DNA from: a virus
Lineage: Duplodnaviria > Caudoviricetes
Virus record (IMG/VR): IMGVR_UViG_3300032233_002657
Coordinates: 1-64,000 of that record
Reading direction: 5' to 3' (one strand)
Length of the DNA stretch: 64,000 bases
The translations under genes were made by a program, and so were the position numbers. How positions within the stretch are numbered: position 1 is the stretch's first letter; each line of letters begins with the position of its first letter. Shown piece by piece: positions 1 through 64,000 of the stretch. The notes beneath the pieces were generated by a model. It was not told the DNA's origin. It saw nothing but the letters and a program-made list of their open reading frames with translations, and ran no database searches.

Positions 1-2
1 GC

Positions 3-494
3 CAGCTTACTAGTAAATGGGTAGAACTCACCTGGGCCTGCGTACCGCATATCAGTAGTGAGTACTAAATACCCTGGTACTACGGCTGCTCCATGGTATC
101 TGTAGTTAAGAGTAGCCAGGCCGGGCATATCAAAGTAAACCCTTACATTAGGCGGTGCTACAGCAGACTCTGGAAGCTGAGCAGCTGGATGAACATGGTT
201 GCCGCCGTCTACAGTACCTGAGACAGTGCCTAAGCTAGGAGGCGCGCTATCGGGTGTACTCTTGGCAAATCTCCTTAGGCTGTTGGCTATCATTTTAGAT
301 CTTTCTATTTGTTCTAGTTTCCTTAAGTCTTTACTGCCATCTTCTTTAACTTCAAACGTTTGTGCAGATTTCATAGCTGAGAGATCGATTACGAATGAGT
401 CTGTCTCATGCGGATCGACGATTATCTTAGTGGTCTTTCTGTTATGGTCTATAGTAGACCCACCTGTAACAGATGCTAATCTAGTGTCTGCCAT
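3..494 (-). CDS. hypothetical protein, truncated by window edge (MADTRLASVTGG...)
   Basis: ATG at 494 with upstream GAAAGGCG; frame stays open to the window start; read manually, not in ORF track. Confidence 0.65.
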   Translation of the reverse strand, partial: MADTRLASVTGGSTIDHNRKTTKIIVDPHETDSFVIDLSAMKSAQTFEVKEDGSKDLRKLEQIERSKMIANSLRRFAKSTPDSAPPSLGTVSGTVDGGNHVHPAAQLPESAVAPPNVRVYFDMPGLATLNYRYHGAAVVPGYLVLTTDMRYAGPGEFYPFTSKL

Positions 495-728
495 GGCTCG
501 CCTTTCGTGATTTAAATATTAAACTTACTCTTTTTACTTCTTCTGAGGATAATAAGCAACATGATATTAAAATAACAAGATTGAAGTGCCATGGAAACAC
601 TTATATATATTTTAAGTTTTAGAACTGATACGTTTTATGTGTTGTCTGCCATATACCTGGTGTGGCTGGGCATACCCTTTCTTATTGATTTAGTCATGGG
701 TGAAGATCCTTAGAAGTGTCTGATAGCT

Positions 729-773
729 AAAAAAAATACCACCAGAGCTTCCCTGTGAAGGAAGCTCTGGCGG
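729..773 (-). terminator. intrinsic terminator
   Basis: 14-bp stem CCGCCAGAGCTTCC/GGAAGCTCTGGTGG followed by a T8 tract on minus strand. Confidence 0.75.
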
Positions 774-790
774 CCTGGGGTGTAGACGCA

Positions 791-1042
791 TTAAGCGTCG
801 TACACCTCAAACACTGACTCGTACACCACTCCAGTGTCGGAGCGGCGGGACACGGCTATTAAACCGCGGCGGCGCTCTACGAGCGCCAATCGCATGGCTT
901 CCCCAGCCATGCTAAGCTCTATTTGAGGAGCCCACTGCTCTCCACTAACTTTCACGCAGGACAGTACAGTCTTCGAAGAATTAGCCATATCAAGTTTCCC
1001 TTTCGGAGAAAGAGTTCGTCGTATGCTATGTTTGGATCTCAC
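791..1042 (-). CDS. hypothetical protein
   Basis: 83-aa ORF between a repeated promoter-like motif and a terminator; start uncertain. Confidence 0.4.
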   Translation of the reverse strand: MRSKHSIRRTLSPKGKLDMANSSKTVLSCVKVSGEQWAPQIELSMAGEAMRLALVERRRGLIAVSRRSDTGVVYESVFEVYDA

Positions 1043-1076
1043 CCCAAGAATTCCATAGCTACTACTAACTCACCTT

Positions 1077-1105
1077 ATTATGACGCTATTTACCTCTGAA
1101 TTAAG
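1077..1105 (-). promoter_or_regulatory. repeated promoter-like motif CTTAATTC-N11-GCGTCATAAT, copy 1
   Basis: same two blocks with identical spacing recur at 2378-2406; CATAAT resembles a -10 box. Confidence 0.5.
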
Positions 1106-1121
1106 CGATCACCTAATAGCT

Positions 1122-1164
1122 AAAAAAAACCAATTCGCCACCTCTTTTCGAGATGACGAATTGG
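1122..1164 (-). terminator. intrinsic terminator
   Basis: stem CCAATTCGTCATCTC/GAGGTGGCGAATTGG + T8; followed by AGCTAT, as at 723-736. Confidence 0.75.
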
Positions 1165-1489
1165 CCTGGTTTATCGGGTCGCTCACTCTAGTTATTAAGC
1201 TAGTGTTCACGGGTTTCAAGCCGTTAGCCGAACACCCGACCTGGGTCTCAACGTATGAACCTCTATAGGTCTTTACGTCGGCGGACGAACCGCGCCAAAT
1301 GCACCCTCCAGTAAGGGTGCATCAGAATACCTGGGCTCATGCAGAGTTTTGTATTTACTCTGCACGGGCTTGCGGGTTGGAGCTTACACCTCCTGGGCTT
1401 ACAAGAATGCGTATCAAGGGCCGTAGCGTTGAGGCACTTCTTGTAACCCGCCCTACGTAGCCTACCGGTATGTAGCTACGATAGAACAC

Positions 1490-2119
1490 CTACACCCCAG
1501 CCGACTTACGGCGAGGTATAGCTTTTGTGAAGGCCAGCCTTGCTAAGCCGGCCTTCCTTAGTTCCTGCAAGGTTACCTGCTGGAACCATGGGGCTCCCGT
1601 GTCCCCAACCAGGCTACCTACCTCGCCTGGTTCGCCGACGTCTTCAAAGACGTCCTCTAGGGCCACGGGCCCTGGGATGAACTCCCGGGGCGCAAAGAGG
1701 CCGCCGGGGCCTCTTACCATGCTCTCTACGAATGTAGAGAGCATGGTGTCGCCATCGCCTGAGCCAGCCGCCGCCTCTAAGGCGGGCTGGTCAGCATCCG
1801 CTGGGTCGAACCCAGCGGGTACCCGCACCATAAGGCGCGGGAGCGCCAACGGCCCCGTAATAGGGAGCACCGAGGCGGAGGCGTATTCAAAGAACCTCCG
1901 CGCCGCCAGCGCGGTTTCTGGCAGCGGGCGGAGAAGCCCGCGCTCCAGAATCTGATCCCCCGCCACCTTGTTGGCCCAGCCCCCTGGCACTCGCCCCCAT
2001 ACCCCGACAATGTTGTCGGGGTACAGCACCAGAACCCCAATCTTCCCCACTGGAAACAACCTCTCCCCTGCTGGAAATGAAAGAGTCTGGGGGGAATAAG
2101 ACAGTGTTACAGTAATCAT
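1490..2119 (-). CDS. hypothetical protein, GC-rich relative to the rest of the window
   Basis: 209-aa ORF with AAGGAG RBS. Confidence 0.65.
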   Translation of the reverse strand: MITVTLSYSPQTLSFPAGERLFPVGKIGVLVLYPDNIVGVWGRVPGGWANKVAGDQILERGLLRPLPETALAARRFFEYASASVLPITGPLALPRLMVRVPAGFDPADADQPALEAAAGSGDGDTMLSTFVESMVRGPGGLFAPREFIPGPVALEDVFEDVGEPGEVGSLVGDTGAPWFQQVTLQELRKAGLARLAFTKAIPRRKSAGV

Positions 2120-2377
2120 ACGTTCATCTCCTTTAGATAAGAAACGGTATAAAACTATATGGCTTTCGCCCTGTCTTTATGGCTTTCGCCCGGTCTTTAT
2201 CGCCTTCTCTTCCTTTTCCTTCTTGGTGCGGAATAAGGAGAGGAAGAAGGAGGCGCCGTAGTCTTTGCCTGAGTACTCTCAGGCAAGAAGTAAGACAGAA
2301 CCATCAAGGCTCCAATCACTGTTAAAAATGAGCTCATAGTAAGAGCTCCTTTCTACTTCCTACGGGGGAAGCAAATG

Positions 2378-2406
2378 ATTATGACGCGATTTTAGCTCGA
2401 ATTAAG
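2378..2406 (-). promoter_or_regulatory. repeated promoter-like motif, copy 2
   Basis: matches 1077-1105. Confidence 0.5.
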
Positions 2407-2420
2407 AATTGAGATTTGAA

Positions 2421-2768
2421 CTAGCTTTTAAAGTATTCGTCGTCTTCATCAACTACATCCATGTCGTCAAACATCATTCCACTTGGGTCGGGTAATGTGT
2501 TCTTAAACTCAGCTGATAACTCAGCCTCTATCTCTCCGTTGGAATTCAACAACCTTCTAGGTGGCAAAGATATGTTCCACCTATTACCTTCATACACGAA
2601 GCAGCATGTACGCCGTCCGTGCTGAGCCCTAAGAACGTCTATAAGTTCTTCTTTAAGTTTAAACGAGTGAGCTTCAGGCGGACCGTGAGCCGGTATAATA
2701 ACAATATGATAATTATATTTATCTGGCTCTGGCGGGCCCGTATCACTTACGTTCTGGCCATTGTCCAT
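2421..2768 (-). CDS. hypothetical protein
   Basis: ORF track; operon-like packing. Confidence 0.65.
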   Translation of the reverse strand: MDNGQNVSDTGPPEPDKYNYHIVIIPAHGPPEAHSFKLKEELIDVLRAQHGRRTCCFVYEGNRWNISLPPRRLLNSNGEIEAELSAEFKNTLPDPSGMMFDDMDVVDEDDEYFKS

Positions 2769-3039
2769 TGTTACTACCTTCGTAAATAACTGTAATGGCT
2801 ACAAGCACCGACCGCTTGGTCATTTCTTTGTCTAGCCATCTACTGTCCATCCCTGGAGCCGATACAGTTACTATGGTGGCTTGGTTAGCCAATACCCATT
2901 CGTTTATAGTTTCATCCAGTGGATCGGTTATCTTTATAAGTCTCCAGTCGTCTGGAGTAGATCCGGCTGGGCGCTCGTACACCCGCTCTTCCACGAATGT
3001 TTTAGTCTTTCTATACACGTAAGTATTATCTGGGTTCAT
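2743..3039 (-). CDS. hypothetical protein
   Basis: ORF track; overlaps neighbours. Confidence 0.65.
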   Translation of the reverse strand: MNPDNTYVYRKTKTFVEERVYERPAGSTPDDWRLIKITDPLDETINEWVLANQATIVTVSAPGMDSRWLDKEMTKRSVLVAITVIYEGSNNGQWPERK

Positions 3040-3685
3040 TGTTAATAGCTTTCATTAAGTTCATAGCTTCGTAGTCAGCAGACCGTTTTACTGCCTTAGG
3101 TACAGGGTAACCTTGGTATACCCAGCTTTGCTGGGAGCCCTTCATCTTCCATAGATATGGCTCTATAGTCAAGCTCGGCTGCTTTGGATCGGGTATTTTT
3201 ACCTTGACTGCTTCACATAGAAACATGTAACCATTAGCTCTATTCAGTATGGTTATGTTACCTATAGCTCTGTATATAGTGTCCCAGTGCTCTATAGGAA
3301 CAAACGATAAAATAAAATCATGACCCCCCGTGTTATCAGGAAAGTCAAGCCCGCTAAATATGGGTCTATTGAAGACTACATAGTTAACTAATTCCGGTTT
3401 ATTCGCAAATACTTGGTACTCTTTAATTGGGTCAAAGTCTAGGCCCCCTTTAGAGAACAGCATAGTATGGTTAAAGAATACGAAGTCGTTTGAAAGGCTG
3501 CTTAAAGAATCTGACAGCTCAACTCGTTTAAGCGGGGGCAGTCTGTTAAGCTCCTGAGAGGTAGGGTTTACTATGCCTGCGTCTACTACACCTGGCTCTA
3601 CCGGTGGAGCTCCTGTTAGCTCAGCGCAGGTTACATCTTTCATGTAACTCAATACTTCATCAGGCTTTAGCCTTTTATCGCTCAT
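3026..3685 (-). CDS. hypothetical protein
   Basis: 219-aa ORF, ATGA coupling. Confidence 0.7.
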   Translation of the reverse strand: MSDKRLKPDEVLSYMKDVTCAELTGAPPVEPGVVDAGIVNPTSQELNRLPPLKRVELSDSLSSLSNDFVFFNHTMLFSKGGLDFDPIKEYQVFANKPELVNYVVFNRPIFSGLDFPDNTGGHDFILSFVPIEHWDTIYRAIGNITILNRANGYMFLCEAVKVKIPDPKQPSLTIEPYLWKMKGSQQSWVYQGYPVPKAVKRSADYEAMNLMKAINNEPR

Positions 3686-4737
3686 TTCTTATCCTTACGC
3701 AGAGATAGTATGGTCTTGCCTTTTCGCTTAGTCAGGTGAACTTTGTTCTTATCAGAGCTGCAATCGTATATAGAGCTAATCTCTTCAAACTCTTTAATCA
3801 TCTCTGGGTTTATGCCACCTACTATGTTGTCTGTATGAAAACAGATAATAGAGCATATACCTTTTGATGATGTGTGAGCTTTGCATCTCTTTAAACAGAG
3901 CAAAGCTTCTTTCATTCTACCTAACCTAGCTATGCACTTCTTACGCTTAATAGGAGCTGGGCTGAACCCATGGTTAATATCGTCAATTATGGCTAACTCC
4001 ACAGGCCTATACCTGCTCTCGTTTACTATGATGCTATTAAAGCCATCTTTGGTGCGAAGCGTATCCACCCATTTATCTGGAGTGTACCTTACATAGTGCT
4101 TGTTAAGCTTCTTGTAGTAAGTCTTAATGCTGAAGTGAAGGCAGTTAGTAAGAGCGATAGCAGCTCTATCAATGATGTAAGGTATGATTAAGTCTAGCTC
4201 TTCCCTAGTTCCAAACACGACCATCGGCTCAGAAGATAGTATAGACTCGCTAGCCGTTATATCGAACTTGTTTATTCTCTTAGACTTAGTAGATGAGAAT
4301 ATGCTTCCAGCCACAGTAGCGCCAGGTATCTCTATGGTGTTGGTGTACTTGTGATTAGGGTCTTTCTTAAACTTTACCAGACCGTCCACAAGGTATGCGG
4401 ATATCTGCATGCAAGCCTTAGGTACTAGAAAACGCTCTAAAGGAGTAGCTTCAGCCAAGTTGCTAACATCTTCCTTGAGCTTAAGTATAGCTTTGTCAGA
4501 AGCCCCTATGTCTCTTGCCTTAGCTTCTATGTCCTGTATAGCTCTAGCCCTGAGCATGTGAGAAAGCCTGAGGGCGTCCATGAAGTAGGCCTGGCTTGAT
4601 CCCTTAGAGATAGGACTTTTAAAGGTCTTGGTGTCTTTTATGTTCATTGCTTTAAACCTCTTGCTCCTTGTTATATTGTTTGATTCGTTCACGGCCCCAC
4701 TCGAAATCAGCACGATTATCGGCCTTAAGCCTTTCAT
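3682..4737 (-). CDS. hypothetical protein (true start may be the internal MNIKD)
   Basis: long ORF; N-terminus overlaps upstream gene. Confidence 0.7.
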   Translation of the reverse strand: MKGLRPIIVLISSGAVNESNNITRSKRFKAMNIKDTKTFKSPISKGSSQAYFMDALRLSHMLRARAIQDIEAKARDIGASDKAILKLKEDVSNLAEATPLERFLVPKACMQISAYLVDGLVKFKKDPNHKYTNTIEIPGATVAGSIFSSTKSKRINKFDITASESILSSEPMVVFGTREELDLIIPYIIDRAAIALTNCLHFSIKTYYKKLNKHYVRYTPDKWVDTLRTKDGFNSIIVNESRYRPVELAIIDDINHGFSPAPIKRKKCIARLGRMKEALLCLKRCKAHTSSKGICSIICFHTDNIVGGINPEMIKEFEEISSIYDCSSDKNKVHLTKRKGKTILSLRKDKK

Positions 4738-4966
4738 TAATTCTAGTTGCGGTTTTCAACGATAGAATTTTGCTAGCTAAAGTGTTTCGCAAAGCTTTCA
4801 GCTTAGCTTTAACTTCCTTCAACTCGTCTTTTAGCTTCTTCATCTCAGCCTTGCCACGGGCTGTAAGGTTCAAGCTTCGGGTATAGCATAGATTACATAA
4901 GTCTTTATATCCATACATCTTAACAACTTGCTTACCGCATTTAACGCAGGTAATGGAAGCTCTCAT
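4652..4966 (-). CDS. small Zn-ribbon/coiled-coil protein
   Basis: CVKC...CNLC followed by heptad-like helix; ATGA coupling. Confidence 0.6.
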   Translation of the reverse strand: MRASITCVKCGKQVVKMYGYKDLCNLCYTRSLNLTARGKAEMKKLKDELKEVKAKLKALRNTLASKILSLKTATRINERLKADNRADFEWGRERIKQYNKEQEV

Positions 4967-5604
4967 GCAGGCTCCTCCGCTGCTGCTTTTCCAATTTCAA
5001 GGCCCAGACCGTACTGCTCTAGCAATATAGAGCATACATATACGGCGTCCGCTATGTTATCAACTCCTGAATTCTCGTATCCGTCTACTTCAAAATCCAT
5101 TCCAAACTCTTTATTACAAGCGCTGATAATCTCTGCCTTATTAGCATTGCCTTTTCCAGTAGCCCGCTTCTTGATAGTTCCGATAGGAATGCCTGTGCTT
5201 GGAATATCTCTTGCCTCACACCAAGTAGCCATGGTGGCCTTAAGCGCTCCAAACCACTCACACGCGGTGGCGGCTCTAGCTATCACTGCACCTACGCTTT
5301 GAAACCCAGTGTTCGGAGGAGTGTATCTAACGTCTTCAAACGCAACCAAGTCAGGCTTTATAACAGATAAGAACTGCCTTAACTTTATAAATCTAATAGC
5401 GCCTGAGTCATAAGGGCCAGCGGATAGATCCAATTGACCAGCATATATTTTTGGCTTAAACATGTTGTCTTTGTGTACGAAGCAGTAGGCATAGCCGCAA
5501 GAAGTACCTAGGTCTAATCCGAGTATAGTTTTGGATTCGGCTATTCTTTCGGAGTTAACCTTAGCTTCCATAACTTCAGGAATACGTTGTATGTCTTGCT
5601 TCAT
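4963..5604 (-). CDS. ruvC: RuvC-like Holliday junction resolvase
   Basis: ILGLDLG, FEDV, IKKRATGKGNANKAEII, DNIADA motifs. Confidence 0.8.
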   Translation of the reverse strand: MKQDIQRIPEVMEAKVNSERIAESKTILGLDLGTSCGYAYCFVHKDNMFKPKIYAGQLDLSAGPYDSGAIRFIKLRQFLSVIKPDLVAFEDVRYTPPNTGFQSVGAVIARAATACEWFGALKATMATWCEARDIPSTGIPIGTIKKRATGKGNANKAEIISACNKEFGMDFEVDGYENSGVDNIADAVYVCSILLEQYGLGLEIGKAAAEEPA

Positions 5605-5870
5605 AGGTCTTCTCCTAAACTAACTGTAAATATAGGAGTAGCTTCTCCTACATATGAACCTACGATATTGTACTGAAAGTAGTCTTCAGCTTCGTCTTCT
5701 GACATGCTTTTCATTAAACACTTTATAACCTTATCTCTGTCGTATATCACTTGGTACTTATCAAAGCACTGTCCAAGGCCAATTATGCATTCCTCAAACC
5801 CATCTGCAAATAGGATATCTAATTCGTAAGCTTCGGCAAACTCTTCTATACTCTTTTTTGTTGATTTCAT
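5601..5870 (-). CDS. conserved phage hypothetical protein
   Basis: ADGFEECIIG...YNIVGSYVGEATPIF pattern recognised from phage proteins. Confidence 0.65.
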   Translation of the reverse strand: MKSTKKSIEEFAEAYELDILFADGFEECIIGLGQCFDKYQVIYDRDKVIKCLMKSMSEDEAEDYFQYNIVGSYVGEATPIFTVSLGEDL

Positions 5871-6637
5871 TAAGCTGCGGCGCCCCTTTCAGCCATTTCT
5901 CTAAATTCTTCAAAAAGGTGATGTGTAAGCCTGCAGTCGAAGTCAGCTTCATGCGCGCTGCCTTCTAAAGAGTGCTTATTAACTAAGTTGTATTTGTTGG
6001 AACAGTGTCGGTCTAAAGAGCTAAAGATTCTTCCGCCTTCATACACAAGCCTATGATTAAAAGTGTACCAGTCATCAGAGGGAGTCGGCATAATCTTGGT
6101 CTGGCTGCCTCTCTCCAACCCCATGGTATCAAAGTACATTCCGCTTGCAGTGTCTAGTTTAAAACTCTCATCTTCTCCTCTTAGCTGCTTAACGCACCTA
6201 TCCAGCATAGGCTGATCAAACCTAAGCCCGTTGTGAGCTATAAAGCTAAACTTGTTAGACCTGCAAAGCTTTACTATATCCATAAAATGAGTGAAGGCAT
6301 CATAGGCTGGTATTCCCTTTTCTTTAAGCCTAGCTACGCTATGCTTGTACATACCGGCACCTGGATTCTTTGCCTCCATGTTGTTTCTAGTGGAAGTCAT
6401 TCTATTGTCTAGCCATTGACAGAACTCATCATCTCTTGAGTGAGTCCAGTCCACCATAATGCTGGAGCACTCTACTAATTTCTTATCTATAACCAGGGCA
6501 TAGCCGAGCTGAATGACTAGGTCGTTTGACAAGTCTAATCCTGTAGACTCTACGTCAAAGACCATATAGTTTTTAGGTAACTGACCTAGTCTGGCTACAA
6601 CGTTAGCCATCCACTCGTCCGCGCCTGAATTATACAT
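5870..6637 (-). CDS. DEDDh 3'-5' exonuclease (DnaQ-like)
   Basis: FDVESTG, AHNGLRFD, FDTM, AHEADFD. Confidence 0.85.
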   Translation of the reverse strand: MYNSGADEWMANVVARLGQLPKNYMVFDVESTGLDLSNDLVIQLGYALVIDKKLVECSSIMVDWTHSRDDEFCQWLDNRMTSTRNNMEAKNPGAGMYKHSVARLKEKGIPAYDAFTHFMDIVKLCRSNKFSFIAHNGLRFDQPMLDRCVKQLRGEDESFKLDTASGMYFDTMGLERGSQTKIMPTPSDDWYTFNHRLVYEGGRIFSSLDRHCSNKYNLVNKHSLEGSAHEADFDCRLTHHLFEEFREMAERGAAA

Positions 6638-7152
6638 TAAGCTTCCTTGCCTTTCTTGAATATCGACTTTATTCTTCTTATCATCCTTGAAGTGTACGAA
6701 CTTCTTTCTTCTAAAATCTTAGTCATAGAAGTGTTTATTACTTCTACAAGCTTAGCGTCGTTTAAGGGTGATGGCTCGTCTTCCATGAGTACATCCCTTA
6801 AAGACGCATGAAAAGCCACCATCATAGTCTCACCCAAAGCTGCGTAGAGTAACATCTTGGCAGTGTCGTCGCACTTTGTAAGGCCAGATCTGTCCATAAT
6901 TGCTAAAGCGTTAGATAGCCCTTCTTCAGGCTTACTGCATAGAGCCATGTAAAGAGCCATGGCTTTTGCTGCATCCTCTATATTCTTATCAGGCACTTGA
7001 TACTTATCTATCAAAGATATAAACCATGGTAGAGCTGCCCCTTCACTTAACCTGTCCATGGCGGACTTCATTATGTTTGGCCAGCAATATGCTATATCCC
7101 TAGAAGGGTTATATCTTCGTCTGTCTGGGTGCCCTATTATGTTAGTTGCCAT
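6637..7152 (-). CDS. hypothetical protein
   Basis: ORF with GGAGGG RBS. Confidence 0.7.
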   Translation of the reverse strand: MATNIIGHPDRRRYNPSRDIAYCWPNIMKSAMDRLSEGAALPWFISLIDKYQVPDKNIEDAAKAMALYMALCSKPEEGLSNALAIMDRSGLTKCDDTAKMLLYAALGETMMVAFHASLRDVLMEDEPSPLNDAKLVEVINTSMTKILEERSSYTSRMIRRIKSIFKKGKEA

Positions 7153-7228
7153 TTGCCCTCCATAAATATAGTATCTAAAAGCGTAAGCTTACATTCGGAA
7201 ACTGATATGCACAATAGATAAGTTGGGT

Positions 7229-8149
7229 TTAGTTTCCATCTGGGGTTATTAATTTTAAATTACTAGAAATAACACAGTCTACGCATTTATCCATGTTATC
7301 TGGGTTAAACCAGCTAGGCCTTTTGCAATGCTTGCAGTCATCCTCTACATAGGTTGTAGCATGAGTTGCAGCTTCACACTCATTCAAGCCTGCAGGACAC
7401 TTATGGCAGTTAACATGCCTAGGGTAACCTCTAGGGCACTGAAAGTCTGGGTTAATGTGAATGCTTCTTAGTCTCTTTCTTAGAAGCTCTCTGTTCTTTG
7501 ACTCTATGTAGTCAGTACATAGAAAGTCAGAATAGTCTGGGCTGTCCTTTAAAGACAGATGATCAAACATGCCTAAAAAATAGAAGTTAGTTAAATTAGA
7601 CTCTTCAAAATAAGGATACTTACAGCTATCGCTAGGGTAGCTGAAGCCTATTCTAAACTTAGCATAGTTGAACATATCGGAAGACCAGAACTTCTTATAC
7701 TTAAATGAGCTAGCAGGACCGCTCATAACTTCCAGGCTCATCCAGGCTCCTCTTTGAGAGTTGCCGTCTTTAAACGTTCGTACAGCTTTTTCAACGTTAA
7801 GTATCTTTATCAAACCCCAATCTGACCTTATACGCCAGTCATTGTCGCCTACTGGCTCACCGGCTAATATGAGATCTAAGTTGCCGGCCAGCCTAGCTGC
7901 TATGGTGTCAACGTGATGGTGCAGAATGGGCTTTCGTATAAACGTAAAAAGCTGGTTTTGAACCCAATGAAAGTCTATGCATGACTTGGGAATACAAAAC
8001 GCCAAAGCAGATGTAGCGCCGCTAAGGCTATCACCACTAAGAATACTACCGCAGAAACCGTAGAGAGCATCAGTAACTCTCTTGCGATTATTGAGGATCT
8101 TTGAGACTGACACTTTAACTTTTTCATCTTTTAGCTTCCTGCTAGTCAT
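7229..8149 (-). CDS. hypothetical protein with Cys-rich C-terminus
   Basis: CHKC, CKHC, CVDC. Confidence 0.7.
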   Translation of the reverse strand: MTSRKLKDEKVKVSVSKILNNRKRVTDALYGFCGSILSGDSLSGATSALAFCIPKSCIDFHWVQNQLFTFIRKPILHHHVDTIAARLAGNLDLILAGEPVGDNDWRIRSDWGLIKILNVEKAVRTFKDGNSQRGAWMSLEVMSGPASSFKYKKFWSSDMFNYAKFRIGFSYPSDSCKYPYFEESNLTNFYFLGMFDHLSLKDSPDYSDFLCTDYIESKNRELLRKRLRSIHINPDFQCPRGYPRHVNCHKCPAGLNECEAATHATTYVEDDCKHCKRPSWFNPDNMDKCVDCVISSNLKLITPDGN

Positions 8150-8151
8150 GT

Positions 8152-8865
8152 TTACTTATCCTTTCTTTCTATAGTCACACCTATAGGCGGTTCGTCGTAG
8201 CCTCTGCGCTTTGACGCAGACTCCTTTCCTTTATCGTCAGCATTAATGGCTACTCCCTTTTTATAATTAATGAGCTTGAGACCTTGGCTTCGAATAAGCT
8301 CACCTAAAAGAACGTCGCCTCCTCTATGCTTGAGCATAGGATGAGGCCACCCGTATTTATTTATGATGGATGACTTTATAATCCACCAGCCTCCAGTTGC
8401 AAACTTAGATTGCCTGTTAGCATTGTTGCTATTGTACCAGCTGCAGTGGAGACGTCTCCACTCTTCCTGAGAACCTATTGTTGATACCACATAGGTTGCT
8501 CCTGCCATGTCAGCAGAGCTTGACTTCATAAAGGACTCTAAGTCTTTAAGCCATTGAACCGGGTCATCTTGTGTTATGTAGCTGTCGTCATCAAACCACA
8601 TAACGTAATCAGTGTCTATAGGCCCAAGCTTAAACAGCTTAGACATCATAGGGTACTTGAATATCTGCGGAGACTCGTAGCATACCTTGGCTCCAAGTGA
8701 GGCTGGAAGAAGAGTCTCCACTATTCCTTTTACGGTAGTAGAAACCTCGTTGCAGCCAGCCCTTACTTGAACGCCGTAGCTAAGAAGCTTGCTAATAGGC
8801 TTTAAGCACCTATTAGCAAGCTCTGGAAAGTCACCGTAAAGAAGACAGCATACGGTAGTGCTCAA
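8152..8865 (-). CDS. GT-A fold glycosyltransferase-like protein
   Basis: YVMWFDDDSY DxD motif, TGGWW, GGDV. Confidence 0.65.
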   Translation of the reverse strand: MSTTVCCLLYGDFPELANRCLKPISKLLSYGVQVRAGCNEVSTTVKGIVETLLPASLGAKVCYESPQIFKYPMMSKLFKLGPIDTDYVMWFDDDSYITQDDPVQWLKDLESFMKSSSADMAGATYVVSTIGSQEEWRRLHCSWYNSNNANRQSKFATGGWWIIKSSIINKYGWPHPMLKHRGGDVLLGELIRSQGLKLINYKKGVAINADDKGKESASKRRGYDEPPIGVTIERKDK

Positions 8866-8874
8866 AGTAGCTCC

Positions 8875-9783
8875 TTAGGATTTAATCTTAACTTCTATAG
8901 AAGAAGGCTTCCTTGGCTTTGAAGTCTTGGATAACCCTTCTTCCTCTTCAGCTTCGACTATCTTGCTCTTTGCCTTAGCTCTAGCTTCCATGGCCTTCTT
9001 AGTTGTAGGGCTAAAGCTATCGGTATAAACAAGTACTCGCTTCAATATAGCTGTAAGAGTTACAAGGCTGTCGTGCATGCTAGTAATGTTAACTAACAGC
9101 TCTTCAGGGTTTTCGATCTTTTCAACTACATCAGTAAAGTCAGAGACAATATCCTCTACGCTTGAGGTTACAGTCTTTTGATACCTTACAGTTGCGTCTT
9201 CTACCTTTTTAACCAAAGACTTTACATGTGATCCTCGGTTAACTGGTTTAGCTGGAGCGGCTGTGGAATACTCTTCTTTAACTACAGCAGCTAAAGCTCT
9301 AACCGACAGCTTTTCAGAGATAGCCTTGTTAATCATATCTCGCCTATAGCTATGTGGGTCCGTGCCAGTGGACTCCTTAATATGAACTACTGAAGCGTAG
9401 TGAGACCAGGTCAATAAAAACCCAGCATCCTTAGCACGTTTTACCACAGTGTTAAGATCATCTAGATCTGAGTACATAGAGCTAAAGGTAATCGTCTTGT
9501 ATACTGTAGACTTGTCTAAATCAAGGGCCTTAGATAACAGGGCGATCGACTGATCACCTTTTGGACCTCTTTGCACAGCGCTAGCCACGCAACCTCTTTC
9601 ATAGTTAAAGGTAAGCGTATCGACTCCAAGCGTCTGATATGCTTTCAACTCCTTTTCATAGATTGCTCTAAGATCAGGGTCCATACTATCAATCAGATTC
9701 TTCTTAGCCGCGTCCTCTGCGCTTTTGGCACTGGGGTTGCTAACGTTCTTAATGTCTTTTTCAATAGCGTCAATTGCACTCAT
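8875..9783 (-). CDS. hypothetical protein, possible helical DNA-binding domain
   Basis: LTWSHY...AISEKLSVRAL segment. Confidence 0.6.
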   Translation of the reverse strand: MSAIDAIEKDIKNVSNPSAKSAEDAAKKNLIDSMDPDLRAIYEKELKAYQTLGVDTLTFNYERGCVASAVQRGPKGDQSIALLSKALDLDKSTVYKTITFSSMYSDLDDLNTVVKRAKDAGFLLTWSHYASVVHIKESTGTDPHSYRRDMINKAISEKLSVRALAAVVKEEYSTAAPAKPVNRGSHVKSLVKKVEDATVRYQKTVTSSVEDIVSDFTDVVEKIENPEELLVNITSMHDSLVTLTAILKRVLVYTDSFSPTTKKAMEARAKAKSKIVEAEEEEGLSKTSKPRKPSSIEVKIKS

Positions 9784-9801
9784 GTTTTACCTCTTGTAAC
9801 T

Positions 9802-10992
9802 TTAGCTTTCAGAACTAATGTCTGGTAAAGCTATCTTGTTAAAAAATATACCCCAAGCTACACGCTCAAACCTGTCTGTTGTATTATAATACAACGTCCG
9901 CTGGCTGAGACTTTCTTGCATTATCGCATTCACTAAATCCATAGCAGACTTTTTAGGCCAAGTAGTAGACCTCTCAAGCATGGCAAAGTTATTGATCTTT
10001 GGTTCCTCACCAGTGAGGACCATAGCTAGACACCTTTTTGCCATAAAATAAGTGAGGCCCGCCCTCTCAGTTAAAAACTCTATGAATTCTTTAAACCTCT
10101 TCTCGTCTCCCTCGTTACCTGAAAACCCTAAGGATAGTCTAGAAGAGTTTTCTATTCTTTTAGCCAATCCAGAAGAAGATAAGGATTGATGAGAGATTTT
10201 GTCAACCGTGCTGGATATAAGCCTGGAAAGCTTATCCATCAGGTCTTTGCCCGAATGAGATACTCTGCTGAGTTTGCCATATGACGACATCATGGTGCTG
10301 CCGTTTTCACACATCACCACCACTGCTGCCTTTATAGCCGAGTCACCTATCTCGCTGTTCACTAGCCTTATACCAGGGCGTAAAGGAGAATCATCGTGCC
10401 CATCAGCTGAATACATTATTGATATTTTACGACCTGACACCGAAGCAGAATGAAAAGTAAGAGGGACCTCACAAGACTCTAGAGTGGTAGCCACAGCTGA
10501 TACGAAATCACCGTTAGGTAACCTTCTGTACCTATTGCCAACCACAGCTTCTATGACTTTGGTGTCCGAGTTTCGTATAGCTTGAAACCCGAACAGTCTA
10601 CCAAACCTTTTCTTCAACGCTAAATTGTATAAAGAAGCAGCTTCGCCTACTGAGAAATCCTCATCAGGGTCGGCTACAGATTTGTAAGACTTATCTAAGT
10701 CCTCTGGCTCTCGCTTCATGCCGAGCAGGTCTAATAAAGATAAAGACAGGCCTGAAGATAGCACCTTACAGACCTGTCTCATAGCCAGCCATGAAACTCT
10801 ATCGCCACCAACTGTAGTGCCCTTGCGCGATAGGGCCAACTGAGACTCGTCATCTATAAACCAGGACTCAGTTGTCCTTTCGCACTCAGCCAAAACATCA
10901 ACAAGTTTTGGGTAGTCACCCTTGTTAAACAACGAGCCCTGTAAGGAGACCGCAAGGTTGTTAGGCTCGTTGTTAGGTGGATTAGTGCGCAT
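9802..10992 (-). CDS. DUF932-like phage protein
   Basis: AVVGNRYRRLPN and GIRLVNSEIG motifs. Confidence 0.5.
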   Translation of the reverse strand: MRTNPPNNEPNNLAVSLQGSLFNKGDYPKLVDVLAECERTTESWFIDDESQLALSRKGTTVGGDRVSWLAMRQVCKVLSSGLSLSLLDLLGMKREPEDLDKSYKSVADPDEDFSVGEAASLYNLALKKRFGRLFGFQAIRNSDTKVIEAVVGNRYRRLPNGDFVSAVATTLESCEVPLTFHSASVSGRKISIMYSADGHDDSPLRPGIRLVNSEIGDSAIKAAVVVMCENGSTMMSSYGKLSRVSHSGKDLMDKLSRLISSTVDKISHQSLSSSGLAKRIENSSRLSLGFSGNEGDEKRFKEFIEFLTERAGLTYFMAKRCLAMVLTGEEPKINNFAMLERSTTWPKKSAMDLVNAIMQESLSQRTLYYNTTDRFERVAWGIFFNKIALPDISSES

Positions 10993-10998
10993 AGCTGG

Positions 10999-11352
10999 TT
11001 ACTTTCCATCAGACCAAGAAAAATAAACAGTCTTAGAACAGAATCCATGCTTATCTACGTCGTTACTAAGCCTTACCGTCATGTTAACCTCGGAAGGGTT
11101 AACTTGACTAATCATGGATTTAGCTGCAGCATTTACCGCTTCGGATAAGTTATCAATTGTAGGGTTAGAGTCTACGAGCATTTTAAACCAGTCCCTATCC
11201 TTACCCTCATCGGTGTTAGCCTTATCGCAACTTGGGAAATACTGCATAGTTACATCTAGGTACTTTGAAGAAGCACCTTCCTCTACGGCTGCACTGTCTA
11301 AAGCTACAGTCCTATGCATCTCTACGGCTAACTTACTTAACTTGCTAGACAT
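10999..11352 (-). CDS. hypothetical protein
   Basis: ORF track, RBS AAAGGA. Confidence 0.65.
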   Translation of the reverse strand: MSSKLSKLAVEMHRTVALDSAAVEEGASSKYLDVTMQYFPSCDKANTDEGKDRDWFKMLVDSNPTIDNLSEAVNAAAKSMISQVNPSEVNMTVRLSNDVDKHGFCSKTVYFSWSDGK

Positions 11353-11364
11353 GAAAAATCCTTT

Positions 11365-11928
11365 CTAATTAGTCCACGTGATCGAATCAAGAAGCTGCTC
11401 GAACGGTTCGATCACGAAGCTTTCTCCGTTCTTTAAAGACTTGTAAATCTTTAAGCAGTCATCATCTTTAGCGGCGGCAACGCTGTACCAAGAACCGCCA
11501 AATTTTTTAGAGTCTAGGTTGTGCATGCAGCACATCTTCCATTTGGGCCACTGGAATACAACTGCCATAGGCTTAGCCGCAGCATCCTTTGATCCCTTTA
11601 ACTGAAGTAAGTTTTCTTCTTCTACCCATCCTTGATACAACTCTGTCTTCTTAAAGCCTGTGTAAAGCCCAGCCCACATGTCGCGTATCCAAGGAATATT
11701 CTTGTATACCATGTGGATTGGGAAGCTAGGGTGCTCTTCAGAGAACCACTCTAAAGTTACCTTTACGCTTCCTGTCTGGGCCTTACACTTACGCTTCAAA
11801 TCAGGGAAAGTACCTGCTACAGGGAACTTATTAACCAGCTGCCTTAAAGCCGATTCTACAGAAGAGTGTTCGGTATCAATACCGGAAACCCTATCTTTAA
11901 AGAACTCTTCCCTGCTAGTCATACTCAC
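11365..11928 (-). CDS. hypothetical protein
   Basis: ORF track. Confidence 0.65.
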   Translation of the reverse strand: MSMTSREEFFKDRVSGIDTEHSSVESALRQLVNKFPVAGTFPDLKRKCKAQTGSVKVTLEWFSEEHPSFPIHMVYKNIPWIRDMWAGLYTGFKKTELYQGWVEEENLLQLKGSKDAAAKPMAVVFQWPKWKMCCMHNLDSKKFGGSWYSVAAAKDDDCLKIYKSLKNGESFVIEPFEQLLDSITWTN

Positions 11929-11931
11929 TCC

Positions 11932-13155
11932 TTACTTAATTTCATCTTCCAGTTCACCAGCTTCGCACGCTTCCTTCATTTGCACTGAGTAAGGAACGCC
12001 AGCCCTGAAAGGACGACGTTTTCTTATACCGTGAATGTTATCAAGCTCGGCTTTGATTACTTCGTTCTCTTCGATAGCTGCTCCTATCTCGGACCACGTA
12101 GCTTTAATCATGCCTAGCTCACCACAGTCAGCGGTGCGCTGCGCCTTGTTGATGTTACGAAGCCCAGTTACTTCTAAGACCCTGTTCTTACGGGTGCTGG
12201 TCATTTCGTTTATCAAGGCAATACTGGCTTCATGCCAATCCCACCAAGTGTGCTGCTCACCGGCCTCATTGAATATCCACTTCATAGGGACATCAATTGA
12301 CCTGCGCTCAGGTGCAGTGCCAAGACTATTCTTGTCCATAGTGAACTCGATAAGTCGGCCCGCTTCATCAAGGCGGTCAATGTCGTTACGTCGGTGCATA
12401 CGTAGTTTAAAGGTTGCATAGTAATCTAAAGCCTGACCTCCAGGTATTTTGCGCTCTATGAAGCCCTGAGGGTTTTTACTTATCTTCATATGATTGACTC
12501 CGATGAAGCTATAGGGCCATACCCTTAGTTCACTGAAGACAAACTTACAATAAGTGTTGATGATATTAGCAGCCTTGGCAAAGCCTATAGAAGCAAAACC
12601 CTTAGACCATATATCATCGATGTCCCCTCTAGTGGTTACGCCCGTTAAGGAGTCTACACCTATGGCAGCTGGAAAAGGGCAAGACCCGGACTCAGAGAAC
12701 ATGTCTCGGCTTTTCTTAAGCCACTCAGTTATGTTCTGCTGCCAGTCTTCTATACTGTTACATGTGACTGTAGGAAAAGTGGTATCAGACGCGTGGCCTA
12801 TTATGCTTGCCCGAAGATCGGGGCTGTCTCTAGGTTCAGCTAGATTAAGCACATAGCCACCACCTGCATCAACATGCCAACGAAACATTTCGTAAAGCAT
12901 AGCTGACTTACAGGATTCACTGACTCCATACAACTCAGTCATACGGCTTAAAGGAAAGCAATCGTTTTGAAATAAGTACCTAAGGCTAAATGCCTTCAAG
13001 GGTATACCTATAATCACACGTTGCGATTCTTTGCCTACGAAAGTATCGTTCCTGCCAAGTTCTGCTTGGGAAGAAGATAACTGAGATGAAAAAAAGTCAG
13101 ATGGAGATATCTTTAAGTCTGAGTCCCACTTTTTCTTAGCCATATTACAATGCAC
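11932..13155 (-). CDS. RecA/UvsX-like recombinase with atypical Walker A
   Basis: FPLSRMTELYGVSESCKS, IGVDSL, GVNH, PGGQALDYYA, DKN. Confidence 0.75.
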   Translation of the reverse strand: MHCNMAKKKWDSDLKISPSDFFSSQLSSSQAELGRNDTFVGKESQRVIIGIPLKAFSLRYLFQNDCFPLSRMTELYGVSESCKSAMLYEMFRWHVDAGGGYVLNLAEPRDSPDLRASIIGHASDTTFPTVTCNSIEDWQQNITEWLKKSRDMFSESGSCPFPAAIGVDSLTGVTTRGDIDDIWSKGFASIGFAKAANIINTYCKFVFSELRVWPYSFIGVNHMKISKNPQGFIERKIPGGQALDYYATFKLRMHRRNDIDRLDEAGRLIEFTMDKNSLGTAPERRSIDVPMKWIFNEAGEQHTWWDWHEASIALINEMTSTRKNRVLEVTGLRNINKAQRTADCGELGMIKATWSEIGAAIEENEVIKAELDNIHGIRKRRPFRAGVPYSVQMKEACEAGELEDEIK

Positions 13156-13183
13156 CTTATTCTAACTATATATGTGTATTAAA

Positions 13184-13213
13184 TAGCGCTACTAACATAA
13201 ATTAGTAGCGCTA
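13184..13213. terminator. hairpin, possible terminator
   Basis: TAGCGCTACTAA/TTAGTAGCGCTA 12-bp inverted repeat. Confidence 0.5.
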
Positions 13214-13222
13214 CACTTGCTA

Positions 13223-14578
13223 CTACTTTGGTTCCAAACCGTTCTTAGCACGGTATTCTCTTAGCTTCGCTATAATTGCGTCCTTGTTCTCTGTCATCTC
13301 TGGAGCATTGGTGACTTCATCAATGGCTGCCTTAGTGTCTAGCACAGGAGCTGCTGGCTTGTAGGCAGCAGGAACTGGCGCAGGCACTGGAGCAGGAGCA
13401 TAGACTGGAACAGGAGCTGGAGCATACACAGGTTGAGCCTGAGCTTGGTAAGGCTGAGTAGGCATAGGGTAGGTAGGAAGCACGGGCTGAGCATAACCTG
13501 GGTTAGCCACAGAAGATGCCATAAGACCTACTTGCCTAAGGAACTCGTTACCGTAGCTGACAAAGTCAGCTGGTAAGAATCGCTCGTACCTATCTCTAAG
13601 CGCATGAACAACCAAACCAGCATGCGCTGGGCAGTCTCTAAGACTGTCCACTACATACCGAACCTGTTCCTCGTCTGTAGCAAAGTTAAGCTGCGACCTG
13701 ATAGGCTGAGCTACTCTCTTCGATACTTCCGCTATTTCACTGTCCGAGAAAGATGCAGGCATATTTCTGTATGTCTTGCTGATAAGGCAATCGTACCCAA
13801 TAGGCTTGTTCTTTCCGTTGGAGTATCCAGCAGCAGAAGAGATAGGAGGAGTGTATCCTCTAGGAGTCATTCCTATTTCGTAGAACACGAAATACGCTCC
13901 ATTGCTAACAGATACAACGTCACCGCTAGCATACTTTTCATTTACATCTGGGGTTGATGTAATAGAGCTTGGTACACCTAGCTCTCTGAACAAAGCCTGA
14001 GCTGCAGACTTCTTAAGTACCATAAACACAGTTTGATGAAACGGCGCTAATCCGTCAGCTACAGGTTTAGGAATACCCTTGTATTCATAAATTGCGCAAC
14101 GAATAATAACCGCTCTATCAGGCCTAGACACAGCGGCAGATTTACCCATGCCGCCTTTAATAGCCAAAGCCCACTCTTGTGGACCTCGTACCTTTCCAGT
14201 AGATACTTGCGAAGCTAGGTCGTATACCATAAAAGCCGGATTGCTCCTAATTTCATAGGACTTGTCTTCAGGGTCATACGCTATCCAGCTCTTCTGCGGA
14301 TTGCCGAAGCTGGACACCATAGTACACTCTGAAAACCACTTGCTGTACGCATGCTCTGAGTAGCGAGCAGGTTGAAAGCTGTCGCCTTCGATGCATGGAA
14401 AAGGCCGTATAACAGTGGGATCGCTCTTCGTCCAAGATGGACGCATAACAATACCGGCGCCTGGCTTTAATACGTGGTCTCCTCTGTTAAAGTCAGAGCC
14501 GCTCGACTCAAAGTTAGGAGCACTAATTCCGAAACTAGACATAAAACTTACCTCCAAATAAAAAAATAGAACTGACAC
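13223..14578 (-). CDS. hypothetical protein with Pro/Ala-rich tail; possibly ssDNA-binding (context only)
   Basis: 451-aa ORF (likely start 14542 after GGAGG) directly upstream of the recA-like gene. Confidence 0.6.
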   Translation of the reverse strand: MSVLFFYLEVSFMSSFGISAPNFESSGSDFNRGDHVLKPGAGIVMRPSWTKSDPTVIRPFPCIEGDSFQPARYSEHAYSKWFSECTMVSSFGNPQKSWIAYDPEDKSYEIRSNPAFMVYDLASQVSTGKVRGPQEWALAIKGGMGKSAAVSRPDRAVIIRCAIYEYKGIPKPVADGLAPFHQTVFMVLKKSAAQALFRELGVPSSITSTPDVNEKYASGDVVSVSNGAYFVFYEIGMTPRGYTPPISSAAGYSNGKNKPIGYDCLISKTYRNMPASFSDSEIAEVSKRVAQPIRSQLNFATDEEQVRYVVDSLRDCPAHAGLVVHALRDRYERFLPADFVSYGNEFLRQVGLMASSVANPGYAQPVLPTYPMPTQPYQAQAQPVYAPAPVPVYAPAPVPAPVPAAYKPAAPVLDTKAAIDEVTNAPEMTENKDAIIAKLREYRAKNGLEPK

Positions 14579-14689
14579 AATGCCAGTTCAAGAAATAAGT
14601 TTAATGGTGTTCAGGGTAAACCGAGAAATGTGTTAACAAAGACCATAAGTAAAAATTGAACACAAAGACCCCAATTCATTTTGAACCAT

Positions 14690-15172
14690 TTAACTTTTTG
14701 AAACACTTGAACAGATGCTCTCAGCCAATAGCGTTAACTGGTGGTTAAGATAACTTAAGTCTCCAGTATTACTAAGCACATGAGTGCAGTCAGAGGAAGT
14801 ATAGGTTACGGTTGGGTCAATTTCAATACCAGGTCTGTGAACCCAGATTGCAATTTTTATAAGTCCTTCTGAGAGAGCAGCTTGCAACTCAGAAATATTT
14901 CTTATTCCAACAATAATCTGACCGTACTGGAGTGACCTCTTTATTAATCTTGACTCATCTCCAGCCTTATACTCGTCGAGAATCCTACGCCATTCCATTC
15001 TGTTTATGTGCCTGTTCTCCCAAGCGGTTTGGTCAGGAACACCCAGCTTTTCCGCAACTATGTCCTTATGTAACCAAGACAAGCTACCTGCATATTTAAG
15101 GCCAGTTATCTGGGAGAACATAAACGCAGCTGCGTCTTTACCAGAACGGCTATGGCCACAGAATGCTATCAT
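14690..15172 (-). CDS. P-loop dNMP kinase-like protein
   Basis: N-terminal AFCGHSRSGKD; GIRN..E; LSNTG. Confidence 0.7.
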   Translation of the reverse strand: MIAFCGHSRSGKDAAAFMFSQITGLKYAGSLSWLHKDIVAEKLGVPDQTAWENRHINRMEWRRILDEYKAGDESRLIKRSLQYGQIIVGIRNISELQAALSEGLIKIAIWVHRPGIEIDPTVTYTSSDCTHVLSNTGDLSYLNHQLTLLAESICSSVSKS

Positions 15173-15174
15173 AT

Positions 15175-15765
15175 CTACATGTCCTTATTTATAAGGCAGC
15201 TGCCTACAAAAGATAATCCTTCAGAACCGGAAGTTTTATAAATGTTGCATTCAACCCATAGCTTAGGTTTGGATATATTAGTAAGACCCATCTTTAAAAG
15301 CTCATCCCTATGTTTTGTGCCATCAATTCTAACACTTACAACTAACATACTCCAAGTAGGCCCATTTAAAATTTTAGAACTTAGGTCTACGTGTTTTCCT
15401 AGCTCTATGTACTTTTCTAATGGAATTAGGCTTAATACGTCAGTAATTGGCATCATTTTTATTTCTAACTGAGCGTCTACCTTAGCCCTGAGGAATTCAA
15501 GATCAGTGGAAGCGTCTCCATCGTATTCAGTTATGTTTCTTAGCTCTTCATCATCTTCAGCTACGTCCACAGACGCGTGGATAGGCCTATCAAAAGCAGC
15601 CAGCATCTCTAAAGCTTCCTCCCGAGTGACAGGAGCGCCATCATCAGATGCCTGTACTTCTCCATCCTCTACTCTATGCAAAGCTAAAGAGTTGTGCTCA
15701 TCTCCAGGTTTTCCGCCGTGATCTGATTCGTAGTATTCTATTACAACGTACTTGTGCTCAATCAT
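15175..15765 (-). CDS. hypothetical protein
   Basis: ORF with AGGAG RBS. Confidence 0.7.
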   Translation of the reverse strand: MIEHKYVVIEYYESDHGGKPGDEHNSLALHRVEDGEVQASDDGAPVTREEALEMLAAFDRPIHASVDVAEDDEELRNITEYDGDASTDLEFLRAKVDAQLEIKMMPITDVLSLIPLEKYIELGKHVDLSSKILNGPTWSMLVVSVRIDGTKHRDELLKMGLTNISKPKLWVECNIYKTSGSEGLSFVGSCLINKDM

Positions 15766-15789
15766 ATAATCTCCTTTAATTAATTGGTG

Positions 15790-16059
15790 TTAACGTCTTA
15801 AGTCTTCTCGTTGCTTTCCTACTTCTGAACGTAGTTCTTCTCTTTCTACGTTGTTACTAAGAACTGCAGACTTAGTCCTGTCTAGAATTTCTTTAATGTG
15901 GGCGTTTTTGGGGTCATTAATAAGTTTAAGAAAGCTTTGATAGTTTGGGCACACTAGCCCATTTTTGCTATCCTTTACAACCTGCATAATCATATCAAGA
16001 GCTTTTAAAGAGTCCGTAGCTGCTTTGGCTACAACCTCTTCTTTGTAAAAATCATCCAT
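15790..16059 (-). CDS. hypothetical protein
   Basis: ORF with AGGAG RBS. Confidence 0.6.
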   Translation of the reverse strand: MDDFYKEEVVAKAATDSLKALDMIMQVVKDSKNGLVCPNYQSFLKLINDPKNAHIKEILDRTKSAVLSNNVEREELRSEVGKQREDLRR

Positions 16060-16062
16060 GCG

Positions 16063-16530
16063 TTACTCCTTAAACCAAGTTGGTTTACTGCGCTTTTTCC
16101 AAGAAGCCAAATGGCTTTTGCCTTTAACATAATACAGTCTGTACGCCGCAATAGCGCACTCACTCTTATACTCAAGCGGCATAGCTTGAGCAAAGCTTGT
16201 TAGTGCACCTGCTGGTACACTAGTATATTTTTCATAGCAGCTACGAATGACCTTTTCTGAAGCATGCTCTTTTTCGTACCTATAAGTGTATTCGGAGCAA
16301 AGCTCTACGCCTAGCCTGCATAGCCACTCAAAGTTATCTCTGGTAGCTGCTGCCCATATAGTGCAGGGGTGCTTAAAGAAAGCTGGCTTATACTCCACAT
16401 TACTATTGCCATTTAAAGACAGCGCTGTGCATAGCATTTGCGCTGTCTCCAATGGCATCTTTACTACATGCCTATCTACATGCCATTCAGCTGCTTCCTT
16501 AACGTCTTCAGAAAGCACAAAAATATTCAT
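16063..16530 (-). CDS. pyrimidine-dimer DNA glycosylase/DenV-like family protein
   Basis: MNIFVL, DRHVVKMPLETAQML, HPCTIW, EYTYRY, FAQAMP, AYRLYY. Confidence 0.75.
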   Translation of the reverse strand: MNIFVLSEDVKEAAEWHVDRHVVKMPLETAQMLCTALSLNGNSNVEYKPAFFKHPCTIWAAATRDNFEWLCRLGVELCSEYTYRYEKEHASEKVIRSCYEKYTSVPAGALTSFAQAMPLEYKSECAIAAYRLYYVKGKSHLASWKKRSKPTWFKE

Positions 16531-16549
16531 TTACTTTACACCTATAAAT

Positions 16550-17074
16550 TTATTTACTTTTACCTTTCTCAAAAGCTCTAACTCTATCTGCTATTAAGCT
16601 TATTAAACCAGGTATAAGCTCATCTGCTGATTTTGCACTAAACATAGTTTTGTGAGCATCATAAGAGCCAGTGCCGTAGCGCATATCGTACCCTCCATAT
16701 TCTTTGACTGAAAACATACCGTGGTCTAAGCTTAAAAAAAGAAAGTCATTTCTTACTCTTCCACCATATTTATTAGTATTTAATAAACTAAATGTAACAT
16801 AATGAGCCCAACCACCATCGTTATGTCTGTAGTCGTCATGCACTGAGACAGGCTCTACTACATCTTTAAACTGAATTGCAGCCTCGTTAATAATATTTAT
16901 TAACGGCCAAAACGGCTTTAACAGTTTTGCCTCGAAAGCAATTCGACGTATACGATTTTCTTCTGCTTGCTTTTCTGCTTTATCTTTTTCTTCTTTATTC
17001 CTTGACTCTGCTAACTCTTTTATAAGGTCTGTTGCTGTTTTCATTTTAATTCCTTTTAAAGTTGTTTTGTGCAC
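16550..17074 (-). CDS. hypothetical protein, paralogue 1 of 3 (likely start MKTATDLIKEL)
   Basis: shares N-terminus and DELIP.LIS C-terminus with the next two ORFs. Confidence 0.7.
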   Translation of the reverse strand: MHKTTLKGIKMKTATDLIKELAESRNKEEKDKAEKQAEENRIRRIAFEAKLLKPFWPLINIINEAAIQFKDVVEPVSVHDDYRHNDGGWAHYVTFSLLNTNKYGGRVRNDFLFLSLDHGMFSVKEYGGYDMRYGTGSYDAHKTMFSAKSADELIPGLISLIADRVRAFEKGKSK

Positions 17075-17099
17075 ACTTTATTATGTTTTACTATCTTGA

Positions 17100-17537
17100 T
17101 TAAATTTTACATTTATTAATCGGTAACCCATGAACTATGTCAGTTAATACGCTTATTAAAGCAGGTATTAATTGGTCTACAGCTCTAGCCTCTGCGGCTA
17201 TACATCTACTAGTATCGTACTTATCTTTCCTATACTCAAGACTTACCATTCCATCTTGTTTATTAAAATACATGGTGCCATCGTAGTTGCAGCTCGCATT
17301 TTTTTCTTGATTCTTAAATAAAAAGTATGGCTCTCTTCCATAAAGAATTTGAACTTTACATACATTTTCAGGATACTTATCACTGACTTCAGAAACTATA
17401 TTAATAAGGCCGGCCCAAAAAGATTTTCGCCATTCTACGTCTTTTATTTCGCGTTGTTCGTCATTAAATTTTTTAATATTAATCTGTTCTAATCTGCTAA
17501 CACCTAACTCTTTTATAAGATCTGTTGCTGTTTTCAT
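17100..17537 (-). CDS. hypothetical protein, paralogue 2 of 3
   Basis: MKTATDLIKEL...DQLIPALIS. Confidence 0.7.
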   Translation of the reverse strand: MKTATDLIKELGVSRLEQINIKKFNDEQREIKDVEWRKSFWAGLINIVSEVSDKYPENVCKVQILYGREPYFLFKNQEKNASCNYDGTMYFNKQDGMVSLEYRKDKYDTSRCIAAEARAVDQLIPALISVLTDIVHGLPINKCKI

Positions 17538-17571
17538 TTTAATCTCTTTTGTTTAAATTTTAATTGTTTAG

Positions 17572-18012
17572 TTACCGCCTGCTAATTACCACGTCAGCTA
17601 GTTTACTTATCAAAGCAGGTATTAACTCATCTACTGTATTAGCATCTGCTAGAGGGTGCGTACGGGATCTACTATATTCAGTAGAATCGCTGTATCTAAG
17701 GCTTACTCTTCCGCTTTCTTCAGTAACAAAATGAATATGAAACCTATCATAACGACCATACGTAGAGCGGTCGTTTAATAAGAATGAAAAGTAAGGGTTT
17801 GATGATTCTGGAAACTGTACATTCTCTACGCATATGGGATATTTTCTACTAATTTCAGAAACTATTTTGGTTAAGCTATCCCATTTAGATCTATTACGCT
17901 GTTCTTTTCTAATTTTATTTCGAGCTCTATTATAGGCCGCAGTCTTCATCTCTTCTAATCTGCTGGCGGCTAATTCTTCTACAACTTGTAATGCTGATGT
18001 TCCTCTGATCAT
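17572..18012 (-). CDS. hypothetical protein, paralogue 3 of 3
   Basis: EELAASRLE...DELIPALIS. Confidence 0.7.
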   Translation of the reverse strand: MIRGTSALQVVEELAASRLEEMKTAAYNRARNKIRKEQRNRSKWDSLTKIVSEISRKYPICVENVQFPESSNPYFSFLLNDRSTYGRYDRFHIHFVTEESGRVSLRYSDSTEYSRSRTHPLADANTVDELIPALISKLADVVISRR

Positions 18013-18236
18013 GCTACTTCTCCTTTTGCAGAGCCGTAGACTAAAGCAAGCTGTGCCCGCTCGTCCTCAGTCATGGCATCGTGTATTTTATGCTGTGTTG
18101 AAAGTGGTAAATTAAAAATCTCTCGTAAATCGACTAAACCCTTAAACGGGGAATTAGGGTCAATCGCAACCTTTATAATAGTTAGCCAAGACTCGACACT
18201 ATTTTTTTCCATTTTGTTTCTCTTAATGCTGGGCAA
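18009..18236 (-). CDS. hypothetical protein
   Basis: coupled to neighbours. Confidence 0.55.
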   Translation of the reverse strand: MPSIKRNKMEKNSVESWLTIIKVAIDPNSPFKGLVDLREIFNLPLSTQHKIHDAMTEDERAQLALVYGSAKGEVA

Positions 18237-21200
18237 ACCTCTCGGGTATGCCCATAACCTTGCAGTCCTCCTTGGTAAGCGGTATCGACCACTTAGTAAA
18301 TACCTCCGTTGCTATACCCAAATGAAAAGGACCACAATCTCCAACTCTCATAGCCCCATCTAAGCCACAAGAATACACACTGACTTTATCGCTCATGCAC
18401 ATAGGCAGAACCTTATCTACGACTTCCTCTACGCACTCATAAGGCACCTCTAGAATGACAGCATCATGCACTTGCAGAATGATGTCATATCGTAAATTGG
18501 TCGTGGCCGTTTTACGATGGGTGTGAATATGGTCAAGCGCGCAAGACATTGCATCAGCCACAGCTGACTGAATTGGGAAGTTCATACTCTGTCTTTCGTA
18601 CTCTGCTACAACCGCTCTATCTTTACTCGGAGCAAATCTACGGTATCTTCCAAAACAGTTGCTCATCCAGCCTGGATCAGTAACCCTTGCTTTGCACTCG
18701 TTAAAGTACATTGGAAGTCTTGGGTACATAGCAACTAGCCCGTCTATAAGCTCCTGAGCCTCGTTTACAGATATTATTACTCCCTCTTGCTTAGCCTTAC
18801 GTGCTGTAGACTCAGCGCCTTGCCCGTATGCATACCCAAACACCACAGCCTTAGCAGCAGTGCGCATACCGGCCTTGCCTATATCTTTAAGACCCTTCTT
18901 AGTTGCTGGACATTTTAGCTTAAATGTATTCACAGCAACGTTGCTATGAATGTCATAGTAATCAGGATGGCTCTCTGGCAGGTTAGCTCTACGGACATGA
19001 TCAATCATGTTCTTATCACCTGACTGCCATGCCATAATCGCTAGCTCTGCACCAGTATAGTCAGCCTCTACTAGAACGCACCCAGGCTTTGCGCTTATCA
19101 CAGACCTTAGAGGATAAGTGTAGTTAAGTCCTAAGTCCTTTCCATGAGCTATGAATATAGCCTTATACTTCTCTTCTATGGTCTTGCCTAAGTTCTGCAT
19201 ATTGGGCTTTGACGACGATGCTCTTCCAGTTTCTTTAGTCTGGCTGAACATAGACCTAACTCTTTTGTCTTCATGTATATACGACAACAAGCCTTTGTCA
19301 TATACAACGTCACCTTCAGAATCTACCTTCTCATTGCCGTCATCATCACAGTCAGGAGACCTAAGCACTGTAGTTCTAAGGTAATGCAAAGCTCGTACAT
19401 CCCTTAGCATTTCTACTACCGGATGAGCTTCAGCCAATATGGTTAGGGACTCTCTATCTGCAGAAGCCATATATAAATGTTCTTCTGACTTAGCTACCAG
19501 CTGGGCCCACAGCTTACCTTTAGACCCAGTGCCGGTACTCTTATAGGGCAGAATCTCAAGAGACAAAGCTTCAGCAGGACGCTGCCTAATAGGGTTGCCA
19601 GAAGCATCCCTTCTTCCAGACAGCTTCTCACCAAAGAGCAGCTCTCGCTTATGAAAAGCACTGGAAGGGTTGAAGTCAGGCCAGCCTATGCTTACTCTTA
19701 GCTTTTCAAGAAGGTTACCATAGAGCTTGTCATAAGACTCAGTCAGGCTGTGTACCATGGCTTCGTCTATGAGAATGCCCTTCTGTCTCATCTCTATGAA
19801 AGATGGGTAAGCGCGCATTGATAGCCAGAAAGGAACTCTACAGTTGTTACCATACTTATCCTTATCTAACTTACCGGGCTCTTCCCCTACTCCATTGAAA
19901 TAATCAAACAACCTTCTAGTCACATCGGCGTCATAGCAACCATAAGGCACTATGACATCGTCTGGGCAATCGCCATAGCCGCCTAGCTCGGAGTCCTTTA
20001 TTCCTTTGGCTTTGCAGTAGCTTTTTCTCCATTCAATTATGGGGCCTTCCCATCTTGGCACTCCACAGTACCTAACAGCTTGCTCTTCTAAGTTAAATAT
20101 ATCGGTCTCGTTAACAGAGTGAGCTGCCAATAACGTATCAAAGCCGCCTACATGCTTTGTCTTCTCAAACCCAAACTTGTAACCATCTGCAGAGTCAAAG
20201 ACTAGGTCATCACACGGAGCTTCGAACAAAGTGTGTATGTCTACTCCAAGAGACTGCAGCCAAGGCATATCGGCGGTTAGGTAGTGGCCGACTACTCTTA
20301 TTATTCTTCCATCTGTTGGGTGAAATATAGTGTTCAATATAGCCTTAAGAGCCTCTGGGCCTCCTTCAAAGCAAAACCCTCCTCCGGCTTCATTAACGAT
20401 TATGCTACAGGCTACTCCTGGTTTCCAGGACAGCTGAAGAGTACGAACATATGCTCCCTTCTCTCCAGGCCAAGCTCCCTGCCACTCAAGATCTATTGCT
20501 ATAACCGGAGCCGCTTCCTTCATTATCTCATCCCTGACATATAGCAGCCTTTCGATAGTTCTTACTGAAAAGTGATTTATACCTGTCTCAGTAGATAGGA
20601 ACTCGTCTCCTCTGCATACGGCTGAGAAATGAGCGATAGAAGAATTAAAGCGGTCTATGTGCTCAGGGTACCTAAGTACAAAAGATGGGTTAACGCAAGC
20701 TATAGCTTTAGCTATATGCACACCTCCATCAGCCAGGGGTATAGGCACATCAAATACCTTACCAGAAGCAGTAGAGAGCTTATTGTCTCTTCCGAGTATT
20801 GCTTTCATGGCTTCGTCGCCTGTAAGCAATATAAAGTCAGGCAGAGTAAGCATTAGCTCTAGCTTTAGTATTGGAGCGCAGTTGTTAATCCAAACGGCTT
20901 TGAGATTGCCGCTTGATGGATCTAGCAACTGGTGCTTCACCACATAAGTTAAATAGAAGTCTGGCTTGTTAAAGCCTTCCGAGCTAAGAGCATCCCATAG
21001 CAAATCAGAGCTAAGGCCAAAGTTAACCTTGTTGTATTTGATGTCATAGATAGATGGGCACTTACCTATGATCATATACTTGTATTTTCTAAAAGGCCCG
21101 ACTCTGCAGTTATCCATCCACCCGCACCCAGGTACAAAGTTTGCATTTATTATGTTCCCGTTAAGAGATACAGGCAGAGAGAACCCTTGCTGATAGAGTG

Positions 21201-21414
21201 CTTTAAAGTAGAGCAAATCAGAGTATGAGTCTACAACTATGTCATCATCTGTTCCAGCTAGAGCTTTAGCACACTGATAAAAATCAGGACCTACCTTAGG
21301 TATGACACCGGAGTGCTCAGAAGGGAATAAAAAAGGCCAGCTCAAAAGAGGTCCGGCCTTGTTTATTAGCTTTACAAAATTACCATAAGTGCACTCACTA
21401 TTAAAATCATTCAC
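18223..21414 (-). CDS. family A DNA polymerase with N-terminal UDG-like and 3'-5' exonuclease domains
   Basis: UDG4-like IIGKCP/YLTYVVK/PDFILLTG/NPSFVLR; exo AIDLEW, FDTLLAAH, YGCYDAD; pol TGRASS..PNMQN, ADYTGAEL, RTAAKAVVFGYAYG, NFPIQS, QVHDA. Confidence 0.92.
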   Translation of the reverse strand: MNDFNSECTYGNFVKLINKAGPLLSWPFLFPSEHSGVIPKVGPDFYQCAKALAGTDDDIVVDSYSDLLYFKALYQQGFSLPVSLNGNIINANFVPGCGWMDNCRVGPFRKYKYMIIGKCPSIYDIKYNKVNFGLSSDLLWDALSSEGFNKPDFYLTYVVKHQLLDPSSGNLKAVWINNCAPILKLELMLTLPDFILLTGDEAMKAILGRDNKLSTASGKVFDVPIPLADGGVHIAKAIACVNPSFVLRYPEHIDRFNSSIAHFSAVCRGDEFLSTETGINHFSVRTIERLLYVRDEIMKEAAPVIAIDLEWQGAWPGEKGAYVRTLQLSWKPGVACSIIVNEAGGGFCFEGGPEALKAILNTIFHPTDGRIIRVVGHYLTADMPWLQSLGVDIHTLFEAPCDDLVFDSADGYKFGFEKTKHVGGFDTLLAAHSVNETDIFNLEEQAVRYCGVPRWEGPIIEWRKSYCKAKGIKDSELGGYGDCPDDVIVPYGCYDADVTRRLFDYFNGVGEEPGKLDKDKYGNNCRVPFWLSMRAYPSFIEMRQKGILIDEAMVHSLTESYDKLYGNLLEKLRVSIGWPDFNPSSAFHKRELLFGEKLSGRRDASGNPIRQRPAEALSLEILPYKSTGTGSKGKLWAQLVAKSEEHLYMASADRESLTILAEAHPVVEMLRDVRALHYLRTTVLRSPDCDDDGNEKVDSEGDVVYDKGLLSYIHEDKRVRSMFSQTKETGRASSSKPNMQNLGKTIEEKYKAIFIAHGKDLGLNYTYPLRSVISAKPGCVLVEADYTGAELAIMAWQSGDKNMIDHVRRANLPESHPDYYDIHSNVAVNTFKLKCPATKKGLKDIGKAGMRTAAKAVVFGYAYGQGAESTARKAKQEGVIISVNEAQELIDGLVAMYPRLPMYFNECKARVTDPGWMSNCFGRYRRFAPSKDRAVVAEYERQSMNFPIQSAVADAMSCALDHIHTHRKTATTNLRYDIILQVHDAVILEVPYECVEEVVDKVLPMCMSDKVSVYSCGLDGAMRVGDCGPFHLGIATEVFTKWSIPLTKEDCKVMGIPERFAQH

Positions 21415-22465
21415 TGGGCCACTCCTTTAAAGTGTCTGGCAGGGTGACACCCATGTTTATTGCTACTGATTGGAGACGTCTCCACAACTCATCCCTTAGA
21501 GAATCTGGGTCTTCCTTTGAAGCCATAGGTATTTTAATAACTACAGACCTAGGCGCTGACTGCTGAACTTTATCTACAAGAGCGTCTGCCTTGTAGGAAG
21601 CATCCCCATCAAGGGCTATAGCTATAACCTTACCATTAAAGAACTCACCAATAAGGTTAAGCTGACCCTGGCTGCAGTCGCTTCCAAAGATGGCTACCCC
21701 TGAAGGTCCTACAGCCCACACGTCTATAGGGCCTTCGCATATAACAACCACGTTCTGGCTCTTTGCGTTATCCAGATTATACAGAAGCATAGACTTCTTC
21801 ATACCTGGCGGGTTGATATATTTCTGTTTCTTTCTTAATGGGTCGTCTGTAATTATTCGTCCTTGATACCCCATTAATTTCCCATTTTGAAAGACTGGTA
21901 TGTAAATTCTTTCTCTATGGTTTGGAATAGCCTCTTCAGTTATCCAGCCTACACCTAAGTACTTCTCCAAAATCTTAGGGTTATAACCCCTTTGAGTTAT
22001 GTAGTTTAAAGCTTCGTGGCCTTCTTTAAGGGCAGACAAGGGTACGCACCTATCTGGTGGTCTAATCTCTGTTAGAGCCGTTATCTGCTCATGAGTCATT
22101 ATCTTATTATGCACCGGCAAAGACACTGGAGAAGAAGTGTTAAACAACCACAGATGAAGCTGGTCAAGCCTCATGCGGCCGATCTCTCCCCGAGTGCAGG
22201 CTGTTTCATTAAAGCAGTTAGCCATGTGCCGGTTCTCAAACCATCTATGGTTTATATAAAGCCTATGCCTAGTATCACTGCACCATGGGCAGCACACTCT
22301 GTAATACTCACCGTGAAGTAAGCAAACAGGCTTCTCACCATTGGAGCTAGGCTTCATAACCATAGCAGTACCACGGTTATTAACATACACCTTCCCAAAG
22401 ACTTTCTTTAACCTAAAGTAAAGCTCTGGGCACAATACGTCGTCATAGTCTACAGATGTGCTCAT
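21407..22465 (-). CDS. DnaG-type primase (Zn finger + TOPRIM)
   Basis: CCPWC..HRLY..NCFN; YQGR; ICEGPID; ALDGD. Confidence 0.85.
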   Translation of the reverse strand: MSTSVDYDDVLCPELYFRLKKVFGKVYVNNRGTAMVMKPSSNGEKPVCLLHGEYYRVCCPWCSDTRHRLYINHRWFENRHMANCFNETACTRGEIGRMRLDQLHLWLFNTSSPVSLPVHNKIMTHEQITALTEIRPPDRCVPLSALKEGHEALNYITQRGYNPKILEKYLGVGWITEEAIPNHRERIYIPVFQNGKLMGYQGRIITDDPLRKKQKYINPPGMKKSMLLYNLDNAKSQNVVVICEGPIDVWAVGPSGVAIFGSDCSQGQLNLIGEFFNGKVIAIALDGDASYKADALVDKVQQSAPRSVVIKIPMASKEDPDSLRDELWRRLQSVAINMGVTLPDTLKEWPSE

Positions 22466-22474
22466 AGTTCTCCT

Positions 22475-24124
22475 TTAAGAGTCTCTGTCATTTGAGTCTT
22501 CTTCCTTAAATTTGCCTCTGGAAGACACGTCCATAGAAGACCCAGAGTAAGATGCTTTAACAAATCCAGCATGCTCGTCTATGACCCAGTTGTTATCTAA
22601 GCTAAAAGAGCTAGTCTCTCCATCAAACTTAACAACTACATAACTTTTAGTGGGAGTCTCATCGCTACGAAGCTTTGAAGCATCCATGCGCTGAACTCCG
22701 CTCTCCTCATGCTTTTGGCCTAAACAAAATACTCTATGCACGTTTTCACCGAAGTCTTTACTCTCAGAAGAGTGGGAATGGTGTAACGCTTTTCCAGGCC
22801 TTATGCTGTTGGCTTCGCCGCTTATCTGATGAAGTAGCCATACTACGCAGTTATGCTTTATGCCTATGCCTACGGACAGCTCAGCTGGAACTCTGCGAAT
22901 AAAATGCCTTAGATTCTCCATCTTGTTACCAGTAGCTGCGATATGCCTGTCCGCCATTAGCTTTACATAGTCAACGCATACAGTGCCTATCTGCACTTTG
23001 TTAGCTGCTACATACTTATCTATCTGAGATATTAACTCATTAGTAAAGCCCTTGCCTAGCTTAGCAGGAGTGCTACCACTCATGTCCAGAATCTGCGTGT
23101 ACCTATTAACTAAACCTTTAATACTTGCAAACCTTTCAACTTCGGGTATGCGCATAGACTCATCTTTAGTTAACGCGTACCTTCGAAGCTCGTAGTCTCT
23201 TAGAGTTTCTCTAGTAGATAGAGGCAGGCCATTTACAAGGTGCTCCTTTATGATCTGTTCAGGTATCTTAGATAGGCAAGCGGCTAGCCTAAACCGAATA
23301 ACATCAATACTACCTTCGTAATTTACGTAGATACCAACCTTAGGTATATAAGGCGTATTTTCCTTTATGCACTTTATCTCCCTGGCGTGCTCGCGAGCGC
23401 AGTTATTAGCTATTACGTTTATACCCATCCAAGTCTTACCAGAACCAAACCCACCTAGAATAGCGTACACGTCTCCAGCGTTAGTGCCGCCCGTCATAAA
23501 CTTATCAAAGTAAGGAAGGCCTAAAGGGTCTCCTATCTTAGTAGCAGGCTTCCATAGAGTTGGAATAACGTCGCACATTGCTGACTCGTTCATGGACTGA
23601 ATAGACTGGTTTATGTCAGTGAACTTGTTAAAGAAAGCGTTAGCATCTTTAACTACAGTCTGAACTGCAGAAGTAGAACTAAGCTGGCTGTAAAGCTTAT
23701 CGTGAATAGCTCTTTCATTTAAAAACCTTTGCAGAGTTTCTCTGCATAGCTTTCGATTGGCTTCAACTCCGTCTTTACCATAATCAAAAGCACTATCGAC
23801 TATTTTAAAAATTTGGTCCTTTAAATTATAACCGCCTATAGAAGGGCTGCCCCTAACCTCAGATAGGTCACTTACTATGCACTTTATCATCTCAGAGGTT
23901 GGGGCCTCGTTGAATTCGGTGTGATAGAACTTAAGGGCTTTGATTATTATTCTGTACGGTTTCTCGTCAGAGGAAAAGTACTCTTCGTTAAAATGCGGTA
24001 TGCATTCCAGCATAAGACTAGAATCAACTATTATATGCTTAATTACAAAATCAACAGTTGAAGCGTCGATTCTGTATACTGTTTCAACCATTTCAGGTGA
24101 TCTTCTGTCTACGTAACCATCCAT
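22475..24124 (-). CDS. DnaB-like replicative helicase
   Basis: Walker A GGFGSGKT, NYEG, CVDYV, LHQ, KLR. Confidence 0.8.
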   Translation of the reverse strand: MDGYVDRRSPEMVETVYRIDASTVDFVIKHIIVDSSLMLECIPHFNEEYFSSDEKPYRIIIKALKFYHTEFNEAPTSEMIKCIVSDLSEVRGSPSIGGYNLKDQIFKIVDSAFDYGKDGVEANRKLCRETLQRFLNERAIHDKLYSQLSSTSAVQTVVKDANAFFNKFTDINQSIQSMNESAMCDVIPTLWKPATKIGDPLGLPYFDKFMTGGTNAGDVYAILGGFGSGKTWMGINVIANNCAREHAREIKCIKENTPYIPKVGIYVNYEGSIDVIRFRLAACLSKIPEQIIKEHLVNGLPLSTRETLRDYELRRYALTKDESMRIPEVERFASIKGLVNRYTQILDMSGSTPAKLGKGFTNELISQIDKYVAANKVQIGTVCVDYVKLMADRHIAATGNKMENLRHFIRRVPAELSVGIGIKHNCVVWLLHQISGEANSIRPGKALHHSHSSESKDFGENVHRVFCLGQKHEESGVQRMDASKLRSDETPTKSYVVVKFDGETSSFSLDNNWVIDEHAGFVKASYSGSSMDVSSRGKFKEEDSNDRDS

Positions 24125-24132
24125 GTTAACCC

Positions 24133-24840
24133 CTATAAAATTAGATTATTCGTGCTAATAAGTAGGCTGGCTCTTTCTTTACGGAGAGAGTTAATAGCCA
24201 AGTCCCTGAACGAAGTGTGTATAGATTTAGACCATACAGCTTCGTACACGTCCATTCGCATGAGATAATCTTCTTCGGCTAAACCTATAATTAAAGGGTC
24301 TATGAAAGCCGAATCACTCATAAACATTATCGTGTTGACTTTGTAAAAAGGCGAAACATCACATCCGGCAATAATATCTACAACAGATTGCTCAGATGTT
24401 AGGAAGTCACGCATTCTAGTGACCTCTATATTAGTTACTTGCCTGTAGGAATTAAGAAGGTTTAAGACTTCCTGCTTTTCCTGTTCTCTGCGCTGCACTG
24501 TAAGTCTTACAGCTCTATCTCCGTAGCACGCGCTAGCGGAAGGAGCCCCTCCGGAGACGGTGGCAAACTGCGCCCTTATTAGCTCCAATATGGTAACTCT
24601 GTTTGAACTTACAGTCTCAGCTATTCTCGGCCAGACAGGCTTGTAGTCTTTTCCGTCTCTACTTAATACTGCTTCTCCAGGCCTGGGCCTACCTGAAGAA
24701 GTACCGTCATATCTAGCCAACTTGCCTTTACCATAGTTAGAAGATTGTCCCTTTGATCTGTTGAAACTTCGCATATGCATACAGTAAACACGCCTAGCTT
24801 CCAAAGCCAAAACGTCCATGCTTACTTGGTCACTCATCAA
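24133..24840 (-). CDS. hypothetical protein
   Basis: ORF track; between helicases. Confidence 0.7.
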   Translation of the reverse strand: MMSDQVSMDVLALEARRVYCMHMRSFNRSKGQSSNYGKGKLARYDGTSSGRPRPGEAVLSRDGKDYKPVWPRIAETVSSNRVTILELIRAQFATVSGGAPSASACYGDRAVRLTVQRREQEKQEVLNLLNSYRQVTNIEVTRMRDFLTSEQSVVDIIAGCDVSPFYKVNTIMFMSDSAFIDPLIIGLAEEDYLMRMDVYEAVWSKSIHTSFRDLAINSLRKERASLLISTNNLIL

Positions 24841-26365
24841 ATGCCTCCTCTAAAACCTCTACAGCGTCATCAGGCAGCAGCCGCCCATTAGACATAGTTA
24901 TCTCTTCCCACCCCATTTTTCTATAGCTAACTCTTCTGCTTCTGCTTCTGTTCTGGAATGTAAAGTCAAAGTTGTCCATGAAGTCTATTACTACTCCAAA
25001 CTCTTTACCCGACGCTTCGTGCTTTCGGGCTACGCGGCCAGGAGCTTGAATGTCCACAATTTTACTAGCCCTAGCGTCTGCTCTTATCAGAACAGCTAAC
25101 TGGGCAAAGTCTACACCTGTACTCCAGACATCGGTGCTTATAACCTTCTTCAGAGTTCCACGTTCAAACCCAAGCCTCATTTCTTCTCGCTTAGCTGGTA
25201 CCATCAAAGGCTCTGTATGGTCTAGCATTCCTTTAGCTACATACCTGCTATAGTCGGCAGGGTCCATGCTGTCGTAACAAAGCTTGAACTCTGGTAAGAA
25301 CTGCTTCAAATGAACTGCGTGTTCAATGGATTTTACCATTATGAGGACTTGATCGTCTTTCGTGTATTCTCTGGCTTTGTCCGCTATCACCTTGTTCCTA
25401 ATCTCATTGCGCCATATGCCCCACCGCTCTCTTGTAACTCCTGTGAGATCTGCACAAGGGCTTGTTCCATCCCCATCAACCGCAACCCATTCTACTTTTA
25501 TAGGAACTACTAAGTTAACATCTACAGCATCGCTGTAAGACAGCTCAAATATTCTGGGTCCAAATATAGCCTCAAGCATAAAGTGAGCGCCATCCATCCT
25601 GCCATCAGGAGACGCAGTAAACCCAAACTTACGAGTCCTTAAAAACTTACCAAGCTCATGCTGATAAGTTGGAGCCACCGCCTCATGTACTTCGTCATAC
25701 AAGAGTATGTCTGCAAGGCCTTCGTCTGTATGAGATATTCGGTGCATACTATCGGCGGTGATTACGGTAACTCGCTCCCAGTTACAGTTACCGCTACCTA
25801 CCATTCCCAGCTTTGGTATAAACTTAGATAGCCCGCCATATATACGCTTCATAACGTCTACGCGCTTTGTAACTATTTGTATTTTTGCATTAGGGTAGAC
25901 CAGGCAGATCGCCGAAAACATAAAAGACTTACCGAACCCGGTAGGCCCAACTATTATGCCTCCTTCGCTCGTAAGAAGCTCGGCCAAGCACTCGTCTTGT
26001 TTATCTTTTAACTGTATGCGACCTGAGAGTCTATCAAGGTCGTACTGAAAAGCCGGGCCTCTTTGATACTCAGCGTCTATGTCTACCCTCTTGACTGAGT
26101 ACCCAAGGCTCTTTGCGTCTCGTTCCAGCTTAGACATAAAACCCTTAGGGCATACTAAGTTACCCTTTAGGTCGTACTGAAACACTCTTCTTATCTCAGT
26201 GGACACACCGCTCTTTTTTGAGAAGTATGTGGGTTGATTAAAGGTACTGTGCGTGTAGCACAGCCTGCTTTCAAAAGCCTTAGTAAGATCTGCTGGAAGA
26301 CCTGGTCCAAACTCTGGAACCGATATTTGCAATAACGAATTGCCTGTAGTAAATACTACGTCCAT
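24830..26365 (-). CDS. SF2 DExH helicase (UvsW-like)
   Basis: GPTGFGKS, DEVH, TAS, STGVD, QAPGRVAR. Confidence 0.88.
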   Translation of the reverse strand: MDVVFTTGNSLLQISVPEFGPGLPADLTKAFESRLCYTHSTFNQPTYFSKKSGVSTEIRRVFQYDLKGNLVCPKGFMSKLERDAKSLGYSVKRVDIDAEYQRGPAFQYDLDRLSGRIQLKDKQDECLAELLTSEGGIIVGPTGFGKSFMFSAICLVYPNAKIQIVTKRVDVMKRIYGGLSKFIPKLGMVGSGNCNWERVTVITADSMHRISHTDEGLADILLYDEVHEAVAPTYQHELGKFLRTRKFGFTASPDGRMDGAHFMLEAIFGPRIFELSYSDAVDVNLVVPIKVEWVAVDGDGTSPCADLTGVTRERWGIWRNEIRNKVIADKAREYTKDDQVLIMVKSIEHAVHLKQFLPEFKLCYDSMDPADYSRYVAKGMLDHTEPLMVPAKREEMRLGFERGTLKKVISTDVWSTGVDFAQLAVLIRADARASKIVDIQAPGRVARKHEASGKEFGVVIDFMDNFDFTFQNRSRSRRVSYRKMGWEEITMSNGRLLPDDAVEVLEEAFDE

Positions 26366-26555
26366 GTAAACCTCTTCTGCCAGTCATGGCATAAGTATTG
26401 TTGCATGGGACCAATAAATATTGAGCCCACTAAGGTTAGAATCGAATTCTATTTATCTATCAGAGGGGTGTCAATCATCGATTAAAAAGTTAAAATAAAA
26501 TAAAATGCAAGACCTTTTAACAGAAAGACTTATAGTCTCAAATAAGATTAAATAA

Positions 26556-27470
26556 TTATTTTAACGATCTCCTGTGATTGGAAAATCCCAAAGAATCTAT
26601 TGAGTTGTTAAAAAATATGTCTGGCTCTAATATCTTCTCCATCCAATTATTAGGGTAGGGGTAAATGCAGTCTATCCAGGCAGTGTTTAAAAACTTTATA
26701 AAAAGTTGAGACATTCTTAAGACTCTTACCCAAGGTTTATGAGCTCCCCACCTTATGTTGCCTTCCCTTATTATGAACCATCCTGGCTTAGCCATGTCCT
26801 CAGGGCTACCTGTAAGCCCATCAGCCCAACAAGAGTAAACATCAAACTTTTTTACCAATTTTTCATCAGTCTGAGGCCCGTTGCACAAACCAAGCCATGC
26901 GTACAAGCGTGATAGCCTATTAGCGTGAGCTGGGTCTATGAACCACCTAGGGTCAGCTATTCTTGCCATTACCTTTGTAAAGAACATGTCATTAATATGA
27001 GGTATGAAATTCACATACCCCCAAACAGGATGTTGTTTCATTAGCTCGCATGCGCGTAAGTGAGATCCGCTGGTAGCAGACCGCATCAAAACTCCTACAC
27101 CGTAAGATATGCAGTCGTTCTGATTCATCTCATGCCATCCACCTAAAGAAGCTGGAAGGTTGGACATTCTCATTCGCATAAGACTGGAAGCTGCATCATC
27201 GCTTGAGCTTATAGAAGGACTACCCAGTTCTATTGACTTTATACAGCCTTTGGATTTAAGACCGTATAGCCTTACTATAAGCTCAGCGTTGGAGCTGCTA
27301 CCTAATATTCTTAAGCTGCTTGGGTATGCCCCAGACTTCTCTAGATTGCTTGTATATTCCTCAACCCCCATATGGGTACAGCTTGGCATCTTATCACCAG
27401 CTATTACCCATACCTCTCCATTACTATCGAGCGACAACTTATATACAGATCCTTCTATAGCCGTAGTCAT
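26556..27470 (-). CDS. protein with an IS110 C-terminal/Nop-like segment
   Basis: HPVWGYVNFIPHI...ARIADPRWF...SRLYAWLGL resembles the IS116/IS110/IS902 family motif. Confidence 0.45.
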   Translation of the reverse strand: MTTAIEGSVYKLSLDSNGEVWVIAGDKMPSCTHMGVEEYTSNLEKSGAYPSSLRILGSSSNAELIVRLYGLKSKGCIKSIELGSPSISSSDDAASSLMRMRMSNLPASLGGWHEMNQNDCISYGVGVLMRSATSGSHLRACELMKQHPVWGYVNFIPHINDMFFTKVMARIADPRWFIDPAHANRLSRLYAWLGLCNGPQTDEKLVKKFDVYSCWADGLTGSPEDMAKPGWFIIREGNIRWGAHKPWVRVLRMSQLFIKFLNTAWIDCIYPYPNNWMEKILEPDIFFNNSIDSLGFSNHRRSLK

Positions 27471-27473
27471 CTA

Positions 27474-29588
27474 TCACCTTTTTGTACAGAGAAGCCTATG
27501 ATCGCACATTCTCTCGATAGCCTTTCTGTGGCTAACTATAAGAACTTGCAAACCACAAGATTTAGACATAGCTCTCATCCTAGAGAATGCAGTTTCAATG
27601 CACTCTAAGTTAGCTTCATCTAGAGCATCTGTAGGCTCGTCCAAAACCAAGAGGTTTAGTCCAGCGCCTATTTCAAAATGTACTGCCAGCCTAAACGCTA
27701 AAGACAGCACACCTAGCTCTCCGCCTGAAAGCCTTCCCACTGGTAGGTCTCTTCCGTCTATAAACTTTGCCCAGAAGACTAAGTCATCGTCAGAGTAAAT
27801 TCTAAACGGTGCGCTAAAATCTTCTAAGTAGTTGTTAGCTTTAACAACAGTCCGCTTAAGATAGTTTACCGTAAGTTTCCTTGGTAGGTTAGTCTTATGC
27901 ATCACCGTTTTTAAATTTTCTAGATGATCTTTAATTTCTTTATTTACATTGGCTTCGCTTATATCTCCAATTATTTTTTCTCTTCTTGATTCCAGGTACA
28001 CTATAGATTCTTTTAAAGATCTTTCCTGCTCCTGAAATCTAATACTCTTTTCTTTATTAACTGCTATATCGGCTATTCTTAAGGACAACTCTCTGTCTAT
28101 CTTTGCGTAGTCTATAGAGGTGTCGCATAAATGTTTCTTAGAATCTATTAGAGCAGTTAACGTAGCTATAGAAGCTTCTGCAGAAACTATACTTGAGTCA
28201 AGCCTTGCTAGCTCACTAGAAGCTGCGTTGTAATTTATTCTAATCTCGTTAAAAGTAGCTATAAACTTATCAGCTTCGCTTTCGCTTACAGTAGGCTCTT
28301 CAGGTCTTACCTCTTCCATTTTAGACTTTAATAAAGCGATTTGATTATTCAGTAAAGAGTAGTTAGTCTCATAATTTGATATTTGATTATCGTAGTCTCT
28401 ACTAGATTGATATAGCTCCCTCATAAGTTGTATGGTCGGCTCTAAAATGCTTATAGTCTCTTTAAGCGCGTCCATAGCTACCGCTAATGTTGACCCCGTG
28501 TTTCCACATACAGGGCATTCATTTTTAGTTTGCAGCTTATGTAAGCAATCTTGCTTAGCGCTAAGCGTGCCACACAACTCAGTAAGATGATCAAAGTCCT
28601 TTCCGCTTGAAGCTATGTAACCTTTTAACTTTTCAGGCTTAGAATCTATTAGCTCTTTAAGTCTACTCGACAGTAAGCTTTCAGTACTTCTGTTTGAAGC
28701 CATTCTTGAGTCATAGCCCGATATAGCACTCCATGCAGTCTTAGCTCTTTTATAATCGGAAAGCATGGCGTCAAAGTTGCCTACATCAAGCTCACTTAAC
28801 TTGTCTACTAGCGAAGGCCTTTTAACGTTTAGATCATTAAGCTCTTTGCTAACTTTAGACAAGCTGACGTTAGCTTCAACTATGCTAGTCTTAGTTGAAT
28901 TCTGACTTCTAATTAAATCAAGCTCAGACTTTAGATTTGAGTCATCCAGCTCCTGCTTATTCAAATCTACAATAGACTCTTTCAAAGAGTTAAGAATTAA
29001 ATTCTTTTCTCTAAGCTGAGCAGCTATGCTCTCTATAGTTTCAGAGGGGGTCTGCACTATTATTTTAGCCGCGCTTTTGCTTATCTCGTCATAACAAATT
29101 TCAGACCTCTGTAGGCCGTATAAAGACTGTAGAGCAGACAGCCTATCGCCTTTGCGCATGGTTATCGCGCCTAGCATATCGCCTTGGCGCACAAAGACGT
29201 AGTCAGACAGTATCTCAAACGATACGCCTATCAAGCCTTCTATAGCCGAAGCAATTTCTTTCTCTGATGTTATGGGCGTACCGCCGTCTATTACTAGAGA
29301 CCGCTTATTGGGTCTTAGATACCTAGTTATTACTGCAGAGTTAGAGTCAGTAGAGAAATGAAGCTCTACAAAGCTTTCTTCTTTTTCTGAACAGAATTGA
29401 TTGATGTTATCTCCCATGACACCGTCGTTACGCTTGAAGTCCCCAGTTAAGGCTGCGTATATGGCGGTAAGGGCGCTTGATTTTCCAGAACCATTTTCTC
29501 CGGATATTGAGGTTATGCCATCAGAGAATACCCAGTCGAGCTCTCTGTGGTAGCAGAAGTTTTTAAGCCTTAACCTATCTAATCTCAT
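27474..29588 (-). CDS. sbcC: SbcC/Rad50-like ATPase
   Basis: GENGSGKS, CPVC zinc hook, LSGGE, LVLDEP, VSH; start adjusted to MRLDRLRLKNF. Confidence 0.88.
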   Translation of the reverse strand: MRLDRLRLKNFCYHRELDWVFSDGITSISGENGSGKSSALTAIYAALTGDFKRNDGVMGDNINQFCSEKEESFVELHFSTDSNSAVITRYLRPNKRSLVIDGGTPITSEKEIASAIEGLIGVSFEILSDYVFVRQGDMLGAITMRKGDRLSALQSLYGLQRSEICYDEISKSAAKIIVQTPSETIESIAAQLREKNLILNSLKESIVDLNKQELDDSNLKSELDLIRSQNSTKTSIVEANVSLSKVSKELNDLNVKRPSLVDKLSELDVGNFDAMLSDYKRAKTAWSAISGYDSRMASNRSTESLLSSRLKELIDSKPEKLKGYIASSGKDFDHLTELCGTLSAKQDCLHKLQTKNECPVCGNTGSTLAVAMDALKETISILEPTIQLMRELYQSSRDYDNQISNYETNYSLLNNQIALLKSKMEEVRPEEPTVSESEADKFIATFNEIRINYNAASSELARLDSSIVSAEASIATLTALIDSKKHLCDTSIDYAKIDRELSLRIADIAVNKEKSIRFQEQERSLKESIVYLESRREKIIGDISEANVNKEIKDHLENLKTVMHKTNLPRKLTVNYLKRTVVKANNYLEDFSAPFRIYSDDDLVFWAKFIDGRDLPVGRLSGGELGVLSLAFRLAVHFEIGAGLNLLVLDEPTDALDEANLECIETAFSRMRAMSKSCGLQVLIVSHRKAIERMCDHRLLCTKR

Positions 29589-29630
29589 AAGTTCTCCAAA
29601 TTGAACAAGATGGCGTAAGTATATATAAAA

Positions 29631-29660
29631 CAAGCCCTCTAGGAAATACTAGAGGGCTTG
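29631..29660. terminator. hairpin, possible terminator
   Basis: CAAGCCCTCTAG/CTAGAGGGCTTG. Confidence 0.55.
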
Positions 29661-29682
29661 ATAAGTAATTTTAATAAAATAG

Positions 29683-30519
29683 CTAAGCTATCATCGTGTA
29701 GCTATTTCCATCAGGCCCGACACGGGTACACCCAGTATGTATGCTTTCTCCAGTAGTGCCTGGAGGGCATGGCGAACACCCACTACCGGTAATGTATTGT
29801 TTTCCAATAGGGCACTTTAAACATTCTCCCTCTTCCCCAGCGTACCAGCCAGGAGGACACGGTTTACACTCCGGACAGTAGGATTTAGCATCGGGGTTTA
29901 GTGACATTATACATATAGGACACGGTCGCTGCATAATTTTATCAGGTGGAAATGCTGGCGGCGAAGGTGGAGGAGGTGGAGGTGGTTTAGGTATAGTAGG
30001 GTTTTTGTTAGGAGTGCCTTTTCCAGGGCTTGATTGTTTTATAGTATTTTGTTTTTTAGGCGTGTTCTTCACAAACTTTTTACTATTTTTTTTAGCGTTA
30101 ATTACAATGACTTTAGTGGCTAATGTAGGCTTACTAGTAGTAAAAGGCGTAATACGAGGTGGAATAGGATTACTAACAGTAACTACAGTAGTTGGAGCAG
30201 TTGGAGCATTCGGTTGAGTATTCATCTGAGCGTAGTTACGGGCAACCATAGCTGCGTACGCCGCGTCATTTGCTGCTTTTCTATCAGCAGCCTCTTTTTG
30301 AACTACAGCACTTGCAGCCTTATCTAAACTGTTTTGAATAGCTTGTGCTATACCTACTGCGTCTAAATCTAGGTTACCTCCAGGCATAGCTTGCTTCTGT
30401 AAAGCATCTAAACCCTTACTGTCATACGTAAAATAAGGCCAACTAACAGTAGCCGTTCTACCGTTGTAAACGTAAGTTATTGGACCAACATTTTTTGGAG
30501 GAAGAAGCGGAGCAGCCAT
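29683..30519 (-). CDS. Pro-rich protein with C-terminal CxxCPxG Cys repeats
   Basis: CKPCPPGWY, CLKCPIG, CSPCPPG. Confidence 0.65.
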   Translation of the reverse strand: MAAPLLPPKNVGPITYVYNGRTATVSWPYFTYDSKGLDALQKQAMPGGNLDLDAVGIAQAIQNSLDKAASAVVQKEAADRKAANDAAYAAMVARNYAQMNTQPNAPTAPTTVVTVSNPIPPRITPFTTSKPTLATKVIVINAKKNSKKFVKNTPKKQNTIKQSSPGKGTPNKNPTIPKPPPPPPPSPPAFPPDKIMQRPCPICIMSLNPDAKSYCPECKPCPPGWYAGEEGECLKCPIGKQYITGSGCSPCPPGTTGESIHTGCTRVGPDGNSYTMIA

Positions 30520-30567
30520 AGCATTATTTCTCCGTATGTCAGTTAAAATACTTTAGTGATAGCACAG

Positions 30568-31323
30568 TTAACACCCGCTGCCTTTAACGTATTTGTTAGG
30601 GTCAGTAGGGCACGGAACACATGTAGGTACCTTGACAGGGGGGTAGGGCGATCTACTATTAAAGGTTGGTTCAGGCCTGAGGTACATGTAATAACCAGGA
30701 ACACAGCCTGACGCAGGCGGAGGTTTAGGCAACGCAGGTATAGCTGGATTTTTGTTAGGAGTGCTTTTTCCAGGGCTTGCCTGTTGTCTTACACCTGTCG
30801 TCTTTGTCGTATTCTTTAAAAAATTACTTGGAGGAGGGACACCGCGCTTTACTTTAGGAGGGTTAGAAGCTTGTAGAAGAGCAGCCTTAAGAGCGTTATT
30901 CGCCGCTATATTTTCCATTAACCTTGTAGCAAAAAGTCCTATAAATTGATTATCCCCTAGCCTCGAAGCAGTAGCGCCGTCTAAAGCGGAATTCCTGCCA
31001 GTAAGTTGACGCATAAGATCGTTAACTGCAAATCTTGCTTCTCGCTCAATGTCCCATTCGTTTTTTGCTAAATAAAGCCTTGGCATAAGAGCGCTAATAA
31101 TTTTTCCTATATTTACTTGGCTTGACCACTCTCCTCCCCAAGCAGGCTGTAACCCGTTACCAGAACCTGCGTATGTTTGTGGGTCCGTCCCGTTTGGGCC
31201 TGTTCCTGAGTAATACGGGGCATAAGAGTGCAAGATAGCCTCTAAAATCTTACCATTAACAGGTGTACCTTTAGCCAAAGGAAAAGTTATACCTTTTATT
31301 GTAAAAGACGGTAAAGAACCCAT
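30568..31323 (-). CDS. Pro-rich protein, partial paralogue of 29683-30519
   Basis: shared KNT..Q.SPGK.TPNKNP.IP segment; CVPG, CVPCP. Confidence 0.65.
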   Translation of the reverse strand: MGSLPSFTIKGITFPLAKGTPVNGKILEAILHSYAPYYSGTGPNGTDPQTYAGSGNGLQPAWGGEWSSQVNIGKIISALMPRLYLAKNEWDIEREARFAVNDLMRQLTGRNSALDGATASRLGDNQFIGLFATRLMENIAANNALKAALLQASNPPKVKRGVPPPSNFLKNTTKTTGVRQQASPGKSTPNKNPAIPALPKPPPASGCVPGYYMYLRPEPTFNSRSPYPPVKVPTCVPCPTDPNKYVKGSGC

Positions 31324-31379
31324 AGCTTACCTCCGCTTAATAAAAGTTTAAGCAAACTAAATTATCTCATCGATTAATG

Positions 31380-32510
31380 TTAATGTCCACCAGTTTTTAT
31401 GCTGTTGGTTATGTCCTCTATCTCTCTGCGCATATCTTCAGTAGACCTAGCTCCCCATAGTCTTAGAAGATCCCCGTAACCTCTGTCAGAAGGACTGCAA
31501 AAGTCACTCAAGGACTCTTGAAAACACTCATCTATGTTTACTTTATCTAGAATTTTCTCTTCGGGCTCATCCCTGCTTTGGTCCTCGCTTTCTGATGACC
31601 CCTCTATGATAGGTGACAAGTCATAGTAAGCTTTTCCTTTAAAGGCGCTAGATACGGCAGCGCTGACGTTATCAATGGTGCTAGCGTACTTTACTCTTAT
31701 TATGGGCTTGCCTATTCCGTTAGGGTAATCATCGGACTTTATAGAGTCAGCCATCTTTACCAAAGTGTGCAAGTCTGAGTCAGACTCTACCTTGCACTGT
31801 ATCAGCCTTCTAGTGTTGTAAGGAACAGAAGTAAACCCTAGATCATCGGTTAATACCCAAGCAGCCTTATTGCATGACTCTTTTAAGTCTTGCAGACATA
31901 TACTACCAGGAGATACAAATACAGAAGAACCTATGGGTGCTTTAAAATGAGAATGATAGTCTCCGCTGACTATAGCCTTATACTTTACATGCTCGTGTAC
32001 AAGATTGTAGGAGCAGCAAAACTCCTGCCCGTTGTAAGGTAGAAGCTCACTCCATACTTGATGTGTGATTAGAACATCAGCTGGCTTAAACCTAGAGTAA
32101 GAGTCTTCTACCGACTTAGGCAGAAAGTAATCGTAGCCGTAGAAAGTTACTCCGCCTATTTCAAAATGCTTGTCGTGTACATTGTGACAGCCTTCAAAGA
32201 GACTAAACCATGTTGGAGTAGCCATTTCGTGCTGGCCTTGTACATAGTACACAGGTAGCCCGGCTTGTCTCATTCTAGCCATGTGTGTGGCTACAGCGTT
32301 AACACTGTAAGAATCCGGATTCTTTGTGTCAAACAGATCACCCGCCGCTATCAGCGGTACCTTAAGGCCTATCGCTATATCGACGATTTGACTTAGAGAG
32401 AACTCAGCGTCGCCTTTAACATCTGGTAATTTTTTCCAAGCTCCCAGGGCCATATGCCAATCAGAAGTGATAACCGCTACTGGCTTTTTACCTTTAATAA
32501 TATCTAACAT
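31380..32510 (-). CDS. sbcD: SbcD/Mre11-like metallophosphoesterase nuclease
   Basis: SDWH, AGDLFD, GQHE, THQ, GDYH, PGS. Confidence 0.85.
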   Translation of the reverse strand: MLDIIKGKKPVAVITSDWHMALGAWKKLPDVKGDAEFSLSQIVDIAIGLKVPLIAAGDLFDTKNPDSYSVNAVATHMARMRQAGLPVYYVQGQHEMATPTWFSLFEGCHNVHDKHFEIGGVTFYGYDYFLPKSVEDSYSRFKPADVLITHQVWSELLPYNGQEFCCSYNLVHEHVKYKAIVSGDYHSHFKAPIGSSVFVSPGSICLQDLKESCNKAAWVLTDDLGFTSVPYNTRRLIQCKVESDSDLHTLVKMADSIKSDDYPNGIGKPIIRVKYASTIDNVSAAVSSAFKGKAYYDLSPIIEGSSESEDQSRDEPEEKILDKVNIDECFQESLSDFCSPSDRGYGDLLRLWGARSTEDMRREIEDITNSIKTGGH

Positions 32511-32592
32511 TTAGCCTCCAAAAAAGTTGGACTATGGGCGCTGTGCCCCTATAATAATTTGAGTAGACCACACCTATCTATAAGGAGAAACT

Positions 32593-32751
32593 GTGCTAAT
32601 CATAACAAGAAAACTAAATCAAACTATAAAGATTACAGATGACATAGTTATAAAGGTTGTACGTATAACTGGCAACCAAGTAAAGCTAGGTATAGAAGCT
32701 CCTGATCACATACGTGTTCATAGAGAAGAGTCTAAAAAAGCTATAGCCTAA
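32593..32751 (+). CDS. csrA: CsrA/RsmA translational regulator (52 aa, below ORF-track cutoff)
   Basis: AAGGAG RBS + GTG; [46 protein letters not shown]. Confidence 0.92.
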
Positions 32752-33989
32752 TGTGAATACTTGTCTATAAGCTTTAACCAGTCACGTAAGGCTAAGCCCC
32801 ACTGGTTTATATACTTAGAGCAGTTTGCGCTTATTCTTCCTATATCCGAGTACTCTGCCATAGCGTCAGCCATAACAGCGCAAGCTGTGGAGACGTCTCT
32901 ACTGCAGAACCCAGCTAATTTAGATTTAGCTATGTGCTTTAACGCTATCCAGAGTTCTTCGTTAAGAGCTATGCCTGGAGCTTCGCTTACCAAGCACTTC
33001 ATACTATCGCTAAGCTTTTGATGATTTAGATTAGGGCTTCCGTAGCACCATGAGCCAGAGGTGTACTTTAAAATTAACTGAGCCAAAAGCCCAAACCAAA
33101 TATCATCAAAGCGCTTATATGGTGAGATATCCCCCATAGGTGGGAACAACGACAAAGGAAGAAAGTCAGCCCTAAACGCCATGTTCATACCGCATATAGG
33201 GTAGGTTACATCAGGATGTGCAAGTATAGCTCCTCTAGCCAAAGGAAGCTCAGCAGATTCAAGCTCTCTGTGCCCTATGCGCTGCACAGAATCAAAGTCA
33301 GGCATTCCTTCCCATGTTCCAACACTTAGCTTAACTTGAAGCCTGGCTGCTTCAAACATGCTCTGAGTATGCGAATAGTACGGAATACCCCTAACGCGCA
33401 CACCCGGAACCGTTGAAGACCAAGATGAGAAGTTAAATAAGTTAACTATATGAGTCTTAAAGAAACTGCACCCTTCAGTTGACTTGGAAGGGCGGCAGTC
33501 GTCATCAAGCGTAAATAAGGCGTGTATCTTTGAAGTCTTAGTCTTAGAGTAAAGTGCGTGAGCTTGAAGAAACCCGTAGCTTCTTACTGCTGAATCCTTC
33601 TTACTAAAACAGGTGTAGCCCTCTGCTCTTAGAATGTCTATTGGGTAAGGAAGGTTATCGCACGTGCTCTTATCTTTGCTACCCATGTAAGTCTTATCCC
33701 AGCTGTGAATGTGCAGAGAGTAAGCCTTGTCTTCGGAGAAACTTAAAAGCTTAACGCCTTCTTCAGTGCCTTCTATGTCAGCGCTAGCTCCGTCGTACAC
33801 TACGTGCACATTCTCAGGAAACCACTCTAAAGATTCCCACTGAGTAAGAAAGTCTGGCATCTCCCCTAGCCTTATAGTAGGCACAACGAGAGAAGAGGTT
33901 ATAGAGGCTGCAAACATAGCAGTTAAGTTGCGTAAATGTACATGGTCTTTAATTAGAAAAAATGGAGCTAAATCAGAATAACTACTCAT
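32748..33989 (-). CDS. RGP (reversibly glycosylated polypeptide/UDP-arabinopyranose mutase-like) family protein
   Basis: [55 protein letters not shown]. Confidence 0.75.
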
Positions 33990-34852
33990 ACTACTCCTAT
34001 CATAAAGTCAGGTATTATCTTTATAGAGTTATGATCTTTAGGAAAAGAAGATAAGTCAGCTTTAGGGAACCTTTTAAGCGCTTCGGTATTTTCTCCAAAA
34101 AACCATTTATCAAACGCCTCACCTTCGCTTGTTCTGTTTTGAAGTCCCCTTAGTTGCTCTAAATCTAACTTACTCCATTTTCTTTCAGCCTGTTCTCTGT
34201 GTTTTTTCTTGCAGTATTCGTAATCTACCTTGTGCAAATGTAAAAGCATAAGATCCATATCAATTGGAACAGTCTCACAGTTGTTCAAGTGATGAAACCC
34301 CAAAGTCCAATAACAATGAACGTTGGATATAAGCACTTTGCAATATAAATAATCAAATCTCCAATGTCTACGCTGCTCTAGTATAGGTTTAGTAAAATCT
34401 ATATTAGCTTCAAGGCTAGGAACGTGATCTACAGAAAATCCAAAACACCTTAAAAATTTAAGTTCGGGCTTAGAAGGATCATCCTTAGAAAGTTTACTCA
34501 TTATAAAATCAACAAGACTCTTGGCTGTAGGGCTTGGCTTTACAAAAATTAGCTCATCCGCTTCAGCAAACAACACAGCTTGATAATTCTGTAACAAGAA
34601 TTTTTGAAAAAATTCTACAGTGTTTTTTAGCCATTCGTGATTGAAACTTTCAAATCTATGTACTGGCACAACGTTAATACCTTCTTGCTTACATTTTTCT
34701 AAAACCTTAAGAGAAGATTCTGTTGTACTGTTGTGATTAAGTATGTATAAATCTTCTTTAGGTATATGAGCAGAGTAATGCTTAGCCCATATCTCCAAAA
34801 AAACATCTTCATTCTGAGCTATTGTGAAGGCGGCTAATCTTTTATTAATCAT
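33986..34852 (-). CDS. GT2-like glycosyltransferase
   Basis: FTIAQNEDVFLEIWAKHY, YILNHNST, ADELI. Confidence 0.7.
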   Translation of the reverse strand: MINKRLAAFTIAQNEDVFLEIWAKHYSAHIPKEDLYILNHNSTTESSLKVLEKCKQEGINVVPVHRFESFNHEWLKNTVEFFQKFLLQNYQAVLFAEADELIFVKPSPTAKSLVDFIMSKLSKDDPSKPELKFLRCFGFSVDHVPSLEANIDFTKPILEQRRHWRFDYLYCKVLISNVHCYWTLGFHHLNNCETVPIDMDLMLLHLHKVDYEYCKKKHREQAERKWSKLDLEQLRGLQNRTSEGEAFDKWFFGENTEALKRFPKADLSSFPKDHNSIKIIPDFMIGVV

Positions 34853-34870
34853 GGTCTAACCCGGTGAAAT

Positions 34871-35518
34871 ATGAATACATGCTACGCTGTAATAGGAACT
34901 CCAAGGTCTGGGTCAAGTGCTCTAGCGGGCGTAATGCATTCGCTAGGAATCAACATGGGCCCCAAGCTTATGAACGGCATGGAGCATAACATTAAAGGTT
35001 TCTACGAAGACACTGAATTTTTAGGTTTTCATCATTTTATGTATGGAGAAATACCAGAACTGTCAATGAATAACTTAGACGACTACACTGCAGAATGCGC
35101 TGAACCTAAATACACTAACCTTATAAGAACAAGATGCGTTCAGGAAAAGTGGGGACTAAAAGACCCTAGGCTAGTGTTTATTCTTAAAAATTTTTCCAAA
35201 CATCTAATGAACTGTAAGTTAAAGATTGTAAGTACAGCAAGGCCTATAAACTTATCGGCTAAGAGCATGGGCAAACTGCTTAAAGTAGATTACAGAAAGG
35301 CTAGCGAAATAATAGGTAGATATGAAATAGCCCGTTTAGATACTCTGCAATGGGCAAGTGAAAATAATATAGAGACGCTAGTAGTACCCTATAATGACTT
35401 AGTAGATAAAACCGAAGACATTATAAGCTCGTTAGCTAAGTTCTGCGATATAGATGATGAGCTCACAATACAACAGGCTAGGTACATGGTTGACCCAGGT
35501 CTAAGAAACAACAGATAA
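34871..35518 (+). CDS. sulfotransferase-like P-loop protein
   Basis: GTPRSGSS, N.KGFYED, WGLKDPR, YNDL. Confidence 0.75.
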   Translation: MNTCYAVIGTPRSGSSALAGVMHSLGINMGPKLMNGMEHNIKGFYEDTEFLGFHHFMYGEIPELSMNNLDDYTAECAEPKYTNLIRTRCVQEKWGLKDPRLVFILKNFSKHLMNCKLKIVSTARPINLSAKSMGKLLKVDYRKASEIIGRYEIARLDTLQWASENNIETLVVPYNDLVDKTEDIISSLAKFCDIDDELTIQQARYMVDPGLRNNR

Positions 35519-35519
35519 A

Positions 35520-35750
35520 TTAAATAGGCTCGTCACCTTCAGCGCCCGGGCCTGAATTGTATACGTTGGGCAGCCACTCTCTGCAGTTAGCTCTGCTGCA
35601 CGAAACGCATATGCGGTTGCGGCATACATCTAAAGACATAAACTCTTTTCCACACTTAAGGCAGCGCTTAATGCCGCCGTTAGAGTGTTTCTTGTCTTTC
35701 TTATCTACCTTTTTTTCTTTCTCTTCTTCTCTTCTTTTCCTTTTGGACAC
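35520..35750 (-). CDS. small Zn-ribbon protein
   Basis: RCLKCGKEF...NRICVSC. Confidence 0.6.
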   Translation of the reverse strand: MSKRKRREEEKEKKVDKKDKKHSNGGIKRCLKCGKEFMSLDVCRNRICVSCSRANCREWLPNVYNSGPGAEGDEPI

Positions 35751-36199
35751 GTCTGGCCACCTCCCTGTGGCTGAAGTTTAGGTACATCCTCATCCAGATC
35801 ATCTGCATCATCGGAAGAACAGTCAAGCCTAAGTAAGTTATTTATGAGTAGATTAGAGGATTCTTTTTCAGCCACTGCCTCTATAAAAGCTTCACTAGCT
35901 ATCTCAGAATAGATGCCATCTCTAGTTAACTTTGATTCTAAATCCTTTAAAGAATTAAACCCGTCTTTCTCGGAAGGAGTAGCGTAAGGCTCCCTGTCTG
36001 CAGTAGACCCAGCCGACTTCCACCTTTTGTCGAATATAGCTAAAACGTCAACCATTTGGTTATAACTGTAGCTTTCTCCAGGCATAGGATACTTTCGTAT
36101 CTCACGAGGAATCTCTCCAAACACAGGAGGTACAAATACAGTGTAGTGTTTAAATTTGGCTTCCTTGATCATCTTAGCCGGGTCCTTCCGTTTGCTCAT
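35705..36199 (-). CDS. hypothetical protein
   Basis: ORF track. Confidence 0.6.
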   Translation of the reverse strand: MSKRKDPAKMIKEAKFKHYTVFVPPVFGEIPREIRKYPMPGESYSYNQMVDVLAIFDKRWKSAGSTADREPYATPSEKDGFNSLKDLESKLTRDGIYSEIASEAFIEAVAEKESSNLLINNLLRLDCSSDDADDLDEDVPKLQPQGGGQTCPKGKEEKKRKKKR

Positions 36200-36216
36200 A
36201 TGTTATTCCACTAGAA

Positions 36217-37032
36217 TTACTTTATAGAGTTGGCTCCATAAAACACGCCATACTGCCTCATAGTCCTTCTGCGCCTAAAAGCTTCGTCAAACTTTATAGA
36301 CCTAAGAGGCCCATCAAAGACCATAGACACAGGGTAACAGCAAAACTTAACACCAGCAGATCCATATCTGCTAGAAGATTTTAAAGAATCTTTAGCTAAT
36401 TTTGAATTTTTATGGCAGTAAGCTATTTTTCTTAGAGTAAGTTTGTAAGCCCGGCTACCAGAATCTTGCTTGCAGGAATGTGCTACAAGCAGCTCAGCTA
36501 CGCCTAAAACCTTAGACGAGGCTAGCTTATCTCTGCTGTACTTCCATCTGGGAGAGAATAGAGCCATGCCGGCAGAAGCTACGTCTTCTATGCTTGATCC
36601 TAATGGAAGGTACACAGATACCTCTGAGTAAGAATACACATAATCTTTAATGTTTAACCTGTTAGCAGGCTTAGTCATACGAACATATGATTTACACGTT
36701 CTTCTGTTCCAACAGTAGGCACAGTAACGAGTTTTACCGCATCTATTAGTTTTTAAGTCTTTTTCTTTTTTATTTAAGTATGCGGGCAAAGTGCAAGCCG
36801 TTACTGATGCTGCTAGATAAGGGTAACCCTCTTTGAGGTTAGATCTGCTGTCTACAGCATCAAATAAAGCTTTTATTTTCTTCTCTCTAAGAGCTAAAAA
36901 TTTAAACAAAACGCTCGCACGACTCATTGAGCCATGCGAGCGTAAAGCGGCAAACATCTGAACGTAAAAGCAAGATCTATAAAATCGCCTAGACATGGTG
37001 TCCTTTCTAAGGAGCTCTGAGAAAAGCCACAT
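36217..37032 (-). CDS. basic hypothetical protein with C-x5-CxxC motif
   Basis: RCGKTRYCAYCW; start probably MSRRF. Confidence 0.6.
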   Translation of the reverse strand: MWLFSELLRKDTMSRRFYRSCFYVQMFAALRSHGSMSRASVLFKFLALREKKIKALFDAVDSRSNLKEGYPYLAASVTACTLPAYLNKKEKDLKTNRCGKTRYCAYCWNRRTCKSYVRMTKPANRLNIKDYVYSYSEVSVYLPLGSSIEDVASAGMALFSPRWKYSRDKLASSKVLGVAELLVAHSCKQDSGSRAYKLTLRKIAYCHKNSKLAKDSLKSSSRYGSAGVKFCCYPVSMVFDGPLRSIKFDEAFRRRRTMRQYGVFYGANSIK

Positions 37033-37234
37033 CCTTCGTGAACTTTAAAGCCCTGCCCTGATCTATACTCAAACCTACAAACTCGCTAGGAGAGAATGAA
37101 AGCTCGTCCGGATAGTAAGAGAAGAGTAGCTGCTCTTCTTCGCTGTCAGCCGTGATAACCATCACGTTAGGCATTGGGTCCGTAAAATTAACGGGCATAG
37201 CCGTTATACGTGCGGATACTATAACGTCAGTCAT
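37007..37234 (-). CDS. conserved small hypothetical protein
   Basis: LFSYYPDELSF...EFVGL. Confidence 0.6.
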   Translation of the reverse strand: MTDVIVSARITAMPVNFTDPMPNVMVITADSEEEQLLFSYYPDELSFSPSEFVGLSIDQGRALKFTKDVAFLRAP

Positions 37235-37260
37235 GTTAACCTCGTTGTTAAAGTGTATAA

Positions 37261-37560
37261 CTAATTAAAAGATATAACTGCGCCTAAAGAGTCAGCAACT
37301 ACAAACCACGATCCTTCAATCTTGGCGTTGTTGTCCCCAGAAGTCCAAATGTTTACGCGCCATCTGTCGTCGTAAACATTTATAGCTTCACACTTTATAG
37401 GGTGCTCTGGAAACGTTACTAGCTTAGAAAGGTTATTGAGTATAACCTTATCTACCTTTGGTTTAACCTTCTTTGGAGACGACTCCACTGGCCCGTCTTT
37501 ATCTAATCCTAAAGTAGCCATAAGTACCTCCTGGTTGTTAGACGTAATAGATTCTACCAC
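37261..37560 (-). CDS. hypothetical protein
   Basis: NVYDDRWRVNIW; internal GGAGG start likely. Confidence 0.6.
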   Translation of the reverse strand: MVESITSNNQEVLMATLGLDKDGPVESSPKKVKPKVDKVILNNLSKLVTFPEHPIKCEAINVYDDRWRVNIWTSGDNNAKIEGSWFVVADSLGAVISFN

Positions 37561-37847
37561 TTTAAATTCTCTGCAGCTATGAAGTTCTCTGCTTCATCTA
37601 CCACGCTCCAAAACTTTGTCCTAACTTCAACCGGAGTATCATCTTCAAACAAGGTCAAACACTTACTAAACATCTTACCGTCATGAGTAACGGTAAGAAC
37701 TATCTGCCTTTCTTTAAAGGAAATATCCAAGTCTTTGACCTCTATGAACATAGATTTATCAGAGATTTCTTTTTTTACAGCCTCTAATTCTGAAATACCA
37801 TCAGTGTTTAGAGTCGCCGAAATAATAGACAATAAGCTTTCATCCAT
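37554..37847 (-). CDS. hypothetical protein
   Basis: AGGAG RBS. Confidence 0.6.
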   Translation of the reverse strand: MDESLLSIISATLNTDGISELEAVKKEISDKSMFIEVKDLDISFKERQIVLTVTHDGKMFSKCLTLFEDDTPVEVRTKFWSVVDEAENFIAAENLKW

Positions 37848-37867
37848 GATTTTGTCTCCTTAGAGTT

Positions 37868-38311
37868 TTAATTCATTGAAGGTTTTGCGTGGTAACTGGC
37901 TTTATTTGAAATCTTTATTTCAGCTTTTTTAACTTCAAACAAATTACTTAGCTTATCAAAGTCAACGCTTCGCAACGTGTCAGGGTCTTCGTCAGTGTAT
38001 CCCGCTACTAAAACTTTGCCATAAACTTTAATTTCTTCTTCTGAAAACTTAGACATTAACCAAGACGCACTGCTGTTAAACTCGAGGTCGTGCTCAGTAT
38101 ACTTGGAGACGTTGTATAAGATAAAAATACCGTCTCCAATCTTTAACACGCCTACCTCTCCATTAACTAATTCTTCTAACACAGATTTTATTCGTTCTGG
38201 AGCACATACTATCTCTACTGAGTCAACCGTGTCAGAGTTAGGAGATATTCTTGCTAACTCTAATTTGTATTTAGTTTTCAAAGTTGAATCTCCTTTTAGA
38301 TGTTTGTACAC
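37868..38311 (-). CDS. DUF3846-like hypothetical protein
   Basis: LEELVNG...FNSSAS...VYGKVLVAG; similar to 63609-63935. Confidence 0.45.
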   Translation of the reverse strand: MYKHLKGDSTLKTKYKLELARISPNSDTVDSVEIVCAPERIKSVLEELVNGEVGVLKIGDGIFILYNVSKYTEHDLEFNSSASWLMSKFSEEEIKVYGKVLVAGYTDEDPDTLRSVDFDKLSNLFEVKKAEIKISNKASYHAKPSMN

Positions 38312-38325
38312 TAACCTGTACAGCT

Positions 38326-38363
38326 TGCACTTAAGTCATTATATCTAAGATATAATAGTACAG
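38326..38363 (+). repeat. 38-bp inverted repeat, left arm
   Basis: TGCACTTAAGTCATTATATCTAAGATATAATAGTACAG; exact reverse complement at 38829-38866. Confidence 0.95.
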
Positions 38364-38807
38364 TTATTCATCATTCTTATACTCGTCCATATCTTTTTTA
38401 TATTCTTCTTTTAAGCCAGCTTGATAATCAGATAAAGAAGTATCCAAGTCATACTCCTCAAATAGGTCTCCATTAGGATCACCTTCGTTGTAAGATGTAT
38501 CACTTAAATGTCTTATATCTATTTCTTTGCACTTATACCATATGCTTAAGGCTTTTGGTTTAGAAAACAAAGTATCTAAGAATAGGCCTTCAGACCAATC
38601 AAAGCTTACAAAATCAAAGTCATCTGGGTCTAACTCTTGTTTAATAAGCATGTTCTTAACCTCTTCTATTGCTGTCCTGTGATGGTCTCCTAAAAACACC
38701 TGCAGTTTAGTAGCCCTAATTCTAATAAAGCTAGGACTCCTAGAGTGCTTCATTCTGTTTTCATGACTGCGATCCTTATGATTTTTTAAAACTATGCATC
38801 TTAACAT
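38364..38807 (-). CDS. hypothetical protein enclosed by 38-bp inverted repeats
   Basis: 147-aa ORF, GAGG RBS, stop abuts left arm. Confidence 0.6.
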   Translation of the reverse strand: MLRCIVLKNHKDRSHENRMKHSRSPSFIRIRATKLQVFLGDHHRTAIEEVKNMLIKQELDPDDFDFVSFDWSEGLFLDTLFSKPKALSIWYKCKEIDIRHLSDTSYNEGDPNGDLFEEYDLDTSLSDYQAGLKEEYKKDMDEYKNDE

Positions 38808-38828
38808 TTTTGTAACCTCTTGTATTTT

Positions 38829-38866
38829 CTGTACTATTATATCTTAGATATAATGACTTAAGTGCA
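38829..38866 (-). repeat. 38-bp inverted repeat, right arm
   Basis: CTGTACTATTATATCTTAGATATAATGACTTAAGTGCA on + strand. Confidence 0.95.
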
Positions 38867-38943
38867 GTGATTTATGTATGCGATTCAGCACTTAATACAA
38901 TCTAAAACGGTCACTCGTTGACCAAATAGTACATTAAAATAAT

Positions 38944-39002
38944 CTACCTTGCCCTGCCTCGCCTTACCATGGCTTGCCTCGGCGCGTGTAGCCCTATTGC
39001 CT
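38944..39002 (-). ncRNA. solo GGY-NN pentamer unit (putative guide RNA)
   Basis: minus: GGCTA CACGC GCCGA GGCAA GCCAT GGTAA GGCGA GGCAG GGCAA GGTAG in an AT-rich intergenic region. Confidence 0.55.
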
Positions 39003-39100
39003 TTAAATTTTAGAAACTGCCAAGCTAACGAGGTTTGGGTTAGCTTGACAGTAACTTATTAATTTAAACCCATTTAAGGGCCGGCAAAAGGACTGTCTAT

Positions 39101-39895
39101 CTATTCTTTATTTTTACGTCTGTAGCTGTAGTCTCTGTCCTTGTAGCAGTTCTTTCTAAAGTAGATACCTATTTTGCGCATGGCCTCTTGAATCTTGCTA
39201 ACCATATGATCCAGAATCTCAGGGTCAGCTGCTACGTAATCTCCATTTGCGTCTTTACCGCCTATCTTCTCTGCCAGTTGAGTAGCGCTACTATCAAGGA
39301 TGTCACCTATTGTTGAATAGCCCAAAGCTTCTAAGTCTTCCATAACGCTTTTGTCAAGCCATGGAAGATTCTTTAACAGAAACATTCTTCTGTCTGTACC
39401 TCTTGCAATGCCCAACTTTATTCTTTCTTCTAGCTGCCTTGCTTTTATTACTCTCTTATCTGACTTACCTCTTCTACCTCTTTTATTAGTCTTGCCTACA
39501 TCAAGCCCGTTTTTCCTACAAAGCTCCATAGCTTTATTAAGATCTTCCTTTGACGACCCAGAATCTTTATTGAGGCGTTCTTTAATCTCTCTAATGCGCT
39601 TCAGTATGTCGTCTCTAAGAATATCAGCCCTATGAGTTTCTGCGACAGGCGCTTCTGATTTAAGCATACTAGAATTAAAGTCTTCATCAAAGTCATCAAA
39701 CAGCTGACCTTGCGAAGCTTTACGTTTATTTAAAGCTTCCTCTTTGCGTATAGCCTCCAGTGCTTCTTTAGCAGTTACTGGTTTTTGTTCTTCTTCGCCG
39801 GTGATAATTTCTAAATCAACACCGTTCTCTTTACTCATTTTTACCAGCTCTAACAAGTCTTTCATCGTTATGTTTATTTTTAATTTAGTCTTCAT
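39101..39895 (-). CDS. hypothetical protein with possible RNAP alpha-CTD-like helix-hairpin segment
   Basis: LEALGYSTIGDIL. Confidence 0.55.
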   Translation of the reverse strand: MKTKLKINITMKDLLELVKMSKENGVDLEIITGEEEQKPVTAKEALEAIRKEEALNKRKASQGQLFDDFDEDFNSSMLKSEAPVAETHRADILRDDILKRIREIKERLNKDSGSSKEDLNKAMELCRKNGLDVGKTNKRGRRGKSDKRVIKARQLEERIKLGIARGTDRRMFLLKNLPWLDKSVMEDLEALGYSTIGDILDSSATQLAEKIGGKDANGDYVAADPEILDHMVSKIQEAMRKIGIYFRKNCYKDRDYSYRRKNKE

Positions 39896-40015
39896 ATCTG
39901 ATTAACTCCTTTAAGTTAAAATTAATTAACCCTTGACTGCCCTTGACTGAACGTTATCGTTTTGTATAGTTACACCTCCGGCAACAGGGCCGGTGGACAA
40001 ATACAGGAGGTTAGT

Positions 40016-40237
40016 ATGTTTCAATTTGCATTGGCGGCGATTGTGGCTTTGAGTTCTGAATCTATCGATGGGATCTTCTCAAAGAAGTCTTCATCCTGTT
40101 CCGGAGGTTCTTGCTCTGCACCTTCTAAGCCAGTAGAAGTGGCTAAGCCTGAAACTACAGCAGCTGTAGTTAATGCTAAGTCAAATTCTTGCGGAAAGAA
40201 AAAGTCTATCAGATCTAGATTTAGATCATGTAAATAG
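40016..40237 (+). CDS. small secreted Cys-containing protein
   Basis: AGGAGG RBS; MFQFALAAIVALS hydrophobic leader; SCSGGSC. Confidence 0.6.
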   Translation: MFQFALAAIVALSSESIDGIFSKKSSSCSGGSCSAPSKPVEVAKPETTAAVVNAKSNSCGKKKSIRSRFRSCK

Positions 40238-40251
40238 TATTCTTTTAGCTC

Positions 40252-40281
40252 ATCAGCTAAGGTCTGCAGGCCTTAGCTGAT
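40252..40281. terminator. hairpin between convergent genes
   Basis: ATCAGCTAAGG/CCTTAGCTGAT. Confidence 0.6.
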
Positions 40282-40294
40282 TTAATCTAATGAC

Positions 40295-41764
40295 TTAGCC
40301 GTACAAGTTTATACAGAAATAATTGCCACCAGGCCCGTAATTAGATTCTTTAGCTAATACTTCTTTAGAGGCAACTCCTGTATCTATAGCTTGCTGTGCA
40401 ATCTTTACTGAAGAGGATCTATTATCTTTAATAAAATCTTTTATAGTTTTAACTAATTTGTTATTTATATGACACCTACCGGGTATTTTTATAGAAAACA
40501 CTTTAGTGCACCCTACTGCAAGCTTTGTTTTACCAGCCATTCTGTTTTTATTAACCTCGTCTACAGCATCTAGAATGGGCATAAATGAGTCGTATTCTAT
40601 TTCATCTTCTCTATGAGCTATGCTCACTTCAAAAGGTAGCCGCATTATTTTATCATCACATATATCTGCGGCTGCTTTAATTATCTCTCCTATTCTGTAA
40701 GCCTGACTTTTATCCTTAAGCTTAACTTCTCTCAAGGTTACGCAAGCATCCCCGCATTTTAAAAGTTTAAAGTTTTTGCCCGTAGATGTAACGTCAAGAT
40801 TTTCGCTGGAGGCGAACAGCTTTCGTACTGTCCTATTGGTAAGTGCTTCAAAAGTAGCTTGATCTATGTCTTCTGTAGTAATATATATGTCTAAACCCAG
40901 GTCACATCCTTTACTTATGAAGAAAGCATTTAGCAGATCAGGGGGCACTGCGTTAACGGCTTCATCTGTAAACATGCTGGATGATGTAGGCGTAGGTGCT
41001 TCAAACAGCTCGTCTAGATAGCTTAGCACTTCAAGTACTTTGCTTTTTGTTTTGTCATTATCGTCGCTTCCAAAACTTACTGACATTAAAGCTTTATATC
41101 CTTTTAAAGCTTCTGTAGTTGCATCTATAGCGATTAGAGAAGACAGCACTAAAGTCTGAGCTATTACTTTGGCGCTTACTAGCGGGTATGCTTCTACAGC
41201 TTTTACAATTTCAATTGTAGTCACATACTGCCCAGTTGTTCTATCTACATCACCTCTGCCAGAGAACGCGTATACTCCTGCATAGTCTATGGACCGTAAT
41301 AGCTTAGTGCTTGTAAGCTTAAGATAATCATGCTTTACTATTGAACTTCCGTTACGCCATTCTACTTTTCCTTTGAATTCATTGAACGCGTCTTCAATTA
41401 GCTCTATTTCCTTATCGGTTGCTTTTGAAAAAGCACACATAGGTATCTCTAGTCCAGACACAGTTTTAGACTTTAAAAGTTCAACTATATCTTCTACCTT
41501 AAGAGCTAGTCCACCAACATTTAAAGAGTCTACCTGTAGCGTGGCTAAATCTTTTCCAATACCGTTGTATACTTCGCAATTAAACATTGCTATGTAAGAA
41601 GCTTTTCTAACAGAAAGAAGAGCTATACTAAACGGATGAATAGTCTTCAGTTTTGAAAAACAGAGAGTATCACACCCTACATAGCTCTTAACGTTTTTTA
41701 CGTTAAGATGCTCTATCGCTCCTGGGTTTACTTTTTTACCTGTCCAGACATTTAATACGCTCAT
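40295..41764 (-). CDS. hypothetical protein
   Basis: 489-aa ORF, GGAGG RBS. Confidence 0.75.
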   Translation of the reverse strand: MSVLNVWTGKKVNPGAIEHLNVKNVKSYVGCDTLCFSKLKTIHPFSIALLSVRKASYIAMFNCEVYNGIGKDLATLQVDSLNVGGLALKVEDIVELLKSKTVSGLEIPMCAFSKATDKEIELIEDAFNEFKGKVEWRNGSSIVKHDYLKLTSTKLLRSIDYAGVYAFSGRGDVDRTTGQYVTTIEIVKAVEAYPLVSAKVIAQTLVLSSLIAIDATTEALKGYKALMSVSFGSDDNDKTKSKVLEVLSYLDELFEAPTPTSSSMFTDEAVNAVPPDLLNAFFISKGCDLGLDIYITTEDIDQATFEALTNRTVRKLFASSENLDVTSTGKNFKLLKCGDACVTLREVKLKDKSQAYRIGEIIKAAADICDDKIMRLPFEVSIAHREDEIEYDSFMPILDAVDEVNKNRMAGKTKLAVGCTKVFSIKIPGRCHINNKLVKTIKDFIKDNRSSSVKIAQQAIDTGVASKEVLAKESNYGPGGNYFCINLYG

Positions 41765-41774
41765 CGTAAACCTC

Positions 41775-41969
41775 CTATTCTGCTGATTTAAACTTGTCGT
41801 TAAGTGACTTAACGATAGTCTCTAACCGATCCACTGCTTCTAGTTCTGAGCCGTCTTTGCACCGTACTTCAACAGTGAAGTTAAAGCCTTTAGTGTTTTT
41901 AGCCACCTCAATCTTTGATGGCAGTGACGCTATAGTGTTTAAATATAATTCTTTTTCTTTAATATCCAT
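41775..41969 (-). CDS. hypothetical protein
   Basis: GGGAG RBS. Confidence 0.55.
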   Translation of the reverse strand: MDIKEKELYLNTIASLPSKIEVAKNTKGFNFTVEVRCKDGSELEAVDRLETIVKSLNDKFKSAE

Positions 41970-42449
41970 TTATTTACTCCCTTTGTTTTGATTGTTTTCT
42001 AAAGTTCTGAAATGCGCTTTCCATAAAGACTGGCTAGCGCAGGTGTTAACGTTATTCTGCTCGCCTGGCAAAGGACCAAAGTCTATTTTCTTCTTTGTGT
42101 TCATATGGTTGATGATTATCAGGCTCTCCCTACTAACCTGCCTAACCAAGTCGTTATCATCTGCTAACCCTTCAAGCAGATCTTCTACGTACTCTTTACC
42201 AAGCCTTCGAGCTATAACGCATCCTGCTGCTTTGATTCTAAAGTCTGAAGACTTTAACGCTTGGTCTACAATTGCTGTTGTATTGTTGACCAGCATCGAA
42301 TTGATGATACCTCGCATATAGTATATGTCTTCTGCCGTAATCGGTTTTACAGCCACACTGGCCGCGTTCTGCGCAACGGTTCCTCAACCCGCTTTAGCGC
42401 TGTTTACGTACACAGTGATACAAACTATTAGACCTATGATGTATTTCAT
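41970..42449 (-). CDS. secreted HEAT-like repeat protein with in-frame TGA at codon 22
   Basis: AAGGAG+ATG at 42449, signal peptide ending AKA, then G-TGA-G in frame with the 128-aa ORF (LLEGLADDNDLVRQVSRESL HEAT-like). Confidence 0.6.
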
Positions 42450-42547
42450 AATTGCTCCTTTAAAAAGTGATACCCAATAACCCACCTACTACACATCGTA
42501 AACAATAGGTGATCTCGTGGTTACTGGGTACCTTAGCTGTGTCAAAC

Positions 42548-42978
42548 TGCCCTAGCCCAACACAGCCTAGCCGTGCCTGCCATTCCGCGCCGATCCAGGC
42601 CCGACCATTCCATGCCTCCCCGCGCCCCGCCTGCCTCGCCACGCCTCGACTCGCCTCAACGGACCACGCCTCGCCTGCCGTGCGGGACCGGGCCCCGCCA
42701 AACCGCGCCTAGCCTGCCGTGCCGCGCCTCGACTAGCCTCGCCCGACCTAACCTCGTCACGCCAAGCCTTGCCCAGCCGAGCCTGCCAAGCCGATCGCAG
42801 CCGGACCGCGCCACGCCTCGCCTGCCATGCCTCGCCCCGCCCCGAGCTGCCTCGTCAGACCCCGCCGCGCCACGCCTCGCCTGCCACGCCTAGCCCTGCT
42901 CCGCGCTGCCCCGTCAGGACCCGCCACGCCTGCCTCGCCACGCCTCGACCGGCCTCGCCGGACCACGCCTTACCTGCC
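42548..42978 (-). ncRNA. pentamer array A: about 9 units of GGCA+(GGY-NN)n, putative guide-RNA array
   Basis: GGCAGGY separators at + coords 42575, 42629, 42673, 42712, 42781, 42820, 42879, 42928, 42972; intervals 54, 44, 39, 69, 39, 59, 49, 44 (all 5n+4). Repeat is certain; RNA function is inferred. Confidence 0.8.
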
Positions 42979-43098
42979 TTGTTGCTATCAATATAAATAA
43001 ACGGCTAAACCAACCCGCACAGTCGTAATGTTATGAACTATGGCAGCGCCTGCATAAATTACCCGTAGCCGAACAGCTGGTTTAGCCGAATGCTCATT

Positions 43099-43602
43099 TT
43101 ACAATATTGCTCTCATTTTATTAAGCATTTCAGATAGCTCTTCGTATTTAGAGTAAGTTGCTATAAGAGTTCTAATTCTGTCTAGCAACTGCTCTTTATG
43201 CTTGTTGTCAAGAGCGGGAGTCTTAGCGACTTCAATAGTAGGGTAGTAAGCCGACCCGTCTACTGAATTATGCACGTTTACAAAAGCTCTATATTTAACT
43301 TGAGTAGACACTTTAGAGTCAGGGTTATCTACCCTAGCAACTAAGCGCACTATGTTTAAAATCCTAGCAGCTTCTATTAAGTTTAACTTGTATTGCGCTA
43401 GATCTTTATCCCTAGTGAACAAACTATAGAATGTGTCGCTAGGTTCGCTGCTGTACTCTAATAGTGCCTCTGGAGTAAGCCTACCTCCGTTTTTATCTCT
43501 TATATCTATAACGGCTTCGTAAGCTTCTTTAGCCGTTACCCCAGGTATTTCTCTGCCTTTTCTGTACTCAAACCCTACGCTTTCCTTCTTCTTTTTTGCC
43601 AT
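43099..43602 (-). CDS. accessory protein between the RAMP-like gene and array A
   Basis: 167 aa, AGGAG RBS; GRLTPEALL...RAFVNV. Confidence 0.75.
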   Translation of the reverse strand: MAKKKKESVGFEYRKGREIPGVTAKEAYEAVIDIRDKNGGRLTPEALLEYSSEPSDTFYSLFTRDKDLAQYKLNLIEAARILNIVRLVARVDNPDSKVSTQVKYRAFVNVHNSVDGSAYYPTIEVAKTPALDNKHKEQLLDRIRTLIATYSKYEELSEMLNKMRAIL

Positions 43603-43634
43603 TTAGCTACTCCTGTGTAATTACCCTAGTAAAA

Positions 43635-44384
43635 TTACTCCCATGAGAACTCGTTTACTACTAAGTAGGTTCCATGGCTTCCACCTTTTTCAGGCCTCCA
43701 TTCACCGATACCAACGGTTTGCCCACTGTGGCTAATAAGTTGCGCCATCTGCTCAGCAGTGATATGGGCTGGGTTAAACCTTACAGAAAACTTAATGCCC
43801 CACTTCTTGAACTCAGGCCTGTGACGAAGATCAGGCTTGCCTAGCATGATTCTTACACGGTCCTGCCTCATAACCGGCCCAACTTTATTTGGGTGGTAAA
43901 CTGGTGTAAGTTCTCCGCCTTCTTCATCGTTTAGGATAAAGAACATCTGGCGAGCCACAGGGCGGCTTAGCTTAGGGTTGTTAGAGGTTAACGCTGAGAT
44001 AGCGGCAGCTTTTAGAGCAAGCAGAGGAAATCCAGGCCGACCGTCTTCGAGACGATAGAATGCGTTATTATATTCTTCTTCTGGATCTTTATCTTTTCTA
44101 GGGGCTGCACCCTTAGCTGCTTTTGTCTTTGATGGCTGCATTGATTCTAGCATCTGCTGCCTGCTCTTTTCTCCGAAGTTGTTTACAAGTAGAGGCGTTG
44201 TGCCTTCTACCGTGAACTCAAGCGTGTGCAGAGTTACTGGAGCGAACGTAAAGTTTACTGGTACAATTTTGCTAGCGCTATCTAACGTAGTAGCTGCAGC
44301 CTCTCCGCTCATATTAACTGCTTCTTTAATTTTACGAGCCTTCTTCATGAATTCTTTAGTAGTTTCGCGTTTGATAGTAGCCAT
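43635..44384 (-). CDS. stand-alone Cas7/RAMP-like RNA-binding protein
   Basis: N-terminal strand LEFTVEGTTPLLV, PGFPLLALKAA, RHRPEF..W, C-terminal Gly-rich loop VGIGEWRPEKGGSHGTY; start set at MATIK after GGAG. Confidence 0.75.
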   Translation of the reverse strand: MATIKRETTKEFMKKARKIKEAVNMSGEAAATTLDSASKIVPVNFTFAPVTLHTLEFTVEGTTPLLVNNFGEKSRQQMLESMQPSKTKAAKGAAPRKDKDPEEEYNNAFYRLEDGRPGFPLLALKAAAISALTSNNPKLSRPVARQMFFILNDEEGGELTPVYHPNKVGPVMRQDRVRIMLGKPDLRHRPEFKKWGIKFSVRFNPAHITAEQMAQLISHSGQTVGIGEWRPEKGGSHGTYLVVNEFSWE

Positions 44385-44441
44385 AGAATCATTCTCCGTG
44401 AATTGATAAATTAGATAAGCCAACGCTACATTGCGCTGACC

Positions 44442-44525
44442 TTAAGCCGCTTTTATTTTTTTTCTATTACCCGTCTTTATTTTGATACTCTTCTTTATTT
44501 TTTTCTTTACTTTAACCTTTGGCAT
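44442..44525 (-). CDS. 27-aa Lys-rich microprotein
   Basis: AGGAGGAG RBS; MPKVKVKKKIKKSIKIKTGNRKKIKAA. Confidence 0.5.
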   Translation of the reverse strand: MPKVKVKKKIKKSIKIKTGNRKKIKAA

Positions 44526-44557
44526 ATTCTCCTCCTTGAGTTTAGAGACGTCTCCAC

Positions 44558-44740
44558 TTACCACTTAGAAGAGCTCGTCATTCCTGACCTCCATTCCCAG
44601 CTGCAGCCGCCCCAAAATGGGTTGCTCCAGCAGTAAGATGGCGCGTAGTAATCCATCATGTCTGTAAACCAAAGCTCTGAGCTGCCCCTATCTTCCTGCC
44701 ATCCTTGTGATCTATCGCTATCACATACTTTTCTAATCAT
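44558..44740 (-). CDS. Trp/Ser-rich MIR-family microprotein
   Basis: MIRKVC...; ATGA coupling. Confidence 0.65.
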   Translation of the reverse strand: MIRKVCDSDRSQGWQEDRGSSELWFTDMMDYYAPSYCWSNPFWGGCSWEWRSGMTSSSKW

Positions 44741-44937
44741 CGTTGATTATCCTCCAAGCTCCAAGAATCCGAACAGACCACATCTATACTCCAGGAGTCG
44801 GACCAAAACCAGACACTGATCCAGAGGCTGGACCAAGGCAATTGCCTGGACCTAGACCAATGCCGGTTTAGAGGCCAAGACTGGGAGAGGGGTCTATCTC
44901 CGCGCTTGGTAGCAGGTAGACATTTCATTATCATCAT
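44737..44937 (-). CDS. Trp/Ser-rich microprotein (MMIMK variant)
   Basis: AGGAG RBS; SW repeats. Confidence 0.6.
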   Translation of the reverse strand: MMIMKCLPATKRGDRPLSQSWPLNRHWSRSRQLPWSSLWISVWFWSDSWSIDVVCSDSWSLEDNQR

Positions 44938-44946
44938 CGTATTCTC

Positions 44947-45150
44947 CTATTCATCGTTGACGCCCCTACTCCAACACTTAGACCAAGTTTTAGATATAGA
45001 CCAAACACCTGACTTATCTTGGTCTTGGCATCTACTGCTATACCAAGACCCAGAGTCGATCATATTCCAATGCCATAGCCAAGTATAAGGCCAAGGCTTG
45101 TTCCAGTTAGTGGACCAACATTTAGATGTGGGCCACGCTTTTCTTATCAT
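44947..45150 (-). CDS. Trp/Ser-rich MIR-family microprotein
   Basis: MIRKAWPTSK; ATGA coupling. Confidence 0.65.
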   Translation of the reverse strand: MIRKAWPTSKCWSTNWNKPWPYTWLWHWNMIDSGSWYSSRCQDQDKSGVWSISKTWSKCWSRGVNDE

Positions 45151-45332
45151 AGTCTGCTCCCCCAACACCTAGACCCAAGCTCATCTTCAGCCCAGTTAAC
45201 AGACCAAACTAAAGATTTAATTTGAGACCTACTTACAGTAGTGTTATTAGACCAGGACGAAGACTCGTCAAGCCAGGAACAGCGGCTAGAATCAGTCCAA
45301 GACCTAGAAGCAGGCCATGCTTTTCTTATCAT
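45147..45332 (-). CDS. Trp/Ser-rich MIR-family microprotein
   Basis: MIRKAWPASR; ATGA coupling. Confidence 0.65.
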   Translation of the reverse strand: MIRKAWPASRSWTDSSRCSWLDESSSWSNNTTVSRSQIKSLVWSVNWAEDELGSRCWGSRL

Positions 45333-45484
45333 TTATTACTCCAGTCTCGATTTGTAGCCCAACACATAGACCAGAGATCTTCTAGGCTCCAAGACAAGCC
45401 ATAGACATAAGACCTAAGATTGGAACTCCAACTTTCGCCTTTAGACCAAGAGCGACACTTAGGAAATATAAATCTTCTTATCAT
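45329..45484 (-). CDS. Trp/Ser-rich MIR-family microprotein (51 aa, not in ORF track)
   Basis: MIRRFIFPKCRSWSKGESWS...; ATGA overlap at both ends. Confidence 0.65.
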   Translation of the reverse strand: MIRRFIFPKCRSWSKGESWSSNLRSYVYGLSWSLEDLWSMCWATNRDWSNK

Positions 45485-45669
45485 ATATCTTCCCCCCATA
45501 ACTCCGAGTAGGTTCCATCAGTTTTCCAAAGCCCACTCCAGCACCAATCCAGTATCCAACACGCTGCATGGCGCGGCCAAGGCGTATATCTTCTTTCGCT
45601 CCAAGATACTTCTTGATCTCTAGCCCAACACAGGGAGCGCCCCTCTGTTGTCACCGGTCTTCTTATCAT
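45481..45669 (-). CDS. Trp/Ser-rich MIR-family microprotein
   Basis: MIRRPVTT; ATGA overlap at both ends. Confidence 0.65.
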   Translation of the reverse strand: MIRRPVTTEGRSLCWARDQEVSWSERRYTPWPRHAACWILDWCWSGLWKTDGTYSELWGEDI

Positions 45670-45866
45670 ATTTGATGCCTCCAAGACCTGGAGTCAAACC
45701 TTCCTCTAATCCAACTCAAAGACTTACGCCAAGAGTTAGTCCAAGACCTAGCCACACCATAGGGCAAACTCCAATCCTGGGAGCAAATTACAGAGGACAA
45801 CAACTCAGACTCAGACCAAGATTCAAGCCAAGAACCAGACCTACCGCATAATGTTCTTCTTATCAT
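45666..45866 (-). CDS. Trp/Ser-rich MIR-family microprotein
   Basis: MIRRTLCG; ATGA overlap at both ends. Confidence 0.65.
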   Translation of the reverse strand: MIRRTLCGRSGSWLESWSESELLSSVICSQDWSLPYGVARSWTNSWRKSLSWIRGRFDSRSWRHQI

Positions 45867-46021
45867 ATGTCTGTTCTCCAAGACCTAGACCAAGGCCAGA
45901 CCCATCCAAAGCGCCACGCGCTGTTCCAAGACCAAGATTTAAAATTACAGCCGTAGGTGAATCTGGCATATGTTTGAGCACTTACCCAAGACTTAGATCC
46001 TGGCATTTTGTTTCTTATCAT
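45863..46021 (-). CDS. Trp/Ser-rich MIR-family microprotein (52 aa, not in ORF track)
   Basis: MIRNKMPGSKSW...WPWSRSWRTDI. Confidence 0.65.
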   Translation of the reverse strand: MIRNKMPGSKSWVSAQTYARFTYGCNFKSWSWNSAWRFGWVWPWSRSWRTDI

Positions 46022-46245
46022 TCTCCGCTCCTCGTCTTTATAGATCCTCTAATCCCCTTTGACCAAGAATAGCTTGAGTTCCTACCCAGTTCTGATATGG
46101 ATAGATACTCAGCTCCTTTCCAGGCCCTATTAAATCTCATTCTTCCCGCCCATTCGCAGGACCTAAACCAACCACTCGAACACGAGAAAGTAGGGCCTAG
46201 AATTGGGTTGTTAAAAGGCTTTCCCGCCTTATTGTGCATTCTCAT
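46018..46245 (-). CDS. Trp/Ser-rich microprotein (MRMH variant)
   Basis: TAATG overlap with upstream gene, ATGA with downstream gene. Confidence 0.55.
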   Translation of the reverse strand: MRMHNKAGKPFNNPILGPTFSCSSGWFRSCEWAGRMRFNRAWKGAEYLSISELGRNSSYSWSKGIRGSIKTRSGE

Positions 46246-46562
46246 TACGCGTCTAATGGCGCAAAGCACCATCGTGGTTGGTAAATAATCTCTACCGCCC
46301 CGAGGGAGATAATCACAGAAGATCCAATCGGATCCTCGGTGTTAGGGGTCTCCTGGCTAGAGGCGCCAGAAGTCTCGACAGCGCGCGCCTGCGCAAGCAC
46401 TAAGCAATCTTCCCCCACGTGAGATAGAATCCCACGGTAGTTGTACCGCGCACATAACACCGCTACTGGCTGCCCAAGAAACTGCTGTGCCACTTGCGCC
46501 ATGCTAGCTGCAGCTGTGCCATCTATTTCAACTAAACTAACTTTGCTTTTAACCTTAGCCAT
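46245..46562 (-). CDS. small beta-barrel (Sm/LSm-like) protein
   Basis: FLGQPVAVLCARYNYRGILSHVGEDCLVL...ISLGAVE; AAGGAG RBS. Confidence 0.55.
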   Translation of the reverse strand: MAKVKSKVSLVEIDGTAAASMAQVAQQFLGQPVAVLCARYNYRGILSHVGEDCLVLAQARAVETSGASSQETPNTEDPIGSSVIISLGAVEIIYQPRWCFAPLDA

Positions 46563-46587
46563 AATTCCAACTCCTTGAATGTGATTC

Positions 46588-46623
46588 AAACAAAAAAGGG
46601 GCAGCAGAACATCTGCTACCCCC
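46588..46623 (-). terminator. intrinsic terminator
   Basis: GGGGTAGCAGA/TCTGCTGCCCC + TTTTTTGTTT. Confidence 0.75.
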
Positions 46624-46648
46624 GTAAGCTAAACTTGTCTATATAATT

Positions 46649-46906
46649 TTAATTACCTAGAGTCCACCCTCTTCTGCCGGCGTTTTCCCAATCCCAAGAC
46701 ATATGTATTCCATCTGAATCATTTGACCAATTCCATGACCAGATCTGTTCAGGCGAGGACCAGCTGTTGGAGAACATCCAACTGCAGTTAGGCCAAGAGA
46801 ATGAGGTATGTGATCCGTAGAATGTATCTCTAACTTGTGAAACGTTATAACTGGAGCTGGATAAGCTCCAGTTATACGAGTTTCCAAATAGCGAGCGCCT
46901 TATCAT
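46649..46906 (-). CDS. Trp/Ser-rich MIR-family microprotein
   Basis: MIRRSLFGNSYNWS. Confidence 0.65.
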   Translation of the reverse strand: MIRRSLFGNSYNWSLSSSSYNVSQVRDTFYGSHTSFSWPNCSWMFSNSWSSPEQIWSWNWSNDSDGIHMSWDWENAGRRGWTLGN

Positions 46907-46908
46907 TA

Positions 46909-47235
46909 CTAGTCCGCTACCTTTCGCTCTTTCTCAGCGGCTAGCGGATCATACTCCCGCTGACGTGTCACGCACACCCACGATCCCTTAGGGAGCGTAA
47001 TATTTGAGTGCTCGTCATGACCCACGACAGTCTCTTCGGCAGAGAAGAGATAGATATCACCCTTCTCATCTACAAAAGAAGCTACTTCATTTGCAGAAGT
47101 GATCTGATGTGAATGCCCGGTGACTTCACCGAACGCCAAGATTTTGCTGCCTAGCGGCTTTAGCTTATCTAAGCCCGCTGGCTTCTTAACAACCCTAAAG
47201 AAAATATCACCCTGACGCGCTTGAAACTTCTTCAT
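46909..47235 (-). CDS. conserved His-motif protein typically paired with DUF6745
   Basis: RQGD, LAFGEVTGHSH, HDEH, RQREYDP. Confidence 0.7.
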   Translation of the reverse strand: MKKFQARQGDIFFRVVKKPAGLDKLKPLGSKILAFGEVTGHSHQITSANEVASFVDEKGDIYLFSAEETVVGHDEHSNITLPKGSWVCVTRQREYDPLAAEKERKVAD

Positions 47236-47257
47236 AACTAATTCCTTTGATTAAAAC

Positions 47258-47854
47258 TTAAGATTCTTGTGAAGGAGCATACTTATCTGCCTTCATATAG
47301 TTTGTCCAGGCCACCGCCTCTACACATGTTTTCATGTTTGGAGGCACGCACAGAAAGTAATTTTTAAAACTACCATCTGGCTCCGCCGTAGAGTTAACCA
47401 CCTTAACATACAAGGTGGGTTCTTCAAAGATTTTTGGAATCTCGAAGAGGACTCTTTCCCTGCCGAACTGATCTACGTCTCTATGCACTATACGTGTTGT
47501 AGGCATAGTCATGATTTTGTCTAGCCCAACTATCTTCATCCCAACGTATTTTACTTCTGAGTTAGGATGTCTTAACACCTCCTCTACCGTTACATCTTCC
47601 GGCTTTGTGAAGAAGTGAGGAGGAATACGCACCCCCTCGTAATAGTACAGAATACTGCCGAACTTGTCGGCGTCCATTCCGTGCTGCTTGCCGTTTTTGT
47701 ACCACATGATACGCGTGGGGCTAACATACGCTGGACCCGTGTCACAGTGCAGTCGCCCGTCTTCGTTTAATATGCGCTTAACAGGCCCGAAGCTAAACTC
47801 TCCGTTAAAGAACTTGAGTCGCGCCACCCAAGCTTCATACCCTTTATTTTTCAT
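47258..47854 (-). CDS. DUF6745-like protein
   Basis: RLHCDTGPA, YYEGVRIP, VVNSTAEPDG, YFLCVPP, AVAWT. Confidence 0.65.
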   Translation of the reverse strand: MKNKGYEAWVARLKFFNGEFSFGPVKRILNEDGRLHCDTGPAYVSPTRIMWYKNGKQHGMDADKFGSILYYYEGVRIPPHFFTKPEDVTVEEVLRHPNSEVKYVGMKIVGLDKIMTMPTTRIVHRDVDQFGRERVLFEIPKIFEEPTLYVKVVNSTAEPDGSFKNYFLCVPPNMKTCVEAVAWTNYMKADKYAPSQES

Positions 47855-47855
47855 A

Positions 47856-48053
47856 CTACCTCCTTAATTTCCAATTACAACTAGCAGAACAATCATCTTC
47901 CCAGCCGCCAGACCTATACCAGCTTTGTGAATGGGAAGTTGACTGAGACCTTGGCGATGACGGCCTTCCCCATGTTGCTATATGGAGTACAGCCCAAGAT
48001 GCATTAGAAGCACCAAACCAACTAGCCGGCATTGTTGCTGTTCTTCTAATCAT
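47856..48053 (-). CDS. Trp/Ser-rich MIR-family microprotein
   Basis: MIRRTATM. Confidence 0.65.
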   Translation of the reverse strand: MIRRTATMPASWFGASNASWAVLHIATWGRPSSPRSQSTSHSQSWYRSGGWEDDCSASCNWKLRR

Positions 48054-48214
48054 TCAAGCTCCATAAAATTTTCTGAAAACGCCCAGTTATTTACCCAGCT
48101 CCAAGAGAAGCATCCAGCAAAAATATTGGATACTCCCCAAAAATCTGATGCTGCTCTTGATGCGCTTCGCCCACAAGACCAGGATTGAGACATATGCATA
48201 CGGGATCTAAGCAC
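48050..48214 (-). CDS. Trp/Ser-rich microprotein (MLRSR variant, 54 aa, not in ORF track)
   Basis: GGAGG RBS + GTG; SQSWSC...FSWSWVNNW; ATGA coupling. Confidence 0.55.
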   Translation of the reverse strand: MLRSRMHMSQSWSCGRSASRAASDFWGVSNIFAGCFSWSWVNNWAFSENFMELE

Positions 48215-48449
48215 TATCCACCTCCGATAGTTTAATAACTTTAATTCCGATCTTAGGCCCTATCACTTGGCTTCTCTCAAAGATGCGACTTGTGTCAGGA
48301 ACATCTTCGTTCATAAGAACGAAAAGGTTTCCTCTTTTCTCAAACATCTGCCCTGTTATAGGAGCTATCCATGACCCACCTTCCTTTAGGTAAGTGAATA
48401 CTTTCTTTAACCATTGTATGTCTGTTACGCTAGGTTTCCATTCAACCAC
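48207..48449 (-). CDS. hypothetical protein
   Basis: AGGAGG RBS + GTG. Confidence 0.65.
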   Translation of the reverse strand: MVEWKPSVTDIQWLKKVFTYLKEGGSWIAPITGQMFEKRGNLFVLMNEDVPDTSRIFERSQVIGPKIGIKVIKLSEVDSA

Positions 48450-48491
48450 GAGGTCCTCCTTTAGACTGCCTATAGTAGGCTCGTAACGAGT

Positions 48492-48623
48492 TTAAAAAAA
48501 CCAACCATTTGCCCAGCCTCTACTCCATCTCCAGTCATCAGCCCAAGACACAGAGTAAGAATAAGGCTCAGACCAAGCTTTGGAGACGTCTCTAATTAAG
48601 TATGCTTTGCGTCTTCTTATCAT
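48492..48623 (-). CDS. Trp/Ser-rich MIR-family microprotein (43 aa, ends in a T7 run)
   Basis: MIRRRKAYL...GWANGWFF; TAATG overlap. Confidence 0.55.
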   Translation of the reverse strand: MIRRRKAYLIRDVSKAWSEPYSYSVSWADDWRWSRGWANGWFF

Positions 48624-48802
48624 TAAGCACCTCTCAAAATCCTATTTAAAAACCAACCTAGTGACCAATTTCTACTCCATTGAATCCAATTTGTTAAAGA
48701 CACAGAGTAAGAACAACCATGAGACCAGGACAAAGAGTAAACCCAAGGATCAGACCATGATTTAGATGAATCAAGTGGGTGTATTTTTCTTCTTATCATC
48801 AT
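48623..48802 (-). CDS. Trp/Ser-rich MIR-family microprotein
   Basis: MMIRRKIHP. Confidence 0.65.
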   Translation of the reverse strand: MMIRRKIHPLDSSKSWSDPWVYSLSWSHGCSYSVSLTNWIQWSRNWSLGWFLNRILRGA

Positions 48803-48996
48803 GGACCAACTCTCCGAGGTTTTAATATAGACCAAGGCAAGCGATTGAAGTGAGCCCAAGCACACGCAATACCCTTATACTTGTGTCCAGATATGGTCGT
48901 GTTTTCTGACCAGAGCCTATTTATCTTTTTGTCCTTAGTCCAACAAACAGACATTTTACTTTGATGCAATGGATACAAAAGTTTTCTTATCATCAT
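48799..48996 (-). CDS. MIR-family microprotein
   Basis: MMIRKLLYP; paralogue of next ORF. Confidence 0.65.
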   Translation of the reverse strand: MMIRKLLYPLHQSKMSVCWTKDKKINRLWSENTTISGHKYKGIACAWAHFNRLPWSILKPRRVGP

Positions 48997-49181
48997 GAAC
49001 TGACCCTCCAAGACTTGAACTTAGACCAAGGAAAGAACAGGAAATTGGAACAGGTCCCCCTAAGGATATGCCCGGAAAAGATCTTATTTTTGTCCCAAAG
49101 GCTATTTATCCTGATTTTTTCGGACCAGCACTTGGACATTTTTCTATCGCTATGTATAGCGTATACAAGTTTTCTTATCAT
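48993..49181 (-). CDS. MIR-family microprotein
   Basis: MIRKLVYA; AGGAG RBS. Confidence 0.65.
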   Translation of the reverse strand: MIRKLVYAIHSDRKMSKCWSEKIRINSLWDKNKIFSGHILRGTCSNFLFFPWSKFKSWRVSS

Positions 49182-49182
49182 G

Positions 49183-49386
49183 TTAACTCCTTACGGACCC
49201 TGAAAATCTATTGCACCATGCAGAAGAAGATATGGTTAAACCAGACCATAATGCTCCTCTAGAGCCGCGCCACAGTTTTGTAGTAGAGCGTACTTTAAGC
49301 TCTGTAAACGAATTACTACTCGTTCCTTCTTCGTTCCATGCACGACTATACCCGTGGGCCATAGTGTTTCCTGTTCTTGGGATCAT
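49183..49386 (-). CDS. Trp/Ser-rich microprotein (MIPR variant)
   Basis: AGGAG RBS. Confidence 0.6.
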   Translation of the reverse strand: MIPRTGNTMAHGYSRAWNEEGTSSNSFTELKVRSTTKLWRGSRGALWSGLTISSSAWCNRFSGSVRS

Positions 49387-49403
49387 TGGTTCTCCTAGTT
49401 AGG

Positions 49404-49601
49404 TTATCTGTGTATAGACCACGATAGAGACCTGAAAGCAGTAAAGAAATGACTATCCTGCCCTCCAATCCTGGATCTAGAGTATTTAGCCATGATGGAC
49501 GCTACCCCACCCGTTGTGTACACGAAAGCTCTATACTTAGAGCTGTAAGTTCTGGCTATTCCCCAAGAGTATGATCCAGGTGTGTTTATTTTTCTGATCA
49601 T
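49404..49601 (-). CDS. MIR-family microprotein
   Basis: MIRKINTPG. Confidence 0.62.
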   Translation of the reverse strand: MIRKINTPGSYSWGIARTYSSKYRAFVYTTGGVASIMAKYSRSRIGGQDSHFFTAFRSLSWSIHR

Positions 49602-49605
49602 TTGT

Positions 49606-49773
49606 TTACAGCCCCCAACTATTAGGCGCCCAACTGTTAGTCCGTGTGTGCCGCCACTCAGAGGATAGAGCCCAACACCTGGACCAAGAAAACGATTTAG
49701 CCGAAGACCTGGTCCAGTGCCCAGAGCCAGGCCAATCCCAAACAGGATAGTTATTGTTAGTTTTTCTTATCAT
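49606..49773 (-). CDS. Trp/Ser-rich MIR-family microprotein
   Basis: MIRKTNNN; TGATG overlap. Confidence 0.65.
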   Translation of the reverse strand: MIRKTNNNYPVWDWPGSGHWTRSSAKSFSWSRCWALSSEWRHTRTNSWAPNSWGL

Positions 49774-49976
49774 CAAATGTTTCTCCAATAATTTAAACTC
49801 CACCCTCCTGAGCTAAAACTATTGCACCAGCTGCCTATACCTAACCAAGGAGATGACATACAATGCTGCCACCCCCAGTTCCATGAACGATTTACAAAGT
49901 AGTAGTTCGCTGAGAATGATGTAGGTCTTATATTATTCCAGCACTTTGATTCATGGGTTCTTATTTTTCTTATCAT
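49773..49976 (-). CDS. Trp/Ser-rich MIR-family microprotein
   Basis: MIRKIRTHESKCW; ATGA coupling. Confidence 0.65.
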   Translation of the reverse strand: MIRKIRTHESKCWNNIRPTSFSANYYFVNRSWNWGWQHCMSSPWLGIGSWCNSFSSGGWSLNYWRNI

Positions 49977-50236
49977 AGTTTTTCCCTTACTCTTAGCATG
50001 TCTTCTTCAGTAGCCATGATGCTGTACACCATAGGCTCATCTTTAAAAGACCACCACCCTCTATCTTCATCTAGCTCGTTGCCCACTCTAAATACGAACT
50101 CATAGTGGCATCCGTTAACTACGATGGATGACGGCCATATGTCTTTGTCGCCTATTCTTATTAGGCGGTTTGTTAAGAAGATAGTAAGCATTTGTTCTAG
50201 GGATTTGCCTACTACCCACTGGTTAAAATCATCCAT
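49973..50236 (-). CDS. hypothetical protein
   Basis: ORF track, start adjusted to MDDFNQW. Confidence 0.6.
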   Translation of the reverse strand: MDDFNQWVVGKSLEQMLTIFLTNRLIRIGDKDIWPSSIVVNGCHYEFVFRVGNELDEDRGWWSFKDEPMVYSIMATEEDMLRVREKL

Positions 50237-50405
50237 GCTTGTGCGCAATGCTGTTAGGCTCGCAGTATGTACAACATCGGGGAGGCGTACCGTCTACGCG
50301 CAGAGGCGTAGTTCCTTCTATTTTAAATACCATTGTAAAAAGTTTTTGTTTTTTATCCTTTTTAATCTTAGCCCTTACTTTAGAGTCGGTTAGTGTATTT
50401 TTCAT
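50229..50405 (-). CDS. 58-aa ORF carrying a copy of the RAMP N-terminal motif (FKIEGTTPLRV)
   Basis: AAGGAG RBS; manual translation. Confidence 0.55.
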   Translation of the reverse strand: MKNTLTDSKVRAKIKKDKKQKLFTMVFKIEGTTPLRVDGTPPRCCTYCEPNSIAHKHG

Positions 50406-50490
50406 TTTGTCTCCTTTAAATAAAATAAGCCCCAGCTTTTTAGGGCTGAGGCTTAGGGCCGTTAACTCTGTACCTGCCTAGAAAACAGAG

Positions 50491-50655
50491 TTAAGGCTTT
50501 TCGGGTGGATTGCACCTGGCACAATTGATGTAGTCAGGTACTTCTTTTAGTTTATTCACACTCGTATCATTTACGAATGCGTGGTTACATGACGGCGTAA
50601 CCAAGTACTTGTTGAATTTTAACAGCTCTATATGCTTGACTTTTACCCTGCGCAT
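50491..50655 (-). CDS. 54-aa possible Zn-ribbon protein
   Basis: CNH...CARC; manual translation. Confidence 0.45.
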   Translation of the reverse strand: MRRVKVKHIELLKFNKYLVTPSCNHAFVNDTSVNKLKEVPDYINCARCNPPEKP

Positions 50656-50667
50656 TTTAACCTATCC

Positions 50668-50874
50668 TTACCGGACTAGGCTAGCAAGGTCGTATGCCCT
50701 TAGCAACCTGTCCGGACGCTTGTACCTTTGTTCATACAGCATCCTGACCCTTTCACACCAATCTTCGTTTAAGAATTGGTCGTTAGAGAAACGTTTATTA
50801 AATAGCTTCGAAGCCATTCTTCTACTACTTAATATTATAATCCTTTGCGCTTTACTCTGCCTGCTTTTTTTCAT
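50668..50874 (-). CDS. basic hypothetical protein
   Basis: ORF track. Confidence 0.55.
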   Translation of the reverse strand: MKKSRQSKAQRIIILSSRRMASKLFNKRFSNDQFLNEDWCERVRMLYEQRYKRPDRLLRAYDLASLVR

Positions 50875-50875
50875 A

Positions 50876-51235
50876 TTAATTCTTCTGCGTTAGAGCTGCT
50901 TTGCTAGACTCAAGCTGGTTCAGCTCTTCTTTGAGCGTTGTTATTTTATTCTTCAGCTCTTCAGCTATTTTGTCTACGTTAGCTAGTATTTCTAGCATTA
51001 CGTCTGCTTGATGCTTAGACAGCTTAGCTGTTTGAATCATCAATGAGTGCAGCTCTCCAGGGAGCCTTACTGAGCCTTGCCTACCTATCATCAAGCCATA
51101 TGGAAAATCGTTCTGAGCGACATTCCAATCTAGCACTACCGCACATGATCTTAGCTCTGGAATCTTTTCTAATAGACTCAAGATTTTTTCGCTCAGGGCG
51201 TCTGTAACTTCTAGATGTCTAAGCTTCTCCGTCAT
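50876..51235 (-). CDS. hypothetical coiled-coil protein
   Basis: AGGAG RBS. Confidence 0.65.
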   Translation of the reverse strand: MTEKLRHLEVTDALSEKILSLLEKIPELRSCAVVLDWNVAQNDFPYGLMIGRQGSVRLPGELHSLMIQTAKLSKHQADVMLEILANVDKIAEELKNKITTLKEELNQLESSKAALTQKN

Positions 51236-51554
51236 CTTTTCTCCTCAGTGCTAGTTCGATGTGGTACTCCATAGCTCTGGCGGCTAAGGCTGTGGGGACT
51301 AAGAGTACAAACTCGTAATTCCTAAAGCAACACAAAAATGATAGCCAGAAACATACATGATAACCTAAACAAAACCTACAGGTCATTAGGTCGCCTATGA
51401 GTGATACACCTTTTCGGTCTGAGTATTTCCAAACCTCTGTATGCGCTCTAGCCGTAGCAAATACACTGCCTTCGAACCATGCGTCTAATGCAGCCTTGCT
51501 TGCTAAAGCTACTACTACAACCGCCAAAAACACATCGCCCATTTCGTATTCCAT
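51219..51554 (-). CDS. DUF1360-like membrane protein
   Basis: GDLMTCRFCLGYHV, hydrophobic helices; start at MEYEM after AGGAGG. Confidence 0.6.
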   Translation of the reverse strand: MEYEMGDVFLAVVVVALASKAALDAWFEGSVFATARAHTEVWKYSDRKGVSLIGDLMTCRFCLGYHVCFWLSFLCCFRNYEFVLLVPTALAARAMEYHIELALRRKDDGEA

Positions 51555-51584
51555 AACCAAGACCTCCTGTTTAAAGATTACTAA

Positions 51585-51840
51585 CCGTGCCTGCCTCGCC
51601 ACGCCTCGACTCGCCTCAACGGACCACGCCTGCCGAGCCGTTTCGTGCCGTTTCGCGTCAAACCCCGCCCCGCCTTGCCTGCCTTGCCTATCCGTGCCTC
51701 GCCGGGCCTGGCCATGCCTGCCAAGTCCGTGCCTTGCGCCACCGCGACCCGCCGGGCCTGCCGCGCCTCGCCTTGCCCGCCCTCACCCCGCCTCGCCTGC
51801 CGCGCTTTTCCCAGCCGCACCATAACGAGCCGCGCCTTAC
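51585..51840 (-). ncRNA. pentamer array B1 (about 6 units), downstream of tRNA
   Basis: separators at 51589, 51628, 51677, 51716, 51756, 51795; intervals 39, 49, 39, 40, 39. Confidence 0.8.
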
Positions 51841-51854
51841 TTTTGAAACTATAT

Positions 51855-51926
51855 TGGGCCACCTCGGATTCGAACCAAGAACCAAGGAATTATGAGTTCC
51901 CTGCTCTGCCTTTGAGCTAGTGGCCC
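51855..51926 (-). tRNA. tRNA with CAU anticodon, probably tRNA-Ile2 (lysidine type); no encoded CCA
   Basis: GGGCCAC/GTGGCCC acceptor stem, CTCATAA loop, TTCGAATC T-loop; C4/C5 as in TilS substrates. Confidence 0.88.
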
Positions 51927-51934
51927 TATGAGTT

Positions 51935-52537
51935 GCCTGCCTCGCCAGCCCTCGCCCCGCCTGGCCACACCGCGCCTGCCAAGCCACGCCATGACTCGCC
52001 GCGACGTGTCTAACCTAGCCTGCCTCGCCAGCCCTCGCCCGCCCTTGCCATACCGAGCCTGCCGTGCCACGTCTCACCTATTCTTGCCCCGACATGCCTG
52101 CCGCGCCTCTCCCGAACAGGCCGCGCCTCACCTAGCCTGCCGCTCCTCGCCGCGCCTCACCTCACCTAGCCGTGCCTGCCATGTCCCGCCTGGTCAGGCC
52201 TCGCCCCGCCTAGCCTGCCTTGCCTAGACCTGCCCCTCCATGCTGTGCCCCGCCTAGCCTGCCTCGCGTTACCATGCCGCTCCATTACAAACCCGGCCGT
52301 GCCTGCCATACCTCGCCGAGACAGACCTTGCCGAGCCGCACCGCGCCTGCCATGTCCCGCCATGTCGTGCCTAGCCTGCCGCGCCGAACCTCGGCTGACC
52401 TCGACTTACCGTGCCTGCCTCGCCTCGCCAGGCCCAGCCTTGCCTGACCGTGCCTGCCGCTCCTCACCACGCCTCGCCGAACCTCGCCCAGCCTAGCCTG
52501 CCTTGCCACGCTCTGCCTAGCCGGGCCGTACCTTGCC
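51935..52537 (-). ncRNA. pentamer array B2 (about 15 units), upstream of tRNA
   Basis: separators 51935...52496; 14 intervals: eight of 39, five of 44, one of 29 (all 5n+4). Confidence 0.82.
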
Positions 52538-52560
52538 TCAATTTAGCAAGTTACCTTGCC

Positions 52561-52884
52561 CTAATTTCTTCTACTCCTTTTCTTACTACGATAGCCCCTA
52601 CCGTTATATCGACCCTTTGAGTTTCTGATATAGGAGTCTTGAAGATGCCTGGAGAACTTTCCTGGAGTCCAGTAAGGTTTTCCAGCCTCCATGTTGCTAT
52701 CGGTCCGTAAGAACATGTAGCACAGAACTATACTAAATAACATAAAAACGAATGACTTCAATACGATAGAGGCCACAATGCCTCCGGCAATAATCCAAAA
52801 GGATATTGTTGTATTGTCATCGTTTGCCGTATATTGTTTGTAGCTCATTTTATATAATCCCGAAGGGCCACTCACGTGATACAC
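52561..52884 (-). CDS. small membrane protein (likely start MSYKQ, 52848)
   Basis: hydrophobic hairpin, basic tail. Confidence 0.6.
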   Translation of the reverse strand: MYHVSGPSGLYKMSYKQYTANDDNTTISFWIIAGGIVASIVLKSFVFMLFSIVLCYMFLRTDSNMEAGKPYWTPGKFSRHLQDSYIRNSKGRYNGRGYRSKKRSRRN

Positions 52885-53059
52885 CTCTGTCCGGAGGAAT
52901 GTCTCCCTCGTTAGGGCGATTATGCTCCGGGGGATAAGGAGGTTTAAGGGGATATCTTATAGAAGCCAGATTACCAATGGCCATGCGGCTAGAGGGCAGT
53001 CTTTGAGTGTTTATTAATCCACTACGCTCTAAGAATCTTCTTGGTGATCGGCTAGCCAT
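52850..53059 (-). CDS. hypothetical protein
   Basis: AAGGGGG RBS. Confidence 0.5.
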   Translation of the reverse strand: MASRSPRRFLERSGLINTQRLPSSRMAIGNLASIRYPLKPPYPPEHNRPNEGDIPPDRGVSREWPFGII

Positions 53060-53222
53060 AGTAACCCCCTTAAACTAACGAAATAGGCATCAGAATGCAG
53101 CGTAACCAATTATGATCAGCAAAGCTACAACACAAATTATAGCAACTGGTTCCATAGAATCGGCACTGCTACATTCACTTTCTCCATATTCGTCTTCGCA
53201 CCTATCCGAGATTTTGTAAAAC

Positions 53223-55031
53223 ATGATAAATACCCCTAATCAAACGTCCAGCGCTTCTTCTAATCAAAAGGCCTTAAACGAAGTTATAACACGTATAAAG
53301 AAAGGCTCGTTTCCAAACCTCTCTTCGCTTCTACCGGCAATGCTAAACCTCGATGGAAAGCCCTATAGCCTTGAGAAACACTTTCAGTTTGAGCCTCTTT
53401 TCAATATTTATATGCCTAGACGAACCATATTGAAAACTGGTCGTCAGGTGGGTAAGAGCACGGTTATCTCTGCGCATGGAGTTATAACCTGCGCTACCGT
53501 TCCATACTTTCGAAACCTTTATATTACTCCTTTGTTTGAGCAGGTGCGCCGCCTGTCTAGTAATTACGTAAGACCCTTCATAGAGCAATCTCCGGTCAAA
53601 TCTATTTTAATTGGCCCTGAGACTGAGAACAGCGTGCTGCAAAGAAGCTTTCGCAACAACAGCATGATGCAGTTCTCATTTGCTCTACTCGACGCCGATA
53701 GAATTCGTGGTATACGAGCCGATCAGGTTATCATCGATGAAGTTCAGGATATGGATGGAGATCACATACCTGTTATTCGAGAAACCATGTCGGCCAGTGA
53801 ATGGGGTAACATGAAAATCGCAGGTACCCCTAAGACCTTAGATAACACCATAGAGCGAGAATGGTTGTCGTCATCTCAAGCTGAATGGTGTATAGTATGC
53901 AGAGCTTGCAAGTACACAAACGTCTCATCGGTTAATCATGACCTTATTCGCATGATTGGCCCTGTAAGGGCGGATATCTCAGAGCATAGCCCTGGAACCG
54001 TTTGTGCAAAATGTAGCAAGACTATTTACCCTAAAGATGGAAGATGGATTCATAAACATCCGGAGAGAAGACTCAATTACGCCGGATACCATATTCCTCA
54101 ACCAATAATGCATATTCATTACTCCAGACCAGATAAATGGGCGGAGCTGAATGCAAAGAGAGAAGGGATGGGAAACTATACACACGAAAGGTTCTTAAAC
54201 GAAGTCTTAGGAGAAAGCTCCGGAGCAGGCCTACAGCTCGTATCACTTCTTGAGCTGCAAGCTGCTTCTAATCCTGATCTTAAGAACAATCCGAGAGACC
54301 CATCTTCAAGCTGTAAGGATGAAATTCTTAAAAAGTACGCTCACCGAATACTTGCCGTTGACTGGGGTGGCGGTGGTGAGAAGGGCGTAAGCCTTACTGT
54401 ACTTGCTGTCATGGGCATTACCTCTACTGGTGTCATAGAGGTCCTGTGGTCTAAGCGCCTTCTCACCCCCCATGACCACATGGCTGAAGCTGCAGAGTGC
54501 CTTAAGATTCATCGCATGTTTAAATGCGAGTTTATAACTCATGACTTCTCTGGAGCGGGCGTAGTCCGAGAAACTGTTTTAGTTCAGTCGGGAATATCGC
54601 CTACTCAGCTGCTGCCTGTACAGTACGTAAGAGCAGCCAGCAAAGGTATGTTTACTTACATACCGTCAGCGCCAGCTCACCCCAGGGCTCATTACAGAGC
54701 TGATAAGACACGAAGCTTACTGACTACATGCTCAGCCATACGCACTAAGAAGCTTAGATTCTTTGCCTATGACTACGTTAGCTCAGAAGACCCAGGCCTT
54801 ATTCAAGACTTCCTAGCCTTGATTGAAAGCAAAGCCACTACAGCGGCTGGGTCTGACATATACACTATTCAGAGAAACCCAGCCTTATCCGACGACTTTG
54901 CTCAGTCGGTTAACATAGGCTGCTTGTGCCTGTGGCATATGACTGGAAGATGGCCTGACTTTAAAACAGATAGATACTCTGTAACTAGAGAGCAAGCTAT
55001 GGAAACCGGAATGGGCGGATGGAACACCTAG
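53223..55031 (+). CDS. terminase large subunit (gpA-like)
   Basis: KTGRQVGKS, IRGIRADQVIIDEVQD, AGTP, CxxC pairs, NEVLG, AVDWGGG nuclease motif. Confidence 0.85.
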   Translation: MINTPNQTSSASSNQKALNEVITRIKKGSFPNLSSLLPAMLNLDGKPYSLEKHFQFEPLFNIYMPRRTILKTGRQVGKSTVISAHGVITCATVPYFRNLYITPLFEQVRRLSSNYVRPFIEQSPVKSILIGPETENSVLQRSFRNNSMMQFSFALLDADRIRGIRADQVIIDEVQDMDGDHIPVIRETMSASEWGNMKIAGTPKTLDNTIEREWLSSSQAEWCIVCRACKYTNVSSVNHDLIRMIGPVRADISEHSPGTVCAKCSKTIYPKDGRWIHKHPERRLNYAGYHIPQPIMHIHYSRPDKWAELNAKREGMGNYTHERFLNEVLGESSGAGLQLVSLLELQAASNPDLKNNPRDPSSSCKDEILKKYAHRILAVDWGGGGEKGVSLTVLAVMGITSTGVIEVLWSKRLLTPHDHMAEAAECLKIHRMFKCEFITHDFSGAGVVRETVLVQSGISPTQLLPVQYVRAASKGMFTYIPSAPAHPRAHYRADKTRSLLTTCSAIRTKKLRFFAYDYVSSEDPGLIQDFLALIESKATTAAGSDIYTIQRNPALSDDFAQSVNIGCLCLWHMTGRWPDFKTDRYSVTREQAMETGMGGWNT

Positions 55032-57511
55032 ACTTGGCTTGACCAGTCTTCCCATTTCTTTGGCTCTATCACCCAGGCAGGAACTTCATACTCACGGTGC
55101 ATACGGCAATCGAGTATAGCCTTAGCAGATATAAGCGCTTGGGTTATACGGCCTGGCTCTGCTATGGGCACTCCATAGGCTTTGCACATATTGAATAGCT
55201 CTCTACATGGAACCCATACCTTGTCTGGAAACAGAAGTCCAGACCCCCTAACCTCGTAGCTGTTAAAACCTCTTACTGCTATAAACACGCTACATAGCTC
55301 GACCACTGCATTCGCTATAGACTTGTTCTGGCTTTTATCAAGATCCGAGTCTATTAGCTCAGCTCCTTTTATTAACCCATCGGTTTTAATGCCTTCATGC
55401 TCACACCACTGCTTAAGCGCATTAATTGTCTTAGCTATAAGGTCAGTACCCAAAGCCTTGTGCCCAGACGTTATAAGCCAAGGCAGGAAGTTTAAAGCCA
55501 CCTTTGATAGAGAAGGCAGTAAGGTAACGCCGAAATTAAAGGTTGATTGAGATATGTACACCCATCTAGATATAGTGCGGCACCCTAAGAAGGGCAGGCG
55601 CTCCATTGGCATTATGCAGTTTCTAGGCCCTCCTACTCTTTCTAAGGTTATCTTCTTTGAAGCGTTTGCTTTTAGCGGAGCCACAATCACGGGTAGATGC
55701 ATATCAGCTTCGTACTCCATTGACGTGGTTATAACCGACTTAGCAAACTCCAGCCCGCCTAGCTTGTTAACATAGCACCCAAGTCCTTCTGCAATTACTT
55801 TAACGCTCTCAAAGCATTCTGGGTCTACGGCTATGCCTACGGTCTTTGCCTTTAAGCTATCAGCTATGGCGTTAGCCATGCAGCATATAATTGTAGCCCA
55901 CGCTAACCCAGACCCTTCGTCTTCAAATGCACCTTTTTCAAACATACTAAAAGGCTCGTCTTTAAGAGCTTCTGCTCCGTCATTCAGCCTTTTCTTCTTA
56001 GCCTTAATCACTTCACCTGTAAGGGATATGTCGTAGCTAGAGAACCTGTAGGCGCTCTTTGCTTCTATATCCATGGACGTTACTATCTCTCTGCTCGGTG
56101 GATGTAGTAGCATCGCTACTTTTGCCGCAGCCTTACCGTACTTAAAACTACACACTGGTATGCTTAGATCGTTCTTGATGCAGAACTGCTTAACCCAGTG
56201 GCTGTACTTGTTATCCAGCATAGAGGTCTTTTCTTTAAACGTAGCCTCCTCTCCTCCGCATCTAACTGACCCGTGATAGAAGTGTTTTTGGCCTTCTATG
56301 GATATCTTCTCTATTCGAAGAAGCGCGTCGCATACTATTTCTTCTCCGCAATATACTCCGTCTACTCTTTCTTCGTACTTCTTACCTCCGTACTCTATTA
56401 TCTTTACTCCGCATTTGAGTGGAGACGTCTCCACTACGGGCGATTCGCTTCTTTTGCTTGTTTCTATTACCTTGTTGATCCACTTCATGGGGCCCATCCA
56501 TGTAGCCTCCCAGTCACCAGGGCTCTCACCTTTCTGAATGGCCGAACTAGAAGCTAGTATGTGTTCTGACTTATCGCCTATGGCTGTAACTGTTTTGCCT
56601 TCTCCTCTAAGCAGCTTCCAGGCTACTGACGACCTACTATTATCCTCGGCTATAGTAACCACTGGAGGTATTGAGTTGTGCTTGCTGGCGTAGTCCAGAA
56701 CAAGCCTAATCGTCTCAAGCATACCGCCCGATATTATTATGTCTTTACTATCTGACTTTACCGCCTCCTCTAGAAACACTGTACCGCACTCATTGTCGTG
56801 CTTTCCCCAGAACTTATAAGCCACATGCCTTACAGACACCTGAAGCTCAGGCTGATTAGTAGGCCCTATGAATGTAAACGTTTTAATTCTTCCAGGCATG
56901 TCAAACGCGGGTATTACACATATGTGATTCCACCCTTCTCCTGGAAACGGTCTGTTGCAGCCGCTGTTAGGTCCACCAGCCCTCTCTGACAGTGTTAGGG
57001 CGTTGGCAGCTTCGTCTTTAGTTGAGAACCCTATTAGCTGGCTGCCTAGAGTACTCCAGTTAGTACCTACGTTAAAGTTTAGCCTTGCAGCTATCTGCAT
57101 ATGTTCTGTAAGTAAATCTCTACTGTTTTCCTTACACTTTTTCCAGAACTCCGTCAACTTCTTTCTTAGACCTACTGTCCTCATAATGTAGTCATTAAGC
57201 TTTCTTTCGTACCCTGATACCCCTTCATCTATAATCTTTTTGCGTACCATAAGGCTTATGGCTTTTTCTAGGCTTAATCCAAGATAGGCTGCGGTCAGCT
57301 CTATCATATCCCCAGCCTCTCCGCACGTTTTGCAGTAGAACCATTGCCCTGTTGCAGACACGTCCTCGCATATGGTAAGATTATCTAAGCAGAAGGCGCA
57401 CTGGCACTGGCACGGTAAAGCGTTGCCACTAGGCGTAATACCTGTTATAGAAAGCATATGCTTCCAGGTTACACCGCCATGAAAATTAATATTTATCGGA
57501 GTACTTGCCAT
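55028..57511 (-). CDS. large protein with N-terminal primase-type Zn finger
   Basis: CAFC...WFYCKTCGEAGDMIEL; start uncertain. Confidence 0.7.
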   Translation of the reverse strand: MASTPININFHGGVTWKHMLSITGITPSGNALPCQCQCAFCLDNLTICEDVSATGQWFYCKTCGEAGDMIELTAAYLGLSLEKAISLMVRKKIIDEGVSGYERKLNDYIMRTVGLRKKLTEFWKKCKENSRDLLTEHMQIAARLNFNVGTNWSTLGSQLIGFSTKDEAANALTLSERAGGPNSGCNRPFPGEGWNHICVIPAFDMPGRIKTFTFIGPTNQPELQVSVRHVAYKFWGKHDNECGTVFLEEAVKSDSKDIIISGGMLETIRLVLDYASKHNSIPPVVTIAEDNSRSSVAWKLLRGEGKTVTAIGDKSEHILASSSAIQKGESPGDWEATWMGPMKWINKVIETSKRSESPVVETSPLKCGVKIIEYGGKKYEERVDGVYCGEEIVCDALLRIEKISIEGQKHFYHGSVRCGGEEATFKEKTSMLDNKYSHWVKQFCIKNDLSIPVCSFKYGKAAAKVAMLLHPPSREIVTSMDIEAKSAYRFSSYDISLTGEVIKAKKKRLNDGAEALKDEPFSMFEKGAFEDEGSGLAWATIICCMANAIADSLKAKTVGIAVDPECFESVKVIAEGLGCYVNKLGGLEFAKSVITTSMEYEADMHLPVIVAPLKANASKKITLERVGGPRNCIMPMERLPFLGCRTISRWVYISQSTFNFGVTLLPSLSKVALNFLPWLITSGHKALGTDLIAKTINALKQWCEHEGIKTDGLIKGAELIDSDLDKSQNKSIANAVVELCSVFIAVRGFNSYEVRGSGLLFPDKVWVPCRELFNMCKAYGVPIAEPGRITQALISAKAILDCRMHREYEVPAWVIEPKKWEDWSSQV

Positions 57512-58625
57512 GATAATTGACCAATCTAACGATGGATCCGGCGTAGGATTACACAGCATGACCAAGCTTTACGCCGTTCCAGAGTTTGTAAAATCAGCCT
57601 CTGCTTCCTCTATTACTGGGCAGGGTGAAGACCTTCCACCTAATGTCTACGGCGATACTAGAAGCCTAAAGTTCCCATGCCATAGCTCACCCGCCACTTA
57701 CGTATCCATGGCTTACTTTTTAGACCAAGAGAAGAGTTTTGGCAAGATCGCTTCAGCCATTAAGGCAAGAATCCTACGATCAGCTGACTACTTTGGAATA
57801 AGAGGCAGCATCGACGAACTTATGGCTAAGCACGCTGCTGCTCAGTCCCACTCAGAAGAAGACCTTAACGACTCTGACTTCGCCATGGTAGTGAAGTTTG
57901 AGACCGGTAATAAGTCAAGAAGCTACCCATTGAGAAACGGGGACGAAGTTAAAGCTGCTGCAAGCTGGATTGAAAAGTTTGCAGGAGACCTCAACTTCCA
58001 TGACCGTAAAGTTATTGCTTCTAAGATATTAGATAAGGCTGCTGAATTTGGAGCAAACCTTTCTAACGCTGAGACTCTTAATAAGTACGCAGCCAATGGA
58101 CTAGTGTCCAGAGTCAAGGCTGCTAACATGTTGTTCGATAGGGCTAAGGCCCTGAAGACCCTTAACAAAGATTTAAACGTGCAAGAGCTTCTGGCTAAGA
58201 CCGCTCAGAAGGTACTGCAAGACAATAGCTCTGATGTGGATAAAGCTGCCTCTATAATCGACTCTGTAGATAAGACCTACAAACTTAAGTCACTAGGCAA
58301 CGCCTCTGACCTGTACTCTTTATCTGTTAAGCAAGCATCCGATATGCTTAGCGATAACGTTCAGCTAACCAACGGTTCTGTATACAAAAAAGCCGAGCTA
58401 GATAATATTAATCTAGATGAGATTAAGGGAGTCTTCGGAGAAGACTTCGCAGATAGGGTATCCAGCGGCGGCTTATTTGTTGACTCTGAGAAGCTAGCAG
58501 AAGAGCTGGCTACTTTCCCTAGGAATGACGCTAACTTGTTTGATAAGCTCGTAGGCAGTCTTGGTGTCAAGACAGCCTACAAGCAAGCTAGCGGCAACCC
58601 TATAAGAGTCGAAGACTTTATTTAG
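57510..58625 (+). CDS. hypothetical protein, possibly virion-associated
   Basis: 371-aa ORF; recurrent KxA(S) motifs. Confidence 0.7.
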   Translation: MIIDQSNDGSGVGLHSMTKLYAVPEFVKSASASSITGQGEDLPPNVYGDTRSLKFPCHSSPATYVSMAYFLDQEKSFGKIASAIKARILRSADYFGIRGSIDELMAKHAAAQSHSEEDLNDSDFAMVVKFETGNKSRSYPLRNGDEVKAAASWIEKFAGDLNFHDRKVIASKILDKAAEFGANLSNAETLNKYAANGLVSRVKAANMLFDRAKALKTLNKDLNVQELLAKTAQKVLQDNSSDVDKAASIIDSVDKTYKLKSLGNASDLYSLSVKQASDMLSDNVQLTNGSVYKKAELDNINLDEIKGVFGEDFADRVSSGGLFVDSEKLAEELATFPRNDANLFDKLVGSLGVKTAYKQASGNPIRVEDFI

Positions 58626-60559
58626 TAGGTACTAGACTCAGCCAACTGATTAAAGAACCTACCTATAAAACCGATACTGCTTATAACATCTTGAATCACA
58701 ATACTATTACCGGCTCCGTACATCTTGTCTCCCAGCGTTTGGGGATACGCGCCGGCAACGCCTATGGCATAGACCTCTACGCCAAACCTTGCCTTAACAT
58801 CCTTCCGGCACATGTTAACATGCTGGAAAGCTGACTCGTACCCGTAACCATTGGCATTAGGCTGACCGTCGCTAATCACGATCATAACTCTACGCTTGTA
58901 CTCTTCACGTGTCTGGGCTAGATGCTTTGACGCGTGCCAGATAGCAAACCCATCGGTATTGTTTGCATGGTGAGTTATTTTTAGTATGTTTAGCAGGTCT
59001 TGATTTCCGGGCTTTGTCTCGTCGTATATCTGGCGCAGATTAAGCTCGTTCTGCATCGTAACACCCGACGCTCTAGCCTCTGCAGACCCCTCCTGGGCAC
59101 TAAAGCCAGTGACTGAGAGATCCAGCCCATTAACTCCCTTGCATAGCTTTGCAAGTATGTAACCTACCTCAGCTGCGTCTTGAATCTTACTACCCCCCAT
59201 AGAGCCAGACTGGTCTATGAGTAGGTTAACCGCAATCTTATCGCTTCTATGCGCGCTATTTCGGTAGAAGACCTTATCACTATCCATAGCCACTTTATAG
59301 ATGCTCCCTAGATGCAGCTTACCGGATGGATTGCCGTAAACTTTTCTAGTGAGTTCTTTAGAGCTAAATGCAAAGCTCTCGGCTAAGCGCTCCGCAGAGT
59401 TATCCATTCTGCGAATCCGACCGATGTCCCAATGCTTCGACAGGAAGTCATCCGGCTTGCACCAGACTGGCTTCATAGTAATAGAGTTTGCATCGCTGCC
59501 CTGAAAAGGAACAGCAGGAGCAGACCCAGCTTCTCTAGTCTCCTTGCCGGAAGTACCTGATAGACTATCGATATCTTTTGCACTAATGCATTTTTTATTA
59601 TCAACAGGGGAAGAGCCGAACAAGTCTTTGTTTACGCCTAGGAACTTTAGGTCCCAAGACGACAGTTGAGGTTCGCCGCCTGTGTCTCCAAAGGCATGCT
59701 CTACCGTAGAGGTTCCTTCCTCATCCTCGCTTTCTTCTTCTTTAGAGTCATACAGATCCTTGATGCGTTTTACTACTTCTACGCAGAACTTCCACCTGTC
59801 CTTGGGAGTCCTTATAGACGCCAGCCCGTCTGCGATCATTTGCTTACCTTCGTTGTAACACGAAGGAATTTTTATCGGATCGTGAGAGTTGTAGAGGTTC
59901 CAAGCTAGGCCTTTGATAAAAGCCTTGCTAGACGTACCCTTACCCTCCATCCCATTCTTGCTACTTAGCATTCGCTTCATAGCTGTGGCAGCGTTGTTCG
60001 ACTGCATTCGGGCATATGTGTCGAAGTATGGCTTGAACCCAAGCCACTCAGACACAATACTACTTCGAGCAACAGCAAACTCAATCGCCGTCCATAGAGA
60101 TTTAACTTCTAGGTCTTGCTCCGCCAAAAACTTCCTATGTGTTGCTGCGTCTATCTGGCGCTTTAGCTGAGCCGCTAGCATAACCTGACCGCAGAGAGCA
60201 TCTGTGGCGTCACCTACCTCTTCTTTATTTTTTGCAGATACGATGTCGTCTGGAGACACAAAGATAGTGTCGGCAGTAGGCTTGTTAACGTCTGTGCCAG
60301 ATGAAAACTTAACCTTCAATAGGCGTTCGCCTTCTTCTCCGCTATTGAGAACCACATTCGCACTGCGCACAACGGCACGTAACGTGTCTTCACAGAGCTT
60401 CTTATTTATGTCCGACTTTGGACGTTCGATACTTCCCTTGTACAGGGAGTCATACGAGTCGTCAAATTCGTCAAAGTCGTACCAGCTGCTCCAATAGTTT
60501 TTCTTGGCTGTTTTACCGACTTTGTATATCGGGTTTTTGTACCAGTCACTGTAGCCCAT
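58622..60559 (-). CDS. VWA-domain protein (CobT/NorD-like partner)
   Basis: MIDAS LIDQSGSM, VISDGQP. Confidence 0.8.
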   Translation of the reverse strand: MGYSDWYKNPIYKVGKTAKKNYWSSWYDFDEFDDSYDSLYKGSIERPKSDINKKLCEDTLRAVVRSANVVLNSGEEGERLLKVKFSSGTDVNKPTADTIFVSPDDIVSAKNKEEVGDATDALCGQVMLAAQLKRQIDAATHRKFLAEQDLEVKSLWTAIEFAVARSSIVSEWLGFKPYFDTYARMQSNNAATAMKRMLSSKNGMEGKGTSSKAFIKGLAWNLYNSHDPIKIPSCYNEGKQMIADGLASIRTPKDRWKFCVEVVKRIKDLYDSKEEESEDEEGTSTVEHAFGDTGGEPQLSSWDLKFLGVNKDLFGSSPVDNKKCISAKDIDSLSGTSGKETREAGSAPAVPFQGSDANSITMKPVWCKPDDFLSKHWDIGRIRRMDNSAERLAESFAFSSKELTRKVYGNPSGKLHLGSIYKVAMDSDKVFYRNSAHRSDKIAVNLLIDQSGSMGGSKIQDAAEVGYILAKLCKGVNGLDLSVTGFSAQEGSAEARASGVTMQNELNLRQIYDETKPGNQDLLNILKITHHANNTDGFAIWHASKHLAQTREEYKRRVMIVISDGQPNANGYGYESAFQHVNMCRKDVKARFGVEVYAIGVAGAYPQTLGDKMYGAGNSIVIQDVISSIGFIGRFFNQLAESSTY

Positions 60560-60617
60560 AAAATCTCCTTTAAAATAAGACGGCCTAGTGAAAGGCCGTC
60601 TTTATTATAACACATTT

Positions 60618-61580
60618 TTAGAGGTTAATAAGGTCGCTGGCGGTCGCCATTTTACCGTCGGTACCGTCGAGACTACCAAACTTACCCTTCAACATCTCAA
60701 GCACCTGAGCGCGCTCGCTATCGGCACCGGTGCCACCTGAGAAGTGATTTACCATGGAGAAACGCAGCATACTAGCACCACCTTCAAGGAACTTCTCAGC
60801 CGCGTTTAAGAGCTCACGCGTCGATATAGTATTCTCGAAGATAGAGTCGATGCCCTTTGACTTGCGGCGAATCGTGTCAGCGATATCCACCAACTTGTTA
60901 GCCGACTCTGCATCAATACCGGTACGCACGATAAGTAGATTGACCTCTGCGTCCTTAGGAAGGTAGGTCAGCTCAACTACGTCGCCAAACCGAGCTCTCA
61001 ACGCACGATCGAGCTTAGTAGTGCCTGTATAGGCGGCACCCTGATTCATGGTTGCAAACCATACCGTACCGCCACCGTCCTGAAGAATAGGGCTAGGACG
61101 GCGATCTTGAATCAAGCACGAACGTGATGTGTCTAACAAAGGCAGCAGCACATTCAGCACTTCGGGCGCAGCCCGGTTTATCTCGTCTAAGAGAATTACG
61201 TGATTGCCTTCAGACACTACTCGGTCAAATGGAGTCTCTTCCCATGAGATAGAGCCCGCTTGAATATCTAAGCGGCCGAACCACTTCTCGGCTTCAGTGA
61301 TATTGCTGCAGTCCATCTTCAACAAAGACAGGCCCTTGCGAGCAGCGAACTGCTTTGCAAATTCCGTCTTCCCACATCCAGTCGGTCCGACGATCATAAC
61401 GTTCTGTGATTTTTTCTGACGAGCTCTATCGATAACGTCACAAAAGATAGACCCGTCCGGGGGCATGACGTAGGATGGGTCGATCTCGTATTGGGCGGCG
61501 CCTGTGCGCGAGTTGTACTTAACGGCCGCCATGCTCATGTCAACAACAGTAGTCTTGGTAGGCTTAGCTTCTTTAATCAT
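60618..61580 (-). CDS. MoxR/CbbQ-NirQ-type AAA+ ATPase
   Basis: GPTGCGKT, LLDEINRA, ATMN, LDRALRARF, ISTR. Confidence 0.85.
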   Translation of the reverse strand: MIKEAKPTKTTVVDMSMAAVKYNSRTGAAQYEIDPSYVMPPDGSIFCDVIDRARQKKSQNVMIVGPTGCGKTEFAKQFAARKGLSLLKMDCSNITEAEKWFGRLDIQAGSISWEETPFDRVVSEGNHVILLDEINRAAPEVLNVLLPLLDTSRSCLIQDRRPSPILQDGGGTVWFATMNQGAAYTGTTKLDRALRARFGDVVELTYLPKDAEVNLLIVRTGIDAESANKLVDIADTIRRKSKGIDSIFENTISTRELLNAAEKFLEGGASMLRFSMVNHFSGGTGADSERAQVLEMLKGKFGSLDGTDGKMATASDLINL

Positions 61581-61902
61581 TTTCGTATTCCTCTTGAAAT
61601 TCTCCGAACATTTCTACGTACTCTTGCTCCGCTACATCGATAGCGAAATGTTTCAAGGGCAGTAGATCTTTCAAATCTTCAGATTCTTTATCTATTTCTA
61701 AATCTAGAACACATAGCAATCTATAGTGTCTATCTGACTCTTTCTTTGATATGCAGTCAGTAGGTATTACCTTTATGATATCCCAGCTATAACTTTGTTT
61801 TAGTCTCAAAAGGCTTTTGTAAGCCAGCGTGGACAACCTCTTATCGTACTTTCTCCGAAGGGCATCTTTTTGCAGCTCTATTATCTTCTCGTTGTTTAGC
61901 AT
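61573..61902 (-). CDS. hypothetical protein
   Basis: AGGAGG RBS. Confidence 0.65.
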   Translation of the reverse strand: MLNNEKIIELQKDALRRKYDKRLSTLAYKSLLRLKQSYSWDIIKVIPTDCISKKESDRHYRLLCVLDLEIDKESEDLKDLLPLKHFAIDVAEQEYVEMFGEFQEEYEND

Positions 61903-61916
61903 AGCGCCCTCCTTTC

Positions 61917-62129
61917 TTACCTGAACCCGAAGTAAAATAGAGGTTCTTCTTGTTTATCACAGTGGCTCACTTCACCTGTAGTTTTATCCTTCAACACTGC
62001 AAAGCTTTTGGTCTCCGTTCTTATTTCAAACTTCTTCATCACTTCTTCTAGGGTCATTACGTCTCCGTACTTTGCCTCTAGATATTCCCTAGGGGCTTGG
62101 GGTGCGTTCATACTAGTCCCCCATTTCAT
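61917..62129 (-). CDS. hypothetical protein
   Basis: ORF track. Confidence 0.6.
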   Translation of the reverse strand: MKWGTSMNAPQAPREYLEAKYGDVMTLEEVMKKFEIRTETKSFAVLKDKTTGEVSHCDKQEEPLFYFGFR

Positions 62130-62997
62130 TGAGCCTATTTTTAAACTTATTGCCGCTCGGCGCTGGCTTAGGCTCTCCCATGGGCCTTACCCTTATCTCA
62201 GGGTCGTCCTTGTTTATGGCTTCACAAATTTGAACCGATACCCATTTATTGTGGGCGTACGAGTCATCGAACGATTTGATGACGTCCGTAGACATGTCTT
62301 CTCCGTCTTCGCTACATTTGAAGTAGTGAATGTTACTTACCTCTAGATCGCCATCGGCGTCCCTTACCCTCACGATCATTCTTACCTTATCCGCGAAGAC
62401 CCTACGAATCTCAATCGTAGCCTGCTTATCTTCTGATTGCTTATCAAGTAAAGCTTCAATTGCTTTCTCAAAGTCAGGCGTTTTACTACTATTGCGTTTT
62501 TGGATATGTTGAAACGCCTGTGTCAGTTTAAAACTTTCTTCCTCTACTGTTAGAATGCAGACGCAAGGCATCGCTCCGAACTCAGTTATCGCCTGCTTGA
62601 ACAGGGTTATGATTCCGCCTGTAGCCAGGCCGTTGATGATTCTGGCTTTTATTTCCCGAGGGGCGGATTTGAAGATGTATTTCTCTTCGTCGTCCATGGG
62701 AATAGCACGCGTTGTTACTATGATGCCGTCCTTTGTGGATAGCTCTCCCTCAAAACCGGTCAAGACGTCCGGGCGCTTTTTCTTCATATACGCCATTACC
62801 TCCTGCACTTCTATGTCATACCGACTTATCTCATCTTTAGCAGCTTCAAGAATTCCCTTTAGGGTGCTATCTAAATCTATGATTGCGTCCATCGCCTGGG
62901 CCGAATCAACCTTCATCCCAGACACTTTCTCCGACGCCGTTATGAGCTTTTGAGCGATTGACGCAATCGCCTCTTCCCGTTCCATCGATTCATCCAT
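62113..62997 (-). CDS. hypothetical protein
   Basis: AGGAG RBS. Confidence 0.7.
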   Translation of the reverse strand: MDESMEREEAIASIAQKLITASEKVSGMKVDSAQAMDAIIDLDSTLKGILEAAKDEISRYDIEVQEVMAYMKKKRPDVLTGFEGELSTKDGIIVTTRAIPMDDEEKYIFKSAPREIKARIINGLATGGIITLFKQAITEFGAMPCVCILTVEEESFKLTQAFQHIQKRNSSKTPDFEKAIEALLDKQSEDKQATIEIRRVFADKVRMIVRVRDADGDLEVSNIHYFKCSEDGEDMSTDVIKSFDDSYAHNKWVSVQICEAINKDDPEIRVRPMGEPKPAPSGNKFKNRLNEMGD

Positions 62998-62998
62998 A

Positions 62999-63595
62999 CT
63001 ATTTCTCCTTTTTAATAGGGCCCGCTAATATAAACAACAAATCTGAAGTGTAATCCCACATATCTTCTAGGTACTTAATGTACCCTTGACCGCTTATCCG
63101 CGGCCACTCGACTACGGATGAAACTATGTTCATCTCTCTGCCGGCAAAGTTAGGTCTTCGAGATCTTGATGATTCTCCAGAATTTAGCATGTCCGGTACA
63201 GGCGTTCTGTACTGTTCAGACACTAGAGAGAACACATCGTTACCAGTTTCGATTACAGGGTCCAGCAGCACTATGTAACGTATAGTGCTAGAGGTAGGCT
63301 CGTAAGAGCCGAACACGCTTACGCTTACTTGCGGTTGAGGGTATACTGTGATGCCCCCTAGGTTAACCTCGTTGGAGAACTCATCGCCGCACATGTTAAC
63401 TAAATCATAAGACAGCGCCTTATGAATAGAACACATTAGCGGGCTTATTTTATCCTTTGTCTCAGTAGCCCATCTCATCATTTTGGGAATGAGTGTGTCT
63501 TTAGCAAACCCCACTCTGACTTCCATCAGCGTGTTTTTTTCTGCCTCCTTACCCCTTCTGCTGATAGCCTCAGCAATAGCTTGACTGACACCCAT
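62999..63595 (-). CDS. hypothetical protein
   Basis: AGGAG RBS. Confidence 0.7.
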   Translation of the reverse strand: MGVSQAIAEAISRRGKEAEKNTLMEVRVGFAKDTLIPKMMRWATETKDKISPLMCSIHKALSYDLVNMCGDEFSNEVNLGGITVYPQPQVSVSVFGSYEPTSSTIRYIVLLDPVIETGNDVFSLVSEQYRTPVPDMLNSGESSRSRRPNFAGREMNIVSSVVEWPRISGQGYIKYLEDMWDYTSDLLFILAGPIKKEK

Positions 63596-63608
63596 AGCTC
63601 GCCTCTCC

Positions 63609-63935
63609 TTAAATTAAGATAAGTTCTGATACTTCTACCGCCGCTTTATTAATCCAAGCCGGCACACTTGTCTCATTTCCCGACTTATCCCATGCACCCG
63701 TAATCACTACGGGCCCGTGAACATTTTCCAAATCTATGCCTATAGCCTTACCTACCTCTTCAGCTAGGTAGTTTCTTTCTAGATTCCTAAATTTAGCCAT
63801 TTCTCCGAACCAAGCTACTACTTCCTTTGAAGATACTGTGTCCATGCAGCCGCCTACTGTTTCTTGAATTTGGTCAAACTTTACATTCACGTGCTGAACG
63901 GAGTTGTCCACAATCACAAGTGCTGTAATACGCAT
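63609..63935 (-). CDS. DUF3846-like protein
   Basis: IQETVGG, RNYLA, VHGPVVITG. Confidence 0.55.
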   Translation of the reverse strand: MRITALVIVDNSVQHVNVKFDQIQETVGGCMDTVSSKEVVAWFGEMAKFRNLERNYLAEEVGKAIGIDLENVHGPVVITGAWDKSGNETSVPAWINKAAVEVSELILI

Positions 63936-64000
63936 AGCTTCTCCTTAAACGGGTTAAAGCCCATAGATTGCTCCATGGGTTCTTGGGTTTACACAGATAA

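Follow-up and report, generated by a model that had tools for sequence, protein, structure and literature searches.

VIPR (Viral Interference Programmable Repeat) was first described in 2026 in two bioRxiv preprints (10.64898/2026.04.26.720920; 10.64898/2026.04.26.720927). VIPR comprises phage-encoded Vipr and vap together with vrRNAs of alternating GGY and NN, in which one Vipr protomer occupies each repeat and the NN dinucleotides pair with double-stranded DNA with one base skipped; seven types have been distinguished, and VIPR silences the transcription of competing satellites and prophages (10.64898/2026.04.26.720920; 10.64898/2026.04.26.720927). In SUSP1 Vipr, R138, D177, W178, and R179 hold both guanines and the pyrimidine, and H17 touches G1 (10.64898/2026.04.26.720927). 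According to the legend of fig. S18 in one of the preprints, vrRNAs in "staggered arrays" overlap by 1 nt, and the same preprint states sRNA-seq confirmation only for the ribozyme-interspersed and single-vrRNA architectures (10.64898/2026.04.26.720920). Natural VIPR targets have previously been reported for only a few clades.

Here, we analyzed a locus on the minus strand of a 64-kb window (the whole stretch of 64,000 nt under study), which corresponds to positions 1-64,000 of an IMG/VR virus record of 181,489 bp. The record is viral, has a GC content of 44% and a completeness of 88% (CheckV), and encodes a large terminase that is distantly related to the terminases of ~180-kb Salmonella and Vibrio phages. 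An earlier note on this DNA had proposed that a stand-alone Cas7/RAMP-like gene, a partner gene, and an array of GGYNN pentamers make up an RNA-guided system and that the locus matches recently reported VIPR-type loci. The homology to SUSP1 Vipr and the GGY/NN arrays, which are as in both preprints, bear out this match. By computing fold, homology, array grammar, co-occurrence, and sequence-level targets, we found that every defining VIPR feature that is testable by sequence analysis is present at the locus, except that Asn stands in place of one of the GGY-gripping residues (H17 of SUSP1 Vipr). We conclude that the locus is very probably a VIPR system of a ~181-kb phage, with the mechanism and the targets that we propose below. 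Because VIPR has already been published, the locus is not a new class of system; it is a further member that has the staggered array form, an unusually large number of guides, a tRNA within one of the arrays, and a decoded target set. The locus confirms the 1-nt-skip code independently, and by computation only, for a distant clade with staggered arrays.

The gene vipr (43635..44384, minus strand; ATG start codon with GGAG upstream) encodes a 249-aa stand-alone RAMP (Cas7-like) protein. It is followed on the same strand by the vap-like accessory gene (43099..43602; 167 aa), a leader of ~125 nt between vap and array A (42975..43098) that ends in GATAGCAACAAGGCA, vrRNA array A (42578..42974; eight units, each with 7-13 GGYNN pentamers and a closing GGCA), and a trailer (42547..42577; GGCACGGCTAGGCTGTGTTGG...). 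Leader and trailer are conserved in the related phages L003-L006, in which the leader also precedes the array. Both genes and the GC-rich pentamer tract at ~42547-42974 were re-found where the earlier note had placed them; array A was thus located correctly in the note, but the larger array at 51.6-52.5 kb had been missed. This array B, also on the minus strand, consists of an upstream part of ~16 units with a 5-nt-periodic GG (51938..52537), a tRNA-Met (CAT; 51855..51926; 63 bits with Rfam and also called by ARAGORN), and a downstream part of ~6 pentamer units (51592..51836). The phage two-gene vipr-vap operon with GGY/NN arrays downstream is as in the type II VIPR of SUSP1 and Pseudomonas fulva; unlike in those cases, two arrays with about 30 units in total lie 7 kb apart, and one of them contains a tRNA. 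Scans for promoters and terminators gave scores no better than those for shuffled sequence. The claim that the window lacks cas genes and CRISPR repeats stood as far as a partial check reaches: Rfam found no CRISPR repeat family, the single tRNA being its sole find, and a Pfam table of the 48 genes around the locus of a near-identical relative contained no Cas family.

Based on its predicted fold and its sequence, the 249-aa protein is a RAMP and a Vipr homologue that retains the G-loop (E-W-R) and the thumb Arg. Its only PDB sequence match is SUSP1 Vipr (36pp_D). With the single sequence, the match has an E value of 5.4e-7 and spans only the C-terminal ~50 residues, while, with a profile built from 47 homologues, the match extends over chain residues 2-188 of 202 (E 2.7e-15). 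The alignment places LRHRP onto MSYRP and GIGEWRP onto GVGDWRP, and R138/D177/W178/R179 of SUSP1 Vipr align with R189/E228/W229/R230; the position of H17 is occupied by Asn in the 249-aa protein and by His in the family consensus. Among the homologues, R187, R189, G225, R230, and P231 are invariant and G227, E228, and W229 nearly so. The most conserved block of the family is the G-loop, GxGEWRPEKGG, and it is this GIGEWRPEKGGSHG loop that had been listed among the RAMP hallmarks in the earlier note, which therefore are real. The protein has no match in Pfam, and its matches in PHROGs are to families of unknown function only. Using an AF2 model (pLDDT 81), Foldseek returned 80 PDB matches at E≤1e-3, with Csm3/Cas7 proteins of type III and type VII complexes at the top (E 4e-6, probability 1.0; TM of the top matches about 0.47-0.56), as expected for the proposed Cas7/RAMP-like fold. 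Thus, the protein is like the Vipr proteins of SUSP1 and P. fulva in being homologous to them and in having the conserved G-loop (D/E)-W-R and thumb Arg, and unlike them in that the homology is distant and the H17 equivalent is Asn. It also resembles the Cas7 backbone of class 1 systems (Csm3 of type III-A and Cas7 of type VII) in its RRM/RAMP fold, thumb, and glycine-rich loop and, by analogy, would place one protomer on each fixed RNA step with bases flipped periodically. Unlike in the Cas7 backbone, to which the sequence identity is 9-14%, the step is 5 nt rather than 6 nt, with three guide bases sequestered per step; and, unlike in class 1 CRISPR systems, there is no repeat-spacer array, no Cas5/6/10/11, and no adaptation genes.

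Using a degenerate G-loop motif, we found relatives of vipr on 511 viral contigs. In 71 of these loci, there was enough downstream sequence to search for an array between -1.5 and +2 kb of the vipr stop codon, and a same-strand 5-periodic GG array was present in 56 of them, compared with a background of 0.02 per 3.5 kb; this co-occurrence of homologues and arrays had been suggested as a check. Most of the arrays begin 450-600 nt downstream of the vipr stop codon. Similarly, in 68 of 80 related viral loci, vipr is directly followed by an ORF of at least 80 aa, usually 140-180 aa, and most of the post-vipr ORFs in the 80 loci are detectably homologous to the 167-aa protein. The AF2 model of the latter (pLDDT 89.5) has an alpha/beta domain (residues 8-127) followed by a 38-residue C-terminal helix. 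Residues 8-127 compare to the winged helices of Fur, FoxP, MecI, and MarR with VIA Z of 5.0-5.8, which is suggestive of, but no more than suggestive of, a winged-helix-like N-terminal domain. The 167-aa protein has no Pfam or PDB sequence match, Foldseek gave nothing at E≤1e-3, and Pfam, PDB sequence, and structure comparisons revealed no nuclease signature.

The arrays follow a simple grammar. A scan for 5-nt-periodic GG along the whole 181 kb identified only the array A tract and 51590-52589, both on the vipr strand. When both tracts are split at GGCAGG, 26 of the 29 resulting segments have a length of 4 mod 5 (P about 1e-15), confirming that the pentamer pattern is not random. A regular unit accordingly consists of 5-13 pentamers and a terminal GGCA, giving a length of 5k+4; this range is close to the 7-13 dinucleotides per unit that had been counted before. 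Three segments deviate: a 15-nt fragment, a unit of 40 nt, and the piece that holds the tRNA-Met. In array A, the units are 44, 49, 59, 39, 69, 39, 44, and 54 nt long, all 5k+4, and across both arrays, with ~30 units in total and 7 kb between them, the units range from about 29 to 69 nt. The 201 pentamers of the 26 regular units have G at the first position in 96%, G at the second in 86%, and Y at the third in 91%, followed by two variable bases, at which all 16 dinucleotides are used; 10-15% of the pentamers deviate from GGY. Adjoining units are separated only by GGCA, and no conserved 3' tail or pseudoknot was found between them. In this respect, the locus differs from type II VIPR, which has an invariant 3' tail/pseudoknot and units of ~100 nt. 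The back-to-back units instead resemble staggered vrRNA arrays, since GGCA|GG gives 5k+4 and, going by the figure legend, the same one-base shift. The last unit of array B (51630-51592) ends in the same seven NN as the unit at 42675-42632 in array A.

In the mechanism that we propose, filament formation, the skip rule, and silencing are adopted from the preprints, while the processing sites and the biological purpose are our own suggestions. Transcripts of both arrays would be cleaved wherever GGCA|GG breaks the phase, resulting in about 30 short vrRNAs, and the tRNA ends in array B may serve as a further processing site. Vipr protomers would then polymerize, with one protomer per pentamer, and the G-loop E-W-R and the thumb Arg would sequester GGY and display NN. 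The displayed NN would pair with double-stranded DNA with every third base skipped and, therefore, in a coding sequence, the guide would read codon positions 1 and 2 and ignore the wobble base. Because there is no nuclease and the partner is winged-helix-like, a block of transcription is the likely outcome; the earlier proposal that silencing or blocking is likelier than cutting fits the absence of an evident nuclease domain in the partner.

To identify targets, guides were searched as NNx, i.e., with a 1-nt skip; we name them by their upper window coordinate. For the 13-NN guide (42783-42715), the two non-GGY pentamers were left unspecified, leaving 22 fixed bases. Among 185,579 species genomes, it matched a single contig, which belongs to Planctomycetaceae bacterium UBA969, and it also matched ten freshwater metagenome contigs. 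At these 11 sites, the four unspecified bases match as well, giving 26/26, and the sites differ only at the skip positions; by chance, 0.07 matches would be expected with 22 bases and 3e-4 with 26 bases. The matched stretch codes for VASYSRYSTNLQD, which is the catalytic-serine motif in a large serine recombinase of 713 aa; the phage has no homologue of this recombinase. A family-level search of 151 genomes detected no 13-NN target beyond that in the original MAG.

The other guides were searched against 12 genomes of the UBA969 genus, or five of them, and eight of them match the same genus, with reversed-pattern controls near zero. Guide 42631 (10 NN; 42631-42578) matches a family-A DNA polymerase at GAEMMRLAAI (19/20), and guide 42822 (7 NN; 42822-42784) the exonuclease domain of another family-A DNA polymerase (14/14). 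Three guides lead to further recombination enzymes with 16 or 14 specified bases: 52303 (8 NN) to a second serine recombinase (16/16 five times), 52415 (7 NN) to the STKDQDSA motif of a third (14/14), and 52020 (8 NN) to a tyrosine integrase (16/16 twice and 15/16 twice), at KTMSAVYY in LGHTGGKTMSAVYY, which we take to resemble the catalytic-Tyr motif of such integrases. Guide 52176 (7 NN) matches a second tyrosine integrase (14/14 twice) that lies 1.3 kb from the 52303 target and had not been selected for. Guide 52347 (8 NN) matches a bpMoxR ATPase (16/16 twice and 15/16 three times), and guide 52098 (7 NN) has 49 exact sites in five genomes, compared with 0 for the control, at MGKYEVT in FGE-sulfatase repeats fused to Ser/Thr kinases. 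Altogether, the nine guides thus match serine recombinases (three), tyrosine integrases (two), family-A DNA polymerases (two), a MoxR ATPase, and the FGE-sulfatase domain. Taken individually, the 7-NN matches with a single occurrence are weak (0.16-0.38 expected in each search). Seven of the guides are sense and two antisense with respect to the target gene. NNx targets in coding sequences with the wobble base skipped and on either strand, genes of other mobile elements as targets, and the lack of self-targeting are all as in SUSP1 and P. fulva VIPR; in the own genome of the phage, the best matches were at background under all skip rules. However, one guide departs from the published mobile-element paradigm by matching a chromosomal, multi-copy FGE-sulfatase domain.

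Based on the identity of these targets, the phage seems to suppress resident integrative elements and possibly defense genes. The guides directed at integrases and recombinases would act mostly at catalytic motifs, and the catalytic motifs of integrases and polymerases at which the guides aim cannot easily be mutated by the target. A comparable case is Vibrio phage ICP1, a lytic phage in which an RNA-guided system targets PLE, a host-resident mobile element. ICP1, however, carries a complete type I-F CRISPR-Cas, with DNA cleavage and spacer acquisition; at the present locus, no nuclease or adaptation module is evident. The code being wobble-blind, one 14-base guide covers dozens of paralogues. 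We tentatively speculate that a large lytic-type phage of Planctomycetes uses ~30 guides that read codon positions 1 and 2 to shut down whole gene families, and that VIPR thus might also be a family-wide anti-defense and host-reprogramming tool, beyond its action on single competing elements. According to this speculation, its targets would comprise the catalytic motifs of serine and tyrosine recombinases, phage-type DNA polymerases, the MoxR conflict-system ATPase, and the 10-19 copies per genome of the sensor-like FGE-sulfatase domain.

It could also be argued that the same VIPR machinery mainly serves anti-defense by silencing host immunity loci and the recombinases that mobilize defense islands. 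FGE-sulfatase-type domains have been proposed, based on comparative genomics, as sensor modules of conflict systems; guide 52098 has its 49 sites in giant kinase-fused proteins with this domain, guide 52347 directly matches the ATPase of a MoxR-vWA module, and the recombinase with the 26/26 match lies, on one contig, among chromosomal genes and adjoins AbiEii/AbiEi. However, AbiE is convergent with the recombinase gene and outside its operon, and the defense role of the MoxR and FGE loci is putative. Moreover, five of the nine targets are integrases or recombinases and two are phage-type DNA polymerases, i.e., hallmarks of integrative and replicative elements, and such targets match those published for SUSP1 and P. 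fulva. We therefore consider anti-defense unlikely to be the main function and favor VIPR-mediated silencing of integrative elements.

The idea that the NN dinucleotides spell a non-contiguous target was already part of the earlier note, and it agrees with the matches of nine guides to real genes in frame. At each of the nine sites, the match starts at codon position 1 (P 5e-5), which makes the skipped base the wobble base. The note had left open contiguous patterns and skips of one, two, or three bases (NN-x, NN-xx, and NN-xxx); only the single skipped base held up, with 15 matches in 158 kb of fetched host loci compared with 0, 0, and 0 for the other skips, although four of the guides had served to select these loci. 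These data also bear on the view that the GC-rich tracts do not contain guides but are simple-sequence DNA or encode a Gly/Arg-rich sequence, and that the matches to host genes are coincidental. Mechanical ORFs of 60-140 aa do span the arrays, and some 16-base patterns match unrelated conserved families in IMG/VR: guide 52303-52260 has 32 matches there, of which 21, on 21 contigs, are antisense on the SFMAIKRV motif of a 450-1800-aa protein that occurs mostly in high-GC phages. We regard the SFMAIKRV matches as a coincidence with an over-represented family and not as a target. In contrast, a reading frame cannot accommodate a 5-nt period whose phase shifts by -1 every 7-13 units, ruling out the arrays as a coding region, and the near-zero controls with reversed patterns, the wobble-skip frame at every site, and the landing of independent guides on shared contigs argue against coincidence. 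Accordingly, this view is highly improbable. An orphan or degenerate CRISPR-Cas remnant, in which a lone Cas7 and a decayed array have no current function, would explain why the fold is nearest to Csm3/Cas7, but we give it practically no credence, since the repeat-spacer architecture is missing (a period of 5 nt versus 24-40 nt plus spacer), gene, partner, and array are kept together across hundreds of viral contigs, the sole PDB sequence match is Vipr and no Cas protein, and guides have perfect in-frame targets.

In the host-genus searches, 15 of the 24 guides with at least seven NN have no target yet. The genus or five-genome searches gave no convincing match for guides 42974, 42881, 42714, 42675, 52498, 52454, 52137, 52059, 51976, 51718, 51679, and 51630; for 42881, the best match (19/22) is at chance level. 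The exact match of guide 52215 is out of frame and was rejected, and guide 51797 has a single match in the host genus. The genome-scale searches covered all guides but 42930 and the two 5-NN guides. In IMG/VR, the three longest guides (13 NN with 22 bases, 11 NN, and 10 NN) have no exact-pattern match, and the 11-NN guide also has none in metagenomes. Among the IMG/VR scans with 16-18 specified bases, one match lies outside any polymerase and is attributed to chance, the tyrosine-integrase guide gave eight mixed matches, and guide 52303-52260 gave the 32 matches described above. No targets were found in 1.08 Mb of other VIPR loci.

Judging solely by the guide matches, the probable host is a planctomycete of the genus of Planctomycetaceae bacterium UBA969, which would set the locus apart from the SUSP1 and P. 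fulva systems also in its host. In this way, guide decoding ties an uncultured 181-kb phage to a genus of the Planctomycetaceae, in a phylum with very few known phages. If the tentative family-wide reading is true, guide decoding could be used to assign hosts to uncultured phages.

In two studies, assembled metatranscriptome contigs include part of vap (43092-43333) and both flanks of the locus, with the arrays outside the coverage; such contigs do not bear on small RNAs in either direction. Comparisons among relatives point to a turnover of the units within a constant frame. In relatives with 38-46% identity to Vipr, the same GGCAGGC punctuation occurs with a spacing of 44, 49, and 54 nt. Phages with an identity of 98% in Vipr and 92% in Vap have leader, trailer, and some units in common, and most other units differ; one related phage has an 8-NN version of the 13-NN guide. 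Finally, a contig from an estuary metagenome represents a natural DNA variant from which precisely the first three units of array A (152 nt in total) are missing.

Two guide arrays are associated with vipr, the gene for the Cas7-like protein Vipr (43635-44384, minus strand). A DNA contig from an estuary metagenome joins 42820 directly to 42973 and thereby lacks exactly units 1-3 of array A (44 + 49 + 59 = 152 nt; 42821-42972); the strains represented by this contig and by the window differ by unit-level indel polymorphism. Array B (51592-52537) contains a tRNA-Met(CAT) on the same strand (51855-51926), with regular units flanking it on both sides, and this tRNA could be a source of RNase P/Z processing sites for the neighboring guides. 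The stretch at 1000-2100, which has a GC content of 57%, lacks a 5-nt GG periodicity and is therefore not a third array.

The serine recombinase matched at 26 of 26 positions adjoins an AbiEii/AbiEi pair, i.e., a type IV toxin-antitoxin/abortive infection pair (L092, 5170-8929; L087, 992-3975), and is surrounded by ordinary chromosomal genes (sulfatase, PDZ, EF-hand, and FG-GAP). Another locus (L136; G155:C89:4000-19000) encodes planctomycete giant proteins of 1178 to >2400 aa, which contain both a Ser/Thr kinase domain and numerous FGE-sulfatase domains in tandem; here, the guide-matched MGKYEVT site is present in 11 wobble-variant copies within 15 kb. In the targeted MoxR-vWA island, a gene encodes a protein of the uncharacterized family DUF6744 (L121, 3516-4418). 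The phage itself has a gene for a protein of another uncharacterized family, DUF6745 (47258-47854), 3 kb upstream of vipr.

The NNx pattern of guide 52303-52260, in which dinucleotides are spaced by one skipped base, also matches the SFMAIKRV motif in 21 IMG/VR contigs (among L148-L179). These matches are antisense and in frame, and the contigs are mostly high-GC; they are probably coincidental and reflect the over-representation of a phage protein family.

Immediately upstream of vipr, a chain of overlapping small putative ORFs extends over 44558-49976 on the minus strand. The putative products begin with MIR[K/R] (ATGATAAGAA), Ser-Trp (TCTTGG) repeats are abundant among them, and related phages also have this chain. 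Vipr homologues are encoded by 25 Mycobacterium phages (including Brocalys, Donkeykong, and Saal), five Gordonia phages, and one cyanophage (phage records H1-H30); they share 30-33% identity with Vipr and are annotated as hypothetical proteins.

Follow-up and report, generated by a model that had tools for sequence, protein, structure and literature searches.

Three pentamer tracts in the genome of a large phage, read as probable staggered vrRNA arrays of a VIPR system with a fixed GGCAG junction between units

Three regularly punctuated pentamer tracts in a phage genome are, by our estimate with a probability of about 85%, staggered vrRNA arrays of a VIPR system whose guides are set apart by a step in register. 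The tracts were analysed in a window of 64,000 nucleotides (positions 1 to 64,000 of IMG/VR record IMGVR_UViG_3300032233_002657); they are G+C-rich, non-coding and carried on the minus strand, in a phage genome of ~181 kb that is otherwise ~40% G+C (Table 1). Systems of this kind were already published in April 2026, so the locus is another example, in which the VIPR guide code and its staggered form were rediscovered independently. As such it represents VIPR with 27 units, 26 of them of length 5n+4, in a large phage encoding an RNA polymerase of its own.

VIPR is a CRISPR-related silencing system of phages described in two preprints of 2026 (bioRxiv 10.64898/2026.04.26.720920 and 10.64898/2026.04.26.720927). 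According to these preprints, it combines the RAMP protein Vipr with vrRNAs of alternating GGY and NN, one protomer occupying each repeat; the NN bases pair with double-stranded DNA such that every third target base is skipped, and phages use the system against rival mobile elements, which are thereby silenced. The guide size given there is 9-16 repeats. In the staggered type of array the vrRNAs overlap by 1 nt (legend of fig. S18, 10.64898/2026.04.26.720920; also PMC13142463), and the main text of the same preprint reports confirmation by small-RNA sequencing for the ribozyme-interspersed and single-vrRNA forms only. We found no junction motif or statistics for staggered arrays in the accessible text of the VIPR preprints.

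Table 1. Features of the locus, in window coordinates; (-) denotes the minus strand.
Feature	Position	Description
vrRNA array A	42985-42578 (-)	8 staggered units: 44, 49, 59, 39, 69, 39, 44, 54 nt
Trailer hairpin	42535..42567 (-)	immediately after the final array A unit; 14-bp stem (RNA fold)
vap accessory gene	43602-43099 (-)	167 aa; follows vipr; homologues downstream of vipr elsewhere
vipr gene	44423-43635 (-)	262 aa; RAMP protein, from homology, predicted fold and conserved residues
vrRNA array B	51801-51591 (-)	5 units: 39, 40, 39, 49, 39 nt; remote from vipr
tRNA-Met (CAU)	51855..51926 (-)	between arrays C and B, same strand; ARAGORN; Rfam tRNA, 63 bits
vrRNA array C	52502-51937 (-)	14 staggered units of 29-44 nt, mostly 39 and 44

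The grammar of the tracts is simple. When they are split after each GGCA that precedes GGY, every piece has the form (GGYNN)n + GGCA. At the junction GGCA|GGY the distance from GG to GG is 4 instead of 5; equivalently, the last pentamer of a unit, GGCAG, shares its G with the GGY that opens the next, and units are therefore spaced by 5n-1, which is the 5n+4 grammar. This rule is the published "staggered array, 1-nt overlap" architecture (fig. S18). The units abut directly, with no tail or ribozyme between them (an Rfam search of 41500-53500 found no ribozyme), and no long direct repeats were found in the arrays.

The intervals between separators were 54, 44, 39, 69, 39, 59, 49 and 44 in array A, 39, 49, 39, 40 and 39 in array B, and 39, 44, five times 39, 15+29, 44, 44, 29, 39, 39 and 44 in array C. 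The interval of 15 arises from a separator-like match at 52234, an in-phase GGGGC AGGTC that was rejected and not counted. Without this false separator 26 of the 27 intervals are 5n+4, the sole exception being 40; at least 26 of 28 intervals of this form, at p=0.2, has a binomial probability of 1.7e-16. A phase-aware HMM was applied to the window, with five phase states and all four phase shifts taken as equally probable beforehand; it called all 27 shifts as -1. GGCAGGY occurs on the minus strand 30 times in the three arrays and twice outside them, and three times on the plus strand. The whole pentamer/GGCA pattern was found at no place beyond the three arrays in the 181-kb virus record.

Within the pentamers, entropy was 0.32, 0.79 and 1.17 bits at positions 1-3 and 1.84 and 1.94 bits at positions 4-5. 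The autocorrelation of G in the arrays has peaks at lags 5, 10 and 15 and a further pair at 39 and 44; its value is ~0.48 for lag 5, ~0.53 for lag 39 and ~0.55 for lag 44, whereas neighbouring genes give ~0. An earlier, sequence-only reading of this DNA had described the grammar before any search was made: its series of array A intervals is reproduced exactly by the motif positions, its count of 26 in 27 with the exception of 40 is recovered once the in-phase look-alike is removed, and its division of the pentamer into three conserved and two variable positions is borne out by the position-wise entropy and the period-5 autocorrelation. The grammar of pentamers and GGCA is thereby confirmed as real and highly non-random. 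Two units (42881-42823 and 42930-42882 on the minus strand) and the second unit of locus L014 carry an irregular conserved core, GGTCTGACGAGGCAGCTCGGGGCGG and a variant of it, which departs from GGY/NN, keeps the 5-nt register and may be a small structured insert.

Beside array A lie the two genes expected of such a system. The 262-aa product is a Vipr RAMP protein, as established from homology, fold and the conserved G-loop and thumb arginine. It was assigned to PHROG phrog_4652, shares 33% identity with gp52 of Mycobacterium phage Mattes (E 7e-27) and, locally only, matches the Vipr genes of SUSP1 and Felixounavirus over residues 199-247 (32.7% identity over 49 residues, tblastn). Its AF2 model (pLDDT 79.5) has Csm3/Cas7 subunits as best Foldseek matches (E 5e-5). 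When aligned with SUSP1 Vipr, the thumb Arg138, Trp178, Arg179 and the glycines of the G-loop are invariant and Asp177 is exchanged for Glu, such that the G-loop motif G-x-G-[D/E]WRP is kept between the two proteins. SUSP1 His17, which hydrogen-bonds G1 of the repeat, is present in nearly all homologues; the protein encoded in the window has Asn at this place.

The vap product has a weak homologue in Mattes gp53 (E 2e-5), and in 53 of 80 IMG/VR loci the gene immediately downstream of vipr is a homologue of vap. Its AF2 model scores a pLDDT of 89.6, and the winged-helix-like matches returned by Foldseek are weak (best E 0.055), so that a DNA-binding winged-helix fold is weakly suggested by the model. 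Pfam gave no match for Vipr or vap, and no cas families were found among the neighbouring genes.

The arrays travel with this protein in unrelated phages. The 80 IMG/VR loci were gathered with a protein profile of Vipr, and 75 of them have an array on the same strand as the Vipr homologue, in most cases right behind the second gene of the pair. When array A was used in a search for distantly related DNA, it matched intergenic DNA of cluster F mycobacteriophages; the same array, GGCNN...GGCA|GGC, separates gp51 from gp52 in phage Mattes. A Vipr homologue also lies beside pentamer arrays in the Gordonia phages ODay and UmaThurman, and beside GGTNN repeats in Felixounavirus wV8 and phage SUSP1.

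Across the 75 IMG/VR loci, 588 of 621 phase shifts were -1, and ~81% of those read GGCAG; the junctions were counted as GGCAGGC (370), GGCAGGT (58), GGCAGTT (29) and GGCAGTC (12). The frequency of the -1 step and of GGCAG indicates that a fixed motif, as opposed to an arbitrary overlap, makes up the step. To the extent that the text of the VIPR preprints is accessible, these figures for the strictness of the step and for the motif are absent from it. Unit lengths in the 75 loci peak at 44-59 nt, and 102 of the 460 junction-bounded units (22%) measure 9-24 nt. Units this short are too small for guides when set against the published 9-16 repeats, and therefore not every GGCA step delimits a working vrRNA. 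An example from a sister phage is the 14-nt unit GGCGT GGTAC GGCA.

The sister phage, in which a flanking protein is 97% identical, has kept the leader and trailer of array A with a different set of units, all of them 5n+4; three of its units are common to array A and one to array C, and their order differs. Units are thus exchanged between arrays and between phages as cassettes with GGCA at their bounds, and the same guide adjoins different neighbours in different arrays. The length differences among related units are whole numbers of pentamers. Between related units of the window phage and its sister, substitutions were found at 36 of 166 positions in NN and 25 of 249 in GGY, but at none of the 44 in GGCA; NN had been expected from the sequence to vary more than GGY across relatives, and it does so (22% against 10%). 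The accompanying proposal that indels are tolerated only as whole pentamers fits the homologous pairs of units (39/44, 49/59, 44/69 and 29/39 nt), and stands on that footing for pairs that are few. It had also been suggested that GGCA marks a processing site or a filament boundary. We consider this well motivated: it matches the drawing in the published fig. S18 and agrees with the movement of cassettes, the shuffled neighbours, the invariant junction and the unpaired AG in the polymerase matches described below.

Five metatranscriptomes contain small parts of the window, and in the four examined the contigs cover the flanks of array A only, with no cover of the array A interior in metatranscriptome contigs. 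Two studies yielded contigs over the array A trailer that end at 42578 (+3), the last GGCA step; one runs into Illumina adapter. The stop is a weak hint of an RNA end, as contigs cannot prove ends and repeats break assemblies. The trailer itself is 90% identical in the sister phage, and the changes in the stem of its hairpin preserve pairing; the z-score of the whole folded stretch was not significant. The comparison with the sister phage covers the region of array A, because the sister contig stops where array B would begin: this 102-kb contig ends exactly at the array B edge (G001:C1:1-587 against window 50801-51387). Arrays probably break metagenome assemblies and would hence be under-represented in contig collections.

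The remote arrays are split by a tRNA-Met (CAU), and the Rfam search of 41500-53500 returned nothing except this tRNA. A tRNA inside an array is absent in 60 other Vipr loci; in two loci (L039 and L052) a tRNA-Met (CAU) lies 0.7-1 kb downstream of the array. Cuts by RNase P/Z at the embedded tRNA-Met would free array ends.

A model of codon positions 1-2, read in sense orientation, describes the NN dinucleotides of the window better than a uniform model or five others. The guide GA GT CC GA GA GA GT GA is present in two exact copies, one in the unit at 42675 and one at 51630, in the unit that closes array B; variants occur at 42974 and in the sister phage. It spells EVP[DE][DE][DE]V[DE], the region of motif C in DNA polymerase A. 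When searched with its terminal AG, this guide had five exact skip-rule matches in IMG/VR, two of them at motif C of family A DNA polymerases, and Pfam confirmed the polymerase identity for two matches. When searched without AG, ~45 of the first 120 IMG/VR matches listed were the polymerase motif C site; a motif filter passed 48 of the 120 listed, among which L299, L330 and L282 are not clear (L282 being a truncated duplicate of L267/L310). Of the 45 polymerase matches, about 43 belong to one clade reading FALVHDSILAEVP[DE][DE]EV[DE], and AG follows none of them, which shows the constant AG to serve as punctuation and to carry no code. The nearest cultured relatives of the polymerases in this clade are T5-like, with 50% identity.

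In prokaryote genomes, 21 of the 120 matches listed lie at the same Pol I site and the rest in unrelated acidic peptides; unrelated proteins commonly contain the acidic peptide that this guide encodes. The phage also has a family A DNA polymerase of its own, at 18379-19467 on the minus strand within a 1067-aa open frame, whose motif C reads EVPYECVEE and matches 13 of 16 guide positions (81% NN), at the line of 80% NN match used for target calling in the VIPR preprint. No self-target stands out, the best own-genome matches being no better than reversed-guide controls, and guides from the 75 other loci likewise matched the genome of the window phage no better than reversed controls. No second site was matched when the window guides were compared with the polymerase-bearing loci, and the guides at 42783 (13 NN), 42881 (11), 42631 (11) and 52020 (9) have no exact skip-rule match in IMG/VR. 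Judging by these matches, we give slightly better than even odds that polymerase motif C is the natural target class of this guide, and treat it as a lead only. It does provide a testable target, the DNA polymerase motif C region in a large clade of uncultured aquatic phages. The original description of the units as guides was right: they are vrRNAs of VIPR beside a Vipr gene, one unit of which decodes by the 1-nt skip rule to a polymerase motif.

These observations suggest how the locus might work. The arrays would be transcribed on the minus strand, and Vipr protomers would bind the RNA one per pentamer, holding GGY and exposing the two variable bases, in the binding mode of the preprints. 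The exposed NN would pair with double-stranded DNA, skipping every third target base by the rule given there, such that a unit of n pentamers could read ~3n bp of a gene of a rival element and lead to its silencing. A filament in 5-nt register would be unable to cross the -1 step, which would keep neighbouring guides apart and is probably the place at which the transcript is cut. To this scheme our analysis contributes the array grammar and how far it is conserved, the genes for Vipr and vap, and a single decoded class of targets.

We suspect, tentatively and at somewhat less than even odds, that the fixed GGCAG step is a dedicated signal for maturation and termination that replaces the 3' pseudoknot tail or the hammerhead of other VIPR types. 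The -1 step would stop one Vipr filament and start the next, exposing a single unpaired A for cleavage, so that a tail-less transcript could yield many guides, with the tRNA adding cuts by RNase P/Z within the remote array.

Other explanations for the junction and for the tracts must be weighed against this. The arrays could be VIPR arrays in which GGCAGGC is a growth scar, left by recombination or duplication at microhomology, with the ends of guides set otherwise. Such an origin would account for units being shuffled between arrays and phages exactly at the junctions, and for the frequency of 9-24-nt units in related loci. However, a scar would not keep 95% of shifts at -1, nor GGCAG in ~81%, across very distant phages; the 4-nt spacing is unreadable in the published 5-nt register, and the legend of fig. 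S18 in 10.64898/2026.04.26.720920 puts vrRNA boundaries there. We therefore regard a scar as unlikely.

It is far less probable that the tracts are RNA decoys, soaking up Vipr or another protein with a 5-nt register in the manner of TRAP, and not programmable guides. A sponge needs no hypervariable NN, whereas here NN is near maximal entropy and codon-like, and one unit gives exact matches to a polymerase motif in many genes of viruses; this outweighs the resemblance of the conserved triplet and 2-nt spacer to TRAP sites, the distance of 7-8 kb between vipr and arrays B and C, and the use of vrRNAs in decoy fashion that is reported for satellites. Least credible of all is an element acting at the DNA level, whether by forming a G-quadruplex or an R-loop, as an origin of replication, or for packaging in the vicinity of the terminase gene. 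The non-template strand is G-rich and terL is 700 bp away from arrays B and C, but array A is 9 kb from it, the arrays travel with the Vipr gene and not with terminase (75 loci and several named phages), and the literature shows Vipr binding GGY/NN RNA. A TRAP-like sponge, a G-quadruplex or R-loop, Chi-like sites and pac/ori were dropped as candidates when it emerged that a RAMP gene accompanies the arrays.

The staggered arrays of 10.64898/2026.04.26.720920 have in common with this locus a lone Vipr RAMP gene, vap, GGY/NN pentamers and the 1-nt overlap; the locus differs in its fixed GGCAG junction, in units of mostly 8-9 repeats and in a second, remote array split by a tRNA. With the Type II VIPR of Escherichia phage SUSP1 it shares a homologous Vipr ([D/E]WR G-loop, thumb Arg), the order vipr-vap and the pentamer code. 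The SUSP1 guides also target coding sequence, where the base they skip is the wobble base, a likeness that holds here for one guide family only. The vrRNAs of SUSP1 are separate ~100-nt transcripts with GGT-rich repeats and a 3' pseudoknot tail. Unlike those of SUSP1, the units in the window abut without a tail, GGC dominates and a hairpin is found only at the array end.

More remote likenesses exist outside VIPR. The class 1 CRISPR-Cas backbone, with Cas7/Csm3 on crRNA, resembles the proposed complex in its RAMP fold, its protein filament on a guide RNA and its periodic base flipping. In contrast to CRISPR-Cas, the period here is 5 and not 6, there is no repeat-spacer array, cas genes are lacking, pairing is non-contiguous and the system is phage-encoded. 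In the Bacillus trp leader RNA, TRAP sites are (G/U)AG triplets with spacers of 2-3 nt, whose 5-nt register comes from the protein oligomer. The likeness lies in the conserved triplet with a 2-nt spacer; unlike the TRAP case, no TRAP-like gene is present here, the spacers carry information, and the arrays are far longer and punctuated.

Looking forward, the Mycobacterium cluster F and Gordonia phages with the same staggered arrays offer an easy bench system. Complete VIPR loci are present in cultivable actinophages, namely Mattes and its relatives and UmaThurman, where the arrays are partly hidden by annotation. In Mattes and relatives the array (L010:1489-1741) appears in GenBank records as a protein gene or as a blank, and in DRBy19, BobaPhett and Philus it is annotated under 'hypothetical protein'. 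In UmaThurman (array L012:4611-4925), gp40 (4619-4942 of the locus) is annotated as a protein gene that lies wholly on the array.

Follow-up and report, generated by a model that had tools for sequence, protein, structure and literature searches.

Organization and growth of the microprotein array

The window analysed here comprises the first 64,000 nucleotides of virus record IMGVR_UViG_3300032233_002657 (Caudoviricetes), which stems from the 181,489-bp genome (estimated completeness 88%) of an uncultured freshwater (lake) phage. Between positions 44558 and 49976 its minus strand carries 20 small genes of 43-85 codons each (Table 1). All 20 had been listed in a preliminary description, made from the DNA letters alone, as a set of about 20 chained, Trp/Ser-rich and translationally coupled microprotein genes, and all were recovered. 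Their products begin with MIR[K/R/N] in 16 cases and with MIMK, MIPR, MLRSR or MRMH in the remainder. The paralogous genes form two polycistronic chains (49976 to 46649 and 46562 to 44558) with nine ATGA overlaps of 4 nt and five TAATG/TGATG overlaps of 1 nt, while the remaining intergenic gaps within both chains measure 1-17 nt. Each of the 20 genes has a GGAG ribosome site located within the 3' end of the gene before it. The stop-start junctions make coupled re-initiation of translation on a small number of transcripts probable. A scan of the whole genome revealed 14 copies of ATGATAAGAA, all on the minus strand and 12 of them inside the array. Likewise, 15 of the 16 Trp-rich open reading frames in the genome (35-130 aa, at least 8% Trp) reside in the array and none is found on the plus strand.

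Table 1. Features of the microprotein array and its surroundings (positions in the window)
Feature	Position	Strand	Remarks
91-aa gene, family unassigned, heads block A	49973..50248	-	ATGA-coupled to first MIRK gene
Microprotein, 67 aa, MIRK, 8 Trp	49773..49976	-	orthologues 82-90% identical, dN/dS 0.23-0.45, Trp 8/8 kept
Microprotein, 55 aa, MIRK, 8 Trp	49606..49773	-	
Microprotein, 65 aa, MIRK, atypical: only 2 Trp	49404..49601	-	
Microprotein, 67 aa, MIPR	49183..49386	-	
Microprotein, 62 aa, MIRK, recent duplicate of gene 48799..48993	48993..49181	-	
Microprotein, 64 aa, MIRK	48799..48993	-	metatranscriptome contig covers 48808-48986
Microprotein, 58 aa, MIRR	48623..48799	-	
Microprotein, 43 aa, MIRR	48492..48623	-	
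80-aa gene, non-member, inserted in chain	48207..48449	-	
Microprotein, 54 aa from GTG (MLRSR)	48050..48214	-	inner Met start possible (47-aa version)
Microprotein, 65 aa, MIRR	47856..48053	-	dN/dS 0.12-0.31
DUF6745 protein, 198 aa, three-gene core	47258..47854	-	Pfam PF20530, E 1e-23
'RQGD...GHSH' protein, 108 aa, phrog_27831, three-gene core	46909..47235	-	
Microprotein, 85 aa, MIRR, 10 Trp	46649..46906	-	followed by strong terminator; metatranscriptome contigs 46646-46927, 0 differences
Terminator-like hairpin, 12 pairs and T run, ends block A	46597..46623	-	
Sm-fold protein gene, 105 aa from ATG	46245..46562	-	AF2, Foldseek, TAATG junction
Microprotein, 75 aa, MRMH, first after Sm-like gene	46018..46245	-	conserved in relatives
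Microprotein, 52 aa, MIRN, 8 Trp	45863..46021	-	
Microprotein, 66 aa, MIRR	45666..45866	-	dN/dS 0.86-1.56
Microprotein, 62 aa, MIRR	45481..45669	-	dN/dS 0.06-0.50, Trp 8/8
Microprotein, 51 aa, MIRR, fastest-evolving member	45329..45484	-	dN/dS 0.92-1.68; Trp kept 6/6, 6/6, 6/7
Microprotein, 61 aa, MIRK	45147..45332	-	
Microprotein, 67 aa, MIRK, 11 Trp	44947..45150	-	
Microprotein, 65 aa, MIMK	44737..44934	-	
Microprotein, 60 aa, MIRK, last of chain	44558..44740	-	
vipr gene, RAMP homologue of VIPR system (context, non-member)	43635..44384	-	phmmer: PDB 36pp_D 'SUSP1 Vipr protein', E 5.4e-7
Probable vap (vipr-accessory) gene (context)	43099..43602	-	directly behind vipr, which it accompanies in relatives; vipr+vap layout as in bioRxiv 10.64898/2026.04.26.720920
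vrRNA array A (context)	42560..42980	-	8 units of (GGYNN)n + GGCA
vrRNA array B (context)	51580..52540	-	about 20 units; tRNA(CAU) at 51855-51926

The fixed start, ATGATAAGAARA, contains three elements: the ATGA overlap of stop and start, a TAA that backs up the stop of the upstream frame, and an A-rich region for initiation. The upstream gene thereby ends in a TGA-TAA double stop. Fixation extends to synonymous sites, with ATA in 99 of 107 sequences (background 0.58), AGA in 90 of 95 Arg codons (0.43) and AAA in 65 of 67 Lys codons (0.49). To judge from this codon choice and the upstream double stop, the MIRK start acts, at least in part, as a nucleotide-level module for stop-start coupling of translation. 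The start is indeed constant, as had been noted, but its reading as simply an N-terminal protein handle does not agree with the fixed synonymous sites. Neighbouring members resemble each other more than non-neighbours (mean local score 49.9 versus 41.6, permutation p = 0.006) and in the pairs 49181/48993 and 48799/48623 each gene is the other's best match, which bears out the local duplication and the diversified paralogous family assumed earlier. Members at loci L017 and L018 have (GSWS)n bodies. Tandem duplications at the conserved junction enlarge the array, as does slippage of repeat units of 6 or 12 nt. All ten viral loci with a DUF6745 protein at least 80% identical contain 8-27 members each and none on the other strand, and a version of the MILK/MIFK type occurs in phages whose neighbour genes are only 51-63% identical. 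Gain and loss of microprotein genes among relatives is rapid.

Coding evidence and composition of the products

Comparison with three related phage contigs (orthologue alignments of 1.4-2.6 kb) revealed no stop codon in the MIRK frame and 35-160 stops in the other five frames. Loss of the frames in relatives had been named beforehand as the outcome that would speak against genes, and it was not observed. The dN/dS comparison proposed at the same time gave pooled values of 0.59, 0.53 and 0.41 for the three contigs, the lowest of all six frames apart from the stop-laden antisense -1 frame (0.47, 0.46 and 0.38). These values are only moderately below 1, and third positions show just a slight excess of changes, the best comparison having 79/79/120 differences at the successive codon positions. 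Tryptophan is retained at 205 of 213 aligned sites (51/53, 60/64 and 94/96 per contig), in agreement with the selection on this residue suggested in the preliminary description, and the lengths of the orthologues are preserved. TGG occurs 126 times in frame versus 8 and 24 times out of frame, Ser codons adjoining Trp stem from both families (59 TCN, 25 AGY) and GGAG is located at -13 to -10 in 67-79 of the 107 distinct family members. The RNA evidence consists of short contigs in four freshwater metatranscriptomes, which could contain DNA. On the comparative evidence, the array frames are protein-coding.

The products are rich in Trp (10.8% versus 1.1% in long open reading frames of the same genome), Ser (18.0% versus 8.4%) and Arg (9.1% versus 4.4%), and 15 of 19 members carry a positive net charge that in most ranges from +2 to +11. 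A loosely conserved leader, MIR[KR]-x(5-8)-S-[KR]-[SC]-W, is followed by a fast-evolving body consisting of a degenerate (X-Ser)n repeat, where Trp predominates as X, ahead of Arg/Lys, Gly or Cys. Accordingly, the distance between consecutive Trp residues is even in 81 of 92 cases (shuffled sequences 47 ± 5%, maximum 66%) and Ser is frequent at positions -3 (52%), -1 (35%), +1 (34%) and +3 (24%) around Trp, compared with 7-12% at even offsets. The even spacing may not be required for function and could simply be a relic left by slippage of the repeats. An AF2 prediction for a microprotein (51-row alignment) had a pLDDT of 56, a pTM of 0.15 and nearly no secondary structure; the alignment is a shallow one of paralogues and low confidence is no proof of disorder.

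The Sm-fold gene and a proposed role of the array

The second chain opens with a gene that is present in a single copy in the genome and whose stop overlaps the start of the MRMH microprotein gene (TAATG). AF2 modelled its product with a pLDDT of 82 and a pTM of 0.69, and in a Foldseek search all top PDB matches were Sm/LSm chains (TM up to 0.84 by target), showing that the predicted structure has an Sm fold, which is of the RNA-binding type; at the sequence level the family profile found no match in PDB. A microprotein chain follows the Sm-like gene wherever the latter is at least 71% identical to that in the window, and the Sm-like, RQGD and DUF6745 core genes are conserved together in about 40 loci. 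The array therefore represents an amplified version, rich in Trp, of a module that combines an Sm-like protein with an X-Ser repeat microprotein. Compared with the plain pairing it stands out by about 20 copies, a degenerate and unusually Trp-rich repeat and the fixed MIRK/ATGATAAGAA start. Our search of the published literature found no description of modules of an Sm-like protein with Ser-repeat microproteins. About half of the more distant phages possessing the core lack X-Ser genes within 10 kb, and the Sm-like protein therefore does not need the microproteins. At the head of block A (12 genes) an unrelated 91-aa gene takes the place of an Sm-like gene; the product of this 91-aa gene is unlike the Sm-like profile and had no match in Pfam, NCBIfam or PADLOC. 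The alternating X-Ser periodicity and the chain-coupled Sm-fold gene go beyond what the preliminary description contained.

Our best guess is that the peptides are disordered, multivalent and bind RNA or protein. In this view the Trp and Arg side chains, with their even spacing, would provide multivalent contacts for RNA or for pockets of host or rival proteins. Early in infection the peptides might act together with the Sm-like ring or in parallel to it, and their diversity could reflect an arms race or many targets. That the products act as intrinsically disordered cationic peptides in this way is put forward tentatively, the part concerning RNA binding being based on composition and gene linkage only. 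The complete picture, two coupled chains that represent an amplified Sm-like plus X-Ser module, lie outside the VIPR system (see below) and give rise to cationic disordered peptides, has in our estimation an even chance of being correct.

Known systems offer partial parallels. The eukaryotic Sm/LSm proteins SmD1, SmD3, SmB and LSm4 carry tails of Arg-Gly dipeptide repeats so that there, too, an Sm fold goes together with basic dipeptide repeats of low complexity that make contact with RNA or partners. In the array, however, the repeat resides on separate polypeptides, alternates with Ser instead of Gly, is Trp-rich and exists in many diversified versions, and the relationship shown does not extend beyond the fold. 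GW/WG 'Ago-hook' proteins (GW182/TNRC6, viral GW mimics) present Gly/Ser-flanked Trp in disordered multivalent arrays, and both these and short cationic Trp/Arg-rich antimicrobial peptides resemble the microproteins, whereas neither group has the strict even spacing or the alternation with Ser. [quoted passage not shown] They share small size, fold and origin from early regions with the protein studied here, but that paper describes no repeat-microprotein partner and we found no sequence relation.

Alternative functions and the VIPR neighbourhood

Trp-rich peptides such as indolicidin, tritrpticin and synthetic (RW)n act as antimicrobials at the membrane interface, and cationic array products could similarly serve in superinfection exclusion, envelope remodelling or lysis. 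The Trp and Arg contents, the positive charge, an alternating Trp/polar pattern typical of amphipathic strands and indolicidin-like WPW/WSW runs in some relatives are compatible with membrane activity. We nevertheless consider it unlikely, as the members are very Ser-rich and only weakly hydrophobic, none displays a signal peptide or transmembrane stretch on inspection by eye, and the Sm-fold-coupled array is situated among small genes upstream of replication-type genes and not next to lysis genes. Twenty diversified copies are also hard to square with a non-specific effect on membranes.

The hypervariable internal-protein (IP) locus of phage T4 encodes proteins with a capsid-targeting signal of 10-19 residues that is cleaved by the prohead protease. 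By analogy, the constant N-terminus of the microproteins could be a capsid-targeting or processing signal and the variable bodies injected anti-defence cargo. In both loci the N-terminus is constant, the bodies are unrelated and evolve fast, and genes turn over rapidly between related phages; furthermore, dN/dS exceeds 1 in some members and a terminase gene is near the array. Packaging is still rather improbable, since the array fixes only four residues and does so at synonymous sites too, pointing at a nucleotide-level role, no conserved protease site or cleavage motif follows them, and the array is transcribed away from the terminase gene.

The 'guide arrays' and 'RAMP' gene flanking the array are recognizable by sequence as the published VIPR system, an RNA-guided DNA-silencing element made up of vipr, vap and GGY/NN vrRNA arrays (bioRxiv 10.64898/2026.04.26.720920, 10.64898/2026.10.15.759431) for which the papers describe minimal vipr+vap loci. 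Because the array lies between the two vrRNA arrays, directly upstream of vipr and with the large vrRNA array on its other side, its products might help or inhibit Vipr-vrRNA filaments of their own phage or of rivals. Metatranscriptome contigs (44338-44577) bridge the last microprotein gene and the 5' end of vipr, both elements occupy an accessory, conflict-type phage region, and inter-phage conflict including anti-VIPR strategies has been reported (bioRxiv 10.64898/2026.04.26.720920, 10.64898/2026.10.15.759431). The distribution, however, already largely rules out such a role, which we regard as very unlikely. Relatives with neighbour genes (DUF6745) 80-85% identical keep 8-16 microprotein genes with no vipr match or GGYNN run within 10 kb, so the array and VIPR are not functionally tied, the array lies outside that system and the link drawn in the preliminary description is incidental. 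In addition, loci L001 and L002 hold a 49%-identical vipr beside the same array, the MILK-type arrays of L020 and L021 are devoid of GGYNN runs, the VIPR papers never mention such microprotein genes, and matches of the 25 decoded guides to the array, the genome or relatives did not exceed the null expectation.

Constant leaders, variable Trp-rich cores with W-x-W motifs and many diversified copies are also reminiscent of RiPP precursors, and darobactin-type peptides are RiPPs with cross-linked Trp. Modified-peptide precursors, as proposed in the preliminary description, are nonetheless highly improbable: the 181-kb genome (estimated 88% complete) yielded no radical-SAM or YcaO domain in searches with working controls, and the inserted genes (DUF6745, 108-aa, Sm-fold, 80-aa) are not enzyme-like. 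A modifying enzyme could be host-encoded.

That the array is a DNA or RNA repeat element with incidental open frames and no genes is scarcely credible, for although the ATGATAAGAA junction is conserved at the nucleotide level, the hexamer periodicity opens antisense frames of 60-73 codons as well and non-coding periodic arrays exist in the neighbourhood, an Rfam search gave no match, a single one of six frames is stop-free across orthologues, ribosome sites are correctly spaced, Ser is drawn from both codon families and Trp stays while adjacent residues change.

Coding status of the microprotein genes

The array region on the minus strand contains all of the 20 small ORFs (43-85 codons) that had been listed in the preliminary description, with MIR[K/R/N] starts in 16 of them and MIMK, MIPR, MLRSR and MRMH starts in the remaining four. 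Within the array, adjacent genes overlap by ATGA at nine junctions and by a single nucleotide (TAATG/TGATG) at five. The phage record is a single virus of 181,489 bp with a G+C content of 44% and an estimated completeness of 88%, and the window represents its first 64 kb. Genome-wide, the sequence ATGATAAGAA occurs in 14 copies, all of them on the minus strand and 12 within the array region, which also harbors 15 of the 16 ORFs in the size range of 35-130 aa whose Trp content reaches 8% or more; none of the 16 is on the plus strand. Compared with the long ORFs of the same genome, the microproteins contain more Trp (10.8% vs 1.1%), Ser (18.0% vs 8.4%) and Arg (9.1% vs 4.4%), and 15 out of 19 have a positive net charge.

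Coordinates of the array, its neighbors and further features in the window
Feature	Position	Strand	Basis or remark
Lone run of five in-phase GGYNN pentamers	38944-38968	minus	outside both vrRNA arrays
VIPR system (vipr, probable vap, GGY/NN vrRNA arrays)	42560-44384 and 51580-52540		assigned from sequence
Guide unit present in both vrRNA arrays	42632-42675 and 51592-51630		
vipr gene, 249 aa	43635-44384		match to SUSP1 Vipr protein
Microprotein array	44558-49976	minus	20 ORFs
Block B of the array	46562-44558	minus	headed by the Sm-fold gene
Block A of the array	49976-46649	minus	headed by a 91-aa gene
Plus-strand repeat ORFs	44900-46100	plus	rejected as genes
Sm-fold gene, 105 aa	46245-46562	minus	AF2 model + Foldseek
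RQGD gene, 108 aa	46909-47235		core gene
DUF6745 gene	47258-47854		core gene
tRNA, anticodon CAU	51855-51926	minus	inside a vrRNA array
Terminase gene	53223-55031		

Related contigs were taken from lake metagenomes after a profile search had returned near-identical proteins. They are syntenic relatives of the window phage in which the family is encoded in an unchanged frame; the lengths of orthologous microproteins are kept, and individual members have been gained or lost between relatives. Over 1.4-2.6 kb of aligned orthologues, not a single stop codon interrupts the reading frame of the microprotein genes (MIRK frame) whereas the five other frames accumulate 35-160, and because of these frame statistics the view that the region is a non-coding DNA or RNA element is rejected. 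Pooled Nei-Gojobori dN/dS values for these alignments, a comparison that had been proposed beforehand, amount to 0.59, 0.53 and 0.41 in the MIRK frame. Solely the antisense -1 frame, which has its third positions in common with the MIRK frame and is full of stops, scores below it (0.47, 0.46 and 0.38). Selection on Trp, also postulated earlier, is borne out at the orthologous sites: Trp is conserved at 51/53, 60/64 and 94/96 of them, as compared to roughly 65-90% for most other residues. Even the few members with dN/dS near or above 1 have lost few or none of their Trp residues (0.92-1.68 for the gene at 45329-45484). In a set of 107 distinct members drawn from eight loci, the ATG is preceded by GGAG at a distance of 10-13 nt. 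Ser codons beside Trp are of the TCN type in 59 and of the AGY type in 25 cases, and TGG occurs 126 times in frame but only 8 and 24 times in the other two frames. Together, the frame, ribosome-site, Ser-codon and TGG evidence points at selection on the protein and not on a DNA hexamer, and on these comparative grounds the microprotein ORFs are protein-coding. The refutation named in the preliminary description, loss of the frames in related genomes, therefore does not apply. Direct evidence for expression is weak, as the short contigs from four freshwater metatranscriptome studies span the region only in part (46.0-47.3 kb and 48808-48986 in particular), are of low depth, carry no information on strand or level and stem from libraries that can contain DNA.

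The plus-strand ORFs in the array region comprise 60-73 codons with Pro-Arg or Gly-Leu type repeats that mirror the hexamer periodicity of the minus strand. They were rejected as genes because stops build up in the relatives.

Repetitive bodies and the constant start

Of 92 gaps of up to 12 residues between Trp residues, 81 are even, while shuffled controls yielded 47 ± 5% and did not exceed 66% in any of 2000 trials. Ser is found at offsets -3, -1, +1 and +3 from Trp with frequencies of 52%, 35%, 34% and 24%, respectively, compared with 7-12% at even offsets, which are filled by Trp and Arg/Lys. Even Trp gaps and Ser at odd offsets thus identify the bodies as degenerate, not perfect, (X-Ser)n repeats. 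The repeats are still plain in more distant relatives, as (GSWS)n at loci L017/L018 and as (SW)n or (SM)n at locus L046. Adjacent genes resemble each other more closely than distant ones (p = 0.006) and two pairs are clear recent duplicates, in agreement with the local duplication suggested in the preliminary description. Growth of the array by junction duplication combined with repeat slippage would fit these sequences. AlphaFold2 prediction for a member of 51 aa, based on an alignment of 51 relatives, resulted in a model with almost no secondary structure (pLDDT 56, pTM 0.15), consistent with a microprotein that is disordered or folds only upon binding.

Codon usage at the start is strongly skewed. 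In codons 2-4, ATA is present in 99 of 107 members, 90 of 95 Arg codons are AGA and 65 of 67 Lys codons are AAA, with genome background frequencies of 0.58, 0.43 and 0.49, respectively. Conservation at synonymous sites next to bodies that have diverged beyond recognition shows that the start is constrained as a nucleic acid. Of the constant N-terminal handle originally envisaged, the constancy therefore holds but a pure protein handle does not, as the synonymous sites are fixed as well. The constant MIRK start is, at least in part, a module that couples the stop of one gene to the start of the next: ATGATAA creates the ATGA overlap, gives the upstream gene another in-frame stop (TAA) and renders the initiation region A-rich. 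Lys or Arg as the basic residue at position four may have a role at the protein level. Downstream of the start, the consensus from two alignments reveals a loose x(5-8)-S-[KR]-[SC]-W leader.

The Sm-like gene, distribution of the arrays and possible roles

The structural model for the 105-aa protein encoded at the head of block B (pLDDT 82.3, pTM 0.69) features an N-terminal helix followed by strands, as in the five-stranded bent-sheet Sm fold. Its top PDB matches in Foldseek are all Sm/LSm chains with TM scores up to 0.84 (normalised by target), and the probability is 1.00 for archaeal SmAP and eukaryotic Sm/LSm chains, so that the predicted structure places the protein in the Sm/LSm fold. 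More than 160 metagenomic homologues share 58-98% identity, and no Sm/LSm Pfam family is assigned to any of the listed ones. The gene is present in a single copy in the genome. Its stop overlaps the start of a 75-aa MRMH microprotein gene that opens the ATGA-linked chain to 44558. The order Sm-like gene followed by microprotein genes is kept at every locus with an Sm-like gene at least 71% identical to that of the window, and the linkage is patchy in more distant phages. The 91-aa gene at the head of block A is unrelated and not Sm-like. At about 40 loci, the Sm-like gene, the DUF6745 gene and the gene for the 108-aa RQGD...GHSH protein (phrog_27831) form a three-gene core. The core (L020-L047 and 46245-47854 in the window) is located on large freshwater phage contigs of up to 305 kb, in varying gene order and with the array present or absent. 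Two further contigs of 271 kb (L049/L050) and 54 kb (L051/L052) each contain two Sm-like genes about 30-36 kb apart; they have been binned as Acidimicrobiaceae and Phycisphaerales MAGs and are probably phage DNA. Host assignment via MAG bins containing contigs with the Sm-like gene (Gemmataceae, Phycisphaerales, Acidimicrobiaceae) was considered too weak for use.

All ten viral-contig loci with a DUF6745 gene at least 80% identical hold 8-27 microprotein genes, none of them on the opposite strand. A version with MILK, MIFK or MIIR starts is found at five loci with neighbor genes of 51-63% identity (L020, L021, L036, L044 and L046), one of them on a contig of 305 kb, and about half of the loci at this level of neighbor identity lack microprotein genes. 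A 51-member profile retrieved five true matches from 1.84 billion representative proteins, all from the same clade, plus a tandem-repeat protein that is spurious. The profile search suggested earlier thus recovered the family but yielded nothing beyond the clade; it is limited by the short, biased sequences, and the MILK-type relatives were reached via synteny only. Scans of members against Pfam, PHROGs, NCBIfam and PADLOC gave no match, ESM Atlas look-ups for one member and the head gene of block A gave no usable result, and a blastn comparison of the region with 50,697 phage records was likewise negative. The closest cultured phages are Salmonella phage Arash and Vibrio D69 (terminase about 30% identical), and 40 kb of phage Arash do not contain such an array.

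With regard to function, we tentatively picture the peptides as disordered, cationic and multivalent, with evenly spaced Trp and Arg residues contacting an RNA or protein partner, and acting with or beside a putative Sm-like ring, a picture to which we give clearly less than even chances. It appears unlikely, though worth stating, that the array provides a library of Trp/Arg "stickers", disordered and multivalent peptides, each copy with its own target, that would serve RNA capture or condensation together with the putative Sm-like ring or, alternatively, pocket plugging. In the latter case, the peptides would occupy pockets for Trp in defence proteins of the host or of rivals, much like viral GW proteins, which mimic Argonaute partners. 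If true, the sticker reading would establish a new viral effector class made from coding microsatellites. Membrane-active peptides of the cationic Trp-rich antimicrobial type are a less likely alternative, for which an export or processing signal would be expected; no hydrophobic signal-like segment is visible by eye in any member. Packaged internal proteins of the T4 type, likewise a less likely alternative, would carry an N-terminal capsid-targeting sequence that ends at a prohead-protease site; in the microproteins, only MIR[KR] is invariant, and this element is fixed at synonymous sites. Precursors of modified peptides (RiPPs), an idea put forward in the preliminary description, find no support because the radical SAM (PF04055) and YcaO (PF02624) domains are absent from the 88%-complete genome while positive controls worked.

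The closest analogies in the literature match only in part and comprise Sm proteins with Arg-Gly repeat tails, the T4 internal-protein locus, GW-repeat hooks and Trp-rich antimicrobial peptides; the analogy to T4 LSm-like early proteins (PMC12152347) is also only partial. For none of these groups was membership of the microproteins supported. Literature searches on Trp-rich phage microproteins, DUF6745 or Sm-like genes combined with repeat microproteins revealed nothing relevant, and neither the microproteins nor the Sm-fold partner gene are covered by any published family or system. We regard the array as a categorically new gene class undescribed in the literature, "new" denoting the gene class and not a demonstrated mechanism. 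If the peptides are indeed produced, an entire clade of large freshwater phages devotes 3-5 kb to proteins with about ten times the usual Trp content, generated and diversified via repeat slippage and junction duplication. The array thereby offers a tractable case for gene birth from coding microsatellites, for extreme translational coupling and possibly for a new viral control of RNA or the host.

The VIPR neighborhood

VIPR (Viral Interference Programmable Repeat) systems consist of the RAMP homologue vipr, vap and alternating GGY/NN vrRNAs that silence rival elements (bioRxiv 10.64898/2026.04.26.720920; 10.64898/2026.10.15.759431). Neither of these two reports mentions Trp-rich small genes. 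In the window, the product of the 249-aa gene matches the "SUSP1 Vipr protein" (PDB 36pp_D, E 5.4e-7) and the flanking arrays are built from (GGYNN)n units ending in GGCA. Judged by sequence, the "RAMP gene" and the pentamer "guide arrays" of the preliminary description are a VIPR system, and the local map is corrected accordingly. The vrRNA units are of the type (GGYNN)5-13 followed by GGCA and, in contrast to the SUSP1 type, lack a long conserved tail.

A tie of the microprotein array to this system in the form of VIPR accessories does not hold, since co-occurrence with vipr and GGY/NN arrays is inconsistent across loci. Both the vipr/vap pair and runs of GGYNN are confined to the closest relatives. 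Relatives at 80-85% identity and MILK-type phages keep the array without vipr or GGYNN runs within 10 kb; neither was detected within this distance of the arrays at L024-L032, L020, L021, L036, L044 and L046. At L001/L002, the same array resides beside a vipr of 49% identity. Comparison of 10851-12130 at these loci with 43099-44384 in the window revealed 49% identity for vipr and 27% for vap next to about 99% for the Sm-like and RQGD neighbors, and the VIPR module seems to have been exchanged in the form of a cassette. The microprotein genes were also considered as VIPR targets or decoys and rejected as such: 25 guide units were decoded via the published 1-nt-skip rule, and neither in the genome nor at eight related loci did they score above the nulls from shuffled guides. 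Arrays without VIPR, the swapped vipr and guides without a match together render the adjacency incidental, and VIPR and the microprotein array are independent elements.

Some further features of the neighborhood deserve mention. One guide unit is present in both vrRNA arrays, the sole difference being an extra pentamer in array A. The tRNA gene inside a vrRNA array is the only one in the genome, and it may encode a lysidine-type tRNA-Ile2 rather than a tRNA-Met because ATA is the commonest Ile codon (58% in long ORFs). The lone run of five GGYNN pentamers outside both arrays possibly represents a solo vrRNA or a chance occurrence.

What the first reader, a model, noticed from the sequence alone, without database searches (positions are those of the whole stretch)
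51585..52537. Larger guide array (about 21 units) with a tRNA embedded in it
Seen: 15 units, then an intact tRNA(CAU), then 6 units, all on the same strand with only short linkers, 7 kb upstream of the RAMP gene. Units are mostly 7-8 pentamers. Established: RNase P and 3' tRNA nucleases cut at tRNA ends, and tRNA genes are common integration sites. Inference: the tRNA serves as a natural processing spacer for the guide transcript, and the array works in trans.
Basis: partly seen in the sequence, partly recalled or inferred. Interest (0 to 1): 0.85.

Follow-up and report, generated by a model that had tools for sequence, protein, structure and literature searches.

The report
VIPR guide-RNA array holding a tRNA
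This stretch of a 181-kb phage genome is a 21-unit array of guide RNAs of the recently described VIPR system (a phage-borne relative of CRISPR), unusual in that the phage's only tRNA gene sits exactly between two guide units.

Summary
On the minus strand, 51584-52560 holds 21 units. Each is 5-9 NNGGY pentamers closed by a GGCAGGC core, and 18 of 19 core-to-core distances are 5n+4. The array is split 15/6 by a tRNA(CAU) at 51855-51926, the only tRNA in the genome.

This is a known kind of element: a "staggered" vrRNA array of a VIPR system (bioRxiv 10.64898/2026.04.26.720920). The genome's single Vipr gene (43638-44384) lies 7.2 kb away. It matches SUSP1 Vipr and folds like Cas7/Csm3. Read by the published 1-nt-skip rule, three units gave 30-49 exact IMG/VR matches against 9-10 for two controls, mostly codon-aligned. 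One unit reads the catalytic DVVVANPPF motif of N6-adenine DNA methyltransferases.

The tRNA-in-array layout is not mentioned in any of the four VIPR papers. I found it only here and in one near-identical contig, out of about 170 other array loci. Linkers of 8 and 16 nt leave no room for a separate promoter or terminator, so co-transcription is very likely. A dedicated processing role is unproven, because the other junctions have no tRNA. AUA makes up 58% of the phage's Ile codons, so the tRNA has a translational reason to exist.

Two related phages also place guide arrays directly against tRNAs. Overall this is a new variant of a known kind, of moderate interest.

The parts
51935..52560 (-). 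Array B, upstream part: 15 vrRNA-like units, each NNGGY pentamers closed by a GGCAGGC core. It starts right after the stop codon of ORF 52561-52884.
51927..51934 (-). 8-nt linker (AACTCATA) between core 15 and tRNA position +1. This is the tRNA 5' leader, where RNase P would cut (inferred).
   Evidence: identical in L121
51855..51926 (-). tRNA with anticodon CAU. It is an elongator type (G1-C72 pair), has no encoded CCA, and is the only tRNA in the 181-kb genome.
51839..51854 (-). 16-nt AT-rich linker (the tRNA 3' trailer) before the first pentamer of unit 16.
51584..51838 (-). Array B, downstream part: 6 units. The last core lies at 51589-51595 and runs straight into the ribosome-binding site of ORF 51219-51554.
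52561..52884 (-). 107-aa ORF immediately upstream of the array, no known family. It is conserved in relatives that lack the array.
51219..51554 (-). 111-aa ORF immediately downstream of the array (AGGAGG, then ATG at 51554), no known family.
43635..44384 (-). vipr: 249-aa Cas7/RAMP-like protein and the only copy in the genome. It is the presumed partner of both arrays.
43099..43602 (-). 167-aa gene directly after vipr, in the position of a vap accessory gene. It shows no similarity to SUSP1 vap1.
42565..42974 (-). Array A: 8 cores with the same grammar, directly after vipr-vap. It shares one unit with array B (42679 and 51634).

Best explanation
Array B is a second, remote 'staggered' vrRNA array of this phage's VIPR system. 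It is transcribed on the minus strand inside a run of small genes. The precursor yields about 21 short vrRNAs, each with 5-9 GGY/NN repeats and a GGCAGGC element at the 3' end. The genome's single Vipr protein, encoded 7.2 kb away, polymerises on the GGY motifs and presents the NN dinucleotides. These read double-stranded DNA with one base skipped per pair, so they read codon positions 1-2 of genes in competing elements or the host and silence them. The embedded tRNA is a genuine translational tRNA, possibly the lysidine-modified type that reads AUA. It sits exactly at a unit boundary and rides on the array's transcript. Its excision by RNase P and 3' trimming necessarily cuts the precursor once, but it is not the array's general processing device.

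Shown here: the anatomy, the Vipr homology and fold, the single gene copy, the codon-aligned pattern matches, and the conservation of the tRNA. Inferred: transcription, processing, loading in trans, and silencing.
For: The published description of VIPR, the 1-nt-skip rule and staggered arrays comes.

Vipr evidence:
- The tblastn hit to phiSUSP1 lies in the gene flanked by long intergenic regions, as in the paper.
- Pairwise E is 1e-12 over the G-loop region.
- The AF2 model has pLDDT 81, and the top Foldseek hits are Csm3/Cas7 chains with E down to 3e-6.
- There is one copy in the genome.

In 65 of 80 Vipr-homologue loci, a pentamer array lies on the same strand as vipr. The GGCAGGY 5n+4 spacing is typical of the clade: 285 of 388 intervals.

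Target tests by the skip rule:
- Unit 51683 gave 41 exact hits for 18 fixed bases, 36 of them on [DE]VVVANPP[FL] in open frames of 150 aa or more. One checked gene is HsdM/N6_Mtase.
- Unit 52502 gave 49 hits. Of these, 29 lie at one homologous site just before a DnaB-like helicase gene, one in the same metagenome as the phage's nearest relatives. Two composition-matched controls gave 9 and 10 hits.
- Unit 52351 gave 30 hits, 27 of them wobble-aligned, against 3 of 9 and 3 of 10 in the controls.

tRNA evidence:
- A cloverleaf forms in its sequence context.
- A homologue in relative L129 is about 80% identical, with compensatory changes in three stems.
- AUA accounts for 58% of Ile codons.
- The 140-nt tRNA interval is identical in L121 while neighbouring units differ.
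- No promoter-like or terminator-like site lies between the tRNA and the units.
Against: The target evidence rests on 3 of 29 units and 2 controls. Alternative skip rules could not be tested on the large collection. No convergence of several units on one target element was seen, and there was no enrichment in the local sets. The host is unknown. The units are shorter (mostly 7-8 repeats) than the 9-16 repeats of characterised vrRNAs, and staggered arrays were not experimentally confirmed in the preprint. The promoter scan covers only sigma-70-type sites, and first-stage notes say this phage has its own RNA polymerase. Whether the tRNA reads AUG or AUA is undetermined.
Confidence: 0.7

Rival explanations
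1. The tRNA has been co-opted as a dedicated processing element, a natural tRNA-guide polycistron. RNase P and the 3' tRNA nuclease would create the 3' end of unit 15 and the 5' end of unit 16, and this cut would be needed for normal guide yield, much as hammerhead ribozymes punctuate other VIPR arrays.
For: The tRNA sits exactly at a unit boundary with linkers of only 8 and 16 nt. The tRNA interval is 100% conserved in L121 while flanking units turn over. In relative G003, a tRNA-Thr is followed within 1 nt by the first vrRNA of a tail-type VIPR locus. There the repeated 'tail' folds as a 7-bp stem enclosing two hairpins, one with a 7-nt T-loop-like loop, with 4 compensatory pairs. In relative G002, a CRISPR-like mini-array ends about 20 nt before the homologous tRNA-Met. 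Ribozyme-interspersed arrays are published.
Against: The 19 other internal junctions of the same array have no tRNA, so another mechanism must process them. None of about 170 other array loci has a credible embedded tRNA. The tRNA family predates the array at this locus and is kept as a normal cloverleaf. The closest near-complete relative lacks the tRNA, the array and Vipr altogether. The adjacency in relatives could simply reflect insertion of accessory modules into a tRNA cluster.
Confidence: 0.2
2. Array B is not used by the phage's own Vipr as a weapon. Instead it is an acquired or decoy array of 'orphan' vrRNAs that titrates or redirects Vipr proteins of co-infecting phages.
For: Orphan vrRNAs that borrow or redirect Vipr in trans are published. 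Array B lies 7.2 kb from vipr, in a variable hotspot that holds a protein-coding gene in 89%-TerL relatives.
Against: The core and grammar are the same as in array A, next to vipr. One unit is shared between the two arrays, and an L121 array-B unit resembles a unit of array A. This points to one pool of guides for one protein. No unit matched vipr homologues or their arrays above controls.
Confidence: 0.07
3. The repeats act at the DNA level (protein-binding iterons, packaging or replication signals near the terminase gene, or G-quadruplex-prone DNA) and are not guide RNAs.
For: The array lies 0.7 kb from the large terminase gene. The GG-every-5-nt pattern could form two-tier G-quadruplexes (read from the sequence).
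Against: The same grammar sits next to Vipr homologues, on the vipr strand, in 65 of 80 unrelated viral contigs. Relatives with 81-89% identical terminase lack it. The NN positions give codon-aligned matches to conserved genes, which a structural DNA repeat would not.
Confidence: 0.03

Closest known systems
VIPR systems with 'staggered' vrRNA arrays (bioRxiv 10.64898/2026.04.26.720920, fig. S18)
   Same: GGY/NN pentamers, adjacent units overlapping by 1 nt (which gives the 5n+4 spacing), a minimal RAMP protein (Vipr) plus a small accessory gene, and phage-borne.
   Different: Here there is a second array 7 kb from vipr, inside a gene run, and it is interrupted by a tRNA gene. Units are short (mostly 7-8 repeats). 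The word tRNA does not occur in that paper, nor in the two follow-up VIPR preprints.
Hammerhead-ribozyme-interspersed vrRNA arrays (same preprint, fig. S19)
   Same: A structured RNA with its own cleavage pathway lies between guide units in one transcript.
   Different: Ribozymes sit between adjacent vrRNAs throughout those arrays and cut themselves. Here a single tRNA sits between unit 15 and unit 16 and would be cut by host enzymes.
Orphan or solo vrRNAs acting in trans (bioRxiv 10.64898/2026.10.15.759431)
   Same: vrRNA genes lie away from any vipr gene and are loaded in trans.
   Different: Those elements lack vipr and borrow it from a co-infecting phage. Here vipr is in the same genome.
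tRNA-linked small RNAs: engineered polycistronic tRNA-gRNA arrays and gammaherpesvirus-68 tRNA-miRNA transcripts (from my own knowledge, not checked here)
   Same: RNase P and tRNase Z release small regulatory RNAs that flank a tRNA in one transcript.
   Different: In those cases every small RNA is bounded by a tRNA. Here only one junction of 20 is.
Virus-borne mini-CRISPR arrays (from my own knowledge; one example seen here in relative L129)
   Same: A guide array carried by a virus, presumably used against competing viruses. In L129 it abuts the homologous tRNA-Met.
   Different: CRISPR repeats are about 29 nt with 32-nt spacers and depend on Cas proteins. The window has no such repeats.

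Membership tests
VIPR system | vrRNA made of tandem GGY/NN (YNNGG) pentamers | tested here: met
   Of 204 pentamers, position 3 is G in 192, position 4 is G in 168, and position 5 is C or T in 177. The first two positions vary. There are 78 period-5 links against 5.3 in shuffles.
VIPR system | A Vipr protein: a minimal RAMP with an RRM core, G-loop and thumb | tested here: met
   The 249-aa ORF 43638-44384 matches the SUSP1 Vipr G-loop region (E 1e-12; tblastn). It matches phrog_4652 at 3e-22. The AF2 model has pLDDT 81, and 55 PDB chains match at E<=1e-3, led by Csm3/Cas7. TM-scores are only 0.4-0.5.
VIPR system | A vap accessory gene next to vipr | tested here: inconclusive
   A 167-aa ORF follows vipr directly, but it has no Pfam hit and no similarity to SUSP1 vap1. 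It has only a weak match to phrog_15946.
VIPR system | NN dinucleotides specify a gapped (1-nt-skip) DNA target, typically wobble-aligned in genes of competing elements | tested here: met
   This was tested in silico only, on 3 units. They gave 30, 41 and 49 exact IMG/VR hits against 9 and 10 for two controls. Wobble-aligned hits were 27/30 and 38/41, against 3/9 and 3/10 in the controls. Binding was not tested, and other skip lengths were not tested on the large collection.
VIPR system | vrRNAs are expressed, processed and bound by Vipr | not testable with these tools
Staggered vrRNA array architecture | The end of one vrRNA is the start of the next, with a 1-nt overlap, so the pentamer frame shifts by -1 at each junction | tested here: met
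   18 of 19 non-tRNA core-to-core distances are 5n+4. The same holds for 285 of 388 intervals in Vipr-homologue loci.
CRISPR array | Direct repeats of about 24-48 nt separated by unique spacers of similar length | tested here: not met
   The only constant element is the 7-nt core. Tandem Repeats Finder reports only degenerate periods of 5, 10, 15, 34 and 39. Rfam finds no CRISPR-DR family.
tRNA-punctuated guide polycistron | Guides are released by RNase P / tRNase Z cleavage at flanking tRNAs | not testable with these tools
   The anatomy is compatible at one junction only, with linkers of 8 and 16 nt. No RNA end data are available.

The most novel reading that the evidence does not exclude
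In this family of roughly 180-205-kb phages, tRNAs and tRNA-like folds may have been recruited as punctuation for guide-RNA transcripts. Three layouts point that way: a tRNA(CAU) set between units of a staggered vrRNA array (this window), a tRNA-Thr fused to the first vrRNA of a locus whose repeated tails are themselves tRNA-like (G003), and a CRISPR-like mini-array abutting the homologous tRNA-Met (G002). If so, host tRNA-processing enzymes would set guide ends, which would make these natural counterparts of engineered tRNA-gRNA arrays.
Probability: 0.2. Interest if true: 0.7.

Novelty: new variant of a known kind. Interest (0 to 1): 0.5.

Why it matters
VIPR was described only in 2026, and how its arrays are transcribed and cut into guides is largely open. 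Staggered arrays in particular have no published RNA data. A natural array with a tRNA placed exactly at a unit boundary gives a ready-made test of whether host tRNA-processing enzymes take part in guide maturation. It also indicates that the GGCAGGC element is the 3' end of each unit.

The codon-aligned matches suggest what such a phage aims at. One guide reads the invariant catalytic motif of N6-adenine DNA methyltransferases, including type I restriction-modification HsdM. Another reads the leader of a replicative-helicase gene of a co-occurring phage family. If confirmed, this would extend VIPR targets from satellites and prophage switches to restriction-modification and replication genes.

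Tried and rejected
- Host identification: I searched the CRISPR-like repeat of relative L129 in genome contigs.
- Local target scans under skip rules 0-3 with shuffled controls showed no enrichment. This covered the phage's own genome, 79 TerL-relative loci, 120 array loci, 79 Vipr-homologue loci and the whole closest relative G001.
- No other unit hit the candidate target family of unit 52502.
- The L121 variant of unit 52502 (GA changed to CA) did not hit that family, so there is no arms-race signal.
- tRNA linkage elsewhere: ARAGORN's 'tRNA-Asp' inside the L004 array was not confirmed by Rfam. The tRNA-Met genes about 0.7-1 kb downstream of arrays in L259 and L266 are separated from them by protein-coding genes.
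- Rfam found no ribozyme in the window's arrays or in G003's repeated element.
- The tRNA has no blastn match in E. coli genomes, so Met versus Ile2 identity could not be settled by similarity.
- Substitutions between orthologous units of the window and L121 favour NN over GGY and core positions only weakly (12/162 against 10/288, p = 0.07).
- A CRISPR-array reading was rejected because there are no long repeats.

Full report
**Context.** The window is the first 64 kb of a single-contig, 181,489-bp virus record with 44% GC. It encodes:
- a large terminase (53223-55031, +);
- a family-A DNA polymerase fused to a UDG domain;
- an SbcC-like ATPase and a helicase.

Its terminase is about 31% identical to those of Salmonella phage Arash and some 187-kb Vibrio phages. 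It is 51-99% identical to 80 IMG/VR contigs, several of them 184-205 kb long.

**Observation.** Two GC-rich, C-skewed islands stand out on the + strand: 42.5-43.05 kb and 51.55-52.6 kb. Nearly all genes here lie on the minus strand, and read on that strand the second island is a chain of NNGGY pentamers. The chain is broken at regular points by a 4-nt step inside the invariant heptamer GGCAGGC.

- There are 21 heptamers: 15, then a tRNA, then 6.
- Of the 19 core-to-core distances that do not span the tRNA, 18 are 5n+4 (values 29, 39, 44 or 49). One is 40.
- Period-5 GGY links number 78 in 953 nt, against 5.3 +/- 2.3 in shuffles.
- Of 41 genomic copies of the heptamer on this strand, 29 lie in the two islands.
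- The tRNA (51855-51926, anticodon CAU) is called by ARAGORN and by Rfam at 63.3 bits. It folds as a cloverleaf in context. It is the only tRNA in the whole genome.

**What it is.** A literature search found the 2026 preprint that defines VIPR systems (read). These have four features:
- They are phage-encoded and consist of a minimal RAMP protein (Vipr), an accessory gene (vap) and the vrRNA guides.
- The vrRNAs are made of alternating GGY/NN motifs.
- The NN dinucleotides read double-stranded DNA with one base skipped between pairs.
- Known array architectures include "staggered arrays" whose units overlap by 1 nt, and arrays interspersed with hammerhead ribozymes.

In the YNNGG frame, the 4-nt step at GGCAGGC is exactly a 1-nt overlap between the last pentamer of one unit and the first of the next. 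The arrays here are therefore of the staggered kind.

**The protein partner.** ORF 43638-44384 (minus strand, 249 aa) is present, followed by a 167-aa ORF and the smaller array A.
- By tblastn it hits 153 phage records. These include phiSUSP1 at the gene whose flanks match the published locus diagram, and cluster-F-like mycobacteriophages whose upstream region also matched array B by blastn.
- Pairwise, it shares the G-loop region with SUSP1 Vipr at E 1e-12.
- An AlphaFold2 model built on 31 sequences (pLDDT 81) finds Csm3/Cas7 chains of type III complexes as its best PDB matches, with E down to 3e-6.
- tblastn finds no second copy in the genome.
- IMG/VR holds 515 contigs with a relative. In 65 of the 80 fetched, a pentamer array lies on the vipr strand, usually 0.5-1.1 kb downstream.
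- The GGCAGGY 5n+4 spacing dominates in that clade.

Membership in VIPR is therefore met on grammar, protein and phage context. The vap gene cannot be matched to a known vap.

**Do the units behave as guides?** I converted units into 1-nt-skip patterns (NNxNNx...) and scanned IMG/VR.
- Unit 51683 (18 fixed bases) gave 41 exact hits. Of these, 36 fall on the codons for [DE]VVVANPP[FL] in frames open for 150 aa or more. This is motif IV of N6-adenine DNA methyltransferases. The one gene I checked is an HsdM-type N6_Mtase (Pfam E 5e-99). The phage itself has no such motif in any long ORF, and its best self-match is 14/18.
- Unit 52502 (16 fixed bases) gave 49 hits. Of these, 29 lie at one homologous site: the last eight codons of a 95-aa ORF that ends at the start codon of a DnaB-like helicase gene, next to a replication-initiator gene. 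One such contig comes from the same metagenome as the window's two near-identical relatives.
- Two composition-matched controls gave 10 and 9 hits. They were the same dinucleotides in reverse order and the L121 variant of the unit. The largest family among them had 3 members.
- Unit 52351 gave 30 hits, 27 of them aligned with the wobble position of the longest local ORF. The controls gave 3 of 9 and 3 of 10.

These results fit the published rule and the published tendency to aim at conserved codons. They rest on three units, however. I saw no convergence of several units on one element and no signal in the smaller local sets.

**The tRNA.** The anatomy is precise.
- If each unit is read as pentamers closed by a 3' GGCAGGC, the array contains exactly 15 + 6 complete units.
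- Core 15 (51935-51941) is followed by 8 nt and then tRNA position +1.
- The discriminator base is followed by 16 AT-rich nt and then the first pentamer of unit 16.
- The array begins without a core and ends with one.

The tRNA therefore sits at a unit boundary and breaks no unit. This also argues that the core is the 3' element of each vrRNA, parallel to the published 3' tail.

There is no room for an independent promoter or terminator, and the consensus scan finds none. Its only "terminator" is the anticodon arm itself. That scan covers only sigma-70-type promoters. Co-transcription is thus very likely, and RNase P and 3' trimming must then cut the precursor at this point.

**Is that the tRNA's purpose?** Four lines argue against a dedicated role:
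1. The 19 other internal junctions have no tRNA.
2. Among 107 array-bearing loci found by pattern and 65 found through Vipr homologues (the two sets overlap), none has a credible embedded tRNA. The exception is L121, a contig with 99% identical terminase.
3. The tRNA is older than this arrangement. A homologue about 80% identical, with compensatory changes in the acceptor, anticodon and T stems, exists in relative L129/L130.
4. AUA is the phage's commonest Ile codon: 33 per 1000, or 58% of Ile codons. The tRNA is of elongator type, and its closest database relatives are the CAU tRNAs of T4-like phages. From my own memory, unchecked, several of those are lysidine-modified Ile tRNAs, and the C4-G69/C5-G68 pairs seen here are TilS determinants in E. 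coli. So a translational role is plausible.

Three observations favour some link:
1. The 140-nt tRNA interval is identical between the window and L121, while the units on both sides differ.
2. In relative G003 (terminase 63% identical), a tRNA-Thr is followed within 1 nt by the first unit of a different, tail-bearing VIPR locus, and two more tRNAs follow vap. Its repeated tail folds as a 7-bp closing stem around two hairpins, one with a 7-nt T-loop-like loop, with four compensatory pairs among four copies.
3. In relative G002, four 29-30-nt repeats spaced 62 nt apart end about 20 nt upstream of the homologous tRNA-Met.

These could mean that tRNA processing is exploited. They could equally mean that accessory guide modules tend to land in this family's tRNA cluster near the terminase gene.

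**Evolutionary dynamics.** The site is a variable hotspot.
- Relatives with 81-89% identical terminase carry a protein-coding gene there instead.
- The closest near-complete relative (G001, 190 kb) has no tRNA, no Vipr and no array at all.
- Between the window and L121, about 12 units are shared in order. Others are replaced, inserted or lost.
- In L121 three small ORFs interrupt the downstream part of the array.
- One L121 array-B unit resembles a unit of the window's array A, and the window itself shares one unit between arrays A and B.

This unit turnover fits a guide repertoire under changing selection.

**Verdict.** The array is real and is a member of a known, very recently described kind: a VIPR staggered vrRNA array, here as a second locus served in trans by the single Vipr. 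The embedded tRNA is a rare, lineage-specific architecture that is not mentioned in any of the four VIPR papers found. I rate it a new variant of a known kind. The passenger-tRNA reading is more likely (0.7) than a dedicated processing role (0.2).

Noticed in passing
L129:1320-1600 (minus strand; the same in L130); IMG/VR contig of 189,675 bp: A CRISPR-like mini-array: 4 copies of a 29-30-nt repeat spaced 62 nt apart. It ends about 20 nt upstream of a tRNA-Met(CAU) about 80% identical to the window's tRNA. No cas genes were looked for, and the repeat has no match in 185,579 species genomes.
   Followed up: partly
L316:2360-2467 and L314:1-2100 (record G003, 191,966 bp): A different VIPR architecture in a relative. 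A tRNA-Thr is followed directly by four vrRNAs, each with a roughly 75-nt structured element (a 7-bp stem enclosing two hairpins, tRNA-like, with compensatory changes). Then come vipr, a vap-like gene, tRNA-Arg and tRNA-Ile. No Rfam family matches the element.
   Followed up: partly
window 51634-51683 (unit 51683) against L328-L368: The 1-nt-skip reading of one unit equals the codons of DVVVANPPF, the catalytic motif IV of N6-adenine DNA methyltransferases, including type I HsdM. This suggests a guide aimed at restriction-modification or methylase genes. The phage has no such gene itself.
   Followed up: partly
L417:8488-8775 and 28 homologous IMG/VR loci (L369-L416): A family of phage contigs carries an exact 16/16 match to unit 52502. 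The match lies at the end of a 95-aa ORF abutting a DnaB-like helicase gene, next to a replication-initiator gene. This is a candidate competitor phage, and one member comes from the same metagenome as the window's nearest relatives.
   Followed up: partly
whole genome (G000): AUA is the commonest isoleucine codon (33 per 1000, or 58% of Ile codons, in 101 long ORFs). This is unusual, and relevant because the only tRNA has a CAU anticodon.
   Followed up: no
L202:1480-1866 (Mycobacterium phage Donkeykong gp48) and similar cluster members: The annotated 'hypothetical protein' upstream of the Vipr homologue overlaps a pentamer array that matched array B by blastn. It is probably a vrRNA array mis-annotated as a CDS.
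   Followed up: no
L152:10200-11050 (minus strand): Another relative carries vrRNA-like units rich in NNGGT, each ending in a GGTTTTTTCTTTCAAAAC-type T-run. This is a further array architecture in the same phage family. A tRNA-Thr lies about 0.5 kb upstream, with a gene in between.
   Followed up: no
L121:1200-1745 (minus strand): In the near-identical relative, three small ORFs are inserted inside the downstream part of array B, leaving a 2-unit remnant before the conserved ORF.
   Followed up: no
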